Shown: positions 1 through 64,000, numbered from the stretch's first letter. The stretch is 64,000 nucleotides of DNA from an uncultured Bacteroidales bacterium (GCA_964606845.1 CAZSIC010000004.1:205-64204), one strand, 5' to 3'. Notes: a model not told the origin generated them from the sequence alone. Translations and numbers: made by a program.

Positions 1-1
1 A

Positions 2-3000
2 GAGGGTGTTAAATACCTGGACTTTTTAACCGAAGAAGAATATCTTGATATATTAGAGACTTTACCAAAAGAAAATCAATATTTAGATGATTCTGATCCA
101 AATAAGTTTATTGCTGATATGGGAGCCGAAGCTCTTCATAAATTGCTTGAACGTATCGATTTGGATGAATTGTCTTATGATCTTCGCCATAAAGCAAATA
201 CCGAGACTTCACAACAACGTAAGAATGAAGCTTTAAAAAGACTTCAGGTTGTTGAAGCATTTCGTGCTTCTAAAGGTGTTAACCGACCAGAATGGATGGT
301 GGTTAAAGTGGTGCCTGTAATTCCTCCTGAATTACGCCCCCTTGTACCTCTTGATGGTGGTAGGTTTGCCACATCAGACTTAAACGATCTTTACAGAAGG
401 GTTATAATTAGAAATAACCGTCTTAAACGATTAATAGAGATCAAAGCTCCTGAAGTAATCTTACGTAACGAAATACGTATGTTCCAGGAAGCTGTTGATT
501 CATTATTCGATAATTCAAGAAAATCGAATGCTGTAAAAACAGATTCTAACAGAGCTTTAAAATCTTTAAGCGATAGTTTAAAAGGTAAACAGGGACGTTT
601 CCGTCAGAATTTACTTGGTAAACGTGTTGACTATTCAGCCCGTTCTGTAATTGTTGTAGGGCCGGAATTGAAACTGCATGAGTGTGGTTTACCAAAAGAT
701 ATGGCTGCCGAACTTTACAAACCTTTTGTAATACGTAAATTAATTGAACGAGGTATTGTAAAAACAGTAAAATCAGCAAAGAAAATTGTTGATCGTAAAG
801 ACCCAGTGGTTTGGGATATTTTGGAAAATGTACTTAAAGGACATCCTGTAATGCTTAACCGTGCTCCAACATTGCACAGGCTCGGTATCCAGGCTTTCCA
901 ACCTAAGTTAATTGAAGGTAAAGCAATTCAATTGCATCCATTAGCTTGTACAGCATTTAATGCCGACTTCGATGGTGATCAAATGGCCGTTCATTTACCT
1001 TTAGGCAATGCTGCAATTCTAGAAACTCAAATGTTGATGCTAGCATCACATAATATTTTAAATCCGGCTAATGGTGCACCAATTACTGTACCATCACAGG
1101 ATATGGTGCTTGGTTTGTATTATATTACAAAACAAAGAGCTGGCGTTAAAGGAGAAGGTTTGAAATTTTATTCGCCAGAAGAAGTAACAATCGCTTATAA
1201 CGAAGGTGCAGTTGCTTTACATGCAAGCATTAAAGTAAAGGTTGATGACATTGTTGAAGGCAAACATGTCAATCATATCATAGAAACCACGGTAGGACGT
1301 GTTATTTTTAATCAATATGTACCTAAAGGAGTTGGGTTTATCAATCAATTGTTGACCAAAAAATCATTAAGAGATATTATTGGTACTGTACTGAAAAAAA
1401 CTGGAACTGAAGCAACATCGAATTTTCTGGATCATATTAAAGATATGGGTTACCAGACGGCTTTCAAAGGTGGATTGTCATTTAACCTGGATGATGTGAT
1501 TATTCCTGATGAAAAAGAAATATTGGTTAACGATGGATATGAACAGGTAGAAGAGGTATTGAATAACTACAACATGGGTTTTATTACCAATAATGAGCGT
1601 TATAACCAAATTATTGATATTTGGACCCATATAAATGCTAAGTTAACTCAAACATTAATGAAAAAGTTAATTACCGACAATCAGGGATTCAATTCGGTAT
1701 ATATGATGCTCGATTCCGGTGCCAGAGGTTCTAAAGAACAGATTCGTCAGTTATCAGGAATGAGGGGATTGATGGCAAAACCGCAAAAGTCTGGTACTTC
1801 AGGATCTGAAATTATTGAAAATCCGATTCTTTCAAACTTTAAAGAAGGATTATCAGTACTCGAGTACTTTATATCAACCCACGGTGCTCGTAAAGGTTTG
1901 GCTGATACGGCTCTTAAAACAGCCGATGCTGGATACCTTACTCGTCGTTTGGTAGATGTTTCTCAAGATGTTATTATTACTGAGCAAGACTGTGGAACAT
2001 TACGTGGACTAGTGGCAACAGCCATTAAGAAAAACGAAGAAGTGGTGGAAACATTATATGAGAGAATATTAGGTAGAACTACCGTTCATGATGTTTACCA
2101 TCCGCTGTCAGGAGAATTGATTATCGGTACCGGTGAAGAAGTTACCGAAGAGATTGCTAGGAAAATTGATGATTCTCCGATTGAGCAAATTGAAATTCGT
2201 TCGGTATTAACTTGCGAGTCAAAGAATGGTGTTTGTGGTAAATGTTATGGTAGAAACCTTCCAACCGGAAAGATGGTTCAGAAAGGTGAGGCTGTTGGAG
2301 TTATCGCTGCACAATCAATTGGTGAACCTGGTACACAGCTTACCTTAAGGACATTCCACGTGGGTGGTACAGCTTCAAATATTGCCGCTGATTCCAGTGT
2401 AGTAGCAAAATATGATGGTACCGTTGAGATTGACGAGCTTAGAATTGTTGAAAAAAACGAAGAGGGCAAAAAGATTGATATCGTAATCGGACGTTTGGCC
2501 GAAATGCGAATTATCGATAAAAATACCGGTATTGTACTTTCAACTCACAATATACCTTATGGTTCCCGACTATATGTTAAAAATGGTGCCGAAGTAAAAA
2601 AAGGGACAATGATTTGTGATTGGGATCCATACAATGCTTTGATTATTTCTGAAGCAACCGGGAAGTTGTCTTTCGAGAATCTTATCGAAGGAGTTACGTT
2701 TAAAGAGGAATCGGATGAACAAACCGGTTTTAGAGAAAAAGTAATTATCGAAACCAGAGATAAAAAGAAAAATCCAACGGTTAAATTAATTGGTCAGGAT
2801 GGAGAAATCATAAAGACATATAACTTACCTGTTGGTGCGCATATAAGCATTGATGACGGACAGGAAGTTAAGTCAGGTGAAATATTGGCAAAATTACCTA
2901 GAGCCGTAGGAAAATCGGGTGATATTACCGGTGGTTTACCTCGTGTTACCGAGCTGTTCGAAGCAAGAAACCCATCCAATCCGGCTGTTGTTTCTGAAAT

Positions 3001-3808
3001 TGATGGAGAGGTTGCTTTTGGTAAAATTAAACGTGGTAACCGTGAGATCATTATTAAATCGAAAACCGGTGAGGTTAAAAAATACCTTGTACCATTGTCG
3101 AAACAAATTCTGGTTCAGGAAAACGATTATGTTCGTGCAGGTATTCCATTATCTGATGGAGCCATTACACCTTCTGATATTTTGGCTATTAAAGGGCCAA
3201 CAATGGTTCAGGAGTATATTGTGAACGAGGTTCAGGAAGTGTATCGATTACAAGGTGTAAAAATTAATGATAAGCATTTTGAAGTAATCGTTCGCCAGAT
3301 GATGCGTAAGGTAATTATTGAAGATCCGGGAGATACCAAATTCCTTGAGAAACAGGTAGTTGATAAGTGGGTGTTTATGGATGAGAACGATTGGATTTAT
3401 GATAAAAAATTGATAAGCGATCCGGGAGATTCTCAAATTTTCAGGGCAGGACAAATTGTTACTGCACGTAAGTTGAGAGATGAGAATTCAATCCTTAAAC
3501 GTAAGGATTTAAAACTTGTTGACGCGAGAGATGCTGTACCAGCAACATCAAGTCAGGTATTGCAGGGTATAACCAAAGCTGCGCTTCAGACTAAGAGCTT
3601 CATGTCTGCTGCTTCTTTCCAGGAAACAACTAAAGTATTGAACGAAGCGGCTATTCACGGGAAAGTGGATAAACTTGAAGGATTGAAAGAAAATGTTATT
3701 GTAGGACATAAAATTCCTGCAGGTACAGGATTACGTGACTATGACAAGATTATTGTCGGCTCAAAAGAAGAATATGACAATCTGATGTCCGCCAAAGAAC
3801 GCGAATAA
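2..3808 (+). CDS. rpoC: DNA-directed RNA polymerase subunit beta' (5' end cut by window edge)
   Basis: Frame is open from nt 2. Contains NADFDGDQM (catalytic Asp triad) and [13 protein letters not shown]. More than 1229 aa. Confidence 0.98.
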
Positions 3809-3833
3809 TACTTGCAACAAAAAAGATATAATC

Positions 3834-4157
3834 ATGGAAGACGAAAAAAAACAACGAAAAGGTCAAATAAATATTGATTTAAAAGAAGAGGTTGCGCAGG
3901 GTGTTTATTCAAACTTAGCTGTAATTACTCATTCGAGCGCTGAATTTGTGCTTGATTTTGTAAGAGTAATGCCTGGTGTTCCTAAAGCGGAAGTAAAATC
4001 AAGAATTATTCTTACTCCTGAACATGCTAAGCGTTTTTTCAATGCATTAAAAGATAATCTTGAGAAATTCGAGAAAATGCACGGTCCGATAAAAAAATCT
4101 GATGGTGGAGGGCCTTCTATGCCAATGAATTTTGGTGGTCCTACTGCCCAGGCATAA
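3834..4157 (+). CDS. DUF3467-like small protein
   Basis: 107-aa ORF 25 nt after rpoC. It resembles the small conserved protein that commonly follows rpoC in Bacteroidota. Family recognised from memory only. Confidence 0.7.
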   Translation: MEDEKKQRKGQINIDLKEEVAQGVYSNLAVITHSSAEFVLDFVRVMPGVPKAEVKSRIILTPEHAKRFFNALKDNLEKFEKMHGPIKKSDGGGPSMPMNFGGPTAQA

Positions 4158-4168
4158 AATTTTTATTA

Positions 4169-4202
4169 AAAAAAACCATCTCTTCTAGTGATGGTTTTTT
4201 TG
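4169..4202. terminator. Bidirectional rho-independent terminator
   Basis: Stem ACCATC/GATGGT (4175-4180 / 4190-4195) with an A-tract before and a T-tract after. It lies between convergent genes. Confidence 0.6.
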
Positions 4203-4204
4203 TT

Positions 4205-5689
4205 TTATAGTACCGGAGATAGTAATCTTACGATTGACTCTTTTAATTTAATTCGTAAAGGACGATTTTCCCATTCATCTGAGGTAATCTGCTCGCTATT
4301 TTCCAAATCAGAATAATATTGACTTTTCATTAAAGTATTAAACGCATCATCGTATATAATGGCATTAACCTCAAAGTTATAGTCAAAACTTCTGTAATCC
4401 ATATTTGCCGAACCAATGATGCTTAAATTATGATCAACAATCATTGTTTTGGCATGCACAAATCCTTTTGAGTACCTGTAAATTTTTACTCCAGAAGCTA
4501 ATAATTCATAATAATAGGTGTTAGATGCTGAATTTAAAAGCCATGAATCTGATTGTTTGGGTACCAGCAACCTTACATCTACCCCGCTTAGAGCTGCTTG
4601 TTTCAATGCTGTTATTATTCCCTCGTTAGGAATAACATAAGGCATGGTAATAAAACACTCTTTTTCTGCATCTACAATGGCTTTAAAATAAGCTGTCATT
4701 ACTGTTTCTCTTAATAAATCAGGGCCACCCGAAATAATTTGTACCAGTTTATTTGAACCATTATTCTCTAACTTTGGAAAAAAACGAGAATTGTATAGTA
4801 ATGTTTGTTCTGATGAAAATTGCCAATCGAGTAAAAAAATATATTGTAAATATCGAACGGCAGGCCCTTCGATCTTAAGTTGTGTGTCACGCCAGAAGTA
4901 AAAGTTTTTATCAAGAAGATCATTGGAATATTTATCACTTAAATTTATTCCTCCGGTGAAACCAGTTTTACCATCAATTACTACAATTTTCCTATGATTT
5001 CTGTAATTAATCCGGTTTGCCATGGAGGGAAAATAAGTCTTATAAAATGGAAATATCTCAATTCCTGCTTTTTGGAGTTCATTTATGCTTTTGTTTTTTA
5101 AATGGCGTGAGCCAACATCATCATATATGATTCTCACAGAAATACCTTCATTTCTTTTTTTTATTAAAATGGATTTTAACCGCTCAAATAAAACTCCATT
5201 TTCTATAATAAAATATTCGATATGGATGTGATCTTTTGCATTTTCTAAAGAATTAAATATTTCAGGAACTTTTTGTTCTCCATTAATAAGTAGTTTTAAC
5301 TGATTTCTATCAGTTAACCCGAAATAATTATCATTTAAAAGCATTTTAGCAAGTAGTGATTTATTACCAAAAATATCATGATTTTTTTTGATTAATTCTT
5401 CCGAACTGTTTCTTATTTGTTCTTTTAGCTTATGAATGAAATATCTGTCTGAATCTTTTTTGGATTCAAACATTTTTTTTCGGCGGTAATTTCTTCCCAA
5501 AAAGAAATACACAATTAATCCAATTCCAGGCAAAGCAAAGAGTAAAAGGATAAGTGCTGAGGCCCTTATCGGATTTCGGTTTTCAAGTAAAATAAATATG
5601 GAAACAATGATTGAGGTAACGATGATGGCGATAAAAAATAGTTGGCTAAGTAGTTTAAAATTAGAAATAATGAAAGTCAGCAAATTCAT
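4205..5689 (-). CDS. cls: Cardiolipin synthase (phospholipase D family)
   Basis: Two HKD motifs (HRKIVVIDG.., HAKTMIVDH..) and two N-terminal TM helices. 494 aa. Confidence 0.9.
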   Translation of the reverse strand: MNLLTFIISNFKLLSQLFFIAIIVTSIIVSIFILLENRNPIRASALILLLFALPGIGLIVYFFLGRNYRRKKMFESKKDSDRYFIHKLKEQIRNSSEELIKKNHDIFGNKSLLAKMLLNDNYFGLTDRNQLKLLINGEQKVPEIFNSLENAKDHIHIEYFIIENGVLFERLKSILIKKRNEGISVRIIYDDVGSRHLKNKSINELQKAGIEIFPFYKTYFPSMANRINYRNHRKIVVIDGKTGFTGGINLSDKYSNDLLDKNFYFWRDTQLKIEGPAVRYLQYIFLLDWQFSSEQTLLYNSRFFPKLENNGSNKLVQIISGGPDLLRETVMTAYFKAIVDAEKECFITMPYVIPNEGIITALKQAALSGVDVRLLVPKQSDSWLLNSASNTYYYELLASGVKIYRYSKGFVHAKTMIVDHNLSIIGSANMDYRSFDYNFEVNAIIYDDAFNTLMKSQYYSDLENSEQITSDEWENRPLRIKLKESIVRLLSPVL

Positions 5690-5779
5690 CAGGAGGTGTT
5701 TTTAATAATTGAAACCTAAATTTATTCATTTTAGGCGATTTATCAAATTATGAATAATAAAAATGACACACACTCTATA

Positions 5780-5964
5780 AAGCCACTAGTGTCTTGTCAA
5801 CGCTATTTTAGTCAGCCCAAGTCTTGTTCTTTTTCCTCAGCTCGGCAAAATAAATTCTTTACGTAGCTTCGGCTATGTGCAGAATTTCTTTTTTGATCTG
5901 AGAAAAAATTATTGCGACTTAACCGACACAATAGCATTGACACGACACTAGCCTATGAAGGCTT
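5780..5964. repeat. About 185-nt imperfect long palindrome (hairpin or MITE-like element)
   Basis: Left arm (ctagtgtcttgtcaacgctatt..) is the reverse complement of the right arm (..aatagcattgacacgacactag). Inner segments also pair. The apex is gc-TTCG-gc at 5868-5871. Confidence 0.6.
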
Positions 5965-5993
5965 TGAAATCGCTTAGGGCTGATATTGACAGA

Positions 5994-7218
5994 TTATAAA
6001 ATAAAAAGTCTCCAAATTAAATAATATATTCCTGAGAATGTTAATACTACTAATCCTATCCATGATAAAATTCTGAGCCAGCGTTTCGGTTTATGCTCTT
6101 CAGATACATTTTTTCCCATCACCACTTTAAAATTTAAATAGCCCAGAATTGGTGCAGTTAAAAAAGATAACGTTGTAGCTAAATCGACCAAAAAACTCAT
6201 CCCTTTCAAAAAGAATAAAAGAATAAAAGAATAAGAATCGTCCCGGAAAGCAGAACAATTAACCACATCCATGATAACCAATTCTAGTTATCTGAATCAT
6301 TCTTTTTCAATTTAGGAAATAAAAGTTCGGTCGTTGGTTTTAAAACTCTGGGGTATGCATCTAAACAGGTTAGCGTTGTACTCGACATGGTGGTTAATGC
6401 AGCCACAGCAATAAAAATATAGGCCCAGCTGCCCAGGTTGGTTGTAAACAAATGAATTAATTGCCCTGCAAAAACAGTCCCGTTTTCAGAAAAAGTGTTA
6501 CCAGTACCATACATTTCCAATGCTCCCAGTGATAGAAATCCTAAAGATAAAATGGCTGTTCCGATATAGCCAATATTAAAATCAAATAAAGATTCTTTTA
6601 CCGAAGGAATATGTTTCCCTTGTTTACTTTTTGCAACCGACCAGAAGGAATGCCACACCGAAATATCTATGGCTGAGGGCATCCAGCCGGCAAAAGCAAT
6701 CAAAAGAGCAATATCTCCAAAATCCCAGTTAAAAGTATTGGTAAATTCAGGGTTGGGGTTAAATCCTTTTGTAAATGCTGAAACAACAGCTATAATAGTT
6801 GATAAAGCCAATAAAACGATGATAATTTTGATGATCTTATCTAGAAAAGAATATTTTCCAAATGCCACAATAGTGGTTGCAATAGCTAAAATAGCTACCG
6901 ACCAGGTAATCAGATTCAATGTATTAGGAAATACAAATGAAACCCTCATGCACTGTTTTACACAACAAGGATATGAATAAAACATGAGGGTTCGCTGAAC
7001 ACCTTAAAAATAAACAATCGTGTGAGGCAACAAATACCATTAAAGACAAATAGAAAAATATAACATTCAAATATTAAGTAGTTTAACCAAAATATATTCG
7101 AATGAAAACCATAAATAGCTCCGGCACGTGTTGATTGCACTAAATGTGATACTCCAATGGCAGCGCCTGCCCATAATAATCCCGGACCAAGCGATTTTAT
7201 GGTATTCTTAAAGATCAT
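5994..7218 (-). pseudogene. Nramp/MntH-family divalent metal transporter, disrupted
   Basis: Three consecutive minus-strand ORFs in different frames carry the N-terminal (GPGLLWAGAAIGVSHLVQSTRAGAIYGF), middle and C-terminal parts of one transporter. The 6990-7100 segment is unreadable in any frame. Confidence 0.65.
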
Positions 7219-7510
7219 CTTTTTATGATTTAGTTCGAAGCCATGTAAATTTAACGAGTATCAAACTTAAAAAACAAATTTTTTATGCTATTTTACAACT
7301 GATTCGAATCAAATTGAATATTATATACATATTTGCATAATTATTAGTAAGTTTGGATTCTTGTTTTCTAAGGCACTTATTTTTATATTTGCCCACTTAA
7401 AATATTTTATTTTTTAGACTATTTTGCTATTTGTATTTTTTTTAATACTATAATTTTAGTTGATAGTAGTTTGTAGTTTTTTAAGTAAAATATTTTTTCG
7501 AATCAAATTA

Positions 7511-7526
7511 TTAACAAAATTGTTAA
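7511..7526. promoter_or_regulatory. Palindrome TTAACAA-AA-TTGTTAA upstream of etfB (candidate operator)
   Basis: Perfect 7-nt arms with a 2-nt spacer, ending 28 nt before the etfB ATG. Confidence 0.3.
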
Positions 7527-7553
7527 CTTAAATAATCATAAAACTTTAAACGA

Positions 7554-8303
7554 ATGAAAATCCTAGTTTGCTTAAGTAATGTACCGGATACAACAACAAA
7601 AGCAAAGTTTGTAAACGATAATACAGCTTTTGATACCACCGGTGTACAATGGATTATTAATCCCTGGGATGAGCTTGCTTTAACCCGGGCTATTCAGCTA
7701 AAACAAGATGCTGCAAATTCAATCGAAAATATTACAGTTATTACTGTTGGCGAAAAAGATGCCGAGCCAACCATAAGAAAAGCATTAGCCATTGGTGCTG
7801 ACGATGCGGTACGTATCGATGCAGAACCTAAAGATGCTTATTTTGTTGCAGCTCAGATTGCCGAATATGTAAAAAATAATCCTTACGATATCATTTTTGC
7901 TGGTATTGAATCAAGTGATTATAATGGATCAGCTGTTGGAGGTATGTTATCAGAATTTTTAGATATTCCTTCTGTATCTGCAGTTTCTTCAGTTGATTTT
8001 GAAGATGGTGAACCAAATATTACTCGTGATATTGATGGCGGGCACGACAAAGTTGTTCCGGAGTTGCCGGTTGTTGCCATTGTACAAAAAGGAATTGCAA
8101 AAGAACCAATGATTGCTGCTATGCGTGGGATTATGATGGCTCGCAAAAAACCTTTAAATGTTGTTCAGCCTGTTGATGCTGATGCTTTAACCGAATTTGT
8201 AAAATTCGAGTTACCGCAACCTAAACCTCCATGTAAAATGGTTGAACCCGAAAATGTAAAAGAGTTAGTGGATATGCTTCAAAACGAAGCCAAAGTGCTT
8301 TAA
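7554..8303 (+). CDS. etfB: Electron transfer flavoprotein beta subunit
   Basis: 249 aa with a typical EtfB N-terminus (MKILVC..VPDT) and AMP-binding fold. Directly followed by etfA. Confidence 0.93.
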   Translation: MKILVCLSNVPDTTTKAKFVNDNTAFDTTGVQWIINPWDELALTRAIQLKQDAANSIENITVITVGEKDAEPTIRKALAIGADDAVRIDAEPKDAYFVAAQIAEYVKNNPYDIIFAGIESSDYNGSAVGGMLSEFLDIPSVSAVSSVDFEDGEPNITRDIDGGHDKVVPELPVVAIVQKGIAKEPMIAAMRGIMMARKKPLNVVQPVDADALTEFVKFELPQPKPPCKMVEPENVKELVDMLQNEAKVL

Positions 8304-8345
8304 CAGTTATTAATTAATAAATTGAGAATTTAACAAACTTAAGAT

Positions 8346-9302
8346 ATGTCAGTATTAGTATTTACAGAAAATTGGGACGGGAAATTTAAGAAGTTATCCT
8401 TCGAATTGGTTTCCTATGCAAATAAAGTTGCAGAAATGCTAAATACCCAAACCGTTGCCCTTTCCATTGGTGATGTGCAAGATGATGAATTAAAAAAGTT
8501 AAGCAATTACGGAGCCGATAAAGTGGTTTCTGTTAACAATGATAAATTAAAAGTGCTGGATAATCAGGCATACACTTCGGTGATTGCACAAGTTGCCGAA
8601 AAAGAAGGTGCAAAAGTTGTAGTTATTGCTCATAATAATATGGGTAAAGCTCTAGCTCCAAGATTATCGGTTAAATTAAAAGCAGGAGTTGGTTCAGCTG
8701 TAACTAAACTGCCTACAAGTGTTGAGCCGTTTACTATTTATAAAAAAGTCTTTTCTGGAAAAGCATTTGCCAATGTAGTAATTAAATCAAATATTAAGAT
8801 TCTTACGCTGGCTCAAAACTCTTTCGAGTTAATAGAAAATGCCAAAGATGCTTCAATTGAACAATTTGATGCTCAGGTAGGTGATATTAAAACCAGGGTA
8901 AAAGATGTTCAGAAACAAACGGGTCAATTATTGTTAACCGATGCCGAGATTGTTGTTTCGGCTGGGCGCGGTATGAAATCTCCTGATAATTGGGCCCCTG
9001 TTGAAGAACTTGCAAGCCTTCTAAATGGAGCTACTGCTTGTTCCCGTCCGGTTTCTGACGAAGGATGGAGGCCTCATGAAGAGCATACCGGGCAAACTGG
9101 AAAAATTATTGCTCCTAATCTTTATATCGCTATTGGTATTTCTGGTGCAATTCAACATTTGGCTGGTATTAGTGCATCGAAATGTATTGTAGCTATCAAT
9201 AACGATAAAGATGCACCGATTTTTGAAGCTGCCGATTACGGTGTTGTTGGCGACGCTCAAAAAGTGTTACCCGAATTGATTAAAGCTGTTAAAGAACTAT
9301 AA
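8346..9302 (+). CDS. etfA: Electron transfer flavoprotein alpha subunit
   Basis: 318 aa. C-terminal FAD region: VVSAGRG...CSRP...GQTGK...YIAIGISGAIQHLAG. Confidence 0.93.
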   Translation: MSVLVFTENWDGKFKKLSFELVSYANKVAEMLNTQTVALSIGDVQDDELKKLSNYGADKVVSVNNDKLKVLDNQAYTSVIAQVAEKEGAKVVVIAHNNMGKALAPRLSVKLKAGVGSAVTKLPTSVEPFTIYKKVFSGKAFANVVIKSNIKILTLAQNSFELIENAKDASIEQFDAQVGDIKTRVKDVQKQTGQLLLTDAEIVVSAGRGMKSPDNWAPVEELASLLNGATACSRPVSDEGWRPHEEHTGQTGKIIAPNLYIAIGISGAIQHLAGISASKCIVAINNDKDAPIFEAADYGVVGDAQKVLPELIKAVKEL

Positions 9303-9331
9303 CAACAGGATATTAATAATATGAATGAACC

Positions 9332-9378
9332 ACAAAGACAAAAGTTTTTTAAAAATCTTTTGTCTTTGTTTTTTTTTA
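9332..9378 (+). terminator. Rho-independent terminator after etfA
   Basis: 13-bp stem acaaagacaaaag/cttttgtctttgt followed by a T-run. Confidence 0.6.
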
Positions 9379-9473
9379 TTAATCAACCAGGATGTCGTTT
9401 ATGATAAAATTTGATTTATGAGGATTAATTTTTATTTTGGCACCTTATTTAAAATTAACTAAACTAATAAACA

Positions 9474-10790
9474 ATGGTCAATAGTATAATCTTTATTTTA
9501 TTGTTTGTTGCAGCAGTAGCATTCTTTTCCAGAAATGTTAAAAAGATATCGCGAAATATTAAGCTTGGAAAAGATATTGAAATAAAAGACAACCCTAAAA
9601 AAAGATGGTGGCTTGTGCTTAAAGTTGCTATCGGGCAGTCGAAAATGTTTGGATTCCCAATTGCTGCCATACTTCATATTTTTGTTTATGCCGGATTTAT
9701 CCTGGTAAATATTGAAATGATAGAAATTTTTATCGATGGTATTGCCGGAACTCATAGAGCCCTCTCTTTTTTAGGTGGCTTTTATCCGGTAATTATTGCT
9801 TTCTTCGAATTTTTTGCTTTATTGGTAATTTTTGGTTGTTTAATATTTCTTATCCGAAGAAATATTGTAAAAACCAATCGTTTTTGGAATCCTGAGATGA
9901 AAGGCTGGCCCAGGTTAGACGCAAATATTATTCTTTTTACAGAAATTATCTTGATGTCTTCTATTTTCTTTATGAATGCATCAGATGCTATTTTGCAAAC
10001 CCGTGGCATAGAGCATTACGATAAAGTAGGCGCATTCTTTTTTAGTTCTGTATTAATACCTGTAATAAATAATTTACCAACCGATACATTAATTATTATT
10101 GAGAGATCATGTTGGTGGTTACATATAGTGGGCGTACTTTTATTCTTAAACTATATTCCTTATTCAAAACATTTTCATGTATTCTTATCATTTGTAAATG
10201 TATTTTATTCTAAACTAGACCCAACAGGGAAAATTGTTAATATGCCTTCTATAACTAAAGAGGTAAAAAGTATGTTATCTGGTGAAGAGCCACCTATTGA
10301 AGAAGGAGATGAAGAAGCTTCTTTTGGAGCTCAGGATGTGAGGCAACTTACCTGGAAACATTTAATGGATTCTTATACTTGTACAGAATGTGGGCGTTGT
10401 AGCAGTGTTTGTCCTGCAAATATTACCGGGAAAAAACTTTCTCCTCGTAAACTGGTAATGGATGTTCGCGACAGGCTTGAATTGTTGGGTAAAGATATTG
10501 ATAAAAAAGGTATTGATTATGTTGATGATAAATCGTTATTCGATTATATTACTGCTGAAGAAATATGGGCTTGTACCACTTGTAATGCATGTACTGTTGC
10601 CTGTCCGGTAAATATCGACCAGGTGTCTTTAATTCTTGAGTTAAGAAGATATATTGTCATGGAACAGGCTGCTTCGCCCGGCGAGCTGAATGTTATTTTT
10701 AACAATATCGAAAATAATGGTGCTCCATGGCAATTCTCACAAGACGACAGAATGTTATGGGCTGAAGAACTTTATATAAATGATAAATAG
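9474..10790 (+). CDS. Membrane Fe-S oxidoreductase subunit (multi-TM N-terminus plus 2x[4Fe-4S] HdrC-like domain)
   Basis: Hydrophobic N-terminal half. CTECGRCSSVCP and CTTCNACTVACP motifs. Adjacent to etfBA. Confidence 0.8.
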   Translation: MVNSIIFILLFVAAVAFFSRNVKKISRNIKLGKDIEIKDNPKKRWWLVLKVAIGQSKMFGFPIAAILHIFVYAGFILVNIEMIEIFIDGIAGTHRALSFLGGFYPVIIAFFEFFALLVIFGCLIFLIRRNIVKTNRFWNPEMKGWPRLDANIILFTEIILMSSIFFMNASDAILQTRGIEHYDKVGAFFFSSVLIPVINNLPTDTLIIIERSCWWLHIVGVLLFLNYIPYSKHFHVFLSFVNVFYSKLDPTGKIVNMPSITKEVKSMLSGEEPPIEEGDEEASFGAQDVRQLTWKHLMDSYTCTECGRCSSVCPANITGKKLSPRKLVMDVRDRLELLGKDIDKKGIDYVDDKSLFDYITAEEIWACTTCNACTVACPVNIDQVSLILELRRYIVMEQAASPGELNVIFNNIENNGAPWQFSQDDRMLWAEELYINDK

Positions 10791-10849
10791 TTTAAAGTTT
10801 AAGTTCAATGAACAAAAACTCGAAACTCAAAACTCAAAACTAAATTATT

Positions 10850-11650
10850 ATGTCAGAAAATAAACGCAAAATAGAAGTTCCTGTAATGGCTGATTTGTTT
10901 GCCAAGAACGAAAAACCCGAATATCTTTTATGGGTAGGCAGTGCAGGAGCATTCGACGATAGATATAAAAAAGTTACCCGTTCATTTATAAAAATACTAA
11001 CACACCTTAATATTAGCTATGCTGTTTTGGGTGTTGAAGAATCTTCTTCCGGAGATATTGCACGCCGTGCCGGTAATGAGATGTTGTTCCAGATGCAGGC
11101 AATGATGAATATTGAACTTTTGAATTCGTACGAGGTAAAAAAAATCATTACTTGCGACCCGCATGCATTCAACACTTTTAAAAGTGAGTATCCCGATTAT
11201 GGTGGTGAATATGAAGTAATTCATCATACACAATTTTTAAATCAGTTAATTGAAGTGGGTAAGTTAACCATCAATAGCAGCATATTTAAAAATAAAATAT
11301 TAACCTATCACGATCCGTGCTATTTAGGCCGTGCCAATGGAGAGTACGAAGCTCCCAGAAAAGTGTTGGAAGCTATTCCTTCGAAAAAAGTGGAGATGAA
11401 AAGGAATAAAAGTTTTGCTTTATGTTGTGGTGCCGGTGGCGGACAAATGTTTAAAGAAGCCGAAAAAGGTGATAAGGAAGTATTTATTGAACGTATTGAA
11501 GATGCCCTTGAAACCAAAGCCGACGTTGTAGTTACTGCATGCCCATACTGTATGGTTATGATGACCGATGGATTAAAGTACAAAAACAAAGAAGAAGAAA
11601 TCAAAAATTATGATATTGCTGAATTAATCGAATTATCATTAGAATTATAA
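10850..11650 (+). CDS. HdrB/GlpC-like CCG-domain Fe-S oxidoreductase subunit
   Basis: Two cysteine-rich CCG-type segments (ITCDPH..HDPCYLGR; ALCCGAGGG..ACPYCMVM). Confidence 0.8.
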   Translation: MSENKRKIEVPVMADLFAKNEKPEYLLWVGSAGAFDDRYKKVTRSFIKILTHLNISYAVLGVEESSSGDIARRAGNEMLFQMQAMMNIELLNSYEVKKIITCDPHAFNTFKSEYPDYGGEYEVIHHTQFLNQLIEVGKLTINSSIFKNKILTYHDPCYLGRANGEYEAPRKVLEAIPSKKVEMKRNKSFALCCGAGGGQMFKEAEKGDKEVFIERIEDALETKADVVVTACPYCMVMMTDGLKYKNKEEEIKNYDIAELIELSLEL

Positions 11651-11661
11651 ACTTTATAAAT

Positions 11662-13443
11662 ATGGAAAAAGAATTGAAAATCAGAGGTGGCGAATTTCTT
11701 TTAAAAGAAGTTGATGCCAACGATATTTTTATACCCGAAGAATTTGATGAAGAGCAACAAATGATTGCTCAAACCTGTGATGATTTTTTAGAAACCGAGG
11801 TATTTCCAAACCTTGAACGCATAGACGCTCAGGAGCCAGGTTTAATGCGCGGGATTTTACAAAAAGCTGGCGAGCTGGGGTTGTTAGGAATTTCTGTACC
11901 TGAAGAATACGAAGGTTTTGGACAGAATATTGTAACATCTATGCTTTCGGCTGATAAATTAGGTGCAGGATACTCATTCTCTGTGGCCTTTTCTGCACAT
12001 ACCGGAATAGGTTCTTTACCAATTGTATATTATGGTAACGAAGAACAAAAACAAAAATATTTATCTAAATTGGCCACTGGTGAACTTACTGCTGCATATT
12101 GTTTAACAGAACCAAATGCCGGTTCCGATGCTAACTCAGGTACTACAAAAGCTGTTTTATCCGAAGATGGTAAACATTATATCCTGAACGGACAAAAAAT
12201 GTGGATTACAAACGGTGGTTTTGCCGATGTGCAGACAGTTTTTGCAAAAATTGATAACGACAGGGTACATTCTGCGTTTATTGTTGAAAAACAATGGGAC
12301 GGAGTTGTTATTAATCCCGAAGAAAAGAAAATGGGAATTAAAGGATCATCAACAGTACAAATATTTTATAATGATGTTAAAGTACCTGTTGAGAATCTTT
12401 TAGGCCGACGAGGTGAAGGTTTTAGAATTGCACTAAATATTCTGCATATGGGCCGGTTAAAACTTGGTGCTAATGTTATAGGATTAAGTAAACGCGCTAC
12501 TACCCAATCGGTAAATTATGCCAATGAACGTAAACAGTTTGGTATGTTTATATCAAGTTTCGGGTCAATAAAACACAAATTGGCTGAGCAGGTTATTAAA
12601 GCCTTTACTAACGAATCTGCTGTTTACCGTGCAACCAAAGATGTTGATGTGGTTGCTGAATTAAACAAAGCTGCCGGAAAAGAATATGGCCCTGCTAATA
12701 TGGAAGCATTTGCTGAGTTCGCTCCCGAAGCGGCTATTATGAAAGTTTATGGGTCCGAATCACTCGATTATATTGTCGATGAAACCGTTCAAATAATGGG
12801 TGGCATGGGTTTTTCTGCCGAAATGCCTGCGGACAGAGCTTACAGAGACTCACGTATTAACAGGATATTTGAAGGAACCAACGAGATTAACCGTATCCTT
12901 ATTGCCGATACAATTATTAAACGAGGACAAAAAGGTGTAATAAAATTGTTTGATAAAGCTAAAGAAGTTTTAGCCGGATTGGATAATGTGTCTGATAATT
13001 ATGAACCTAAAGGTTATTTCGAAGATAAATCTTTCTTTATTTCTAACTTTAAAAATCTTGCTTTAATCCTTATTGAAGCAGCGGTGAGTAAATTTCAACG
13101 CAAATTGGTTCACGAGCAGGAGATTATTAATAGTATTGCGGATATTATTATGATGACTTATGTTGCAGAATCTACCATGCTTCGAATCAAAAAACTCGAA
13201 TCGATTAAAACACCTGAGGATATAAAATTATATAAGGATATCCTTGATGTATATGTTTTTGAAACCGCTGCAGAAATGTATAAGCATGCATTGGATGCTG
13301 TTTATTCTATCGACGATGAGGAATTACCGGAAAAGCTTATTAAGGGTGTTCTGGTTTACACAAAAGTTCCAGGAGTTAATACTAAAGATGCACGCAGAAG
13401 AATAGCAGATAAATTAATCGAAGAGAATAAATATTGTTATTAA
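11662..13443 (+). CDS. Acyl-CoA dehydrogenase, long form
   Basis: 593 aa. ACAD core (CLTEPNAGSD, GMGFSAE, RIFEGTNEI) plus a C-terminal extension. Confidence 0.9.
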   Translation: MEKELKIRGGEFLLKEVDANDIFIPEEFDEEQQMIAQTCDDFLETEVFPNLERIDAQEPGLMRGILQKAGELGLLGISVPEEYEGFGQNIVTSMLSADKLGAGYSFSVAFSAHTGIGSLPIVYYGNEEQKQKYLSKLATGELTAAYCLTEPNAGSDANSGTTKAVLSEDGKHYILNGQKMWITNGGFADVQTVFAKIDNDRVHSAFIVEKQWDGVVINPEEKKMGIKGSSTVQIFYNDVKVPVENLLGRRGEGFRIALNILHMGRLKLGANVIGLSKRATTQSVNYANERKQFGMFISSFGSIKHKLAEQVIKAFTNESAVYRATKDVDVVAELNKAAGKEYGPANMEAFAEFAPEAAIMKVYGSESLDYIVDETVQIMGGMGFSAEMPADRAYRDSRINRIFEGTNEINRILIADTIIKRGQKGVIKLFDKAKEVLAGLDNVSDNYEPKGYFEDKSFFISNFKNLALILIEAAVSKFQRKLVHEQEIINSIADIIMMTYVAESTMLRIKKLESIKTPEDIKLYKDILDVYVFETAAEMYKHALDAVYSIDDEELPEKLIKGVLVYTKVPGVNTKDARRRIADKLIEENKYCY

Positions 13444-13463
13444 AATATTTCTAATCTATATTT

Positions 13464-13495
13464 AAACTCCTTGTCAAATGATAAGGAGTTTTTTC
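13464..13495 (+). terminator. Rho-independent terminator
   Basis: Stem aaactcctt/aaggagttt followed by a T-run. Confidence 0.6.
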
Positions 13496-13547
13496 ATGTT
13501 TTGATTGCTGAATAATTTCGATTAATTTTATGTTTTAATCAGAAGAA

Positions 13548-14342
13548 ATGAAAAATCATAAAATCTTTGAAAATGGAATTGTAATTATTGGAGCAGGCAA
13601 TGTTGCCACTCATATTGCTTTGGCTTTAAAAAAATCAGGTTATGCGATTAAATATATTTACAGTAAAACAGAAAAATCGGCTCGAATTCTGGCTGATAAA
13701 ACAGGTGTTTCTTATACAACAAGTTTGAAGAAATTACCAATAGATGCCGATTTATACATTGTTTCTGTGAAAGATTCTGTAATTGAAGAAGTTGCTGAGG
13801 AGATGAAAGTTAAAAATGGAATAGTTGTCCATACTGCAGGCAGTCTTTCAATAAATATTTTACAACCTTTTTTCAAAAATTTTGGTGTATTTTATCCCTT
13901 GCAAACATTTACAAAAAACAGAAAGATAGATTTTTTTGAAGTGCCCCTTTGTGTTGAAGCGAATAACAGTAATAATGAGAATAAACTTTTAGCATTGGCC
14001 AAAAGTCTAAGTAAAAGAGCGGAGTTAATAAATTCTGATGAAAGAAAAATTTTGCATTTAGCGGCAGTATTTGCATGTAACTTTACAAACCACATGTATA
14101 GCATTGGTTATGAGTTACTAAAGTCAGAAAAGATTAATTTTGAGTTGCTGCATCCGTTAATTAATGAAACGGCAAAAAAAGCAAATGAGATGAATCCCAT
14201 AGATGCACAAACCGGCCCGGCAGCTCGTAATGATAAAAAAACCATTGATATGCATCTTAAAATGCTCAAAGATTATCCTGGATTTGAAAAAATATATAGA
14301 TTTGTGAGCGATAGTATTTATAATTTAAATAACGAAGACTGA
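13548..14342 (+). CDS. Rossmann-fold / DUF2520-like putative oxidoreductase
   Basis: N-terminal IIGAGNVA dinucleotide fold. The C-terminal LHLAAVFACNF region is typical of DUF2520 proteins (recalled from memory). Confidence 0.6.
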   Translation: MKNHKIFENGIVIIGAGNVATHIALALKKSGYAIKYIYSKTEKSARILADKTGVSYTTSLKKLPIDADLYIVSVKDSVIEEVAEEMKVKNGIVVHTAGSLSINILQPFFKNFGVFYPLQTFTKNRKIDFFEVPLCVEANNSNNENKLLALAKSLSKRAELINSDERKILHLAAVFACNFTNHMYSIGYELLKSEKINFELLHPLINETAKKANEMNPIDAQTGPAARNDKKTIDMHLKMLKDYPGFEKIYRFVSDSIYNLNNED

Positions 14343-14353
14343 AATTTTTTATA

Positions 14354-14863
14354 ATGGCAAATTTTAAAGAAGACCTACGCAACATAAAAGCTTTTGTTTT
14401 TGATATAGATGGTGTTTTTACCGATGGGCAAATATATCTTGAACCGGGCGGAGAATTTTTGCGTTCAGTAAATATGAAAGATGGTTATGCTGTTAGTTAC
14501 GCCATAAAACAGGGATATATTATTGGAATTATTTCTGGAGGTGATTCACAGGCTACAAAAAAACGATTCCAATATTTGGGGATAACAGATATTTACATGG
14601 GATCAAGAGATAAAGTGAATGATTTCGAAGATTTTTATTTTAAATACGGATTAAAACCTGAAGAAATACTTTATATGGGCGATGATTTGCCCGATTATGA
14701 GGTAATGCAAATTACAGGATTACCAACTTGCCCGGCTGATGCCGCTGAAGAGATTAAGTCCATATCAAAATACATTTCTACTTTTCCGGGAGGAAGAGGA
14801 TGTGTACGCGATGTAATTGAGCAGGTTTTGCGGTTACAAGGTAAATGGCGTAAATTTGAATAA
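14354..14863 (+). CDS. kdsC: KDO 8-phosphate phosphatase (HAD-IIIA)
   Basis: 169 aa with FDIDGVFTDG and GDDLPD HAD motifs. Confidence 0.8.
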   Translation: MANFKEDLRNIKAFVFDIDGVFTDGQIYLEPGGEFLRSVNMKDGYAVSYAIKQGYIIGIISGGDSQATKKRFQYLGITDIYMGSRDKVNDFEDFYFKYGLKPEEILYMGDDLPDYEVMQITGLPTCPADAAEEIKSISKYISTFPGGRGCVRDVIEQVLRLQGKWRKFE

Positions 14864-14874
14864 TCCTTTTTGTT

Positions 14875-15825
14875 ATGATAAACTTTTTAAGGCTTATAAG
14901 ATACAAAAATCTGTTAATCATTATTTTAACGCAATACTTAATGCGTTGGAGTATTATTAAGCCTTTGTTGAAAGTAAATCAATTTGAATTACAATTTTCA
15001 GAGCTGCATTTTTTCTTTTTGGTTATGGCAACAGTTTTAATTACTGCTGCTGGATATGTTATCAACGATTATTTCGATACCAAAACCGACCTGTTAAATC
15101 GACCCGAAACGGTTATTTTGGGCCGAAGTTTAAATCGCCGTTGGGCAATTCTTTTGCATATCATCTTTAATACCATTGGCATTGGATTGGGAGCTTATAT
15201 ATCATTTTATATCGGATTGCCCATTCTTACACTTGTCTTTATAATGATTACAGGAATACTGTGGTTTTATTCTACCACTTATAAACGCCAGTTTTTAATC
15301 GGAAATGTTATTGTGGCTTTTTTAACAGCACTGGTTCCTTTAATGGTTTTATTATTTGAAATACCTCTTTTGCGAGAGGAATATGGACTTTTAATGCTTG
15401 AGCTTCAGGCAAACTTTAATTATATCATACTCTCGGTTACCGCTTTTTCTTTTTATGCTTTTATATTAACACTTATTCGTGAAATTATTAAAGATATCGA
15501 AGATTTTGAAGGAGACCGCGCCTATGGCCGAAATACATTGCCCATTGTGCTTGGTGTAACAAGTTCAAAAATCATTATTATTTCTTTTATTTTGTTAACA
15601 CAATTTTCATTGATATATGTGTATTTTAGATTTCTTAAAGACCCCATTACACTTTTATATTTTAGTGTATTTTTAATTATTCCATTATTAATTTTATTGT
15701 ATAAGGTTTTTGTAGCCAAAGAAAAAACAGATTACCATTTTGCCAGTAACCTGTCTAAAGTTATCATGCTTGCAGGTATAATCTATGCATTAGTAGCCAA
15801 TTATTTGATTTTACAACACTTTTAA
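14875..15825 (+). CDS. UbiA-family prenyltransferase
   Basis: Polytopic membrane protein with Asp-rich motifs NDYFDTKTD and DIEDFEGD. Confidence 0.8.
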   Translation: MINFLRLIRYKNLLIIILTQYLMRWSIIKPLLKVNQFELQFSELHFFFLVMATVLITAAGYVINDYFDTKTDLLNRPETVILGRSLNRRWAILLHIIFNTIGIGLGAYISFYIGLPILTLVFIMITGILWFYSTTYKRQFLIGNVIVAFLTALVPLMVLLFEIPLLREEYGLLMLELQANFNYIILSVTAFSFYAFILTLIREIIKDIEDFEGDRAYGRNTLPIVLGVTSSKIIIISFILLTQFSLIYVYFRFLKDPITLLYFSVFLIIPLLILLYKVFVAKEKTDYHFASNLSKVIMLAGIIYALVANYLILQHF

Positions 15826-15838
15826 TTTTTTGATTTCT

Positions 15839-16438
15839 ATGTTTATCCCCGGAATAGAGAATTATCGTATTATCTTAGGGTCTGAATCACCCAGGCGGCA
15901 TTATTTGCTTAAAGAAATCGGGCTTGATTTTGAAATCAAAAAAAAACAATTTATTGATGAATCTTATCCCGAAAATCTTGTTCGTGAGGAGATTCCCTTG
16001 TTTATTGCTGAAAAAAAAGCCAGTGTTTTTGATGAGGAACTGGATGATGATGAAATTGTAATTACCGCTGATACCATTGTATGGCTTAATAATAAAATAT
16101 TACAAAAGCCGGTTGATTACGATGATGCCATTAAAATTTTAAAAGAACTTTCTGGAAAATGCCATCAGGTTTATACTGGTGTTTGTATCAAGTCAAAACA
16201 CAAAATTCATTCATTTACTGCTTGCACACATGTTTATTTCCGTAAATTAACTTTTCCCGAAATAGATCATTATATAGTTCACTACCAGCCATATGACAAG
16301 GCCGGCGCATACGGCATCCAGGAATGGATAGGATATATTGGAGTAGAAAAGATTAAAGGCTCGTTTTTTAATGTAATGGGGTTACCCATTCAAAAATTAT
16401 ATACCGAACTGGATCAATTTATAAACATTAACGAATAA
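15839..16438 (+). CDS. maf: Maf-like nucleoside triphosphate pyrophosphatase
   Basis: LGSESPRR motif and about 200 aa. The ATG at 15839 is preferred over the TTG at 15830. Confidence 0.85.
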   Translation: MFIPGIENYRIILGSESPRRHYLLKEIGLDFEIKKKQFIDESYPENLVREEIPLFIAEKKASVFDEELDDDEIVITADTIVWLNNKILQKPVDYDDAIKILKELSGKCHQVYTGVCIKSKHKIHSFTACTHVYFRKLTFPEIDHYIVHYQPYDKAGAYGIQEWIGYIGVEKIKGSFFNVMGLPIQKLYTELDQFININE

Positions 16439-16442
16439 AATC

Positions 16443-18584
16443 ATGAAAAAAATTAAACTCTTATTTTTAGCAGCACTTTTATTAACCTTCAAATTTTCAA
16501 CAGCTGACGAAGGGATGTGGATTCCCTTGTTAATTGAGAAATACAATATTGAGGATATGCAGTCTAAAGGATTTAAATTGACGGCTGAAGATATCTATAG
16601 TATTAATCAGGATTGTTTAAAAGATGCGATTATCATTTTTGGCCGCGGATGCACCGGAGAATTAATATCAGACAAAGGATTAATTCTTACCAATCACCAT
16701 TGCGGTTATGGAGCCATACAAAGTCACAGCTCGGTTGATCATGATTACTTAACCGATGGTTTTTGGGCCATGTCGCAAGACGAAGAGTTGCCAAATCCCG
16801 GACTTACTGCTACATTTCTTAAAAGAATGGAGGATGTTACTAATCAGGTTTTAGAGGGTGTAAAAGATGAAATGAGTGAAGATGAACGTAACAGGATAAT
16901 CAATGAAAATATAAAAAGGATTCGGCAGCAAGCTGAAAAAGATAATGACTACAATGCTTCGGTAAGATCTTTTTATTATGGGAATCAGTATTTCTTATTT
17001 GTATATGAAGTATATCAAGATGTCCGGTTGGTAGGAGCACCACCTTCAGCAATTGGTAAGTTTGGTGGTGATACAGATAACTGGATGTGGCCAAGACATA
17101 CGGGCGATTTTTCCATTTTTAGAATATATGCCGATAAAAATAACCAGCCCGCTGAATATTCATCCGAAAATGTTCCTTATAAGCCTAAAAAGCACTTGCC
17201 TGTTTCAATCAAAGGAATTAATGAAGGGGATTTTACCATGGTCTTAGGTTATCCTGGTGGCACATCTCAATATGTTACATCTGATGAAATAAAATGGATT
17301 AAAGATATTAGCAATCCTAATAAAATTGAATTAAGAGATATTCGTTTAGAGGAAATGAATAAATATATAGAAAATAATGATACCATTCGTATAAAATATG
17401 CTTCTAAAAGTGCAGGAGTGAGTAATTCTTGGAAAAGATGGAAAGGTGAAATTATTGGATTGGAAAGGCTGAATGTTGTTGAGAAAAAGATGGAATTGGA
17501 ATATAAATTTAGAAAATGGGCTGAATCTAATCATAAAGAGTATGTTGGACTGCTCGAAGAATTTTCAAATGCTTACAACGAGCTGGAAAAATACAATATT
17601 GCTTATGATTATTATCGGGAAGCGATATTGGCTGTTGAAATTGTTCGATTTGCCTCCAGATTTAGCGATATCATTGAAATGTCAGAATCAGGAGTAGAAA
17701 ATGAAAAATTGCAAAAAGAACTGGAAGATATACAGCATCAGGCAGCAGATTTCTTTAAAGATTATGAGCAGAAAATTGACCACGAAATTTTTGCCAGGCT
17801 ATTACCTTTTTATTATTCGAATGTTTCCAATGAGTTCCATCCGGATTTAAGTACTTTAAATTTTTCAGGCGATTACGAAAACTTTGTTTCCAGCTTATAT
17901 TCAAAATCTGTATTTAACAAAAAGAAAGATTTAAAAGAGATTTTAAGTGTTGATAATATAGATAAAATCAGTAATCTTGAGAATGATGTAATATTTGAAT
18001 TTTATCAAAAATTTAATGATGTATATAGAAAGGATATAAAGCCTGTAAGGGATTCTTTGCGTAATATAACACAAATTTTATACAGGGATTATATGAAAGG
18101 TTTGATGGAAATGAAAGAAGATAAAATTTTATTCCCTGATGCTAATTTTACCATGCGTGTATCTTATGGTGAGATAAGTGGTTCTTATCCGCGTGATGGC
18201 ATAAAATATATTTATTATACTACCCTTGATGGTGTAATGGAAAAAGATAATCCGGATATCTATGATTATGATGTTCCCGAGAAATTGAAAATGATTTATG
18301 CTGATAAAGATTTTGGAAGATATGAAGTTAATGGAACTGTTCCGGTATGTTTCATTGCTACAAATCATACTACGGGAGGTAATTCTGGCAGCCCAGTGTT
18401 GGATGCAGAAGGAAATTTGATCGGTTTAAATTTTGACCGTGCATGGGAGGGAATTATGAGCGATATGGTTTTCGACCCCGAACAAAGCAGAAACATTTCA
18501 GTAGATATCCGTTATGTATTGTTTCTTATTGATAAATATGCCGGAGCAACTCATTTGCTTGATGAGATGACAATTATTGAGTAA
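16443..18584 (+). CDS. S46-family dipeptidyl-peptidase (DPP7/DPP11-like)
   Basis: Signal peptide, then DEGMW. Catalytic His (TNHHCG) and Ser (GGNSGSPV). 713 aa. Confidence 0.9.
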   Translation: MKKIKLLFLAALLLTFKFSTADEGMWIPLLIEKYNIEDMQSKGFKLTAEDIYSINQDCLKDAIIIFGRGCTGELISDKGLILTNHHCGYGAIQSHSSVDHDYLTDGFWAMSQDEELPNPGLTATFLKRMEDVTNQVLEGVKDEMSEDERNRIINENIKRIRQQAEKDNDYNASVRSFYYGNQYFLFVYEVYQDVRLVGAPPSAIGKFGGDTDNWMWPRHTGDFSIFRIYADKNNQPAEYSSENVPYKPKKHLPVSIKGINEGDFTMVLGYPGGTSQYVTSDEIKWIKDISNPNKIELRDIRLEEMNKYIENNDTIRIKYASKSAGVSNSWKRWKGEIIGLERLNVVEKKMELEYKFRKWAESNHKEYVGLLEEFSNAYNELEKYNIAYDYYREAILAVEIVRFASRFSDIIEMSESGVENEKLQKELEDIQHQAADFFKDYEQKIDHEIFARLLPFYYSNVSNEFHPDLSTLNFSGDYENFVSSLYSKSVFNKKKDLKEILSVDNIDKISNLENDVIFEFYQKFNDVYRKDIKPVRDSLRNITQILYRDYMKGLMEMKEDKILFPDANFTMRVSYGEISGSYPRDGIKYIYYTTLDGVMEKDNPDIYDYDVPEKLKMIYADKDFGRYEVNGTVPVCFIATNHTTGGNSGSPVLDAEGNLIGLNFDRAWEGIMSDMVFDPEQSRNISVDIRYVLFLIDKYAGATHLLDEMTIIE

Positions 18585-18613
18585 GAAATATTGAATATTT
18601 TATCAATTATGAA

Positions 18614-18776
18614 GGTGCTCTCCAAAAAGTCTTTGTGGGACTTCGTGATTCCTTTGAGTGACTTTGTGGTATAATCTTAAAGTATTGATACGCAGAGTTT
18701 CGCAAAGAAGTAGCAAAGTTTCGCTAAGCAAATGAATAATCAATTTATCATTTTTAAATACTTTTTGGACAGTTCC
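18614..18776. repeat. 163-nt inverted-repeat element
   Basis: Terminal inverted repeats ggtgctctccaaaaagt / actttttggacagttcc (14 of 17 complementary). The inner ctttgtgg.. units mirror the ..cgcaaag units on the other arm. Confidence 0.45.
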
Positions 18777-18858
18777 TTTTTGATTTTTTATCGAAAATTT
18801 GTTTTGTTTAAACGATGTTTTTGTAACTTTATTTTCTAATAATCAAAGCTTTTAGATT

Positions 18859-19890
18859 ATGAGTCAGGTTCAATTACGAATTAATGGAAAAGGTAATGCC
18901 TGGCCGGTTATTCTGGGGCAGGAACACCCATTTTATGATCGTGCTGATTATAAAGATTTGGCAAATGCTTCCTGTTCAATTTTTCAATATAAAAATAATT
19001 CAGGGCAAAAATCTATTGAATGGGAACTTATTATAGATGTTGGACATGGGACCGTTCAATATTTGCTGCAGCATGAAAATCGAATTCCTGAAGCGATACT
19101 TCTTACGCATCCGCACATCGATCATATTTTAGGAATTGACTGGATTATACAAAGTTATTATAAAACTTTTCAAAAGCCTTATCCGGTTTATGCTTCAATT
19201 TTAACCTGGAAAAAAACATTGACCGCATTTCCTCATTTAGAAACATTGGTTAATTTTACTGAGCTTAAGCCATTTATTTCTACAATTATAAAAGAAGTTC
19301 CCGGTCTTCAGGTAACAGCTTACCCTGTTTATCATGGACAAACTGCCGAAGGTGCTGCAATGCTATTGTTTGAAACAAATAATAAAAAAATATTAATAAC
19401 CGGGGATGTTTTATGTCCATTATTGCGGAAAGATGATTTTGAAAATTTATCCAATATCGACCTTATGGTTACTGATGCCAATAACCGCTTTCCTTATCCT
19501 GGAAGTAATCATTGGAGTATTATTAAAGACTTTGAGAACAAGGAATCGGAAATTTTAGTAAATTTTACTCAACAAATATCCCTGGGAACATTACTTTCGC
19601 CTCACATTAAAGCTTTTGCTCCGGTAAACTATACCAACTGTTTCGATTATTTTTTTGACAAAAAGATAGCTATTAAAGATTTTATTTTTGATATTATAAG
19701 TTTTGTGAAAAAGGTTAAGCCAGGAAATATTGTTTTTGTTCATTATAGTGGAACCGAAGATGAAAAATATTATCGGCAGCCAATCTTAAATCCCTCAGAG
19801 TTAAAATCATGGATTATAAAAGAATTTTGTAACCATGGTGTTGAATCTTCTGTAATAGTACCTTATGTTGGACAACATACAAAAATATAA
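18859..19890 (+). CDS. MBL-fold metallo-hydrolase
   Basis: HPHIDH (HxHxDH) motif. 343 aa. Confidence 0.75.
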   Translation: MSQVQLRINGKGNAWPVILGQEHPFYDRADYKDLANASCSIFQYKNNSGQKSIEWELIIDVGHGTVQYLLQHENRIPEAILLTHPHIDHILGIDWIIQSYYKTFQKPYPVYASILTWKKTLTAFPHLETLVNFTELKPFISTIIKEVPGLQVTAYPVYHGQTAEGAAMLLFETNNKKILITGDVLCPLLRKDDFENLSNIDLMVTDANNRFPYPGSNHWSIIKDFENKESEILVNFTQQISLGTLLSPHIKAFAPVNYTNCFDYFFDKKIAIKDFIFDIISFVKKVKPGNIVFVHYSGTEDEKYYRQPILNPSELKSWIIKEFCNHGVESSVIVPYVGQHTKI

Positions 19891-20034
19891 TAAATTGGAA
19901 ATTAGAACTTTGTGAGTTATACTGACTCCGACACATGACTTTTATCATGTATTTGTATAATAAATGTCATATTCTTGTCTTTGAATGAATTCTATATTTA
20001 ATCAAGAAATTTAAATGATAAAGTATATTTTTTG

Positions 20035-20050
20035 TGTTATTTAATTAACA
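20035..20050. promoter_or_regulatory. Rex-type operator TGTTAT-TTAA-TTAACA
   Basis: Inverted repeat TGTTA-N6-TAACA ending 42 nt upstream of the ATG at 20092. Confidence 0.5.
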
Positions 20051-20091
20051 CTGTTAAAGAAATAACAATAACTAAATTAAACGAGATCAAC

Positions 20092-20559
20092 ATGCCAGAA
20101 ATTAAAGAATTAGTTAAGCAATTAGCTGACAAGCACGGAAGAACAAGAGAGAGTTTACTTCCTATCTTGCGAGGCATTATTACTGAGGAAAGATATGTCT
20201 CAGATTTTGCTATGACAGAAGTTGCACGTGAACTTGATATGTCTGCTGCACTTGTTTACGGTACAGCAACATTCTACTCGTTCCTTGATACGGAACCACG
20301 TGGCGAATATGTAATTCGCTTATGCAGAACAATTACATGCGATATGAAAGGGAAAAAGCAAATCTTAAAAACACTGGAAGATTTGTTAAAAGTTAAAGTT
20401 GGTGAAACAACTAAAGATAACAAGTTTACTCTTTTAGAAACAAATTGTCTTGGTTGGTGCCACAAAGGCCCTGCAATGCTTATTAATGATGAATCATACA
20501 CCGAACTCACTACCGAAATGGTTAGTGATATTATTGGTGATTATATGAAAAATAAGTAG
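20092..20559 (+). CDS. hydC: NuoE-like [2Fe-2S] subunit of an [FeFe]-hydrogenase
   Basis: Cys pattern C..TC and C..WC (RLCRTITC, NCLGWC). ATG at 20092 chosen, because the TTG at 20032 would cover the operator. Confidence 0.85.
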   Translation: MPEIKELVKQLADKHGRTRESLLPILRGIITEERYVSDFAMTEVARELDMSAALVYGTATFYSFLDTEPRGEYVIRLCRTITCDMKGKKQILKTLEDLLKVKVGETTKDNKFTLLETNCLGWCHKGPAMLINDESYTELTTEMVSDIIGDYMKNK

Positions 20560-20589
20560 TTTTTAATCAATTAAAGGAGATAATAAATT

Positions 20590-21753
20590 ATGCCAGATAA
20601 AAAACTAAAAAGAGTAGACCTTATATTCAGCGAAGAATGCAGCTGTAAAGATGTATTAGCTGAAGGGTTAAAAAGATCGAACGACGATATTTTAAAAGAA
20701 ATACTTGATTCAGGCCTTAAAGGTCGAGGCGGAGCAGGGTTTCCAACCGGACTTAAATGGAAATTTACTGCTCAGGAAAAAAGTGACGAAAAATATGTAA
20801 TTTGTAATGCCGATGAAGGCGAACCCGGTACGTTTAAAGATAGAGAAATCCTTACCAGAGTGCCTTTAAAGGTATTTGGTGGAATGGCTATTTGCGGCAA
20901 AGTTATCGGTGCAAAACATGGCTATTTATATTTAAGAGGTGAGTATCAATTCTTGAGAAAAGAATTAGATAAAGCACTTGATGAATTTCATCAAAATCTT
21001 AAAGAAATAAATTTTGATTTCCAGATTCATATTCTTATGGGTTCCGGTGCTTATATTTGCGGCGAAGAAAGTGCTTTATTCGAATCAATGGAAGGAAAAC
21101 GCGGAGAGCCCAGAAATAAACCTCCTTATCCAACCGTTGCCGGATTTAGAAATAAACCAACTGTAATTAATAACGTTGAAACATTGGTTTATTCATTTAT
21201 GATTACACGCATTGGCTCTGAAAAATTTCAGGAACTTGGAACAGCAGATTCAAGAGGTTCTAAAGTATTCTCTGTATCAGGAGATACTCCAATACCAGGA
21301 ATTTATGAACTTGAGCTGGGTATGCCATTAGAACATTTTGTCGAAGAATTTGGCGATGGAGATACCAAAGCAGTTCAGGTTGGAGGCGCTGCAGGATTCT
21401 GTGTGCCCCGTAAGAAATTTAAAGATACAATCATTGGTTTCGAAGGTGTTCCAACCGGAGGATCAATGATGATCTTTAACAGTTCAAGATCAATGTTTAA
21501 TGTTTTGAAAAATTATGTTGAATTTTTCGAAGAAGAATCTTGCGGACAATGTACTCCTTGTCGTGTTGGTTGCCAACAACTTAAAATTGGTATCGAGGCT
21601 GTAAAAAAAGGCGAAAAATCTGCTGCATATCTTGATACATTACGTAAATTAGCTGAAACCATGAAGGTTACTGCTAAATGTGGACTTGGACAGTCTGTAG
21701 CTAATTCATTCTCTTCTATCGTTGACAACTTTAAAGAAGAAATGATATACTAA
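20590..21753 (+). CDS. hydB: NuoF-like NAD(P)H/FMN subunit, minimal form
   Basis: GRGGAGFPTGLKW, ESCGQCTPCR and AKCGLGQS. Only 387 aa, with no extra ferredoxin domains. Confidence 0.88.
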   Translation: MPDKKLKRVDLIFSEECSCKDVLAEGLKRSNDDILKEILDSGLKGRGGAGFPTGLKWKFTAQEKSDEKYVICNADEGEPGTFKDREILTRVPLKVFGGMAICGKVIGAKHGYLYLRGEYQFLRKELDKALDEFHQNLKEINFDFQIHILMGSGAYICGEESALFESMEGKRGEPRNKPPYPTVAGFRNKPTVINNVETLVYSFMITRIGSEKFQELGTADSRGSKVFSVSGDTPIPGIYELELGMPLEHFVEEFGDGDTKAVQVGGAAGFCVPRKKFKDTIIGFEGVPTGGSMMIFNSSRSMFNVLKNYVEFFEEESCGQCTPCRVGCQQLKIGIEAVKKGEKSAAYLDTLRKLAETMKVTAKCGLGQSVANSFSSIVDNFKEEMIY

Positions 21754-21787
21754 TCAAAGTATTGTAAAAATTAAATTAAGGAAAAAA

Positions 21788-23578
21788 ATGGCTAATACAG
21801 TAAATTTAAAAATAGATGGAATCGATGTTAGTGTTGAGGAAGGCAAAACCATACTTGATGCTGCAAAGAAACTAAATATACATATTCCTACGCTTTGTTA
21901 CCACGAAGATTTATGTGTAGCCGGAAACTGTCGCGTATGTGTTGTTGAACAAGAAGGCGCTCGCAATCTTGCTGCTTCATGTGCAATGCCGGCTTCCGAT
22001 GGAATGGTTATTCATACGAATACGCACAAGGTTCGTAATGCACGTAAGCATGTTATCGAATTATTGCTTTCAGAGCATAATGCTGATTGTACGAAATGTT
22101 ATAAAAATACTAAGTGTGAATTACAGGAACTTGCCAGTGAAATGGTGATTACCGAACCAATGTTTATTGACTTGGTACCCGGTAAGAATTATACCATCGA
22201 CCAGCAATCTCCTTCTATCATTAAAGATGATAGTAAGTGTATTCGTTGCCAGCGTTGCGTAAGAACTTGTCACGAATTACAGCATGTAAGTGCATTAGGA
22301 GTTGCTTATAAAGGCGACCAGATGAAGATTTCAACATTCTTTGAAAATCCAATGTATGACGTAGTTTGTACCAATTGCGGACAGTGTGTAAACCGTTGTC
22401 CGACCGGTGCATTAATTGAAAAGAATTACCTTGATGATGTATGGGAAGCAATTTATGACGAAGACAAACATGTAATTGTACAAACTGCTCCTGCAACACG
22501 AATCGCATTAGGCGAAGATCTTGGAATGGATTCAGGTAGTATTGTTACCGGTAAAATGGCTTCTGCTTTAAGACGCTTAGGTTTCGACTCTGTTCTTGAT
22601 ACAGATTTTACAGCTGATTTAACCATTATGGAAGAGGGTACTGAATTATTAACCAGGTTAAAAAGAGCATTGGTTGATAAAGACCCAACAGTAAAATTAC
22701 CTATGACAACTTCTTGTTCTCCGGGATGGATCAAGTTTATTGAACATATGTATCCTGAGTATTTAGAAAATGTTTCTACTTGTAAATCGCCACAACAAAT
22801 GTTTGGTGCGCTTGCAAAAACTTATTATGCTCAGAAAAAAGGTATCGATCCTTCGAAAATTGTAAGTGTTTCGATTATGCCTTGTACAGCCAAAAAGTTT
22901 GAGGCAAACAGACCGGAAATGCACGATAGTGGATTCCAGGATGTAGATTTAGGACTAACAACCCGAGAACTTGCTGTTATGATTAAACAGGCAGGTATAG
23001 ATTTTAAACAACTTCCAGACGAAAAATTTGATAGCCTAATGGGCTCATCTTCTGGTGCAGCTGTTATATTTGGTGCAACAGGTGGTGTAATGGAAGCAGC
23101 ACTTCGTACCGCTTACGAATTGGTTACCGGACGAGAAGTACCATTCGAAAACTTAAATATCACACCTGTTCGTGGTATGGAAGGTGTTCGTGAAGCAGCT
23201 ATTAAGATAGAAAATGTATTGCCAGCATGGAGTTTCTTAGAAGGCGTTGAGCTTAAAACAGTGGTAGCTCACGGTTTAACAAATGCCCACCAGGTGATGG
23301 AAGCTGTGAAAAGCGGAAAAGCTGACTGGCATTTTATAGAAATTATGGCGTGCCCGGGCGGATGTCTTGGTGGTGGTGGACAACCTATACCAACTACTCC
23401 TGAAATTCGTCAAAAACGTGCCGAAGCTATTTATCGCGAGGATGAAGGAATGCCTATCAGAAAATCGCACGAGAATCCTGAAATACAACAAATCTATAAA
23501 GACTTTCTTGGTGAACCACTCAGCCACAAGTCGCATGAGTTATTACATACTCATTACCAGGAACGAAAGAGGAATTAA
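21788..23578 (+). CDS. hydA: [FeFe]-hydrogenase catalytic subunit
   Basis: N-terminal 2Fe-2S, a His-ligated cluster (HNADCTKCYKNTKC) and 2x[4Fe-4S]. H-cluster motifs are TSCSPGW (variant), MPCTAKKFE and EIMACPGGCLGGGGQP. Confidence 0.93.
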   Translation: MANTVNLKIDGIDVSVEEGKTILDAAKKLNIHIPTLCYHEDLCVAGNCRVCVVEQEGARNLAASCAMPASDGMVIHTNTHKVRNARKHVIELLLSEHNADCTKCYKNTKCELQELASEMVITEPMFIDLVPGKNYTIDQQSPSIIKDDSKCIRCQRCVRTCHELQHVSALGVAYKGDQMKISTFFENPMYDVVCTNCGQCVNRCPTGALIEKNYLDDVWEAIYDEDKHVIVQTAPATRIALGEDLGMDSGSIVTGKMASALRRLGFDSVLDTDFTADLTIMEEGTELLTRLKRALVDKDPTVKLPMTTSCSPGWIKFIEHMYPEYLENVSTCKSPQQMFGALAKTYYAQKKGIDPSKIVSVSIMPCTAKKFEANRPEMHDSGFQDVDLGLTTRELAVMIKQAGIDFKQLPDEKFDSLMGSSSGAAVIFGATGGVMEAALRTAYELVTGREVPFENLNITPVRGMEGVREAAIKIENVLPAWSFLEGVELKTVVAHGLTNAHQVMEAVKSGKADWHFIEIMACPGGCLGGGGQPIPTTPEIRQKRAEAIYREDEGMPIRKSHENPEIQQIYKDFLGEPLSHKSHELLHTHYQERKRN

Positions 23579-23594
23579 AATAATATCTTATATT

Positions 23595-23630
23595 AAAAAA
23601 AGGGTAGCGTTTTGCTATCCTTTTTTTTTG
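23595..23630 (+). terminator. Rho-independent terminator after hydA
   Basis: Stem GGGTAGC/GCTATCC with a T9 run. Confidence 0.6.
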
Positions 23631-23667
23631 TCGTATTTTCACATTCAAGACCTTTAACTCTTAATAT

Positions 23668-26361
23668 ATGCGATCTAAAAAAAGTTTCTTCTTATTTTCA
23701 CCCTGGTTTATGAGCGTTTTATTTATTGTATTTGCCATGGCAATGGCGTTTGCCACATTTTTTGAAAATGATTTTGGGGCACAAGCCGCCCGAAAATTGG
23801 TCTATGAAACCAAATGGTTTGAATTAATTTTTGTATTAATGATTATTAATCTTGCAGGTCAAATTTTTCATTATAAATTATATCGTAAAAAGAAACTTAC
23901 AATTTTATTGCTTCACTTGTCGTTTGTTTTAATTGTTTTAGGTGCCGCTATTACACGTTATTTTGGTTTCGAAGGGACAATGCATATACGTGAAGGCGAA
24001 GTACAAAATAAATGTTTATCTACAGATCAGTACTTACACTTTACCATTAAAGACCAGGATGGACAAATTCTTGATTCGGATTTGCAAAAGCTAACAATAA
24101 CAGCTGTTTCCTGGGATAATTATCACCAGAAATTAATTGCCAATGATATTGAATATTCTCTGAAGTTAGTTAATTACAAAATTTCACCTGCAGGAATGGG
24201 TGCAGTTCGTTTTAATTTAAGTTATCATAATAAAACGCATGATTTAACCCTTTGGACAGCTGAAAATACTGATAATTCACTGGAACATCAAAATAATAAA
24301 CATATAGTAGAAGTAGTTTATCAGCCAAAAACCATCAAATTACCTTTTTTACTTAAACTGGAAGATTTCATACTTGAAAGGTATCCGGGTTCCAGCAGTC
24401 CTTCATCGTATAAAAGTAATGTGGTATTAATAGATGAGGAAAAAAACATGTCCTTCCCATATTCTATCTATATGAATCATATCTTAAAATATCAGGGATG
24501 GCGTTTTTATCAGTCATCTTATGATAAGGATGAGAATGGAACTATTTTATCAGTAAATAAAGACAGGGCTGGAATGATGGTTACTTATGCAGGTTATTTT
24601 TCTTTGTTTTTGTTTATAATTCTTTCTATGCTCAACAAAAATTCATTGTTCAGGACTGTAAACCGTAACTTTTTTCGTTCAGGAATAACAAAAATTTTGC
24701 TTTTGCTCTTTTTTTTCAGTTTTTCGGGGCTAACAACATTTTCACAGGACAATAAATTGGTCGTAGAAAAGCCTCTTGCCAATGAATTTGGTAAGATACT
24801 GGTACAAGATCAAAAGGGCAGGACAAAACCATTATATACTTTAAGCCATGATATTTTAAGAAAACTTGTACGTAAAACAGAAATTGAAAAATATTCACCT
24901 ATGCAGGTTTTTTTAGGATTATATTTTGATTTTGAGCAATGGCAGCATTATCCACTAATAAAGATATCAAATCAACAAATACAACAAATTGCCGGAATAT
25001 CTTCTGGTTACGCTGCTTTTTCGGATGTGGTTGATATAAAACAAAATACTTATAAATTGAGGCCTTATGTAGATAAAGCCTATGCTAAACCTGCCAAGGC
25101 AAGAAGTAAATTCGATAATGAAATTATAAAAACAGATGAACGGCTAAATATTTGTTTTATGATTTATACCGGCGATTTTTTAAAGATTTTTCCTGTAAAT
25201 GATTCTCTAAAACGGTGGTATACTCCTAATAATGCACATCAAATGGTTATTGATAAAGAAGATTCCGCGTTTGTGCGAAATATAATTCCGTACTTTATTT
25301 CTGAATTTAAAGGCCACAATACTGAAAATTCAAAAGAAATTATTGATGCCATACAAAAATATCAGTATCAAAAAGCACGATATGAGCTTCCATCAGATAA
25401 AAAAGTAAAAGCCGAAGTTTTTTATCATAAAGCAAAAATCTATGAAATGTTATTCCCATTTTATGCTGTTGTTGGAGTAGTTTTATTGTTTTTTCTGATT
25501 TATCAGATTATTACACGCAAAAAGCAACCTCAATACATGAGCATAATTTTTAAATTATTGCTCTTAGCAGGATTTTTATTTCATACACTTGGATTAGCAG
25601 TTAGATGGTATGTATCGGGCCATGCACCCATGAGTAATGGTTATGAAACCATGATTTTTATTTCGTGGGTAACAATATTGGCAGGTTTTATCTTTTCCCG
25701 CCGATCGTTATTTGTATTAGCAGCTACATCAGTTTTAGGGGGTTTTACTTTACTCGTTGCCCATTTAAGTTTCATGGACCCTGAAATAACGAACCTTGTG
25801 CCTGTACTCCAGTCATACTGGTTAACTTTACATGTTTCTATAATAACCAGTAGCTATGGATTTTTGGGTTTAGGAGCTATTATTGGAATTATTGTACTTA
25901 TTTTATATTCCATCACCTCTACTCAAAATAAGAATGAAATTGTATCAACTATCGAGGAGCTTACGGTTATTAATTATAAATCACTTACCATTGGTTTGTA
26001 TCTTTTAACCATCGGAACATTTTTAGGAGCTATTTGGGCCAATGAATCCTGGGGCCGCTATTGGGGATGGGACCCAAAAGAAACATGGTCTCTTATAACG
26101 ATTATTGTTTATAGCTTTATTATACATTCAAAAAATATTGTTGGACTAAGAGGTTTTTTTGCCTTTAATACCATGGCTCTGTTTGGATTTTCTTCTGTAT
26201 TAATGACCTATTTTGGGGTAAATTATTACCTTTCAGGGTTGCATTCATATGCTGGTGGCGACCCAGTCCCCATACCAAAATTTGTTTATATTTCTGTATT
26301 TTTGATTATTGTATTAACTACTTTTGCTTTTTACCGGCAACGAAAGTATGATTTATCATAA
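23668..26361 (+). CDS. ccsBA: Fused cytochrome c biogenesis protein CcsB(ResB)-CcsA (system II)
   Basis: 897 aa. ResB-like N-terminal part. C-terminal polytopic part with the Trp-rich heme-handling motif WGRYWGWDPKETWS. Confidence 0.88.
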   Translation: MRSKKSFFLFSPWFMSVLFIVFAMAMAFATFFENDFGAQAARKLVYETKWFELIFVLMIINLAGQIFHYKLYRKKKLTILLLHLSFVLIVLGAAITRYFGFEGTMHIREGEVQNKCLSTDQYLHFTIKDQDGQILDSDLQKLTITAVSWDNYHQKLIANDIEYSLKLVNYKISPAGMGAVRFNLSYHNKTHDLTLWTAENTDNSLEHQNNKHIVEVVYQPKTIKLPFLLKLEDFILERYPGSSSPSSYKSNVVLIDEEKNMSFPYSIYMNHILKYQGWRFYQSSYDKDENGTILSVNKDRAGMMVTYAGYFSLFLFIILSMLNKNSLFRTVNRNFFRSGITKILLLLFFFSFSGLTTFSQDNKLVVEKPLANEFGKILVQDQKGRTKPLYTLSHDILRKLVRKTEIEKYSPMQVFLGLYFDFEQWQHYPLIKISNQQIQQIAGISSGYAAFSDVVDIKQNTYKLRPYVDKAYAKPAKARSKFDNEIIKTDERLNICFMIYTGDFLKIFPVNDSLKRWYTPNNAHQMVIDKEDSAFVRNIIPYFISEFKGHNTENSKEIIDAIQKYQYQKARYELPSDKKVKAEVFYHKAKIYEMLFPFYAVVGVVLLFFLIYQIITRKKQPQYMSIIFKLLLLAGFLFHTLGLAVRWYVSGHAPMSNGYETMIFISWVTILAGFIFSRRSLFVLAATSVLGGFTLLVAHLSFMDPEITNLVPVLQSYWLTLHVSIITSSYGFLGLGAIIGIIVLILYSITSTQNKNEIVSTIEELTVINYKSLTIGLYLLTIGTFLGAIWANESWGRYWGWDPKETWSLITIIVYSFIIHSKNIVGLRGFFAFNTMALFGFSSVLMTYFGVNYYLSGLHSYAGGDPVPIPKFVYISVFLIIVLTTFAFYRQRKYDLS

Positions 26362-26427
26362 TTTTGGTACTGGCAAGATTGTTTTTAGCCGGATTATTAT
26401 TTTCTTTGTAATAAGAAATTTTGACCT

Positions 26428-26772
26428 ATGTTCCAGTTTGGATTGTTTTCAACGTTTATTCCTTACCTGATATTTGCGATCAGCTATATTGGGTTTCTGG
26501 GTTATGGTGCCCTTCAAAAAGAAAATACATTTGATTTTACAAATTCAAGCCAACTAATTCAGTTAAAAAAATCTGATTATTCCCAAATATCACAAATTGA
26601 TTATCTTAACGAGCAATACAAACAACAGATTTCAAAGAATTCAACTTTAAACTTTTCAACCTGTTTTAATGACATTTATTGCCATCCAGTTATTTTTTAT
26701 GTAGATGATTATAAGCAGGAATATCATTTTCAGAGCATTTTCTCCAGGCCGCCACCGGCTAAGTTTTCCTAA
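26428..26772 (+). CDS. Hypothetical small membrane-anchored protein
   Basis: 114-aa ORF with one N-terminal hydrophobic segment. No recognisable motif. Confidence 0.35.
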   Translation: MFQFGLFSTFIPYLIFAISYIGFLGYGALQKENTFDFTNSSQLIQLKKSDYSQISQIDYLNEQYKQQISKNSTLNFSTCFNDIYCHPVIFYVDDYKQEYHFQSIFSRPPPAKFS

Positions 26773-26871
26773 TATTTATTTAATGTTTTTTATTTATACT
26801 TCTGCATAAAGTATAAGTAATTAATTATCCATTAACCTTCATTTTTAAACAAGACTGATATATTTTGAAAG

Positions 26872-28962
26872 ATGAGAACATTCATTATTACTCTATTACT
26901 CATGTTTAAGTTTAGTGGTATATCAGCTCAGGATTTTATTGTTCTGGCTGATAGTACAGATATTCCACAACTCCAAATTAACGAAGCATATGTTAGCGCT
27001 TCAAAAGATAATTTGAAATTAAAGGAAATGCCGGTTTCGGTAAGTTTTTTAACAGAGAAAAGGCTTCAAGCTAATCAGGTGTTGGCTTTACCTGATATTT
27101 CGGTAACTGTTCCCAATTTTTTTATGCCCGATTACGGCTCTAAATTAACTTCTCCGGTATATATCCGAGGAATCGGTTCACGAATTAATGCTCCATCCGT
27201 TGGTTTATATGTCGACCAGGTTCCATATTTTGAAAAAGCTGCTTTCAATTTTGATTTTTTTGATATTGAACGGGTTGAGGTATTGCGAGGCCCACAGGGA
27301 ACATTATATGGGAGAAACACACTGGGAGGAATCGTGAATATCCGAACCAAATCGCCATTTCAGCATCATGGTACTGACATTAAAATTTCTGCAGGAACTT
27401 ACAATGCATATCAAATCAGTGCAAATCATTATAATGATTTGAATCAAAAATTGGGTTATTCACTGTCTGCTAATTATATCAATAATGCTGGATATTATCC
27501 TAATGATTTTTTGAATAATATGGCAGATGATTTAACTTCTTTAGGCCTTCGTAATAAACTTATTTGGAGAGTTAATGATAAAATAACCATGAAAAATGTT
27601 GCGGCTTTTGAATCGAGCAGGCAGGGTGGTTATCCTTATGCCGAGTATGATAGCCTGCAAACCAAAAGTTTGCCCGTAAATTATAACCAATCCAGCAGTT
27701 ATAAACGTGATATGTTTTCCAATGCACTGATTTTTGAATATGCAGGGGAGAGGGTTCATGTTGTTTCTACCTCTTCATACCAGCTGTTGGATGATATACA
27801 ACAAATTGACCAGGATTTTACAACTGATTCGTTGCTTTTTGCTAATCAGGATCAGGTTCAAAACTTATTTTCGCAGGAGATTATTCTCCGCTCATCGAAA
27901 CAGTCGAAATACAAGTGGCTTTTTGGAGGCTATGGTTTTATGCAACTATTCGATAAAAGGGTTGATGTGGATATCTACTCAGCAAACATGGAAGTGATAA
28001 AACATTACGACCACACCATTTATGGCGGAGCAATTTTTCACCAATCAACCATTGATGATTTATTGATTAATAACTTGTCAGTAATTGCAGGGTTACGCCT
28101 TGATTTTGAGAATGACACTGAAGATTATCTTTATGACAGAAACATAGCAGGAAATCTAACGAATGTTGACGATACAACAGGAATTCTGGAATCGTTTGTC
28201 GTGCTTCCTAAGGTTGCATTAAATTATAAAACTGAAAATGGTAATATTTATGCAACGGTAGCTAAAGGTTATAAAACCGGTGGTTTTAATTCAACTTTCG
28301 ATGAGGACCGCCCCCAAGACCGTACTTTTGATCCTGAATACAGTTGGAATTATGAAGTGGGTATTAAAACTGCTTTGTTGAATAAACAAATTTATGCCAA
28401 TGTGGCTTTGTTTTATATCGAATGGGATAATCAGCAGATTTACCAAACGAATCCCAGTGGTTATGGCTCACGGCTAACCAATGCAGGAGAAACAGTGAGT
28501 AAAGGAATGGAGTTAACATTACAGGCAGTTCCTGTTTGCGGTTATAACTTATTAGTAGGGTATGGATATACGCATGCCAGATTTGTTAAATATTTGCAGA
28601 ATGAGCAAACCAATTATAATGGTAATTTTTTGCCTTATATACCGAGTAATACCCTTTCTGCTCAATTAAATAAAACTTATGATTTAGATAATAGTCAATG
28701 GCTTGATGAAATCAGGTTAAATCTGATTTATAAAGGGTTGGGTAAAATATATTGGAACGAAGAAAATACAGCTTCACAATCTTTTTATAGTGTAATCAAT
28801 GCTAAATTGTCATTTGTGAAAAATAATATTCAATTTGATTTGTGGGGACGGAATTTGCTGAATAATGATTATCATGCTTTTTATTTTACGGTTTATGATA
28901 ATGATTTTGTGCAAACAGGGAAGCCAGTGAATTTTGGTATTGACTTTAAAATAAAATTTTAG
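26872..28962 (+). CDS. TonB-dependent receptor
   Basis: Signal peptide, plug region (VEVLRGPQGTLYGRNTLGGIVNI), long beta-barrel and terminal Phe. Confidence 0.9.
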   Translation: MRTFIITLLLMFKFSGISAQDFIVLADSTDIPQLQINEAYVSASKDNLKLKEMPVSVSFLTEKRLQANQVLALPDISVTVPNFFMPDYGSKLTSPVYIRGIGSRINAPSVGLYVDQVPYFEKAAFNFDFFDIERVEVLRGPQGTLYGRNTLGGIVNIRTKSPFQHHGTDIKISAGTYNAYQISANHYNDLNQKLGYSLSANYINNAGYYPNDFLNNMADDLTSLGLRNKLIWRVNDKITMKNVAAFESSRQGGYPYAEYDSLQTKSLPVNYNQSSSYKRDMFSNALIFEYAGERVHVVSTSSYQLLDDIQQIDQDFTTDSLLFANQDQVQNLFSQEIILRSSKQSKYKWLFGGYGFMQLFDKRVDVDIYSANMEVIKHYDHTIYGGAIFHQSTIDDLLINNLSVIAGLRLDFENDTEDYLYDRNIAGNLTNVDDTTGILESFVVLPKVALNYKTENGNIYATVAKGYKTGGFNSTFDEDRPQDRTFDPEYSWNYEVGIKTALLNKQIYANVALFYIEWDNQQIYQTNPSGYGSRLTNAGETVSKGMELTLQAVPVCGYNLLVGYGYTHARFVKYLQNEQTNYNGNFLPYIPSNTLSAQLNKTYDLDNSQWLDEIRLNLIYKGLGKIYWNEENTASQSFYSVINAKLSFVKNNIQFDLWGRNLLNNDYHAFYFTVYDNDFVQTGKPVNFGIDFKIKF

Positions 28963-30156
28963 ATGCAAGAGAAAAGTTGGCAAAAATTTTCGGTACTTTT
29001 TAGTTTGTACATTGCTCAATCGATTCCAATGAGTTTTTTTTCTACCGTTGTTCCGGTAATTATGCGGCAGGAAAATTACTCGCTCGAATCCATTGGTTTG
29101 TTGCAGTTGGTTAAATTACCGTGGATATTTAAGTTTTTATGGGCCCCGATGATCGATAAAAGAACCCATTCGACCCGCGACTTAAGAAAATGGATTATTT
29201 TGTCTGAGCTATTTTATGGCATGGTAATCTTGGCCATTGGGTTATTCAGCCTAAAAACCGATTTTACGCTAATTATAATACTTATGGTTATAGCCTTTAT
29301 TGCATCCGCCACACAGGATATTGCTACCGATGCCTATGCGATTTTGATTCTTAAGCATAAAGAACGAAGTATCGGGAACAGCATGCAATCGGCTGGTAGT
29401 TTTATTGGGTCATTGGCTGGTACAGGTGTTTTGTTGGTTGTATATTATTATTTGGGATGGACTGTTTTATTAACTTTCCTGGCTGCATTTACAATATTTG
29501 CGTTGGTGCCGGTTTTTAGTTATAAAAGAAAAAATCCCGTAGTAAAAACCCATCATACAAGAGTTTCGTTGCATGATGTTGCCTCTTTTTTTAAGTCAAC
29601 AACAATGAAAATGCGATTGTTGGTTTTACTTACCTATTATGCTGCAATTATTGGAATTTTAGCCATGCTTAAACCTTACCTGGTAGATTTGGGTTATTCT
29701 GTAAAAGAAATCGGTTTTATGTCGGGTATTGTAGGAACTTCTGTAGCTGCAGGGTTTTCTTTTTTAGCCGGTTATATTATCAAACGAATTGGACGTAAAA
29801 CCAGTATGTATGTGTTTTTAGGAATCAATATCCTGGTGGCGGTTTATTTTAGGTATATCTCTTTTAGTATCCCATCGTTGGCCGAAATTTATATTGGAAT
29901 ATGCATTTTATGGGGTGCTTATGGTTTATCTTCAGTAGCTATTTATACCACATCGATGGATGTTGTGCGTAAAGGGCGTGAAGGAACCGATTTTACGTTG
30001 CAAATTGTTTTAACTCATCTTAGCGGATTAATTGTTGCTGTTTTAAGCGGGCGCCTTGGCGATCAGTTAGGCTATACCGGTTTATTTAATGTTGAAATTT
30101 TTGTGGGTATATTTGCCATGTTGATGCTTATAATCTATCAAAAAAGTAAGAAATGA
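28963..30156 (+). CDS. MFS transporter (AmpG/PAT-like)
   Basis: About 12 hydrophobic segments. LPWIFKFLWAPMIDK signature. Start abuts the receptor stop. Confidence 0.75.
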   Translation: MQEKSWQKFSVLFSLYIAQSIPMSFFSTVVPVIMRQENYSLESIGLLQLVKLPWIFKFLWAPMIDKRTHSTRDLRKWIILSELFYGMVILAIGLFSLKTDFTLIIILMVIAFIASATQDIATDAYAILILKHKERSIGNSMQSAGSFIGSLAGTGVLLVVYYYLGWTVLLTFLAAFTIFALVPVFSYKRKNPVVKTHHTRVSLHDVASFFKSTTMKMRLLVLLTYYAAIIGILAMLKPYLVDLGYSVKEIGFMSGIVGTSVAAGFSFLAGYIIKRIGRKTSMYVFLGINILVAVYFRYISFSIPSLAEIYIGICILWGAYGLSSVAIYTTSMDVVRKGREGTDFTLQIVLTHLSGLIVAVLSGRLGDQLGYTGLFNVEIFVGIFAMLMLIIYQKSKK

Positions 30157-31532
30157 ATATCTCCAAAAAGTTAATAGAGAAATATAATATCCCGGTGCCT
30201 CGATATACGAGCTATCCACCGGCAAATCATTTTCGGGATGATATGATGGAACAGGATTATGTAGAGATGATAAAACTTTCGAATAGCGGGCAACCTGAAC
30301 AGCTCTCTTTTTATATCCACATCCCTTTTTGCAAAAAAATATGTTTTTACTGTGGTTGTAACACAAACCCAATGGTTAATGAAAAAGCTGTTGATGATTA
30401 TATAACAGCTGTTAAAAAAGAGATTGAAATGGTTACTTCGCATATCAATCCCAATAGGCTGTTATCACAAATTCACTTTGGAGGCGGTACTCCCAACGCA
30501 ATACCTTCAAAATATATTATTGAATTGAAAGAGCTGCTGGCCTCAAAGTTTAACATTATAGATCAGCCGGAAATCGCTATTGAATGCAATCCGGCAAACC
30601 TGGATGAAAAATATATTCCCGATTTAAAAGATGCAGGATTTAATCGTTTTAGCCTTGGAATTCAGGATTTTGATGAAAAAATATTGAAAGATGTCAATCG
30701 TGATCCTTCCAATATGCCTGTGGAAAAGATTATTGAGTTATTAAAACAGGACCGAGATGATGTGGCGGTAAACCTGGATTTTATTTACGGTTTACCCGGA
30801 CAGACCGTGGAAAGTTTTTTAAATACCATACAACATGCCATTGAAATAAGGCCCGAAAGGCTGGTAACTTTCTCGTACGCCCATGTTCCCTGGATCAAGA
30901 AACATCAACAAATATTAGAAAAGAAAGGATTACCGGGAGCAGAACAAAAATTGCAAATGTTTCTGTCGGCTCATGAATTATTAAAATCAGCAGGTTATCA
31001 ATCAATCGGGTTGGATCATTATGTATTGCCAAAAGACGAACTGTTTAAAGCTATGGAAAATCATCAGCTTCACCGGAATTTTCAGGGATATTGCACCCGA
31101 AGGACAACCGGCCAGGTTTATGCTTTTGGTGTTTCATCCATTAGCCAGTTGGAAAACGGGTACGTGCAGAATACCAAAAATATTAAGACTTATATTGAGA
31201 ATCTTGAGCAAGGTAATCTATCGGTAGAAAGAGGTTACAGATTAAACGGCCGGGAAAAAATGATCAGGGAAATAATCAACACAATTATGTGTAATCAATA
31301 TATTAATTGGGACAATTTAGCTAAAAAGTTGAATTTGTCCGTAAATGATCTTAAAAAAGTAATCCAATTTAATCCCGATTTATTTGTTGATTTTATTGAT
31401 GATGAGTTAATTATAATGAATGATCATGAGTTGAAAGTTACGGAGAAGGGTAGTTTATTTATCCGAAACATTGCGGCAGCAATTGATCCTGAATATAAAA
31501 AACAATTGAACAAATATTCAAAATCGGTTTAG
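30153..31532 (+). CDS. hemN: Oxygen-independent coproporphyrinogen III oxidase (radical SAM)
   Basis: CKKICFYCGC (CxxxCxxC). 459 aa. HemN-type C-terminal domain. Confidence 0.88.
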   Translation: MNISKKLIEKYNIPVPRYTSYPPANHFRDDMMEQDYVEMIKLSNSGQPEQLSFYIHIPFCKKICFYCGCNTNPMVNEKAVDDYITAVKKEIEMVTSHINPNRLLSQIHFGGGTPNAIPSKYIIELKELLASKFNIIDQPEIAIECNPANLDEKYIPDLKDAGFNRFSLGIQDFDEKILKDVNRDPSNMPVEKIIELLKQDRDDVAVNLDFIYGLPGQTVESFLNTIQHAIEIRPERLVTFSYAHVPWIKKHQQILEKKGLPGAEQKLQMFLSAHELLKSAGYQSIGLDHYVLPKDELFKAMENHQLHRNFQGYCTRRTTGQVYAFGVSSISQLENGYVQNTKNIKTYIENLEQGNLSVERGYRLNGREKMIREIINTIMCNQYINWDNLAKKLNLSVNDLKKVIQFNPDLFVDFIDDELIIMNDHELKVTEKGSLFIRNIAAAIDPEYKKQLNKYSKSV

Positions 31533-31534
31533 GT

Positions 31535-32905
31535 ATGAATGAGATAAAAAAAGATGTAACCATAATAGGCGCAGGATTAACAGGGCTTACACTGGCTTAC
31601 GATTTAATAAAAGCAGGAAAAACAGTTGCTGTTATTGATAAAGATTCAAAGCCGGGAGGGGTAATACAAACTTTAAAAGATGATGAGTTTATTTTGGAAG
31701 CAGGGCCGAATACAGGTGTCTTGTCTACACCCGAACTGGTTGAGCTTTTTGATAATTTAAAAGGATATTGTGAGCTTGAGCCGGCCAATGAGGAAGCTGA
31801 AAAAAGGTGGATTTGGAAAAAGGGAAGGTGGCATGCTTTACCATCTGGCCTGTTGAGCGCTGTTTCTACTCCCTTATTTACATTAAAAGATAAATTTGGC
31901 ATTTTGGCTGAACCATTTCGTAAACCGGGAACTAACCCTGACGAGTGTCTTGCGGATTTAGTTCGCCGGCGATTAGGTGAAAGTTATCTTAATTATGCTG
32001 TAGACCCATTTATTTCAGGGATTTATGCCGGCGATTCTGAAAAATTGATTACCCGCTTTGCGCTGCCTAAGTTGTATAATTTGGAACAAAATTATGGCAG
32101 TTTTATCCGTGGTGCTATAAAAAAGAAAAAAGAACCCAAAACAGAATTGGAAAAAAGAGCTACCAAAAAAGTTTTTTCTGTAAAAGGCGGACTGCAAAAT
32201 CTAATTCATGCATTAACCCAGGGTATATCATCCGAAAATATTTTATATAGTTGTCTGCAAACAGAGATAAATACTACTAACAATGGTTTTTTAACCAAAA
32301 CAGAGCAAGCCGGAGAACAGTTGCTTATCCATTCTGAAAAAGTGGTTACTACCATTGGAAGTTATGCTCTGCCTGGCTTGTTTCCTTCGTTTGAAAAATC
32401 ATTGTGGAAAGATATTGAAACGATGAATTATGCCGGAGTAACACAGGTAGCAATGGGTTTTAAAAACTGGCAGGGAATATCAATACAGGCATTTGGCGGG
32501 CTTGTGCCATCGAAAGAGGGGAAAAACATTTTAGGAATTTTATTTCCTTCATCTATTTTTAAGGGACGCGCTCCTGAGAATGGGGCACTTTTATCCGTTT
32601 TTTTAGGTGGCATAAAAAAACCGAATTTGGTTGAAATGAGCGATGAACAAATTATTAAAATTGCAAAAGAAGAAGTTCAAAAAACACTACAAACAAAAAA
32701 TGAACCGGATTTAATTAAAGTTTTTAAATATCAATATGCTATTCCGCAATATGATAATCATAGTGAGCCCAAATTGGCAGCCATACAAAAAATAGAAAAA
32801 AAGTATCCCGGATTGATTTTAGCCGGAAATATTAGAGATGGAATTGGTATGGCCGACCGGGTTAAACAGGCAAAAAATATTGCAAACCAAATTATTAATG
32901 AATGA
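31535..32905 (+). CDS. hemY: Protoporphyrinogen/coproporphyrinogen oxidase, FAD-dependent (HemY type)
   Basis: N-terminal IIGAGLTGLT..D FAD fold. 456 aa. Lies between hemN and hemH. Confidence 0.8.
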   Translation: MNEIKKDVTIIGAGLTGLTLAYDLIKAGKTVAVIDKDSKPGGVIQTLKDDEFILEAGPNTGVLSTPELVELFDNLKGYCELEPANEEAEKRWIWKKGRWHALPSGLLSAVSTPLFTLKDKFGILAEPFRKPGTNPDECLADLVRRRLGESYLNYAVDPFISGIYAGDSEKLITRFALPKLYNLEQNYGSFIRGAIKKKKEPKTELEKRATKKVFSVKGGLQNLIHALTQGISSENILYSCLQTEINTTNNGFLTKTEQAGEQLLIHSEKVVTTIGSYALPGLFPSFEKSLWKDIETMNYAGVTQVAMGFKNWQGISIQAFGGLVPSKEGKNILGILFPSSIFKGRAPENGALLSVFLGGIKKPNLVEMSDEQIIKIAKEEVQKTLQTKNEPDLIKVFKYQYAIPQYDNHSEPKLAAIQKIEKKYPGLILAGNIRDGIGMADRVKQAKNIANQIINE

Positions 32906-33915
32906 ATACTAAAAAAACAGCAGTAGTATTAATAAATGTTGGAACACCCGATAATCCCGACAGAAAATCGGTTAAAAAATATTTGAAGCAATTTTTAAAT
33001 GATCCGGAGGTAATTGATATTCCTGCTTTTTTCAGGTATATATTGATTAACACTATGATTATTCCTTTTCGTGCGGGAAAATCGGCCAAACTTTATAAAA
33101 AATTATGGAATGCTGAAGGCTCGCCTTTGCTTGTTTATACTCAAAAATTGGTGAAAAAATTAAATCAGCAGCCCGGCAATTATCAATATTATTGTGCCAT
33201 GAGATACGGCAATCCTAATATTCGGGATATTTTTTCTGTAATCAAAAAACTAAATTATAATGAAATTGTTGTGTTTCCGATGTTTCCGCAATATGCATCG
33301 TCAACAACCGGTTCGGCTATAAAATATAGTGATAAAATTGCTGCAGAATTAGAAATCAACGATAAAATAAAATATATTGACCAGTTTTATAACCACCCAT
33401 TATTTGTAAATGCTTTTGCAGAAAGGTTAAAAAGTTATTCGCCAGATAAATACGATTATGTGATATTTTCTTTTCATGGTTTGCCACTAAGGCATATCAG
33501 AAAAATACACCCGCAAGTAAATCCTGAAGATTGTAATTGCGAAATAGTAATGCCTGAATATGGACATTATTGTTACAAAGCAACTTGTTACGAAACTGCA
33601 CGATTAATTGCTCAAAAAGCTGGTCTAGCAAATGATAACTATTCCGTGGCTTTTCAGTCAAGGCTTTCCAACAACTGGTTAAGTCCTTTTACAGATGATG
33701 TAATAAAAGAACTTGCAAAAAAAGGGATAAAATCTGTTTTGATCATTGCTCCGGCATTTGTTACCGACTGCCTGGAAACCATTCTTGATATAAGAGAAGA
33801 GTATCAAAGCTTATTTTTAAAGCAAGGTGGAGAGCTTTTAACTCTTGTAGAAAGTTTAAACGATTGGGATGATTGGGCAGCAATGATTCCCCAAATTATT
33901 GATAGTAATTCGTAA
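32902..33915 (+). CDS. hemH: Ferrochelatase
   Basis: 337 aa. FSFHGLP region with the catalytic His. Overlaps the hemY stop by 4 nt. Confidence 0.88.
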   Translation: MNTKKTAVVLINVGTPDNPDRKSVKKYLKQFLNDPEVIDIPAFFRYILINTMIIPFRAGKSAKLYKKLWNAEGSPLLVYTQKLVKKLNQQPGNYQYYCAMRYGNPNIRDIFSVIKKLNYNEIVVFPMFPQYASSTTGSAIKYSDKIAAELEINDKIKYIDQFYNHPLFVNAFAERLKSYSPDKYDYVIFSFHGLPLRHIRKIHPQVNPEDCNCEIVMPEYGHYCYKATCYETARLIAQKAGLANDNYSVAFQSRLSNNWLSPFTDDVIKELAKKGIKSVLIIAPAFVTDCLETILDIREEYQSLFLKQGGELLTLVESLNDWDDWAAMIPQIIDSNS

Positions 33916-33917
33916 TT

Positions 33918-34631
33918 TTATAATCCCAAAAATTCTATTCCCACACCACAAAGAAATATTGTGGCTCCTGCAATGGCATGCATAAAACGTTCAATATTTA
34001 ATTTGGGTAAAAATTTTATTCCAACAGCTGATAATGTTACAATGGCCATCATGGTACCTATGGTTATCGAGCTAAATATTATGGTTACCATAACAACATC
34101 GAAAATATTATTTTGAGCTGCCGGGTAAAGGAGTATTGGAATAAAAGGTTCGCAAGGTCCAAAAATGAATATGGTAAATAAAATCCAGGGTGTAAGTTCT
34201 TTTAGCCCTTTTTTATCGTGAACATGTGAGTGTTCATTAAAATGAGAATGCTTATGGGCATGAACAGTACCATCCGAATGCACATGTTTATGCTTATGTT
34301 GCTTTTGTTTAATTGCTTTTCGCAATCCCCAGATAAAATAAGCCAGGCCGAATGCGATCATTAACCAGGCAGCTACAGAACCACGGGTTGATTCAATGGG
34401 AATAAGTTTGTTAACTGCAACTCCAAGCATTATTCCTATAAAACCTATTAAAACAGAACTACCCACATGTCCTAATCCGCATAAAAATGTAATAAAATTT
34501 GTTTTTGTTAGTGACCATTTTCGTGCTTTGGAAATAACAATAAACGGTACATAATGATCAGGCCCCAAAAGGGTGTGAAAAAACCCGATTGAGGCTGCTG
34601 TTAAATAGAGAACTATAGAGTCTGTTTGCAT
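33918..34631 (-). CDS. NicO/RcnA-like Ni/Co transporter with a His-rich loop
   Basis: Six hydrophobic segments. FHTLLGPDH motif resembling RcnA HAxGPGH. Central loop HKHKHVHSDGTVHAHKHSHFNEHSHVH. Confidence 0.55.
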   Translation of the reverse strand: MQTDSIVLYLTAASIGFFHTLLGPDHYVPFIVISKARKWSLTKTNFITFLCGLGHVGSSVLIGFIGIMLGVAVNKLIPIESTRGSVAAWLMIAFGLAYFIWGLRKAIKQKQHKHKHVHSDGTVHAHKHSHFNEHSHVHDKKGLKELTPWILFTIFIFGPCEPFIPILLYPAAQNNIFDVVMVTIIFSSITIGTMMAIVTLSAVGIKFLPKLNIERFMHAIAGATIFLCGVGIEFLGL

Positions 34632-34633
34632 AA

Positions 34634-35041
34634 TTATAGATATTTTTTGTCTTCTTCCGGAACATCAAAATATTTCTTGTATTTTTCTGCATCAGGACCT
34701 AACTCTTCAATCTCTTTGTCTTTAATTTTGTAGGTGCATTTTTCACCGGCAAGGCTTGAAAAATAAATTTCCGATTCTCCATCTTCTTCAACCAGAATAA
34801 TTTTTACCAGGTTTGGATTTTCTTCGCGATTTAAAGTTGCGTGACAAATCGGGCAGTAAAAGGTGTATTCTTCGCCCTTATTAATTTCAAAATCTCTGTG
34901 TGTTGTAATGGTGTAGTTTCCAATTTCAGAGTTTAAATATATTAAACCCTTTTCATTTTCTTTTGATTTGGCCGCAAGTAAAATTGAATTTTTTACTCTT
35001 AAGTGGCCTTTGCAAATGGGACATAAATAATCTTTTGGCAT
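34634..35041 (-). CDS. Hypothetical double CPIC zinc-ribbon protein
   Basis: 135 aa with CPICKGHL and CPICHATL pairs. 2-nt and 12-nt gaps to its neighbours. Confidence 0.6.
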   Translation of the reverse strand: MPKDYLCPICKGHLRVKNSILLAAKSKENEKGLIYLNSEIGNYTITTHRDFEINKGEEYTFYCPICHATLNREENPNLVKIILVEEDGESEIYFSSLAGEKCTYKIKDKEIEELGPDAEKYKKYFDVPEEDKKYL

Positions 35042-35053
35042 GGCGCTTGGGTT

Positions 35054-35500
35054 TTATTGGTTTATAATTTTTAAAATATTTTGTGCTGTCTCTAAAACAA
35101 TTTCCGACATTTCTTCTCCAAAAGCAATGCTCTTGGGTTGAATTCCTAATATAAAAACCTGCATTTTAAACAATTCGGATATTTTTTTCAGCGATATATT
35201 GTGCGTATTTAAAGTGAAATCCTTTACCTGTTCAGCAGGTAGTATTTCTGAATACCCCGGTTGTTTACCAAAGTCCAAACAATCAACAAGAATAAGAACA
35301 TCGGGATTTAAAGAATTAATCTTGCCTAAATAATTTTCGATACTAACTTCAACTGTGAGTTTTTGAATCGATTTTGATTCATTAATTTTTTTACTGATAT
35401 AAACTCCTATTCCGTCGTCGCTTTTTAAAATATTTCCTATCCCGACAAAGAGCTTTTTTTTATTGTTATCTTTTATTAAATGGTTTAGCGTTTTAATCAC
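35054..35500 (-). CDS. [NiFe]-hydrogenase maturation endopeptidase (HycI-like)
   Basis: GIGNILKSDDGIGV motif. 148 aa. Confidence 0.8.
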   Translation of the reverse strand: MIKTLNHLIKDNNKKKLFVGIGNILKSDDGIGVYISKKINESKSIQKLTVEVSIENYLGKINSLNPDVLILVDCLDFGKQPGYSEILPAEQVKDFTLNTHNISLKKISELFKMQVFILGIQPKSIAFGEEMSEIVLETAQNILKIINQ

Positions 35501-36111
35501 TCAAAAGTATATTTTATTAACACTTCTCTTAAACAGCTTGGACATAGTATGTTAAACATATCTTTTCTTTTCAGTCCGTCTCTTATATCGCTTTCCACAT
35601 CAGATTTTGCTGCCAGTCGTAATTTTTCGTTTAAAATATTCAGATTTTGTATGGATGCAAAGGCTTTTGGCCCCAGTTTTTTATGCATATAAATCATATG
35701 GTCTTTGGTAGTGATGATTGCCCCGCAATTTTTACAAATAATCAATTCTCTTTCCTGATATTCAACTGACTGACTGCGATCAAAATTAGCGATATCGAAA
35801 ATTTTATCAGATAATTTTACTCCTTTCTGTGTAATACAGTGTTCTTCGCATTGCCCGCAAAAGATACATTTACCATAATCTCTTTTTATTGTTCGTATTT
35901 CCTTTTCTTTATCATCTTCAAATGTAATCGCATCTGGAGGACAAACATTGGCACAGGTTTCGCAACCAACACAGTTTTTTTCATCCACTTCGGGTTTGCC
36001 CCGGTAATTTTCAAAAGGAGTATGTGGCTCCTTTGGAAATTTAGTGGTATATGCAGGAGAAAACAATGAAACCAATGCTTCTTTTACTTCTCTTATTTTT
36101 GGATATCTCAT
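35497..36111 (-). CDS. NuoI/MbhN-like 2x[4Fe-4S] subunit with a C-terminal extension
   Basis: CVGCETCANVCP and CIFCGQCEEHC, plus extra CKNC...CPSC pairs. Confidence 0.8.
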   Translation of the reverse strand: MRYPKIREVKEALVSLFSPAYTTKFPKEPHTPFENYRGKPEVDEKNCVGCETCANVCPPDAITFEDDKEKEIRTIKRDYGKCIFCGQCEEHCITQKGVKLSDKIFDIANFDRSQSVEYQERELIICKNCGAIITTKDHMIYMHKKLGPKAFASIQNLNILNEKLRLAAKSDVESDIRDGLKRKDMFNILCPSCLREVLIKYTFE

Positions 36112-36156
36112 TTTAAATTAAAGTTTTAATTTTTTCTCTTGGTTACATCGGTTTAA

Positions 36157-36492
36157 TTAACTTTTGGGCACATCTTTATAATCATCTTTAACACTTCTTT
36201 CGCCCAGTTTTATTCCAAAAATATAGGCTCCTTTTACCAGTGCATGAGCAGCTACTGTAGCTCCAAAAAATAACAATGGAATGGCAATAATGGCTTTTAC
36301 TCCGGCGCTGTTAAATCCAAAATGAAATAAAACACCAAGCAAAATACTGCATGTACCTAAAGTTACACATTTGGTTGCCGACTGTAAACGGTTATACACA
36401 TCAGGCAAACGAACCAATCCGATGCATCCAAAAAAGTTAAACAGTATCCCAACACAGATTAATATAAAACTTACAATTTCCATATCATTCAT
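36157..36492 (-). CDS. Mrp/Mnh antiporter subunit G-like (MbhC-like)
   Basis: 111 aa, three hydrophobic segments, position within the Mrp gene run. Confidence 0.7.
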   Translation of the reverse strand: MNDMEIVSFILICVGILFNFFGCIGLVRLPDVYNRLQSATKCVTLGTCSILLGVLFHFGFNSAGVKAIIAIPLLFFGATVAAHALVKGAYIFGIKLGERSVKDDYKDVPKS

Positions 36493-36751
36493 TTAATTTT
36501 TTACCACTCAAATATTTAGCTAATGTTAATGTGCCAATAAAACTTAAAATAATCCATGCAATACCAATATCCAGAATAAAAGATTTCTGAGTAGTGATAG
36601 ATAAAATGGCACATATTCCAACCACCAGAATACCAAATATATCTATTCCAACCATTCTGTCGGCAATTGACGGACCGCGTATTATTCTGTACAGGCAGAA
36701 TATACATAATACAATTTGCACATATAGCAGTATGTTTAAATAATTAATCAT
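36485..36751 (-). CDS. Mrp/Mnh subunit F-like (MbhB-like)
   Basis: 88 aa, three hydrophobic segments. Overlaps both neighbours. Confidence 0.7.
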   Translation of the reverse strand: MINYLNILLYVQIVLCIFCLYRIIRGPSIADRMVGIDIFGILVVGICAILSITTQKSFILDIGIAWIILSFIGTLTLAKYLSGKKLNE

Positions 36752-37233
36752 TCGAATATTTTTTTAATATATTTTTCAAATTTTCCTGATATTTTTTGGC
36801 TGTAAACTTCCGGGTCTTCCGAACTAACATAAATCCAGTGAACATAAATTATATCGTCAATAATATCAACAGAAATTGTACCCGGTGTCATGGTTATTGA
36901 GTTGGCCAGAATTGTTTTTGCGATGTTTGTTTTCAGATTAAGCTTTACTTTTACAATACCCGGTTTTATAGGCATTGCAGGATGTAAAACACGATAAGCA
37001 ACATCAAAATTGGCCTTAATACACTCCCAAGTAAAAATAAATAAATACACTATAAGCCAGAAATATCTTTGAGGTTGCAAAAACGGAATTACATCTTTAA
37101 TAAAATACTTTCCAAAGAAGATGGTTGATATAAAAGACGCTATAACGCCAATAATAATGTTAGATATTGTTAGGTTAAAACTTAACAACAGCCAAAGAAT
37201 GAACGATATGACAAAGAATAAAATGTATTTCAT
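36748..37233 (-). CDS. Mrp/Mnh subunit E-like (MbhA-like)
   Basis: 161 aa. Two N-terminal TM segments plus a soluble domain. Typical size and position. Confidence 0.7.
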   Translation of the reverse strand: MKYILFFVISFILWLLLSFNLTISNIIIGVIASFISTIFFGKYFIKDVIPFLQPQRYFWLIVYLFIFTWECIKANFDVAYRVLHPAMPIKPGIVKVKLNLKTNIAKTILANSITMTPGTISVDIIDDIIYVHWIYVSSEDPEVYSQKISGKFEKYIKKIFE

Positions 37234-37364
37234 CTGTTTATAATTTTGATTTTAGCGGTCAGATGCAGCTCGCCATGATGCATCAAATATCCGCTACAAT
37301 ATACTATTAGCTTTATTAGAATCATGTGGGTGTGTGTCAAATTTATTGTCATGGCTCGGTTCAT
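37230..37364 (-). CDS. Candidate 44-aa ORF filling the mrpD-mrpE gap
   Basis: Hand translation gives MNRAMTINLTHTHMILIKLIVYCSGYLMHHGELHLTAKIKIINR. The ATG lies 2 nt after the upstream stop. The TGA overlaps the downstream ATG (ATGA). Confidence 0.25.
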   Translation of the reverse strand: MNRAMTINLTHTHMILIKLIVYCSGYLMHHGELHLTAKIKIINR

Positions 37365-37366
37365 AA

Positions 37367-38899
37367 TTACATACCAATTATTGTTTGTGTATACTCACCT
37401 GTTTTCATTAATACATCAATAGCAGGCCCCAATATTTGCTCCCTTACTCCCGGAAAAGCCAGCAGACTAAAAGCAAGGCAAAGGATTCCCATAACTACCA
37501 TACTGAAAATCATAGGAAATGGAACCTCTTTTATTTTTAATGTTTTACTATATTCTTTTTTATTAAAAAATGCATATCGCTGAAATTTCATGAAAGATGC
37601 TAATGTAATGATGCTTACTACAACAGCCAGAAATGCCAATAAATAAAATTTGGCTTGTATGGCGGCAATAATAATAATTAATTTACTAAAAAATCCGTTA
37701 AATGGAGGAATCCCCGATATAGACATTGAAGCAATAAATGATGTTGCCGATGTTACCGGCATATCTTTACTAAGGCCGCCCATTTCTTTCAGGTTTCTGG
37801 TATGAATTCTGTGTTCTATAGCTCCGGCATTCAGGAATAATAATCCTTTGAAAACAGCGTGATTTACCATATGAAATAATCCTCCTGCGATGGCCAGCAC
37901 TGCAACAGCCGGCCTTGTTCCTCTTGCCATTAGTATTAATCCAATTCCAATACTCAGTACAACATATCCCATCTGGCTTATACTGTGGTAAGCCAGTAAA
38001 CGCTTAATATCCCATTGGCCAACAGCTAAAAGCACTCCAACAACCATCGAAAGCGTACCTAATGTTGTGATAAGAATAGCAATTTCTTCCGATGCGACAA
38101 ACATGTTAAAGAAAAGCCTTATGATAACATATATTCCTACAGCTTTAATAAGTACGCCGGATAACATCGCCGAAATGGGTGATGGCGCCGATGAATGTGC
38201 ATCGGGTAACCATGCGTGGAATGGCATCATGGCGGCTTTTAATCCAAATCCGGATATCAGCAGGATTTGAACAAAAATATCGAATATGCCAGACTGATGT
38301 GAATTCAATAAAGTAGAAACATCGGCAATATTGAGTGTTTTCGTACGCCAGTATATTAAGCCTACCGCAAAAAGGATAATAAATGATGCTATTCCACCCA
38401 AAACCTGGTATTTGAATGATGCTTCCAGCTCTTCTTTTTCGGTACCAAAGGCTACAAGTGCATACGATGATATAACCGATATTTCAAGAAAAACAAACAG
38501 GTTAAATAAATCGCCACTTAAAACTACACCATTCATTCCGGCAATCATTAAACAAAGCAATGCATAAAAATTATTCTCCGATGTAAATTTGGCTATATAA
38601 GAAATGGAATAAAACGAAGCTAAAAATCCTATTAAACTGATGATGGTTAATAATATGATTGAAAAACCATCCATGACCAGGTAAATGGCAATCGGAATAT
38701 TTTTTACCGGTTCCCATCCGCCAATAGCATATGAATCCGAGTAGTTGTTCAGCAAACAATAGAAACTAAGTACGGTTAAAAACAGCAGGACTAAAGGAGT
38801 AATGGTTTTCTGAAAACCCTTAAAAAACTTTCCTACGATCATAATTAGAAAAGCCGTAGCTAATGGAACAATAACAAATATGGGTATTAACGAATTCAT
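37367..38899 (-). CDS. Antiporter-like subunit (MrpD / NuoM-N family)
   Basis: 510 aa, polytopic, proton-conducting transporter family features (WLPDAH, HMVNHA..K). Confidence 0.85.
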   Translation of the reverse strand: MNSLIPIFVIVPLATAFLIMIVGKFFKGFQKTITPLVLLFLTVLSFYCLLNNYSDSYAIGGWEPVKNIPIAIYLVMDGFSIILLTIISLIGFLASFYSISYIAKFTSENNFYALLCLMIAGMNGVVLSGDLFNLFVFLEISVISSYALVAFGTEKEELEASFKYQVLGGIASFIILFAVGLIYWRTKTLNIADVSTLLNSHQSGIFDIFVQILLISGFGLKAAMMPFHAWLPDAHSSAPSPISAMLSGVLIKAVGIYVIIRLFFNMFVASEEIAILITTLGTLSMVVGVLLAVGQWDIKRLLAYHSISQMGYVVLSIGIGLILMARGTRPAVAVLAIAGGLFHMVNHAVFKGLLFLNAGAIEHRIHTRNLKEMGGLSKDMPVTSATSFIASMSISGIPPFNGFFSKLIIIIAAIQAKFYLLAFLAVVVSIITLASFMKFQRYAFFNKKEYSKTLKIKEVPFPMIFSMVVMGILCLAFSLLAFPGVREQILGPAIDVLMKTGEYTQTIIGM

Positions 38900-38901
38900 T
38901 T

Positions 38902-39240
38902 TTATCCTCTTAATTGATTAATTTCTCTAATATCAAACGTTTTATATTTTCTGTAAAGCCTTATGGCTATGGCAAGCAGCATGGCTGTAGTTGCCAGCCC
39001 GATAACAATTGCTGTAAGCACCATAGCTTGTGGCAACGGGTCTACATAAACCTGATTTGATAGTGATAAGTCAACTATTGGAGCAACTCCAGCATCGATA
39101 TAGCCTATTAATACAAGGAATAGAAAAACGCTAAACTCCATAATCGATAGTGATATCACTATTTTTATCAGATTTCTGCGGGTTATAAGTCCATACAATC
39201 CAACCAGAAATAATAAAAAACATAATATAAATACAATCAT
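38902..39240 (-). CDS. MrpC / NuoK-like subunit (MbhG-like)
   Basis: 112 aa, three TM segments. Confidence 0.75.
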   Translation of the reverse strand: MIVFILCFLLFLVGLYGLITRRNLIKIVISLSIMEFSVFLFLVLIGYIDAGVAPIVDLSLSNQVYVDPLPQAMVLTAIVIGLATTAMLLAIAIRLYRKYKTFDIREINQLRG

Positions 39241-39674
39241 TTTTTTGTCTCTTCTTTAAATATGATTAATGCCAGAAATATTGTTATTATCGCTGCTGCT
39301 ACTTCAATGCCTATAAAAATATTATATAATGGAATGGCACCGGCGCTGATAATTTCGCCCAGTTGGCCTTTGGGTAAATAGTTTGCAAAAAATATTTTAA
39401 CTCCAATAAACAGTGCTAAAATGGCAAGCATTAAAACAATAAATATGGCTAAACTTTCTATAAGCGATGAGCCTTTTTCTTTACTTCTGAGATTTACAGC
39501 ATCGGATCCAAATGCCAAAATGAGTAAAATATATGCTCCTGCAATGATTGCTCCCCCGGCAAAACCACCTCCGGGAGTAAGATGCCCGTGGGTAATAATA
39601 TATATGCCGTACATAAAAATTATTCCGGAAATTAATTGCGTTACTTTCTTTACTATAATTGACATTCCTTTCAT
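39237..39674 (-). CDS. MrpB-like subunit (MbhF-like)
   Basis: 145 aa. HLTPGGGFAGG motif typical of MnhB. Confidence 0.75.
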   Translation of the reverse strand: MKGMSIIVKKVTQLISGIIFMYGIYIITHGHLTPGGGFAGGAIIAGAYILLILAFGSDAVNLRSKEKGSSLIESLAIFIVLMLAILALFIGVKIFFANYLPKGQLGEIISAGAIPLYNIFIGIEVAAAIITIFLALIIFKEETKK

Positions 39675-39679
39675 AAAAT

Positions 39680-40207
39680 TTACTTTTTAGCTTTAATTCT
39701 TAGTATTGTTAATACTCCTAAAGCAGCAGCAAATAAAATAGTTGCTTCGCCAAGGGTATCATAGCCTCTGAAATCGAATAATACACCTGTTACCAGGTTG
39801 GCACTTCCAGTTTTTTCTGCAGCCCCGTTTACATACGTTTCAGCCATGCGCAATGTATGCTCGCCAAAGAGATTTAAGTCGGCAGTTGCTTGTACAAAGA
39901 AAAAGAGCAGAACCGCAGCAAAAATGATCGATAATGTAATGTTGCTAAACGATTTGTAATCATTTTTAACTTTTAGTTCTTCTCTGGTGCTATCTAATAC
40001 TACCGCCACCATTATAATCAGAGTAACTGTTTCAATTACAATTTGAACAATGGCAAGATCGGGTGCTCTTAGCAATAAAAATGCTATTACAAGGCTGTAA
40101 CCTACTATTCCTGCAGTAATTACCGCCGAGAGTAAATCTTTGGCATGGATGGCAAAGATTGCACCAATGATCATAAATCCTATTAATATTGAAAGCGTTA
40201 ATTCCAT
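39680..40207 (-). CDS. MbhD/MbhE-like (MrpA C-terminal part) membrane subunit
   Basis: 175 aa, polytopic. The C-terminal VTGVLFDFRGYDTLGE motif is typical of this family. Confidence 0.7.
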   Translation of the reverse strand: MELTLSILIGFMIIGAIFAIHAKDLLSAVITAGIVGYSLVIAFLLLRAPDLAIVQIVIETVTLIIMVAVVLDSTREELKVKNDYKSFSNITLSIIFAAVLLFFFVQATADLNLFGEHTLRMAETYVNGAAEKTGSANLVTGVLFDFRGYDTLGEATILFAAALGVLTILRIKAKK

Positions 40208-40217
40208 GTTATCGCTT

Positions 40218-42080
40218 TTAAGTCATTATAAGTAACATAATTATTATTCCTGCAAATACCCAAATGGCATAATTGCTTAAAACACCATTGTGGGTTGTGC
40301 TAAATAAGTGGCTAAACCATAAAACAATGCGTTTCGACAAATCATAAATGTCGAACCATTTTTCTTCAGCTTTTTGATATAAATATTTAAATAGTTTAAA
40401 TTCTCCTATAGTTTTGTAAAACTCAACAGCATTGTAATCTCCTGACTCTCTCATTTTTTCGCCACCACCCACAAAACTGTCTTCTGTCCTGAATTTTTTA
40501 ATATTCCCGATAAAGTAGATGATAATACCCAAGACAATGGATAGCAGGATTAACAGAGAAACCGTTTCTGATTGCCATATTCCCACAAAACTAAATTCTC
40601 CGGTAATTGGGTAAAATAATTTTGGGATAACATAACCTGTGGCAAAAATACCAAATGCAACACAGAAAAGAGCCAGAATAACCAGTGGTATCCACATTAA
40701 GGGTGAAACTTCTTTAATATTTTTAAACGCTTCTTTTTTGCGTCCCAGGAATATTCCACCAATAAATTTGATAAAACTGGCCAGTGTTAGTGCCGAACCT
40801 AAAATAGCCAAACCAAGCCAAACAATCCATAAGCTATTGGCAACTCCGGTTCCGGTTCCAAAATCAATAATTCCCTGGTATATCATCCATTTCGATGCAA
40901 ATCCGTTTAATGGCGGTATTCCCGAAATAGATAAAGCAAATATTAAAGCTGCGATGAAAGTAATTGGCATCGCTTTTGAAAGCCCGCCTACTTCTTCAAT
41001 ATTATTTTTACCTGTTCTGTGTTCAACAGACCCGGCTGAAAGTAATAGCCCGCTTTTATATAATGCGTGATTAATCATATGAAATAATCCGGCTGCAATT
41101 CCGATCATTGTTCCAAGGCCAAAGCCAACAACCATATATCCTACCTGCGAAACAGCATGGAAACCCAGCAGTTTTTTATAATCGTGTTGTATCAAGGCCA
41201 TCATAACTGCAGTGATAATGGTAATAACTCCCAGTGCCAATAAAACAACTCTTAGCCAGTCGTTTAAGACAAACAGATAATTGCAAATCCTGGCAAGGAA
41301 ATAGATGCCAAGCAATTTATCTAACGATGCAGGCAACAAAGCACTTGATGATGCCGGTGCGCTTTTGGCATATTCGGGAATCCATGAATGGAAAGGGAAT
41401 GCGCCGGCTTTTGTAAAACTTCCAATCAGTAACGCAAAAAAAGCAGTTATCGTTAACGGGCTTGATGTTGCAAGCATGATGTCGCTCATATTCAATGTTC
41501 CGGTTATTTTCCAGAGAATTCCAATTCCCAATATCATAATACCATCAGAAGCTCCAACAATAATTAAAGTCTTTTTTGCTGCGGCAGAGCTTTCTTCATC
41601 GTGGCCTTTGATTAATTTGTAAAGGGTTAATCCCAATACTCCCCAGAAGGTAAGAAATAACAGCAAATTATCAGATGCTGCAGCACCGTATGAACATCCT
41701 AGTGTAATTAAAAAATATTCGTAGTAATTGCTTATTTTTTTCTCTTTTGATATATAAATAATCGAATATAATAAGATCAAAAATCCGAAAATGCTGATAA
41801 ATAATATGATCAACTGATTGAGCGAGTCGATATTTAATGCACTGTATTTGATCAGATCAAAATTAATGCTTCTTAAAAATATTGATTCAGCTTGATTTAA
41901 GAATGTGTATGGTGTTAAAGCAAACTGTTCAGCCACGAAAATGATAGATGAATAGAAAAGTGTAATAAGAGAGACAATAATAGCAAGTATACCTTTGGCA
42001 ATATTCAATTTTTTTGGAATGATGAATAATGCTAATCCAACAATAATAGGAATGATGATAATGTATAATACTTCGTTCAT
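40218..42080 (-). CDS. Antiporter-like subunit (MrpA N-terminal / NuoL family)
   Basis: 620 aa, polytopic (SWIPEYA, HMINHALYK motifs). Confidence 0.85.
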   Translation of the reverse strand: MNEVLYIIIIPIIVGLALFIIPKKLNIAKGILAIIVSLITLFYSSIIFVAEQFALTPYTFLNQAESIFLRSINFDLIKYSALNIDSLNQLIILFISIFGFLILLYSIIYISKEKKISNYYEYFLITLGCSYGAAASDNLLLFLTFWGVLGLTLYKLIKGHDEESSAAAKKTLIIVGASDGIMILGIGILWKITGTLNMSDIMLATSSPLTITAFFALLIGSFTKAGAFPFHSWIPEYAKSAPASSSALLPASLDKLLGIYFLARICNYLFVLNDWLRVVLLALGVITIITAVMMALIQHDYKKLLGFHAVSQVGYMVVGFGLGTMIGIAAGLFHMINHALYKSGLLLSAGSVEHRTGKNNIEEVGGLSKAMPITFIAALIFALSISGIPPLNGFASKWMIYQGIIDFGTGTGVANSLWIVWLGLAILGSALTLASFIKFIGGIFLGRKKEAFKNIKEVSPLMWIPLVILALFCVAFGIFATGYVIPKLFYPITGEFSFVGIWQSETVSLLILLSIVLGIIIYFIGNIKKFRTEDSFVGGGEKMRESGDYNAVEFYKTIGEFKLFKYLYQKAEEKWFDIYDLSKRIVLWFSHLFSTTHNGVLSNYAIWVFAGIIIMLLIMT

Positions 42081-42089
42081 AGTAAACGA

Positions 42090-43280
42090 TTATTTATTTT
42101 TTAATTCTTCTGTTTTATTTGCCGATAAAGCAATTAATTCATTTCCGTTTAAAATTTTTTCTCCGGTTTTATTGTCATAAGCCACAGCCATTCGTTCTGT
42201 ACAACAATAACATGGATCTACCGCCGCCAAAGAAATGGTTGCATCAGAAATGGTTTGTCCGATACATGATTTTTTAAATGTTGCAATATTAGTGTAGCTT
42301 GGTGCCCGGATTTTATGTCGTGCCGGTGAATTTGTCCCGTCCGATAAAACATAATGAAATACTTCTCCGCGTGGTGCTTCGGCGTGACCGGTGCCCCATC
42401 CTGCAGGAATTTCTTTTACTTTAACTTCTGTTTCGCCTTCTTTCTCTTTTTTTAATCCTTCAAGGCACTGTTCAATAATTGAAATAGATTCGTACATTTC
42501 CAGTAACCTTACTTCGGCTTTAGCAAAAACATCTCCTTTTTCGGCAGTTATTACTTTCCAGTTAACCAGTGGATAAGCAGCATATGGGTCATCTTTCCTG
42601 ACATCAATGGCAATACCCGATGCACGGGCTGTAGGGCCAACTGCTGCATAATCTATAATGTCTTGTTTGGTTAAAATTCCTACGCCCTTGGTACGGGCAT
42701 GAATTACCGGGTCGTCCATAACTGCACCGGTTAGTAAATCGGTTTTCTTTTTAAGCAAGCTAAGGACTTTTTGTATTTCATCTATTTTATAATTTTCTAT
42801 ATCCCTTCTAACACCACCCACTTTAAACATAGCATAGCTGTTTCTGTTTCCCGAAATCATTTCAAATAAATCCAGGATAGGTTCACGATATTTCCAGGCC
42901 CACATAAATACAGTGTTATATCCTAAAAAGTGGCCTGCAAGCCCAACCCATAATAAATGACTGTGTATTCGTTCCATCTCTCCAATAATAGACCTGATAT
43001 ATTTTGCACGGTCAGGAATTTCTACACCAACAATTTCTTCTACAGCATTAGCAAAAGCAAATGGGTGGGAAGTTGAGCAAATGCCGCAAATTCGTTCTAC
43101 CAGGAAGAAGGACTGATCGTATGTTTTTTTCTCACTCAGTTGTTCAATTCCCCTGTGATTATAACCTGTTTCCCATTTAATATCTTTTACAATTTCTCCT
43201 TCGCAATACAACTTAAACAGTTCAGGTTCTTCCTGTAGCGGATGATAAGGCCCAATTGGTATGAGTGTTTTTTTAACCAT
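42090..43280 (-). CDS. Group 4 [NiFe]-hydrogenase large subunit (NuoD/MbhL/EchE-like)
   Basis: N-terminal RICGICSTSH and C-terminal DPCYCCTER Ni-Fe ligand motifs. About 32-aa C-terminal tail after the Arg, suitable for HycI processing. Confidence 0.92.
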   Translation of the reverse strand: MVKKTLIPIGPYHPLQEEPELFKLYCEGEIVKDIKWETGYNHRGIEQLSEKKTYDQSFFLVERICGICSTSHPFAFANAVEEIVGVEIPDRAKYIRSIIGEMERIHSHLLWVGLAGHFLGYNTVFMWAWKYREPILDLFEMISGNRNSYAMFKVGGVRRDIENYKIDEIQKVLSLLKKKTDLLTGAVMDDPVIHARTKGVGILTKQDIIDYAAVGPTARASGIAIDVRKDDPYAAYPLVNWKVITAEKGDVFAKAEVRLLEMYESISIIEQCLEGLKKEKEGETEVKVKEIPAGWGTGHAEAPRGEVFHYVLSDGTNSPARHKIRAPSYTNIATFKKSCIGQTISDATISLAAVDPCYCCTERMAVAYDNKTGEKILNGNELIALSANKTEELKNK

Positions 43281-43301
43281 ATTTTATATATCAATTCAAT
43301 T

Positions 43302-43739
43302 CTATTTAAATTCTCTTCGGTACGGATATACTCCTTCTGCCCAGTTTCCTTCTGATATTAACTTTTCGGGTTCAGGATGATTCAGAAAAACAATTCCATA
43401 AAGCTCGTGCATTTCTCTTTCAATCCAGTTGGCTCCCGACATCATATTGGCCAGTGAATCTATCTCTGGTTTTTCAACTGGCAGAATAACATGTAAATTC
43501 ACAATTAATCCGATATTATCATTGCTAAAATGATATAGAATCTCAAATCCTTTTTTGGTATGATTTGCCGTAGCAATGATAAACCTTATGTCGAGTTCTT
43601 TAAAAGCATATTCTGCTATTCGTAAAAGAGAACCTGGCTTGATGGAAATAATAGCTCGTGTTTCCGATTTTTTAAAAACATCGAGAACATCAGAACCAAA
43701 TTTTTGCTGAATATTTTTTAAAATCTCATCCGTATTCAT
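43302..43739 (-). CDS. NuoC/MbhK-like subunit
   Basis: 145 aa. ANWIEREMHELYGI motif. Confidence 0.85.
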   Translation of the reverse strand: MNTDEILKNIQQKFGSDVLDVFKKSETRAIISIKPGSLLRIAEYAFKELDIRFIIATANHTKKGFEILYHFSNDNIGLIVNLHVILPVEKPEIDSLANMMSGANWIEREMHELYGIVFLNHPEPEKLISEGNWAEGVYPYRREFK

Positions 43740-43750
43740 ATTGCTCTCTT

Positions 43751-44161
43751 TTACTTATTTAATAATTTAACAATGCCGGCTAAAATAGCTTCAGGTTTTG
43801 GCGGACATCCCGGTATATAAGCATCTACCGGAATAATTTTATCTACCGGGCCGGCAAATGTGTTTCCTTCGGCAAATATTCCACCGGTACACCCACAAGC
43901 GCCTATGGCAACAACTAAAATTGGTTTGGGCGCTTGTTCGTATAGTTCCAGTAATCTGCTTTTATCTCTTTGGTTTATTGATCCATTTACCAGCAAAACA
44001 TCCGCATGTCTGATACTTCCTACCAGTAACATTCCAAATCGTTCTACATCGTAGCGCGGAGTTAAACAATCGAGTATCTCAATATCACAATTATTACACG
44101 ATGCTCCGCCAAAATGGAACAACCACAAAGATTTTTTAAAACAGAACTCTTTAAAACCCAC
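43751..44161 (-). CDS. NuoB/MbhJ-like [4Fe-4S] small subunit
   Basis: GGASCNNC, GACGCTGG and PGCPP motifs. GTG start. Confidence 0.88.
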   Translation of the reverse strand: MGFKEFCFKKSLWLFHFGGASCNNCDIEILDCLTPRYDVERFGMLLVGSIRHADVLLVNGSINQRDKSRLLELYEQAPKPILVVAIGACGCTGGIFAEGNTFAGPVDKIIPVDAYIPGCPPKPEAILAGIVKLLNK

Positions 44162-44173
44162 TTTTTTTAATTT

Positions 44174-45106
44174 TTAATAACCAAAATATGTTAACACAAT
44201 TGCTATTATTGCTAATAAGTTCATCCATACAATAAAAAACCTTACGGCTTGTTTTATTTTTACTCTTGGATTTGTGTTTCTTATAAGCGTTAGCAATAGC
44301 ACTACAAATAATATTTTTAAAACAGACCAGAGAATATTAATTCCTTCAAAGTTTAATCCCCCCCATAACAATCCGATTAAAAATGCAGGGAGAATAAAGA
44401 ACATAATATATTTTGCCAGTTTTATTGTTGCGTAAGGTGTTCCGGAATACTCAATCATTATCCCGTGCGCAATTTCTGTTTCTGCTTCGGGCTGATCGAA
44501 AGGAACAAGAGCCAGTTTTGCCTGTATACAAAATATTGTTACGATAAATAGGATTACGCCTGATATACTGCCTGCAAAAGCTCCGTTAATTTTTTGTGCT
44601 GTTATTATTTTATCAAAACTGATATGCATTCCGGATTTATAAATGATAGCTGCTATTACAAGAAGAAATGTTAGTTCGTAACTGAGAATCAATTTCATTT
44701 CTCTCGATCCGCCAACCGCAGCCAAAGGGTTACCGGATGCCAGGGCTCCGATAATATAGGTTAGCGAAGGAATGGTAAGCAAATAAAAAATAACAATAAT
44801 ATCGCCTTGAAAACCAGTCTCAATACCTAATAATGGCAAAAGAATAAATACACCTGCAATGGAAGCACCAAAAACTGCAAAAACAGGAGCTGCCAAGAAA
44901 ACACCTTTTGCTCCATGTTTTGGCAAAATGGTTTCTTTTACCAGTAACAGTTTAAAAAAATCGTAAAAGGGTTGTAATGGTGGCGGCCCTTTTCTGAATT
45001 GTACCCATGCAGTAACTTTTCGGTCGTACCACGACAAAAAAGCGCCAACTACTGCTGCAAAGAGTAGCCCCGGATATATAAAAAAATAAAATAATTGTTC
45101 TGCCAT
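44174..45106 (-). CDS. NuoH/MbhM-like membrane subunit
   Basis: 310 aa, polytopic. FDQPEAETEI motif. Confidence 0.85.
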   Translation of the reverse strand: MAEQLFYFFIYPGLLFAAVVGAFLSWYDRKVTAWVQFRKGPPPLQPFYDFFKLLLVKETILPKHGAKGVFLAAPVFAVFGASIAGVFILLPLLGIETGFQGDIIVIFYLLTIPSLTYIIGALASGNPLAAVGGSREMKLILSYELTFLLVIAAIIYKSGMHISFDKIITAQKINGAFAGSISGVILFIVTIFCIQAKLALVPFDQPEAETEIAHGIMIEYSGTPYATIKLAKYIMFFILPAFLIGLLWGGLNFEGINILWSVLKILFVVLLLTLIRNTNPRVKIKQAVRFFIVWMNLLAIIAIVLTYFGY

Positions 45107-45116
45107 AATATATTTA

Positions 45117-45614
45117 TTACTGCTTATCAGTATTCCAAATGCGTTCTTTTATTAATACTTTATCGTTTAATTTATAAATATGCTCTTCAGGTTTTTCGTC
45201 ATGTTCAACAACTGTTATCGCTCCTTCAGGGCATGCTTTTATATATTCATTTAGTTCATGTTCGTCCGATAAATCAAAATACAATTCTTTATCTCTTTTA
45301 TGTTTGAAAAAATCGGTCATCATGGTTCCGAAAGGGCAAATAGTAACACACGATTTGCACGAGATGCATAAATTATTGTATCGGATAATAATTCCGTCCA
45401 TATCTTTTTCCAATGCTTCAGCCGGGCACACATTAATACAGGGAGCTTCTTCGCAACGCCTGCATGTAAATTGAAATACAGCAAGTTCCCGTATGGTTTT
45501 TAATCCAACCGTATTAAACGGAACAGGGAAATATCCTTCTGGTGGCGTAACATCACAACTTTTATCGTTGTACGCTCTGAACTTACTTAAATCGATTAAT
45601 ATTTTTCTTCCCAT
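45117..45614 (-). CDS. 2x[4Fe-4S] ferredoxin-like protein
   Basis: CRRCEEAPCINVCP and CISCKSCVTICP. The ATG at 45614 is 1 nt after the upstream stop. The longer ORF to 45683 would overlap that gene. Confidence 0.75.
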   Translation of the reverse strand: MGRKILIDLSKFRAYNDKSCDVTPPEGYFPVPFNTVGLKTIRELAVFQFTCRRCEEAPCINVCPAEALEKDMDGIIIRYNNLCISCKSCVTICPFGTMMTDFFKHKRDKELYFDLSDEHELNEYIKACPEGAITVVEHDEKPEEHIYKLNDKVLIKERIWNTDKQ

Positions 45615-45615
45615 A

Positions 45616-46440
45616 TTAATTCCAGATATCTGGTTGATCTTTAATTTCATCATATGTAAATACCGGCCCGTCTTTACAAACAAAGTATTTACCCATCATG
45701 CAATGTCCGCATTTTCCTAATCCGCACGACATATTTTTTTCCATCGATAAATAAATATCATGCTCGGGATATCCCATTTCCAGTAATTTATAAGTTCCGA
45801 ATTTCATCATTACAGGTGGGCCGCAAACAACGGCTACAGAGTTTTTAATATCAACTTTTACTTTATCTAAAAGAACAGTTGCTACTCCAACCGACTCTTC
45901 CCATGATTCATCCGGCTGGTCTACTGTCCTTAAAACTTCGAATTTTGGCGTGTTTTTTAGTTCATCAACATATGGTTTATAAATGCACTCATCAGGAGTT
46001 TTTGAGCCATAACAAAGCGTAACTTTTCTTAGTTTGTCAGAAATAGCCATTAAGTTATATAGTAACGAACGAATCGGTGCAAAACCGCAACCGCCTCCAA
46101 GTACCAAAACTTCTTTATCGTGAAATTTTTCTACCGGATAACCTCGTCCGAAAGGACCTCGAATACCCAAAATCTCTCCGGCTTTCATGTTATGAAGATA
46201 TTCGGTGACATATCCGGTTTTCATTACCGTAACTTCAATTTTTTTTGTTTCAAGTGGTGATGAAGAAGGAGTAAATGGTGCCTCGCCAATTCCGTCGACG
46301 GTAAGCTCAATAAATTCGCCGGTTTTAAACGAAAATTCTTGTTCAGGTTCTAAAACAAATGTTTTTATTGTTGGAGATTCAGAAATAACCTCCAGCAGTT
46401 TTGCCTTTATGGGCTTGTATATGTTCGTTTTATCCGACAT
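45616..46440 (-). CDS. FAD/NAD(P)H-binding [2Fe-2S] oxidoreductase (AsrB / sulfhydrogenase gamma-like)
   Basis: RGPFG, LGGGCGFAPIRS, and the C-terminal CGLGKCGHCMMGKYFVC motif. Confidence 0.85.
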   Translation of the reverse strand: MSDKTNIYKPIKAKLLEVISESPTIKTFVLEPEQEFSFKTGEFIELTVDGIGEAPFTPSSSPLETKKIEVTVMKTGYVTEYLHNMKAGEILGIRGPFGRGYPVEKFHDKEVLVLGGGCGFAPIRSLLYNLMAISDKLRKVTLCYGSKTPDECIYKPYVDELKNTPKFEVLRTVDQPDESWEESVGVATVLLDKVKVDIKNSVAVVCGPPVMMKFGTYKLLEMGYPEHDIYLSMEKNMSCGLGKCGHCMMGKYFVCKDGPVFTYDEIKDQPDIWN

Positions 46441-46442
46441 AA

Positions 46443-47444
46443 TTATTGCGCTAATTCTCTGAATAATTCATTTTTATTGATTTTGCCGATACATGCTTCT
46501 ATGCATCTTCCACAACCTGTACATGCAATAGAATCGAACTTATAAGGTTTCCAGTAATATTTGCATAAATACCTGTTTTTAAATCTTTTGGCTAAAGCAT
46601 GCAATGGGTCTTCATCGCCGGCAACTCTTTCAAATCCCGGATATTGGCATGCATCTAACTGACGTATTTTTTCAAATCCAGGATTATCAACCAGCAAAAA
46701 GCATGAGCATGTTGGGCAAATGGTTGCACAAGCTCCGCATGATACGCAGGTTGATGAATATTTGTGCCAAATTTCATCTTTTGATTCTTTAATTAGTTCT
46801 CCGGTTTTTTTGTAATCAGGCAAGCCTTTGTTGTTTCCTAATAATTGATTTTCTATCTTCTTTTCTTTGAGCTCAATTTCTTCAATTTCTATTTGTGGAG
46901 ATTTTGAAAGTGTTGCATATTTTTTGACAGCGTTAATTAATTCTTCTCCCTTTTTTGTAAATACTTTTAAATGAATTTTATTGTCAACCTCGGCCAATGA
47001 AATATCGCAAACAGATTCCGGATAAGGTTTTACTCCATAGCTTGTACAATGGCAATGTTCCTGAACAGAAAAGCATGAACTGCCGATTAAAATTGTATTT
47101 TCTCTTTTTGATAAATAGGAAGGATCAGTAAAATCTTTATCGATATATATTTCGTCAAGTATTTGTAAACCCTTTAAATCACAATTTGGAATTCCCATTA
47201 TAATTCTGGATGTTTTTAATTTGTAGTCTTTGGTAACATTCTCTTTTATAGGAAGAAAAAAGGTTTTTAACGGGGTTGTTGGTTTTGGAATATTATAAAT
47301 AGCTTCAGTAATATTTTCTGAATCTATGAGTTCATAATCAATAATATCATCAATACGCAAGGGTGCGTAGATAGCATAACTGTGCAAAAGATTTTCTATT
47401 GCATGATTCCATTCTGAAGTAAAAACCGAATAGAAATTTTCCAT
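46443..47444 (-). CDS. 4Fe-4S protein (AsrA / sulfhydrogenase beta-like)
   Basis: CVSCGACATICPTCSC and CTGCGRCIEAC. 333 aa. First gene of the operon. Confidence 0.82.
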   Translation of the reverse strand: MENFYSVFTSEWNHAIENLLHSYAIYAPLRIDDIIDYELIDSENITEAIYNIPKPTTPLKTFFLPIKENVTKDYKLKTSRIIMGIPNCDLKGLQILDEIYIDKDFTDPSYLSKRENTILIGSSCFSVQEHCHCTSYGVKPYPESVCDISLAEVDNKIHLKVFTKKGEELINAVKKYATLSKSPQIEIEEIELKEKKIENQLLGNNKGLPDYKKTGELIKESKDEIWHKYSSTCVSCGACATICPTCSCFLLVDNPGFEKIRQLDACQYPGFERVAGDEDPLHALAKRFKNRYLCKYYWKPYKFDSIACTGCGRCIEACIGKINKNELFRELAQ

Positions 47445-47447
47445 ATC

Positions 47448-47463
47448 TGTGATTTAATTCACA
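47448..47463. promoter_or_regulatory. Rex-type operator TGTGAT-TTAA-TTCACA
   Basis: Perfect TGTGA-N6-TCACA inverted repeat 4 nt upstream of the operon's first start codon. Confidence 0.55.
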
Positions 47464-47633
47464 TATAAATTTAGAGAAAAATATAGGCCAATGTCAAGTA
47501 TTATTATAATATATGTTGTATAACATATCTATAAAATTTATTAAATAATTAATATACAGGAAATTAATATATTAATTTTTTTATTAAAAAAAATTGCATA
47601 AATTACAAAAAATGTTATATATAAATATTTTAT

Positions 47634-47649
47634 TGTGAAACAAGTAACA
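47634..47649. promoter_or_regulatory. Rex-type operator TGTGAA-ACAA-GTAACA at the rex start
   Basis: Hybrid half-sites TGTGA-N6-TAACA overlapping the GTG start of rex. Confidence 0.4.
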
Positions 47650-48276
47650 AAATATGTTATAAAAAACAATTTAAAGCGTTTGTTTACTTACAGAATTTGT
47701 TTGATCAATTTTAAACGCAAAGGTTTTGACCGTGTTTTTTCTTATAATTTAGGCGAAGAAGCCGGAGTTACAGCTGAACAGGTACGTAAAGATTTTTCAG
47801 AATTTAATATCAGAGGTAATAAGAAAGGAGGGTATAGCATTGATGAATTATTACATGCCATAGATAATATTTTTAAGTTTCAACGTAACGAGCATGTAAT
47901 TCTTATTGGTATGGGAAATATTGGACGTGCCTTGGTGCAGTATAAACGGTTTATATTAAGAAAGATGATTATTGTAGCCAGTTTTGATATTGATCCTTCA
48001 AAACAATCTAAAAGATGGGGAATCCCTGTTCTCTCCTTAGACCAGATGGATGATATTATCCATAAATTTCATGTTCGAACCGCAATTATTGCAGTACCGG
48101 AAATTTCAGCTCAGGAAATTTGTGATAAAATGGTAAAATCGGGAATTAAAGGTATTTTAAATTTTGCACCCATTATACCTAAAGTGCCTGAAGATGTGGT
48201 AGTAAATAATATTAACCTTTGTGATGAACTCGAAAGTGTTATCTATTATGTTGATAAACAAGAGAAAAGTTTGTAA
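47635..48276 (+). CDS. rex: Redox-sensing transcriptional repressor Rex
   Basis: N-terminal winged-helix region (RL.TYR..L). GMGNIGRAL Rossmann NADH site. 213 aa. GTG start. Confidence 0.85.
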   Translation: MKQVTKYVIKNNLKRLFTYRICLINFKRKGFDRVFSYNLGEEAGVTAEQVRKDFSEFNIRGNKKGGYSIDELLHAIDNIFKFQRNEHVILIGMGNIGRALVQYKRFILRKMIIVASFDIDPSKQSKRWGIPVLSLDQMDDIIHKFHVRTAIIAVPEISAQEICDKMVKSGIKGILNFAPIIPKVPEDVVVNNINLCDELESVIYYVDKQEKSL

Positions 48277-48332
48277 ATTGTTACTAGAAAATTTTTATTA
48301 TTAAAACCGCTGTCCAAATATCGATAAAGGGT

Positions 48333-50564
48333 TTGGTTCAAGGTGTTGGATTTCGCCCGTTTGTTTACCGGTTGGCTAAAAAATACCAGCTTAACGGGAA
48401 CGTGGCCAATCGTAGCGATGGCATAGTTGTAAAGATTCATGGTGATGCACAGATTATTGAAAAATTTAAGCACGATATCGTTAAGTATGCACCGCCGGCA
48501 GCATTGATAAAACAGATAAAATCTGTTCTTTTAGAAGACTCCTCTTTTTCTGACTTTGAAATTTTGCCCAGCCAAAAAAATGATTCATTGTATACTGATA
48601 TTAGTCCGGATATTGCTGTTTGTGACGATTGTTTGGCTGACCTTAAAAATCAAAAGCATCGGATTAATTATCCATTAATTAATTGTACCAATTGTGGCCC
48701 GAGATTTTCGATCATCAAAGAATTACCATACGACAGGACAAATACTACCATGAAACAATTTGAGATGTGCCCTGTTTGTCATTATGAATACCACGATATT
48801 AATGACAGGCGCTTCCATGCTCAACCTGTTGCCTGTAATTACTGTGGCCCAAAATATGAATATATCATTGGTGATACAATTCAAAGCGGCCTCTCTATCA
48901 TATTAAATCAAATTGCAACTCAGCTAAATAATGAAAATGTTATTATTATTAAAGGAGTTGGTGGTTATAATTTTATTTGCGATGCTAATAACAACAAGTC
49001 GGTTAAGCGTATCAGAACGATAAAAAACCGCGAGTCTAAACCTTTTGCGGTAATGTTTAAGGATACAGATACTGTAAAACATTATTGTCATTTGTCTGCT
49101 CGTGAAAAAAAGATACTGGAATCATGGCAACGACCGATTGTTATTCTCGGGCAAAAGAAGCAATTGTGTTCTTCAATTAATCATAATTTGGACAAAATTG
49201 GCGCTATATTGCCTTATTTACCTTTGCATTATATGTTGTTTGATTATCTTACAACATCTGTTATAGTTTTTACCAGTACCAATAAGTCAGAAGAACCACT
49301 GGTGGCAAATGATCAAAAAATAAAAGACGATTTTAAAAAACTTTCTGACGGTGTACTTATGCATAACCGTGAAATTTTTAATCCTGTTGACGATTCAGTA
49401 GTAAAAGTAGGAAAAAAGGTGAGTCAGATTATCCGACGGTCAAGAGGATATGTTCCAACTCCTGTTGAGTTAAATTCAAATGTTGATGGAATATTTGCTG
49501 CAGGGGCTGAACAAAAAAATACTTTTTGCATAGGTAAAGATAATAACGGAATACTTAGCCAGCATATTGGCGATTTAACGAATTATGAAACTTTCCAGTT
49601 TTATATTAATACTGTTGAAAAATTTTTTGATTTATATCATTTTAAACCCACCATTTTGGTTTGTGACCAACATCCGGCTTATTTATCTACCAAATTTACA
49701 GATGAATTTGCGCGGTTATATCTACTCGATAAAAGGAATATTATTAGAGTACAACATCATCATGCTCATATTGCCTCGTGTCTGGCTGAGCATCATATCA
49801 ATAAAAAAGTAATTGGTGTTAGTTTTGACGGGACAGGTTATGGTACTGATGGCAATATTTGGGGTGGTGAATTTTTAATTTGTGATACCAAATCTTTTCA
49901 ACGATTTGCACATTTCGATTACGTGAAGATGCCTGGCGGCGATGCTGCTGCAAAAGAACCCTGGAGAATGGTTATGGCATATTTTCAAAAATATTTTGGG
50001 GATATGAAGGAATGTGAAAGTATGAAATGTTTTGAAAATGTTGAACCGGAATCTGTTGCTCTGCTGAGAAATATGATTAAAAAAAATATTAATTCACCAC
50101 TAACATCCAGTGCAGGCCGTTTATTCGATGCTGTTGCATGTTTGCTTAATCTTTGCAGCCACAACTCTTTTGATGCTGAAGCTCCAATGCGGCTGGAGTC
50201 TGTTATCGATCAATCGATTACTGGCTCATATCCTTATCAAATTTTTAATGATAGGGTGATATTTGACAGAACTATCGAGGCAATTATTTCTGATATTAAT
50301 AAAATGCAAGTATCTGTTATATCTGCAAAATTTCATAATACAATTGTAAATGTTATTGTTGATTTGTCTGAAGTCATTAGAAAAGAAACAGGAATTAAAG
50401 AGGTTGTTCTTTCGGGAGGTGTTTTTCAAAATAATTACTTATTGGAAAAGTCTGTTGAGAAATTAAAGAATGAAAAGTTTACTGTTTTTTATAACCAAAA
50501 GGCTCCTGCCAACGATGGAGGAATTTCTCTGGGTCAATTATATGTTGCATCAAATAATTTATAG
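48333..50564 (+). CDS. hypF: Carbamoyltransferase HypF
   Basis: Acylphosphatase VQGVGFRP. Four CxxC zinc-finger pairs. YrdC-like and Kae1-like domains. The frame is open back to 48288 without a canonical start. Confidence 0.9.
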   Translation: MVQGVGFRPFVYRLAKKYQLNGNVANRSDGIVVKIHGDAQIIEKFKHDIVKYAPPAALIKQIKSVLLEDSSFSDFEILPSQKNDSLYTDISPDIAVCDDCLADLKNQKHRINYPLINCTNCGPRFSIIKELPYDRTNTTMKQFEMCPVCHYEYHDINDRRFHAQPVACNYCGPKYEYIIGDTIQSGLSIILNQIATQLNNENVIIIKGVGGYNFICDANNNKSVKRIRTIKNRESKPFAVMFKDTDTVKHYCHLSAREKKILESWQRPIVILGQKKQLCSSINHNLDKIGAILPYLPLHYMLFDYLTTSVIVFTSTNKSEEPLVANDQKIKDDFKKLSDGVLMHNREIFNPVDDSVVKVGKKVSQIIRRSRGYVPTPVELNSNVDGIFAAGAEQKNTFCIGKDNNGILSQHIGDLTNYETFQFYINTVEKFFDLYHFKPTILVCDQHPAYLSTKFTDEFARLYLLDKRNIIRVQHHHAHIASCLAEHHINKKVIGVSFDGTGYGTDGNIWGGEFLICDTKSFQRFAHFDYVKMPGGDAAAKEPWRMVMAYFQKYFGDMKECESMKCFENVEPESVALLRNMIKKNINSPLTSSAGRLFDAVACLLNLCSHNSFDAEAPMRLESVIDQSITGSYPYQIFNDRVIFDRTIEAIISDINKMQVSVISAKFHNTIVNVIVDLSEVIRKETGIKEVVLSGGVFQNNYLLEKSVEKLKNEKFTVFYNQKAPANDGGISLGQLYVASNNL

Positions 50565-50566
50565 TT

Positions 50567-50785
50567 ATGTGTTTAAGTATACCAGGTAAAATAATATCGA
50601 TCAATGATGATATGGCAGATGTTTCAATCGGCGGTGCCATTGTAAAGGTTGGAATTCAAATGATCGATAATATTCGTAAAGGCGATTATGTATTGGTACA
50701 TGCCGGTTTTGCCTTACAAAAGATAGATGAGAAAGAGGCTTTAGAAACGCTGCAATTATTAAAAGAAATGAATGATTTTAAATAG
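50567..50785 (+). CDS. hypC: Hydrogenase assembly chaperone HypC
   Basis: MCLSIPG N-terminus. 72 aa. Confidence 0.92.
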   Translation: MCLSIPGKIISINDDMADVSIGGAIVKVGIQMIDNIRKGDYVLVHAGFALQKIDEKEALETLQLLKEMNDFK

Positions 50786-50788
50786 TTT

Positions 50789-51874
50789 ATGAAATACATT
50801 GATGAATATAGGGACATTGCACTGGTTAAGAAATTATCTGCAAAAATCAGGCAGTTTAATAAACATGAAATTTCTTTAATGGAGGTTTGTGGAGGGCATA
50901 CCATGGCTATTCATCGTTTTGGAATTACTGCATTATTGCCTGAAAACATAAAGTTAATCTCAGGCCCGGGTTGCCCTGTATGTGTTTCAAGTATTTCATT
51001 TATTGATCGTGCCATTGCATATTCAAAATTACAGGATGTAATTATTACAACATATGGCGATTTAGTTCGCGTTCCCGGATCGAAAAGCAGTTTGGAAAAA
51101 GAAAAATCAATGGGCGCTGACATTCGTATCGTTTATTCGTCGCTGGACGCATTAAAAGTTGCCAAAAACAATCCAAATAAAAAGATTATTTTTTTGGGAA
51201 TAGGTTTCGAAACAACGGCTCCATCATCAGCCGTTGTAATTCAAAAAGCTTATAATGAAAATGTGCAGAATTTTTTTCTTTTAAGTGCACATAAAATCAT
51301 GCCACCGGTTATGGAGGCTTTGTTAAACGACGAAGTTAAAATCGATGGGTTTATTTGCCCAGGGCATGTAAGCACTATTTCCGGCTCAAAAATTTATGAT
51401 TTTATTGCTGAAAAATATAAAATAGGATGTGTTGTTGCAGGTTTCGAACCAACAGATATATTACAATCCATTCAAATGTTAACGAAACAAATAGAATCAA
51501 ATGAGCCAAAGGTTGATATTCAGTATTCAAGAGCAGTTACAATACAGGGAAATGTTAAAGCTCAGCAATTGATAACAGAGGTTTTTGAGCTTAAAGATGA
51601 TTATTGGCGAGGGATTGGGAAAATACCTAAAAGTGGATTGAAGCTGAAAGATAAATATAAAAATTTTGATGCTGAATATCATTTTAATTTAAGTATTGAT
51701 TATGTAGGGGAGAATCCATCGTGTATTTGTGGTATTATTTTGAGGGGATTAAAAACACCAAAGGATTGTAAATTATTTGGAAAAGTTTGTACACCGCAAA
51801 ACCCTGTTGGTGCTTGCATGGTTTCTAACGAAGGTTCATGTCATGCATATTATAAATATCGAACGTATGAGTGA
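50789..51874 (+). CDS. hypD: Hydrogenase formation protein HypD
   Basis: CGGHT, GPGCPVCV and GFETT motifs. Confidence 0.92.
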   Translation: MKYIDEYRDIALVKKLSAKIRQFNKHEISLMEVCGGHTMAIHRFGITALLPENIKLISGPGCPVCVSSISFIDRAIAYSKLQDVIITTYGDLVRVPGSKSSLEKEKSMGADIRIVYSSLDALKVAKNNPNKKIIFLGIGFETTAPSSAVVIQKAYNENVQNFFLLSAHKIMPPVMEALLNDEVKIDGFICPGHVSTISGSKIYDFIAEKYKIGCVVAGFEPTDILQSIQMLTKQIESNEPKVDIQYSRAVTIQGNVKAQQLITEVFELKDDYWRGIGKIPKSGLKLKDKYKNFDAEYHFNLSIDYVGENPSCICGIILRGLKTPKDCKLFGKVCTPQNPVGACMVSNEGSCHAYYKYRTYE

Positions 51875-52877
51875 TTTTATTACATTAAATCATGGAAGTG
51901 GCGGAAAAGCTTCCAGCGACCTTATACAGGAGGTTTTTATTAAATCTTTTGGACAGGTTGATAATATTTTAGCTGATTCGGCTATTTTGAATATTCCCAA
52001 AAATCAAATTGCTTTTACAACCGATTCTTTTGTTGTAGATCCCATTTTTTTTCCTGGGGGCGATATAGGTAAACTTGCCATTTGTGGTACCGTTAATGAT
52101 TTGGCAGTATCTGGTGCAATTCCTAAGTATATTTCCATATCATTTATTCTCGAGGAGGGTTTTTTTATCAAGGATTTGAAAGAAATTGCTAATTCGATTG
52201 CGCAACAGGCTGAAAAGTCAAACGTAAAAATTGTTACTGGCGATACCAAAGTTGTGCATAAAGGAAAATGTGATAAAATTTTCATCAATACCACAGGAAT
52301 AGGAATTTTTAATAGCGATTTAGCTTATATAAGCAATGGCCAAAAAATAAAAGCGGGAGATAAAATTATTATCAATGGGGCTTTGGGCGATCACTCCATC
52401 GCGGTTTTAGGAGCTCGGAATGAAATAGAGTTTAACGTTGATGTTAAATCGGATTGCGCATGTTTAAATCATTTAATTGCTGATATTATAAATAAAAATG
52501 TGGAAGTGAAATTTATGAGAGATATTACCAGAGGCGGATTAGCAACAATTCTAAATGAACTGGTAAGAATTACAGACTTTGGTATAGAGATTAATGAAAA
52601 AGATATACCAATAAACGAATCAGTTATGGGATTATGTGAAATTCTTGGTTTTGATCCTTTATATCTGGCAAATGAGGGAAAAGTCTTATTGGTGGTTGAT
52701 CCTAAAGATGCCGAGAAAACGATCAATAGTATGCAGAGAAATACCTTAGGTAAGGAGAGTGTTGTAATTGGTGAAGTGGTGAATGATCATCAGAGAATGG
52801 TGGTTGGAAAAACTGAGGTGGGAGGAAAACGGATCATAGATATTTTGCAGGGGGAACAATTACCGAGAATTTGCTAG
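51867..52877 (+). CDS. hypE: Hydrogenase maturation protein HypE
   Basis: ATG at 51867 gives an ATGAGTGA overlap with the hypD stop. AIR-synthase-like fold. C-terminal PRIC. Confidence 0.9.
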   Translation: MSDFITLNHGSGGKASSDLIQEVFIKSFGQVDNILADSAILNIPKNQIAFTTDSFVVDPIFFPGGDIGKLAICGTVNDLAVSGAIPKYISISFILEEGFFIKDLKEIANSIAQQAEKSNVKIVTGDTKVVHKGKCDKIFINTTGIGIFNSDLAYISNGQKIKAGDKIIINGALGDHSIAVLGARNEIEFNVDVKSDCACLNHLIADIINKNVEVKFMRDITRGGLATILNELVRITDFGIEINEKDIPINESVMGLCEILGFDPLYLANEGKVLLVVDPKDAEKTINSMQRNTLGKESVVIGEVVNDHQRMVVGKTEVGGKRIIDILQGEQLPRIC

Positions 52878-52890
52878 GAGAAATTTATTC

Positions 52891-52944
52891 GAAACCATGC
52901 CTACGGCAGGGAAACTTGGAATCTGAAATTTGAAATTTGAAAAA
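52891..52944. repeat. Copy of the gaaaccatgcct..ggcagg..aaacttg..tgaaatttgaaatttgaaa unit
   Basis: Matches 53452-53516 apart from an internal duplication in the second copy. Confidence 0.55.
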
Positions 52945-53289
52945 ATGCATGAACTGAAAATAGCCTCTGAGATGGTTGGAATAATAGAAAATGTTGCTGA
53001 AAAAGAGCATTTAATTTCAGTAACAGTAGTAAATATTCAGTTTGGGAAAATGATACAAATTGTTCCGGATATTTTTCAGTTTGCTTTCGAAGAAGCAACC
53101 CGGAATACTATTGCAGAAGGAGCAAAACTGAATTTGGAAATTTTACCGGTCAAATTTGCTTGTAAAAAATGCAATCTAAATACAGAGGTTAGCGATTTGG
53201 TATTTATTTGTCCGAACTGTGGATCTGTAGATTTGGATTTGATTCAGGGACGAGAAACAATAATTGAAAGTATCGAAGGGGAGAAGTAA
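52945..53289 (+). CDS. hypA: Nickel insertion protein HypA
   Basis: MHE N-terminus. CKKC...CPNC zinc site. Confidence 0.9.
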   Translation: MHELKIASEMVGIIENVAEKEHLISVTVVNIQFGKMIQIVPDIFQFAFEEATRNTIAEGAKLNLEILPVKFACKKCNLNTEVSDLVFICPNCGSVDLDLIQGRETIIESIEGEK

Positions 53290-53525
53290 AAGGCAGAACT
53301 CCTTCGCTTGGTAACCGCTAAAGCTTATAGCGAACGCGTTAAAGCGTCGGAGATCAAAGTAGGCAGATCTCCTTCGCTGAAGCTTCGGAGATCAAAGGAG
53401 TCTGTTGTGCAGAGGTCTTAAATTTGATAAAAGGCCTTCGATTTGAAATTTGAAACCATGCCTGGGGCAGGTAAGCCATCCCTTCGGCAGGTAAACTTGT
53501 AATTTGAAATTTGAAACCTGAAATA
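53290..53525. repeat. Repeat-dense, G+C-richer spacer between hypA and hypB
   Basis: Direct repeats ggcaga(a/t)ctccttcgct x2 and cggagatcaaag x2. The ggagatc/gatctcc complements allow alternative hairpins. A CCTNSGGCAGGKAARC unit occurs twice, and tttgaaatttgaaa occurs twice. Confidence 0.6.
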
Positions 53526-53532
53526 AATAACT

Positions 53533-54186
53533 ATGGAAATTAAAATCCGCAAAAATGTTCTTGATCGAAATCAGAACAAAGCCAATGAAGTAAGAGAGCT
53601 ACTTCGCCAAAAAAAAGTGTTAATGGTTAATATCATTAGTTCGCCCGGTGCCGGAAAAACTTCACTACTTGAGCGTACCCTCGAGAATTTAAAAGGAAAA
53701 TTCCGAATTGGAGTTATCGAAGGCGATATTACTACAGATCGTGATGCACAAAGGTTAAAAATTCACGATATTCCCATTGTGGTTATTAATACCGAAGGAA
53801 GCTGCCATCTCGATTCGCACAGTATATCTAAAGTTTTACCCGAATTTTATCTCGACCATTTGGATGTATTGTTTGTCGAAAATGTAGGAAATTTAGTTTG
53901 CCCTTCCCATTTTGATCTGGGCGAAACCTTTAAGCTTGCTGTAGTAAGCACCACCGAGGGCGATGATAAACCTGAAAAATATCCCATGTTGTTTAGGGAG
54001 GCAAAAGCTGTTTTGTTAAATAAAGTTGATTTAATCGAATATACCGATTTTAATAAATCAGCTTTTAAAGCCGATTTGCAGAAAATTAAAGGAAATGTGC
54101 CATTATTTGAAATTTCCTGCACTCGAAATATTGGATTAGAATCATGGTATAAATGGGTTTCTGACCAAATAAAATATGTTATATAA
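53533..54186 (+). CDS. hypB: Hydrogenase nickel incorporation GTPase HypB
   Basis: P-loop SSPGAGKTS. ENVGNLVCP motif. NKVD. Confidence 0.92.
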   Translation: MEIKIRKNVLDRNQNKANEVRELLRQKKVLMVNIISSPGAGKTSLLERTLENLKGKFRIGVIEGDITTDRDAQRLKIHDIPIVVINTEGSCHLDSHSISKVLPEFYLDHLDVLFVENVGNLVCPSHFDLGETFKLAVVSTTEGDDKPEKYPMLFREAKAVLLNKVDLIEYTDFNKSAFKADLQKIKGNVPLFEISCTRNIGLESWYKWVSDQIKYVI

Positions 54187-54282
54187 AATAAGTTGTATAA
54201 CATATTTATTAAATTTATCTTATTATGTACTAATATTCAGTAAGTAGCATCAATTTTAAAGCATATGTAAGTAATATATAAC

Positions 54283-54298
54283 TGTTAAATAATTAACA
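54283..54298. promoter_or_regulatory. Rex-type operator TGTTAA-ATAA-TTAACA
   Basis: Perfect 7-nt arms (cTGTTAA / TTAACAg) with a 4-nt spacer, ending 96 nt upstream of 54395. Confidence 0.5.
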
Positions 54299-54325
54299 GT
54301 GTGAAAAAAATAACAAATAATTTTT

Positions 54326-54333
54326 TATATTTG
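54326..54333 (+). promoter_or_regulatory. Candidate Bacteroidota -7 box TATATTTG
   Basis: Matches TAnnTTTG. It lies 61 nt before the ATG at 54395 and just downstream of the operator. Confidence 0.3.
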
Positions 54334-54394
54334 TAGCAGAATTTTAAATGATGTTTTTATTCATTGTTTAACACCATTTAAATCAAATCCTGCA

Positions 54395-54739
54395 ATGAAA
54401 ATTAAAGAAATAGTAAATATAATTAATGGTAAGGTGGTTTGCGGTAAAGAGCTTTTGGAAACCGAGGTTAAGAAAGGTTTTGCTTCCGATTTAATGAGTG
54501 ATGTATTAACGATTGATACGGATCATATTTTGCTTATCACCGGATTGGCAAATCTGCAGGCTATCCGTACTGCTGAAATGTCTGATATTACTTGTATTAT
54601 TTTCGCAAGAAATAAAAAAGTAACTAAGGAAATGATTGCGCTTGCAGCAGAAAATCAAATGGTGCTGATTGAATGTGCTTGTTCGGTTTTTAAAACTGCC
54701 GGTGAATTGTATAATGCTGGTATAAAACCTGTATTTTAA
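54395..54739 (+). CDS. DRTGG-domain-like small protein
   Basis: 114 aa. G..SDLMSDVL and LITGLAN segments. Paralog of 56538-56885. Confidence 0.65.
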   Translation: MKIKEIVNIINGKVVCGKELLETEVKKGFASDLMSDVLTIDTDHILLITGLANLQAIRTAEMSDITCIIFARNKKVTKEMIALAAENQMVLIECACSVFKTAGELYNAGIKPVF

Positions 54740-55164
54740 TGATTATGCATTTTGAATACGAAATAGAGGGTGGCGATTTTTCAAAAGCTGGAAATGTTTC
54801 CAGCCTATTGAAGAAAACATTAAAACAGCTGGTTGGAAATCATAAAATGGTAAAACGTATTGTGGTTGCCATGTACGAGGCCGAAGTTAATGTTGTGGCG
54901 CATGCATATTCTGGAAAAGTAACCATTGATATTGATACGGATAAAATAATGATTCAGGTTAAAGATAAAGGACCTGGGATTGAGGATATAAAACAAGCCA
55001 TGCAGAATGGCTATTCAACAGCTTCCGAACAGGTACGCGAAATGGGATTTGGAGCTGGTATGGGATTATCAAATATCAAAAATAATGCAGATGAATTTGA
55101 AATTACCAGCCAGGTTGGTGTTGGTACTGAATTAAAAATTGTGGCATACTTGAAAAATCTTTAA
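54739..55164 (+). CDS. GHKL-type ATPase (RsbW / anti-sigma kinase-like)
   Basis: N box EAEVNVVAHA. G boxes DKGPGI and GFGAGMGLSNI. TAATG overlap with the upstream gene. Confidence 0.75.
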   Translation: MIMHFEYEIEGGDFSKAGNVSSLLKKTLKQLVGNHKMVKRIVVAMYEAEVNVVAHAYSGKVTIDIDTDKIMIQVKDKGPGIEDIKQAMQNGYSTASEQVREMGFGAGMGLSNIKNNADEFEITSQVGVGTELKIVAYLKNL

Positions 55165-55166
55165 AA

Positions 55167-56519
55167 ATGGACAGTAAAACATTCCATCATGCCTTAAAAA
55201 TTCAAAAGGAGCAGTGTATCGGATGTTCACACTGTATGAACATTTGTCCTACCGAAGCTATACGCGTACGAAACGGTAAAGCTGAGCTTTTTGAGAACCG
55301 TTGTATTGATTGTGGTGAATGTTTTCGTGTATGTCCTGTAAATGCTATAATTATTGAACAAGACGACTTTAATAAGATTTTTCAGTATAAACACCGTGTT
55401 GCCTTATTACCTGCCGTATTTAGCGGTCAATTTCCCGAGGAGGTAAAAACTACTCAGATTTATGATGTATTGCTCGACCTGGGGTTTACAGACGTTTATG
55501 AAGTAGAGCAAGGAGTAGAGGTATTGAAAAATACCATGCAGGAATTTGCCCGGGAAAGTGAAGGTAGCAAACCATTGATCTCATCATTCTGCCCGGCAGT
55601 AATCCGTTTAATACAGGTAAAATTTCCTGCATTAACTGAAAATATCATATCGCTGCATCCTCCTTTGGATATAGCTGCAGTATATTATAAAAAGATGCTC
55701 ATAGATAAAGGTATTGACGAGTCAGATATTGGAATTTTTTACGTTACTCCCTGTGCTGCTAAAATTGCTGCAGTAAAAAGCCCTGTGGGCAACGAGCAAT
55801 CGCCCATTAATGGTGTGATTAATATGGATTTCATTTTTAATAAAGTGTATACCAATATTCGTAGAGGCGATTTTCAACAATCACAAAATATAGATAAAGA
55901 ACAATTAGCTCCAGAAGGCGTATTGTGGAGCCTTACCAATGGCGAAATTGATAACATGGAAGGCCGTTGCCTGGCTATTGATGGTGTACATAATGTAATT
56001 GATTTTCTGGAGAAAATTGAGAATGAAGAAATTAAGGATGTTGATTTCCTTGAGCTCAGAGCTTGCGACGAAAGTTGTGCCGGAGGAGTGCTTACCACTA
56101 AAAACAGATTTTTAACGGTTGAGCGATTAAAAAAGAGAGCAAATTATTACAAACAAAACAAAGAACTCTACGGGAAAAAACAGATTCTGAATTACAAAAA
56201 GTTTTTGGAAGAAAACATCAATATTGGCAAAATAAAGCCTCGTTCAATGATGAAACTGGATGAAAATATGGCTGAGGCTATGAAAAAAATGCGAAGGGTA
56301 AAAGAGATCATGAAATGTTTGCCCGATGTAGATTGTGGCGCTTGTGGAGCTCCTAGCTGCCGAGCATTGGCCGAAGATATTGTTCAGGAAAGAGCCGTAA
56401 TTAATCACTGTGTTTTTATTCAGAAAATTTTTGAGAAAAAAGGAATTCTTGATTGGGAACAATCACACGATATAATGAGAGAGATTTGGGGCGACGATAA
56501 ATTAAATCGAAAGTGTTAA
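55167..56519 (+). CDS. HydS-like putative sensory [FeFe]-hydrogenase homolog
   Basis: N-terminal 2x[4Fe-4S] (CIGCSHCMNICP, CIDCGECFRVCP). Degenerate H-cluster motifs SSFCP, TPCAAK and ELRACDESCAGG. C-terminal CGACGAPSC-x16-C motif. Confidence 0.75.
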   Translation: MDSKTFHHALKIQKEQCIGCSHCMNICPTEAIRVRNGKAELFENRCIDCGECFRVCPVNAIIIEQDDFNKIFQYKHRVALLPAVFSGQFPEEVKTTQIYDVLLDLGFTDVYEVEQGVEVLKNTMQEFARESEGSKPLISSFCPAVIRLIQVKFPALTENIISLHPPLDIAAVYYKKMLIDKGIDESDIGIFYVTPCAAKIAAVKSPVGNEQSPINGVINMDFIFNKVYTNIRRGDFQQSQNIDKEQLAPEGVLWSLTNGEIDNMEGRCLAIDGVHNVIDFLEKIENEEIKDVDFLELRACDESCAGGVLTTKNRFLTVERLKKRANYYKQNKELYGKKQILNYKKFLEENINIGKIKPRSMMKLDENMAEAMKKMRRVKEIMKCLPDVDCGACGAPSCRALAEDIVQERAVINHCVFIQKIFEKKGILDWEQSHDIMREIWGDDKLNRKC

Positions 56520-56537
56520 TACTAAAAATACAGGGTT

Positions 56538-56885
56538 ATGAAAGTATCAGATATAGTTGACAAGTTTAATTTAGAAGTTTTTAGCGGTAAAGAAGGATTA
56601 GGAAGAGAAGTTAAAGGGGGTTATGTTTCAGATTTATTGAGTGATGTTATGGGTAATTCAAAAGAGGGACAGATATGGATTACATTACAAACACATAAAA
56701 ATGTGATGGCCATAGCATCGCTCAAAGATCTGGCTGCTGTTATCCTGGTTAAAGGCTTTAAACCTAACGATGATACAGCAAAACAGAGCGAATTGGAAGG
56801 TGTGCCAGTGTTGGGCAGTACAGAAAATACCTTTGAGATAACCGGTAAATTATTTGAATACTTAAAAGAAAATGAAATTATATAA
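56538..56885 (+). CDS. DRTGG-domain-like small protein (second copy)
   Basis: 115 aa. GGYVSDLLSDVM segment parallels the first copy. Confidence 0.65.
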   Translation: MKVSDIVDKFNLEVFSGKEGLGREVKGGYVSDLLSDVMGNSKEGQIWITLQTHKNVMAIASLKDLAAVILVKGFKPNDDTAKQSELEGVPVLGSTENTFEITGKLFEYLKENEII

Positions 56886-57615
56886 GGCTGATTTACATAC
56901 GCATACTGTGCTTTCGCCTTGCGGCGATTTGGAAATGAGTCCTTTAAATATTGTACAAAAGGCTAAAAGTAAAGGAATTGATATTCTTGGTATAACCGAT
57001 CATAACAATACTAAAAATTGCAAAGCCTTCGATGATTTGGCTAAAAAACACGATCTGTTTATTTTAAAAGGAGCAGAAATAAATACAAAAGAAGAAGTAC
57101 ACTGTCTTACGTTCTTTGAAAATAATGATGAATTGTTTGATTTTCAACAATATATTGATAAGCATCTGCCTAAAATCAAAAATGATATTAAAAAGTTTGG
57201 TTACCAGGTAGTAGTTGATCAAAACGAAAATATTATCGAACAAACAGAATGGTTGTTGATCTCAGCACTCGATGCAAGTATAGAGCAAATTGAAAAGAAA
57301 GTACACGAACTGAATGGCTTATTTATACCTGCTCATATCGACCGAAGCAGATATTCGATTTTAAGTCAGTTAGGATTTATTCCAGCAGATTTAAATATTG
57401 ATGCATTAGAGCTTTCGAAATTTATAAATAAAGATGAATTTCTGGGGAAAAATAATTATCTGGCAGATTACACTTTTATCCAAAGTTCCGATGCGCATTT
57501 TGTTGATAATATTGGAGATACAACTACCGGTTTTTTAATGGAAGAAAGATCATTCGTTGAGATTAGGCAGGCTTTAAAATCAGAAAACAACAGAAAAGTG
57601 ATTGTTCATGAATAA
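56872..57615 (+). CDS. PHP-family phosphoesterase
   Basis: ADLHTHT, GITDHNN and PAHIDR metal-binding His/Asp motifs. Confidence 0.75.
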   Translation: MKLYKADLHTHTVLSPCGDLEMSPLNIVQKAKSKGIDILGITDHNNTKNCKAFDDLAKKHDLFILKGAEINTKEEVHCLTFFENNDELFDFQQYIDKHLPKIKNDIKKFGYQVVVDQNENIIEQTEWLLISALDASIEQIEKKVHELNGLFIPAHIDRSRYSILSQLGFIPADLNIDALELSKFINKDEFLGKNNYLADYTFIQSSDAHFVDNIGDTTTGFLMEERSFVEIRQALKSENNRKVIVHE

Positions 57616-58159
57616 TCTTTCGATGCACATATTAGATATTGTACAAAATTCAATTGCAGTAGGAGCAACCTGCATTGAAGTTAGGGTTAATGTGCAAACC
57701 GGTAAGAATATTTTTGAAATCGCTATTGTTGACAATGGCTGCGGAATGGATGATGAATTATTGGCTCATGTTACAGATCCATATACGACCACCCGAACCA
57801 CCCGAAAGGTTGGTTTGGGTTTACCTTTGTTAAAGCATTCAGCCGAGCAGGCCAATGGATTTATTAAGGTTTATTCCGAAAAAAATTACGGAACAAAAGT
57901 ATATGCTATCATGCAGAATGATCATATCGACAGGCCCGACCTGGGAGATATAGCCGGAACGATCGTATTAATTACAGCGGCTAATCCCAAAATTGAAATT
58001 AAATATATGCATCAGGTTAACGATCATCAATATATTTTCGATTCAAAGGAAATAAAAGAAGCATTGGATGGTATGCCGATTAATAATCCTAAAATTCGAA
58101 AATATTTAAAAGAGATGATCAGTGAAAATATAAACGGCATTTATGTTGTGAAGCATTGA
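57608..58159 (+). CDS. GHKL-type ATPase domain protein (second)
   Basis: DIVQNSI, DNGCGM and GLGLPLLK boxes. No DHp or His phosphoacceptor region. The ATG at 57608 overlaps the PHP gene stop. Confidence 0.7.
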   Translation: MNNLSMHILDIVQNSIAVGATCIEVRVNVQTGKNIFEIAIVDNGCGMDDELLAHVTDPYTTTRTTRKVGLGLPLLKHSAEQANGFIKVYSEKNYGTKVYAIMQNDHIDRPDLGDIAGTIVLITAANPKIEIKYMHQVNDHQYIFDSKEIKEALDGMPINNPKIRKYLKEMISENINGIYVVKH

Positions 58160-58259
58160 GGTTTTACAACATCTAATTTATAATGATTTTTAATGATTGT
58201 TACCATAATTTTACAAAATATTTACACAGTAAATTAACTATTTAAAAACTATAATTAAC

Positions 58260-58673
58260 ATGGCAAAAATCAAAACATTAGCAGATCTAAAAAAGATGAG
58301 AGAGGATTTGCAGTCAAAGGTAGATTTGAGGGAAAAAGCAGACAGCCCTGAAAGCTACGTTCAGATTAAAGTTGGTATGGCAACCAGCGGAATTGCTTCT
58401 GGTGCAAAAGAAGTAATGGACTTTTTGATTGAAGCTTTAGAAAAAAGAAATATCGAAGCTGTTGTTAGTCAGGCCGGCGATATGGGCTATTGTTTCGCCG
58501 AACCTACAATCGAGGTACAAAAACCCGGTGAAGAACCTATTGTTTTTGGATATGTAGATATCAAAAAAGCAGACGAGATTATTGAAAAATACATTAAACG
58601 TGGTGAGCTTGTGGATGGTATTATTCCACAAAACTATCAGGTAATTGATGAAAAAGACAATAAAAAAGCATAA
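58260..58673 (+). CDS. Thioredoxin-like ferredoxin-fold protein lacking most cluster cysteines
   Basis: 137 aa. VGMATSGIASGA and GDMGYCFAEP align to the Cys-containing segments of the HydB N-terminal 2Fe-2S domain. Only one Cys is present. Confidence 0.6.
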   Translation: MAKIKTLADLKKMREDLQSKVDLREKADSPESYVQIKVGMATSGIASGAKEVMDFLIEALEKRNIEAVVSQAGDMGYCFAEPTIEVQKPGEEPIVFGYVDIKKADEIIEKYIKRGELVDGIIPQNYQVIDEKDNKKA

Positions 58674-58685
58674 GGAGGAAAAAAA

Positions 58686-60479
58686 ATGACAAAATATAAA
58701 ATGCATCTGCTTGTTTGTGGTGGTACTGGTTGCAGAGCTTCAGCAAGCGATTCTATTGTAGAAAGTTTAAAACATGAGCTCGAAAATAAAGGGTTATCCG
58801 AAGAGGTTCAGGTCATTATGACCGGATGTTTCGGTTTCTGCGAAAAAGGGCCTATCGTAAAAGTATTACCCGACAATACTTTTTATGTTGAGGTAAAACC
58901 CGAAGATGCTGCTGAGTTTATCGATGAGCATATCATTAAGGGACGTCAGGTCAAAAGATTATTATATCAGGATCCTGAAAAGAAAGAATCTATTGCCGAT
59001 TCGAAACATATGGATTTCTATAAAAAACAAATCCGTATTGCTTTAAGAAATTGTGGATTTATCGATCCTGAAAATTTGGATGAGTACATTGCACGTGATG
59101 GATATATGGCCTTAGGTAAATGTATTAATGAGATGACTCCTCAGGATGTAATTAAAGAAATTAAAGAATCAGGTTTACGTGGCCGTGGAGGTGGAGGTTT
59201 CCCTGCAGGGCTAAAATGGGAAATTGCTTCTAAAAACGATGCCGACCAAAAATATGTAGTTTGTAATGCCGACGAGGGCGACCCGGGAGCATTTATGGAT
59301 CGCTCAATCCTTGAAGGTGACCCACACGCGGTTCTCGAGGCAATGGCAATTTGCGGATATGCAACAAACGCAACCAAAGGGTTGATTTATATCCGTGCCG
59401 AATATCCGTTGGCTATTAAACGATTAAAAATTGCAATCGACCAGGCCCGCGAATACGGTTTGTTAGGGAAAAATATTTTTGGATCAGATTTTGAATTTGA
59501 TGTAGAGTTACGATATGGTGCCGGTGCATTTGTATGTGGCGAGGAAACATCATTGATCCACTCAATGGAAGGTTTACGAGGTGAACCAACCATTAAACCC
59601 CCTTACCCTGCTGAAAAAGGATATTTGGGAAAACCAACCAATGTAAACAATGTTGAAACATATGCGAATGTTCCGGTAATAATTAATAAAGGTGGCAATT
59701 GGTTTAACAAAATTGGTACCGAAAAATCTAAAGGAACAAAAGTTTTTGCTTTAGCAGGAAAAATTAATAACGTAGGATTAATTGAAGTTCCAATGGGAAC
59801 TACCTTACGCGAAGTGATTTTTGAAATTGGTGGAGGAATAAAAGACGGTAAAAAATTCAAGGCTGTTCAAACCGGAGGCCCTTCCGGAGGATGTTTAACC
59901 GAAAAACATCTTGACACACCCATTGATTTTGACAACTTGCTGGCTGTCGGTTCAATGATGGGATCAGGCGGTATGATTGTTATGGACGAAGACGACTGCA
60001 TGGTTTCAATGGCTAAGTTTTACCTTGATTTTACCGTAGAAGAATCATGTGGAAAATGTTCGCCTTGCCGTATTGGAAATAAACGATTGTACGAATTGCT
60101 AGATCAGATTACCCAGGGCAAAGCTACAATGGAAGATTTACAGCGTTTACGAAATATGAGTGAAGTAATTAAAGAAACATCGCTTTGTGGATTAGGTCAA
60201 ACTTCTCCAAATCCGGTATTATCAACATTAGATAACTTTTATGATGAGTATGTTGCACACGTTAAAGATCATAAATGCCCTGCCGGACAATGTAAAGATT
60301 TGATGAAGTATGTTGTTATAGAAGAAAACTGTGTGGGTTGTACAGCCTGTGCAAGAGTTTGTCCTGTTGGAGCTATTACCGGAGAGAAAAAGCAAGTTCA
60401 CTATATTGATCCTTCTATTTGTATCAAATGTGGTGCTTGTATTGAGAGATGTAAATTTGATGCAATCATTGTAAAATAA
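58686..60479 (+). CDS. hydB: NuoF-like subunit, long form (N-terminal 2Fe-2S, FMN/NAD(P)H core, C-terminal 2x[4Fe-4S])
   Basis: VCGGTGC..GCFGFC, GRGGGGFPAGLKW, ESCGKCSPCR, CVGCTACARVCP and CIKCGACIERC. Confidence 0.92.
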   Translation: MTKYKMHLLVCGGTGCRASASDSIVESLKHELENKGLSEEVQVIMTGCFGFCEKGPIVKVLPDNTFYVEVKPEDAAEFIDEHIIKGRQVKRLLYQDPEKKESIADSKHMDFYKKQIRIALRNCGFIDPENLDEYIARDGYMALGKCINEMTPQDVIKEIKESGLRGRGGGGFPAGLKWEIASKNDADQKYVVCNADEGDPGAFMDRSILEGDPHAVLEAMAICGYATNATKGLIYIRAEYPLAIKRLKIAIDQAREYGLLGKNIFGSDFEFDVELRYGAGAFVCGEETSLIHSMEGLRGEPTIKPPYPAEKGYLGKPTNVNNVETYANVPVIINKGGNWFNKIGTEKSKGTKVFALAGKINNVGLIEVPMGTTLREVIFEIGGGIKDGKKFKAVQTGGPSGGCLTEKHLDTPIDFDNLLAVGSMMGSGGMIVMDEDDCMVSMAKFYLDFTVEESCGKCSPCRIGNKRLYELLDQITQGKATMEDLQRLRNMSEVIKETSLCGLGQTSPNPVLSTLDNFYDEYVAHVKDHKCPAGQCKDLMKYVVIEENCVGCTACARVCPVGAITGEKKQVHYIDPSICIKCGACIERCKFDAIIVK

Positions 60480-60496
60480 ATAAACTTTTTAGGACG

Positions 60497-62272
60497 ATGG
60501 AAAAAGTAAAATTAACAATAGATAACAAGCAAATAGAAGCAGAAAAAGGGACTACGATCTATAAAGCTGCAAAACAACTAGGAATTGATATCCCTGTGCT
60601 TTGTTACATGAATCTGGAAGATTTGGGGATTGAAAATAAACCCGGTGGATGCCGTATTTGTGTTGTTGAAGTTGAAGGTAGAGGAAATTTAGCTCCTTCA
60701 TGCTCAACCGAAGTATGGGACGGAATGGTAGTTAATACACACTCTATGCGTGTGATTAATGCCCGCAGAACGGTATTGGAATTTATCCTTTCCGATCATC
60801 CCAAAGATTGTTTAACATGTGCCAAATCAGGTAATTGCGAATTGCAGGATATGGCTGTTAAACTAGGAATTAGAGAAATTCCCGGACAGGAATATGCAGA
60901 GATGTCTGAGTACAAAACAGATTTTTCACCATCTATTATTCGCGAATTAGACAAATGTATTATGTGTCGTCGTTGCGAAATGATGTGTAACGAATTTCAA
61001 ACGGTAGGTGCTCTTTCTGCTTTCCACCGTGGATTTGAATCAGCGGTAGGGCCTGCATTTGAAATGGACATTGAGGACTCTCCTTGTACATATTGCGGTC
61101 AGTGTGTTGCTGTTTGCCCCACAGGTGCTTTAACAGAAAGAGATCATACAAGAGATGTAATTAATGCTTTAGCTGATCCAAAGAAAAAAGTGGTTGTTCA
61201 AACTGCTCCTGCAGTTCGTGCTGCATTAGGCGAAGAATTCGGGATGGAAGCCGGCACTTTGGTTACCGGTAAGATGGTATCTGCATTGCGTCGTTTAGGT
61301 TTCGATTATATATTCGATACTGACTTTGCAGCAGATTTAACCATTATGGAAGAAGGAACCGAAATGTTAGATCGTTTAACCAAACATCTGAACGGTGATA
61401 AGGAAGTGCAATTACCAATCCTTACTTCGTGCTGTCCTGCATGGGTTAGCTTCTTTGAACATCATTTCCCCGAAATGAAAGATATACCGTCAACGGCAAG
61501 GTCGCCACAGCAAATGTTTGGTGCCATTGCAAAAACTTATTTTGCCGATAAAATAGAGGTTAAACGTGAAGATTTAGTGGTTGTATCTATTATGCCGTGT
61601 CTGGCAAAAAAATACGAAGCTCAGCGCGATGAGTTTAAAACTGATGGTAATCCTGATGTTGATTTCTCAATTTCAACCCGCGAGTTAGCTCATTTAATTA
61701 AAGAAGCAAACTTAGATTTGAATAATTTACCTGATGAAGATTTTGATAAACCATTAGGAGAATCTTCAGGTGCCGGCGTGATATTTGGTACTACTGGTGG
61801 TGTTATCGAGGCTGCTGTTCGTACTGCATATGAATTGCACACAGGTAAAAAACTTGAGAAACTTGATTTCGAACAACTACGAGGCTTCGATGCGATTAGA
61901 AAAGCTACCGTTGATTTCGATGGTACCCCAATTAATATTGGAATTGCCCACGGATTAGGAAATGCTCGTAAATTGCTTGATGAAATAAAAACAGGAAAAT
62001 CTGAGTTCCATGCCATTGAAATTATGTCATGTCCTGGTGGATGTATTGGTGGTGGTGGCCAGCCATTGCATCATAATGATTCAGCTATCCTGAAAGCACG
62101 TTCTAAAGCAATTTACCAGGAAGATGCCGGTAAGCCAATCCGTAAATCTCATGAAAATCCTTATATCATAAAATTGTATGAGGAATTCTTAGGCAAACCA
62201 ATGAGCGATAAAGCGCATCATTTATTGCATACTGCTTATTTTGATTTGAGTAGAAAAATTGAGATAGAGTAG
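60497..62272 (+). CDS. hydA: [FeFe]-hydrogenase catalytic subunit (canonical H-cluster motifs)
   Basis: TSCCPAW, MPCLAKKYE and EIMSCPGGCIGGGGQP. N-terminal 2Fe-2S, a His-ligated cluster and 2x[4Fe-4S]. Confidence 0.95.
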   Translation: MEKVKLTIDNKQIEAEKGTTIYKAAKQLGIDIPVLCYMNLEDLGIENKPGGCRICVVEVEGRGNLAPSCSTEVWDGMVVNTHSMRVINARRTVLEFILSDHPKDCLTCAKSGNCELQDMAVKLGIREIPGQEYAEMSEYKTDFSPSIIRELDKCIMCRRCEMMCNEFQTVGALSAFHRGFESAVGPAFEMDIEDSPCTYCGQCVAVCPTGALTERDHTRDVINALADPKKKVVVQTAPAVRAALGEEFGMEAGTLVTGKMVSALRRLGFDYIFDTDFAADLTIMEEGTEMLDRLTKHLNGDKEVQLPILTSCCPAWVSFFEHHFPEMKDIPSTARSPQQMFGAIAKTYFADKIEVKREDLVVVSIMPCLAKKYEAQRDEFKTDGNPDVDFSISTRELAHLIKEANLDLNNLPDEDFDKPLGESSGAGVIFGTTGGVIEAAVRTAYELHTGKKLEKLDFEQLRGFDAIRKATVDFDGTPINIGIAHGLGNARKLLDEIKTGKSEFHAIEIMSCPGGCIGGGGQPLHHNDSAILKARSKAIYQEDAGKPIRKSHENPYIIKLYEEFLGKPMSDKAHHLLHTAYFDLSRKIEIE

Positions 62273-62309
62273 TGTTTAGTGATAAAATTAAAAATTGGAG
62301 GAAAAATCA

Positions 62310-62798
62310 ATGTCAGATATTAAAGTTAAAATAAAAGAAAAAGACCTGAATACCATCAAGGAGATTTGTAAGTCGTTTGATAATAAACCAGGCGAGTTAA
62401 TTAACGCTTTACATAAGACCCAGGAACATTTTGGGTATTTACCAGCTGAAATACAAGAGGTTATTGCACAAGAATTAAATGTTTCAGTGGCTAAAGTGTA
62501 TGGAGTGGTAACATTCTATTCGTTCTTTACCATGATCCCAAAAGGAAAACACCCTATTTCTGTTTGTACCGGTACTGCTTGCTATGTGCGCGGAGCCGAC
62601 AATGTGTTACAGGAATTTAAACGCCGGTTGGGAATCGAAGTAGGTGAAACCACTGAAGATGGCGAATTTTCTTTAAGCGGTTTGCGATGTGTAGGAGCTT
62701 GCGGACTGGCGCCAGTTGTGTTGGTTGGTGAAAAAACTTACGGACGTGTGGCTCCCGATGGCGTAAAAGCAATTCTTGATGAATATAAAGATAAGTAG
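62310..62798 (+). CDS. hydC: NuoE-like [2Fe-2S] subunit
   Basis: SVCTGTAC and RCVGAC motifs. ATG at 62310 with GGAGG 8 nt upstream. Confidence 0.88.
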   Translation: MSDIKVKIKEKDLNTIKEICKSFDNKPGELINALHKTQEHFGYLPAEIQEVIAQELNVSVAKVYGVVTFYSFFTMIPKGKHPISVCTGTACYVRGADNVLQEFKRRLGIEVGETTEDGEFSLSGLRCVGACGLAPVVLVGEKTYGRVAPDGVKAILDEYKDK

Positions 62799-62920
62799 TT
62801 GGATAAAATTTTTGAGGTTGATAATTAAATTTGGTTAAGTTAATTATAGTTTAGGGTTATTATATTGATTATACAACCTATTGATAAACAATTTACTTTC
62901 AAAAATTATCCGGTACCTAG

Positions 62921-62958
62921 AGCATCTCTCCCTTAACAGGGTTGAGGTGCTTTTTTTG
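62921..62958 (+). terminator. Rho-independent terminator after the second hydrogenase cluster
   Basis: Stem AGCATCTC/GAGGTGCT (one G-U pair) followed by T7. Confidence 0.6.
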
Positions 62959-62974
62959 TTTTCCTAATTTCTGC

Positions 62975-62982
62975 TATTTTTG
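62975..62982 (+). promoter_or_regulatory. Candidate -7 box TATTTTTG
   Basis: Matches TAnnTTTG, 25 nt before the ATG at 63007. A TTTG at 62955-62958 is a possible -33 element. Confidence 0.3.
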
Positions 62983-63006
62983 TAAACAATCAGAAATTGC
63001 TAATTC

Positions 63007-63909
63007 ATGATTTATATTGCTTTTTCACCGCATTATCACCACCCTTTGCCCAAAGGGCACAGGTTTCCTATGGATAAGTATTCTCTGATTCCACAACAAT
63101 TAATTTCCGAAGGAACTTACTTAAAACAAAACTTTTTTGAGCCGAAATTACCAGGAGATGATTTTATTGCACTTGCTCATAGCAAAGATTATATCAGTAA
63201 ATTAAAAAATAATAAATTAACCAGAGCCGAAGAAAGGAGGATTGGTTTTCCTTTCAGTCCCGGATTATTAAAGCGCGAAGAGTTGATATGTGCCGGAACC
63301 ACACAGTCCGCTTTATTCGCTTTGGAAAATAGAGTTTCGTTTAATGTGGCGGGTGGAACACATCATGCGCACCGCGATTTTGGCGAAGGTTACTGTTTGT
63401 ACAACGATATTGCTGTGGCTGCTCAATATTTATTAACTCAAAACAAAGTAAAACAGATTTTAGTAGTTGATTTGGATGTGCATCAGGGAAACGGAACAGC
63501 AAATATTTTTAAAAATGAACCACGCGTTTTTACTTTTAGCATGCACTGCCATAATAATTTCCCGCTGCGTAAAGCAACATCTGATTTGGATATTCCTTTG
63601 GAACATTATACCAAAGATGATGAATATCTAAAAATATTAAACGACCACTTACCTCCATTAATTGAAAAGGTAAAACCGGATTTTATCTTTTTTCAGTCGG
63701 GTGTTGATATTTTGGAAAACGATAAAATTGGAATGTTGAGTGTTACCAAAACAGGATGTGCAGCGCGTGATCGTTTGGTTTTTGAGTTAGCACACAAATA
63801 TAAAATTCCTGTAACCGCATCCATGGGTGGTGGTTATGCCGATAATTTAGACGATATTGTTGATGCTCATTGTAATACATATAGAATTGCTAACGAAATA
63901 TTTATATAA
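63007..63909 (+). CDS. Histone deacetylase-family amidohydrolase
   Basis: GGTHHAH..GEGYC.YND and DLDVHQGNGT zinc and active-site motifs. 300 aa. Confidence 0.85.
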   Translation: MIYIAFSPHYHHPLPKGHRFPMDKYSLIPQQLISEGTYLKQNFFEPKLPGDDFIALAHSKDYISKLKNNKLTRAEERRIGFPFSPGLLKREELICAGTTQSALFALENRVSFNVAGGTHHAHRDFGEGYCLYNDIAVAAQYLLTQNKVKQILVVDLDVHQGNGTANIFKNEPRVFTFSMHCHNNFPLRKATSDLDIPLEHYTKDDEYLKILNDHLPPLIEKVKPDFIFFQSGVDILENDKIGMLSVTKTGCAARDRLVFELAHKYKIPVTASMGGGYADNLDDIVDAHCNTYRIANEIFI

Positions 63910-63911
63910 TT

Positions 63912-64000
63912 ATGGAAAAAATTAAAAAAGATCAAACCGGCGGAATTGTATTTTTTCAGAGTAAAAATCTTGAAGAAGTATCGAAATTTTATACCGAAAA
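63912..64000 (+). CDS. Unidentified ORF, 3' end cut by window edge
   Basis: The ATG is 2 nt after the previous stop. Open to the window end (MEKIKKDQTGGIVFFQSKNLEEVSKFYTE..). Confidence 0.3.
   Translation, partial: MEKIKKDQTGGIVFFQSKNLEEVSKFYTE

Follow-up and report, generated by a model that had tools for sequence, protein, structure and literature searches.

The locus raises the question of which electron carrier serves a membrane-bound [NiFe]-hydrogenase whose operon opens with homologues of soluble sulfhydrogenase subunits. The window, i.e. the whole stretch of 64,000 nucleotides from an uncultured Bacteroidales bacterium that was analysed (GCA_964606845.1 CAZSIC010000004.1:205-64204), carries three such genes at 45117-47444 on the minus strand. 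A preliminary description of this DNA had read them as the diaphorase part of a chimeric, NAD(P)H-linked and ion-translocating hydrogenase. The genes are named here hunA, hunB, and hunC, following the Hun operon with which the locus was identified.

The three-gene module and the hydrogenase operon behind it

The ORF listing of the window returned the three genes as first reported, with products of 333, 274, and 165 aa and gaps of only 2, 1, and 10 nt between hunA, hunB, hunC, and hunD. The longest hunC ORF (45117-45683) encodes 188 aa from a TTG; its start was set at the ATG at 45614, which yields 165 aa and agrees with the gene calls in relatives. All motifs previously quoted for the three proteins (CVSCGACATICPTCSC, CTGCGRCIEAC, RGPFG, GGGCGFAP, and CGLGKCGHC..C) were present in the translations, and the AsrA/beta-like, AsrB/gamma-like, and 2x[4Fe-4S] identities were supported by Pfam, NCBIfam, and PDB matches.

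HunA (46443..47444, minus strand) is an Fe-S protein homologous to sulfhydrogenase beta and AsrA. It matched Pfam Fer4_22 and the NCBIfam ShyB/HydB/AsrA models across its full length and Pyrococcus furiosus sulfhydrogenase I (SHI) beta (9nez_B) over residues 17-323 (E=2e-30), and all 16 of its invariant Cys residues in alignment A1 pair with Cys residues of SHI beta. HunB (45616..46440, minus strand) is an FAD/NAD(P)/[2Fe-2S] flavoprotein homologous to sulfhydrogenase gamma and AsrB, composed of the Pfam domains FAD_binding_6, NAD_binding_1, and DHODB_Fe-S_bind, and it matched SHI gamma (9nez_C) over the full length (E=2e-48). Among 80 HunB orthologues, GGGxGxAP was kept in 77, RGP[YFL]G in all, and the 2Fe-2S Cys pattern C-x4-C-x2-C...C in at least 78. 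The motif that follows beta2 in HunB, G[SA][KR]T, resembles those of NADH-binding NfnA and NADPH-binding SHI gamma alike, so it does not separate NADH from NADPH. HunC (45117..45614, minus strand) is a 2x[4Fe-4S] connector ferredoxin of the HycB/CooF/HydN type, and its PDB matches include HycB3/HycB4 of HDCR and HycB of Escherichia coli FHL. HunA and HunB scored below the equivalog cut-off of every NCBIfam model tried; therefore, a function cannot simply be transferred to them from SHI or AsrAB.

These genes open a 16-gene minus-strand operon for a group 4 [NiFe]-hydrogenase of the Mbh/Mrp type. NuoH-, NuoB-, NuoC-, and NuoD-like genes follow hunC, then a complete series of Mrp-like genes and one of the NuoI/HycF type, so that the group 4 complement of NuoB-, NuoC-, NuoI-, and NuoH-like together with antiporter-like subunits is complete. 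HunD (44174..45106, 310 aa) is the NuoH/MbhM-like membrane subunit (Pfam NADHdh, E=1e-61), HunE (43751..44161, 136 aa) the NuoB-like small subunit (Oxidored_q6; NF005012, 137 bits against a cut-off of 116), and HunF (43302..43739, 145 aa) the NuoC-like one (Complex1_30kDa). HunG (42090..43280, 396 aa) is the [NiFe] large subunit, with L1 RICGICSTSH, L2 DPCYCCTER, and a C-terminal extension of 33 aa past CTER. It belongs to the Pfam families Complex1_49kDa and NiFeSe_Hases, and its best PDB match was MbhL (6cfw_L, E=4e-84), followed by HycE (E=3e-77); its closest representative was a Kosmotoga protein with 59% identity. The L1 CGIC and L2 CYCC pairs were found in 63-64 of 67 orthologues (CYCC in 63) and in the Kosmotoga representative P0121. 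The Mrp-like arm, also on the minus strand, comprises the MrpA-N/MbhH/NuoL-like antiporter subunit HunH (40218..42080, 620 aa; Proton_antipo_M, E=2e-59), the MbhD+MbhE-like fusion HunI, corresponding to the C-terminal part of MrpA (39680..40207; MbhD, MbhE), MnhB/MrpB-like HunJ (39237..39674; MnhB), MrpC/NuoK-like HunK (38902..39240; Oxidored_q2), the MrpD-like second antiporter subunit HunL (37367..38899, 510 aa; Proton_antipo_M, E=6e-68), MrpE-like HunM (36748..37233; MNHE), MrpF-like HunN (36485..36751; MrpF_PhaF), and MrpG-like HunO (36157..36492; PhaG_MnhG_YufB). The last subunit, HunP (35497..36111, 204 aa), is a NuoI/HycF-like 2x[4Fe-4S] protein with a C-terminal CxxC...CxxC extension. 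It matched E. coli HycF (7z0s_F, E=3e-19) better than MbhN (7.5e-12), and its top NCBIfam match was the FHL iron-sulfur subunit.

Maturation genes lie on both sides of these 16 genes. A HycI-type large-subunit maturation endopeptidase (35054..35500, minus strand; Pfam HycI; TIGR00072, 87 bits against a cut-off of 47) follows hunP, and hypF, hypC, hypD, hypE, hypA, and hypB occupy 48333..54186 on the plus strand, as assigned from ORFs and Pfam searches of the identical contig L001. Both CxxC motifs, the 33-aa extension, the HycI gene, and hypFCDEAB identify the product, as far as sequence can, as a real and maturable hydrogenase. Because HunG keeps the four Ni-Fe Cys residues and a maturation protease is present, it is a true hydrogenase and not a sulfane reductase of the Mbs/Mbx type. 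Two co-directional genes found by ORF and profile searches, orf135 and orf237, trail the endopeptidase (33918..35041, minus strand) and may belong to the operon, judging only by gaps of 12 and 2 nt. The first has CxxC pairs and matched no family; the second encodes a membrane protein that has a His-rich loop and may transport nickel, and a homologue of it adjoins hypF in loci L054 and L057. The window also carries two HydABC-type [FeFe] hydrogenase clusters and a HydS-like sensor.

Distribution, earlier description, and related complexes

Related loci were retrieved with the 333-aa HunA as query (n=80). The preliminary description had proposed a synteny check on AsrA/AsrB-like genes beside group 4 genes, and the hun gene order was kept in all 80 loci, which represent Bacteroidota, Cloacimonadota, and no fewer than four further phyla; moreover, hunA-L were collinear in 53 of the 54 whose downstream sequence reached 9 kb or more. 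An arrangement repeated to this extent is not due to chance. Between hunB and hunC, the loci showed a single kind of insert, a cNMP-binding-like protein of about 150 aa in about 24 of the 80. In Kosmotoga olearia (CP001634.1), all 16 genes are collinear with those of the window at 31-58% identity, and an RNA-seq transcription unit (Kole_0568-0575) covers hunA-G (PMC5674127 supplement).

Based on gene order, collinearity with K. olearia, and the CGIC/CYCC signature, sequence comparison identifies the locus as hunA-P, the Hun operon, to which Glass et al. (2021; bioRxiv 10.1101/536078) gave the name and whose complex they predicted in Atribacteria, Firmicutes, Omnitrophica, Elusimicrobia, and Bacteroidetes MAGs and in Kosmotoga isolates. 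The two agree in all 16 genes and in their order, in a complete Mrp-like module, in the L1 CGIC and L2 CYCC of HunG, and in AsrA/AsrB-like HunAB without AsrC, with no structural difference. Thus, the architecture, which had been presented as novel, is not new, having already been described from genomes. Glass et al. (2021) classed HunG as 4g and predicted reduced ferredoxin as the donor. The same design was noted by Bird (2019) and Matheus Carnevali (2019) (2019 citation PMC6349859) and in an in-silico study (PMC13582414, 2026); the first suggested "ferredoxin or NADH" and named the reduction of sulfur compounds as a possibility, and the last tied the SHI beta/gamma homologues of group 4 clusters to NADPH. 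Williams et al. applied the label "Group 4g linked to Mrp" to the enzyme encoded in the Ca. Tenebribacter mawsonii MAG, where the large subunit is 74% identical to HunG of the window (locus L062). A molybdopterin protein stands between hunB and hunC in published Atribacterial and Saganbacterial variants, whereas the window has none. What the window adds to the Hun description is a divergent rex, adjacent hyp genes, and neighboring HydABC clusters. A search of the literature found no report in which a Hun complex had been assayed, purified, or solved structurally.

Several characterised systems resemble parts of Hun. P. furiosus MBH (group 4d, 6cfw) has the closest solved large subunit, all MbhA-N families are represented in Hun, and both enzymes have the NuoH-like anchor and the Na+/H+ module. 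In MBH, ferredoxin donates straight to MbhN, and a counterpart of HunABC is lacking. Moreover, Hun has two antiporter-like Proton_antipo_M subunits (HunH and HunL) against a single one in MBH, and HunP is nearer to HycF than to MbhN; so a P. furiosus-type MBH was rejected as its identity. FHL-1 of E. coli (7z0s) and the Mrp-linked 4b complexes of formate- or CO-respiring Thermococcus follow the same modular logic as Hun, with a dehydrogenase module, a HycB/CooF-type connector, a HycF-type subunit, and small and large subunits (group 4b is described as Mrp-linked in HydDB). However, their input is a molybdopterin formate dehydrogenase or CODH, and that of Hun is a flavoprotein/Fe-S pair of the sulfhydrogenase type. 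The beta and gamma subunits of P. furiosus soluble hydrogenase I (group 3b, 9nez/9nf0) are homologous to HunA and HunB over the full length and share with them the Cys ligands and the motifs for FAD, NAD(P), and 2Fe-2S, but SHI has group 3 alpha and delta subunits, which Hun lacks, the partner being a membrane-bound group 4 enzyme. The group 3b beta/gamma equivalogs (HydB/ShyB, HydG/ShyC) were rejected at scores of 145, 123, 177, and 164 bits against cut-offs of 690, 750, 600, and 650, and group 3b alpha/delta subunits likewise, as HunG scored no more than 39 bits with ShyA and 30 bits with HydA and the small subunit is of the NuoB type. HunA and HunB resemble AsrA and AsrB at 110 bits (TIGR02910, cut-off 323) and 202 bits (TIGR02911, cut-off 289), and AsrABC sulfite reductase was rejected on these scores and on the lack of AsrC. 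Complex I also joins an NADH-type input to a NuoB/C/D/H/I core with antiporter-like subunits, and Hun is predicted, like complex I, to couple a redox reaction to ion movement. However, the putative NAD(P)H module of Hun is not homologous to NuoEFG, and the acceptor would be H+ at the [NiFe] site rather than a quinone.

Rex operators and their conservation

A gene for the redox-sensing repressor Rex (47635..48276, plus strand, 213 aa; NF003996, 210 bits against a cut-off of 138) is divergent from hunA. Directly upstream of the operon, where the preliminary description had placed a Rex box, a Rex-operator-like palindrome, ATGTGAATTAAATCACAG, lies at 47447..47464. In the direction of hunA, it comes after a -10-like hexamer and stops 2 nt short of the start codon. 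A second site, TTGTGAAACAAGTAACAA, at 47633..47650 overlaps the rex start codon and probably serves autoregulation of rex. The two boxes differ from the TTGTGAAnnnnTTCACAA-type operator by 3 and 2 mismatches, respectively. Taken alone, the proximal box is not significant, with 4 matches in the window versus 9.8 expected by chance. Its conservation in relatives, nevertheless, strongly supports it as an operator. With up to 3 mismatches allowed, 45 of 75 related loci carried a box no farther than 40 nt from hunA, and 46 carried a distal one about 180-190 nt upstream of the gene. At a limit of 2 mismatches, 46 of the 75 upstream regions contained a box, compared with 0.012 boxes per 256 nt expected as background. 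In other phyla and in K. olearia, boxes with 0-1 mismatch occupied the proximal position (K. olearia, 1 mismatch, 14 nt upstream of hunA), and a divergent rex was found no more than 600 nt from hunA in 47 of the 69 loci with enough upstream sequence. Glass et al. (2021) did not report Rex control of Hun. The box had also been taken to fit an NADH-linked role. It does not show that NADH is the direct substrate, because in Caldicellulosiruptor bescii the ferredoxin-dependent Ech hydrogenase is repressed by Rex as well (PMC6391272), and Rex control therefore does not identify the substrate.

Electron donor, ion coupling, and direction

Considering its conserved flavin and nucleotide motifs and the recurrent Rex operators, NAD(P)H is most likely the redox partner of Hun. 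With somewhat better than even confidence, we propose that hunA-C encode the NAD(P)H electron-input module of a 16-subunit, membrane-bound Hun-type group 4 [NiFe]-hydrogenase with an Mrp-like arm. This is the best supported reading, based on the HunB motifs kept in 77-80 of 80 orthologues and the full-length homology to the NADPH-oxidising part of SHI. The chimeric enzyme of the preliminary description thus stands in its anatomy, i.e. the beta/gamma module, the connector ferredoxin, the Mrp-linked core, and Rex, while its donor, direction, and ion coupling are predictions. We infer that all subunits would form one complex, and its nucleotide preference, coupling ion, and stoichiometry are predicted likewise.

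Electrons from NAD(P)H would enter at the FAD of HunB and pass through its [2Fe-2S] cluster to the Fe-S clusters of HunA, then through the two [4Fe-4S] clusters of HycB-like HunC to the two clusters of HycF-like HunP, and finally through the cluster of NuoB-like HunE to the [NiFe] site of HunG, where protons would be reduced to H2, or the reverse. By analogy, HunC and HunP would reproduce the layout by which E. coli FHL docks its dehydrogenase module. Under standard conditions, making H2 from NADH costs about 18 kJ/mol, so the proposed reaction would depend on ions flowing in reverse or on very low H2. Since this step is uphill at standard potentials, it is presumably coupled to the passage of ions through HunD and the Mrp-like subunits. 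Two counterpoints should be mentioned: the two HydABC-type clusters in the window could already dispose of NADH, and the donor predicted by Glass et al. (2021) and in the majority of genome papers is reduced ferredoxin.

Were reduced ferredoxin the donor, Hun would be a ferredoxin-dependent enzyme of the Mbh type in which HunABC only relays electrons and H2 evolution drives Na+/H+ export. The step from ferredoxin to H2 is exergonic enough for ion pumping. The core is nearest to the ferredoxin-dependent P. furiosus MbhL (E=4e-84), Rex also regulates the ferredoxin-dependent Ech, and the reading agrees with the published predictions, including "group 4g Mbh linked to Mrp". We nevertheless consider it unlikely. 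A flavoprotein whose FAD, NAD(P), and 2Fe-2S motifs are conserved across phyla in 77-80 of 80 orthologues is hard to explain as a mere wire, and the rationale that AsrAB is fed by ferredoxin is at odds with the NAD(P)-binding domain in HunB. The HycF-like HunP and the HycB-like connector may, by analogy, leave less room for direct docking of ferredoxin. During growth on pyruvate, pyruvate:ferredoxin oxidoreductase should give reduced ferredoxin and no NADH. Under this condition, the hun genes of K. olearia were expressed at only ~30-200 RPKM, compared with ~1900-2600 for the Fe-only hydrogenase (PMC5674127 supplement), which is consistent with Rex repression and weakly counters a main role in ferredoxin oxidation.

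A confurcating or branched enzyme, in which NAD(P)H would enter via HunAB and a second low-potential donor elsewhere on a common Fe-S chain, with or without ion movement, is more doubtful still. The second donor, reduced ferredoxin or, in some variants, the substrate of an Fdh-like protein, would pull NAD(P)H to H2, and the thermodynamic problem would be solved without spending an ion gradient. Bifurcation/confurcation has been proposed on the basis of AlphaFold3 models for group 4 clusters with SHI beta/gamma homologues and an Fdh-like protein (PMC13582414), and the same direction is indicated by the Atribacterial and Saganbacterial variants with a molybdopterin protein. However, an Fdh-like gene is absent from the window and from all 80 retrieved loci, Pfam and NCBIfam profile searches identified no second flavin or known bifurcating site, and HydABC-type hydrogenases are already encoded nearby.

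It is improbable that Hun is an Rnf-like, ion-translocating ferredoxin:NAD(P)+ oxidoreductase with a hydrogen valve, for which HunAB would be the output that passes electrons of ferredoxin or H2 to NAD(P)+. Reduction of NAD(P)+ by H2 is exergonic at high H2 and could power ion export, the HydDB table gives group 3b enzymes, SHI among them, as reversible, and NAD(P)H modules on MBX-type complexes were proposed earlier in Desulfurococcaceae. On the other hand, derepression by Rex occurs when NADH is high, which does not suit an enzyme that produces NADH, and the neighborhood is fermentative and H2-evolving (HydABC, HydS-like sensor). The idea that HunAB is a sulfur/polysulfide reductase, a role formerly suggested for sulfhydrogenase beta, or a part of an AsrABC-like sulfite reductase, coupling H2 or NAD(P)H to sulfur reduction, draws on the homology to AsrA/AsrB and sulfhydrogenase beta/gamma and is allowed by Bird et al. 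(2019), but it is highly improbable given that no AsrC/sirohaem-type gene occurs among the 19 co-directional genes, all accounted for, that HunG has four Ni-Fe Cys residues and a maturation protease, and that the AsrA and AsrB equivalog cut-offs are unreached.

The NAD(P)H-linked, ion-coupled hydrogenase that we favor could act in two ways. In one, H2 would reduce NAD(P)+ and energy would be conserved; in the other, the Na+/H+ gradient would be spent and excess NADH vented as H2. Rex would hold the operon off until NADH/NAD+ increases, and derepression at a high ratio would favor the venting direction.

Gene content of the operon and its surroundings

Three minus-strand reading frames open the hydrogenase operon: hunA (46443-47444, 333 aa), hunB (45616-46440, 274 aa) and hunC (45117-45683), the last giving 188 aa from a TTG and 165 aa from an ATG at 45614, the latter being its length in the gene calls of relatives. 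The gaps between hunA and hunB, between hunB and hunC, and between hunC and the NuoH-like gene (44174-45106) are 2, 1 and 10 nt. HunA carries Pfam Fer4_22 and was matched over its full length by the NCBIfam models ShyB, HydB (sulfhydrogenase beta) and AsrA, and the Pfam domains of HunB are FAD_binding_6, NAD_binding_1 and a PyrK-type 2Fe-2S domain. In a search of solved structures, the two proteins matched the beta (E=2e-30) and gamma (E=2e-48) chains of P. furiosus sulfhydrogenase I (SHI; 9nez), and all 16 invariant cysteines of HunA align with cysteines of SHI beta. The 165-aa HunC belongs with the two-cluster ferredoxins of the HycB/CooF/HydN type. The preliminary description had reported three tightly spaced genes for sulfhydrogenase beta/gamma (AsrA/AsrB)-like proteins and a 2x[4Fe-4S] protein; all of this was borne out, and every motif that it quoted was found in the translations. 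The motif after beta2 in HunB, G[SA][KR]T, resembles those of NADH-binding NfnA and of NADPH-binding SHI gamma alike, and was dropped as an indicator of NADH or NADPH preference. The NADP-dependent Fdh3 of T. onnurineus was also dropped as a precedent for the beta/gamma module, its NADP subunit being NfnB/SudA-like and not SHI-gamma-like.

The three genes open a series of 19 co-directional, closely packed genes running from 47444 down to 33918 on the minus strand. Directly after hunC come NuoH-, NuoB- and NuoC-like genes, followed by the gene for the 396-aa [NiFe] large subunit HunG (42090-43280), which has the L1 motif RICGICSTSH, the L2 motif DPCYCCTER and a C-terminal extension of 33 residues. 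Next is a complete Mrp-like set, namely MrpA-N/MbhH-like (620 aa), MbhD+E, MnhB, MrpC, MrpD-like (510 aa), MrpE, MrpF and MrpG. The series ends with genes for a NuoI/HycF-like ferredoxin of 204 aa and the HycI protease, and two small genes behind them. Among solved structures, P. furiosus MbhL is nearest to the large subunit (E=4e-84), with E. coli HycE second, and the NuoI-like subunit is nearer to HycF (3e-19) than to MbhN. The C-terminal Ni-binding motif of HunG contains an extra cysteine (CYCC, not plain CxxC) that is near-invariant in Hun large subunits and missing from the next-closest group 4 representatives. Divergent from hunA lies a bona fide rex, whose product scores 210 bits with its NCBIfam model (cut-off 138); hypF, C, D, E, A and B lie beyond it.

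The otherwise close-packed operon is interrupted between hunL and hunM by a 133-nt non-coding gap (37234-37366, minus strand), whose short inverted repeat GATGCA...TGCATC lacks a T-run and might be an element of RNA processing or translational coupling. The two trailing genes downstream of hycI (33918-35041, minus strand) are orf135, which has two CxxC pairs and matched no family, and orf237, which encodes a membrane protein that has a His-rich loop (HKHKHVHSDGTVHAHKHSHFNEHSHVHD) and matches DsbD_2 weakly. Judging from these features, orf237 may be a nickel transporter; its homologue adjoins hypF in two related loci (L054 and L057).

A second hydrogenase system occupies 54395-62798 on the plus strand. 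It includes a homologue of HydS-like sensory [FeFe]-hydrogenases (55167-56519) amid DRTGG, HATPase_c and PHP regulator genes, and a trimeric [FeFe]-hydrogenase of the bifurcating type, made up of HydB (NuoF-like, 58686-60479), HydA (60497-62272) and HydC (NuoE-like, 62295-62798). A weak Rex-like site with 3 mismatches (54299-54316) lies 79 nt upstream of its first gene. In Labilibacter sediminis (L082), HydB, HydA and HydC also adjoin hyp and hun genes. Another plus-strand cluster (20032-23578) contains a 175-aa ORF, a short NuoF-like gene (20590-21753) and a 596-aa HydA-type [FeFe]-hydrogenase (21788-23578). Together with hun, these two [FeFe] clusters make three hydrogenase systems in the 64-kb window. 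At 7554-13443 (plus strand), genes for EtfB and EtfA precede those for a 4Fe-4S protein, a protein with a CCG domain (HdrD-like) and a long acyl-CoA dehydrogenase. The set resembles an acyl-CoA dehydrogenase system linked to Etf, perhaps with a membrane or Fe-S partner.

Membership of the Hun family and conservation in relatives

This architecture has been described before. The name "Hun" was given to a 16-subunit hydrogenase-Na+/H+ antiporter supercomplex with AsrA/AsrB-like HunAB, no AsrC, Mrp-like modules and a HunG of HydDB group 4g with CGIC-CYCC motifs, found in MAGs of Atribacteria, Firmicutes, Omnitrophica, Elusimicrobia and Bacteroidetes and in Kosmotoga isolates (Glass et al. 2021, bioRxiv 10.1101/536078). 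The design was likewise noted by Bird et al. 2019 (PMC6349859). In Saganbacteria, a group 4 cluster that combines Mrp subunits with cooF, asrA and asrB was called "enigmatic" (Matheus Carnevali et al. 2019), and in the MAG of Ca. Tenebribacter mawsonii, the source of one of our loci (L062), the hydrogenase was annotated "Group 4g linked to Mrp" and taken to depend on ferredoxin (Williams et al. 2021). For group 4 clusters with SHI-beta/gamma homologues, an in-silico study of 2026 tied these homologues to NADPH and put forward bifurcation (PMC13582414). Literature searches returned no biochemical characterisation of Hun, group 4g or the Kosmotoga Mbh. The operon of the window is thus a new Bacteroidales member of a described but uncharacterised family. 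All 16 genes, hycI and hypF are collinear with those of Kosmotoga olearia TBF 19.5.1 (L083, CP001634.1) at 31-58% identity. A 135-aa ORF upstream of hunA in K. olearia gave no tblastn match to orf135. The original annotation of K. olearia has a single pseudogene, Kole_0567, over hunH-hunI-hunJ, where the gene calls of L083 give three intact ORFs (599, 178 and 152 aa) matching the three genes of the window.

Fourteen homologues of the 333-aa protein were aligned for a scan limited to one genome per species, from which 80 loci were retrieved. About 69 belonged to Bacteroidota and the others to Cloacimonadota, Aerophobetes, Latescibacterota, Neomarinimicrobiota, Actinomycetota and unclassified bacteria. 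Gene order was identical in every one of them as far as the contigs reached. Downstream sequence of 9 kb or more was present for 54 loci, and in 53 of these the twelve genes hunA-hunL were collinear. The motifs of HunB were retained (RGP[YFL]G in 80/80 orthologues, GGGxGxAP in 77/80 and a 2Fe-2S cysteine pattern in at least 78/80), as were those of the large subunit (63-64 of 67 loci). When HunG was compared with 1.84 billion cluster representatives, no more than two full-length clusters proved close, both at 59% identity, the remainder being at 47% or less; one of the two is the Kosmotoga large subunit, which likewise has the CYCC motif.

Roughly two dozen Bacteroidales operons carry an extra gene of about 150 aa between hunB and hunC that the window lacks (L010, L013, L015, L020, L021, L025, L027-L030, L036, L037, L039, L042, L048, L049, L051-L053, L055, L060, L069 and L072). 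By eye, its product resembles a cyclic-nucleotide-binding domain (Crp effector) that lacks an HTH, and it might serve the complex as a regulatory subunit or an allosteric sensor. One Bacteroidales MAG (L054) has an insertion of about 5.3 kb between hunD and hunE, which might reflect a mobile element or an assembly error.

Predicted Rex control and transcription

Rex repressors leave their DNA sites as NADH/NAD+ rises. Two Rex operator-like palindromes were found in the rex-hunA region, one at 47447-47464 (3 mismatches), flanked by a -10-like hexamer and the hunA start, and a second at 47633-47650 (2 mismatches) over the rex start. Within the window alone such boxes are not significant (4 matches at up to 3 mismatches, 9.8 expected), and window statistics were replaced by phylogenetic footprinting. 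Boxes with at most 2 mismatches occurred in 46 of 75 orthologous upstream regions, against a background of 0.012 per 256 nt, and 45 of the 75 had a box with at most 3 mismatches no more than 40 nt from hunA. Loci of other phyla have boxes with 0-1 mismatch right at hunA, and that of K. olearia (TTGTGAATTTTATCACAA) lies 14 nt upstream of the gene. Moreover, rex is divergent and adjacent in 47 of 69 loci. Because boxes and divergent rex genes recur over orthologous loci, predicted Rex control is a conserved trait of Hun operons. The box had earlier been taken to fit an NADH-linked role; the box and its conservation hold up, yet Rex control does not identify the substrate of Hun, since the ferredoxin-dependent Ech of Caldicellulosiruptor bescii is likewise repressed by Rex (PMC6391272).

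A scan for internal signals that might divide hunC from hunD gave 8 terminator-like sites, no excess over the 9.0 expected, with none at the hunC/hunD junction, and was set aside. The better proxy for co-transcription was provided by the RNA-seq units of K. olearia, in which Kole_0568-0575 comprises a small upstream ORF and hunA-G and therefore spans this junction, and a second unit comprises hunK-P, hycI and hyp genes (PMC5674127, supplement). A transcript joining the diaphorase-like genes to the hydrogenase genes, as the preliminary description supposed, is thus found in a relative.

Electron donor and significance of Hun

The modular layout of Hun mirrors that of formate hydrogenlyase (FHL) and of CO- and formate-respiring Mrp-linked enzymes. 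In FHL-type chains, electrons pass from a soluble dehydrogenase module through a HycB/CooF-type connector, a HycF-type subunit and a NuoB-like small subunit to the [NiFe] site. In Hun the dehydrogenase module is a flavin and Fe-S pair, which oxidises NADPH in SHI. That its FAD and nucleotide-binding motifs are conserved across phyla speaks for true binding of a nicotinamide nucleotide by HunB, and on this basis NAD(P)H:H+ oxidoreduction tied to ion movement would be the favoured activity. A ferredoxin-only Mbh, the published default, leaves this conserved flavoprotein without explanation.

Pyruvate oxidation is expected to yield reduced ferredoxin, not NADH. In K. olearia grown on pyruvate, hun genes reached only about 30-200 RPKM, compared with about 1900-2600 for the Fe-only hydrogenase (PMC5674127, supplement). 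This low expression fits Rex repression and speaks weakly against Hun as the main ferredoxin-oxidising hydrogenase. For those variants that carry an Fdh-like insert, absent from the window, a confurcating or branched enzyme is a plausible reading.

Considering that H2 formation from NAD(P)H costs about +18 kJ/mol under standard conditions, two options follow for Hun: H2 could be evolved from NADH at the expense of the ion gradient, or NAD(P)+ could be reduced by H2 in an energy-conserving reaction. Rex control points to the former, because Rex leaves DNA when NADH/NAD+ rises. A purely output role, with NAD(P)+ reduced from ferredoxin or H2, agrees with the thermodynamics and disagrees with this logic of Rex. 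A sulfur-linked role is unlikely, AsrC being absent and the large subunit being that of a complete hydrogenase. With somewhat less than even confidence, we tentatively regard Hun as a Rex-controlled respiratory-type enzyme that would link the NAD(P)H pool and H2 directly via the membrane ion gradient, a reversible H2-evolving analogue of complex I that would spend Na+/H+ motive force to vent NADH as H2 or conserve energy from H2:NAD(P)+ oxidoreduction. Of the chimeric NAD(P)H-linked hydrogenase first proposed, the anatomy stands and the NAD(P)H link is probable; its novelty does not stand.

The value of the operon as a discovery is limited, as the architecture, the name and the NADH/NADPH idea are already published. 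What is new here is the cross-phylum conservation of Rex operators and a sharper case for doubting the ferredoxin-only assignment made in current metabolic models. Anaerobic Bacteroidales commonly carry Hun-type operons, as do many candidate phyla of sediments, digesters and the subsurface, and metabolic reconstructions mostly list these operons as ferredoxin-dependent Mbh. Since Labilibacter sediminis (GCA_005877885.1) and Kosmotoga olearia are cultured carriers, direct assays are feasible. If the donor is NAD(P)H, the ferredoxin assignment of a widespread "group 4g Mbh" would be overturned in Bacteroidota, Cloacimonadota, Atribacterota, Thermotogota and other phyla, and present models would put a major route of NADH disposal and H2 production, together with its energy bookkeeping, in the wrong place. 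Hun would then be a living case of an NAD(P)H module on an Mbh/Mrp core, with a bearing on the origin of complex I.
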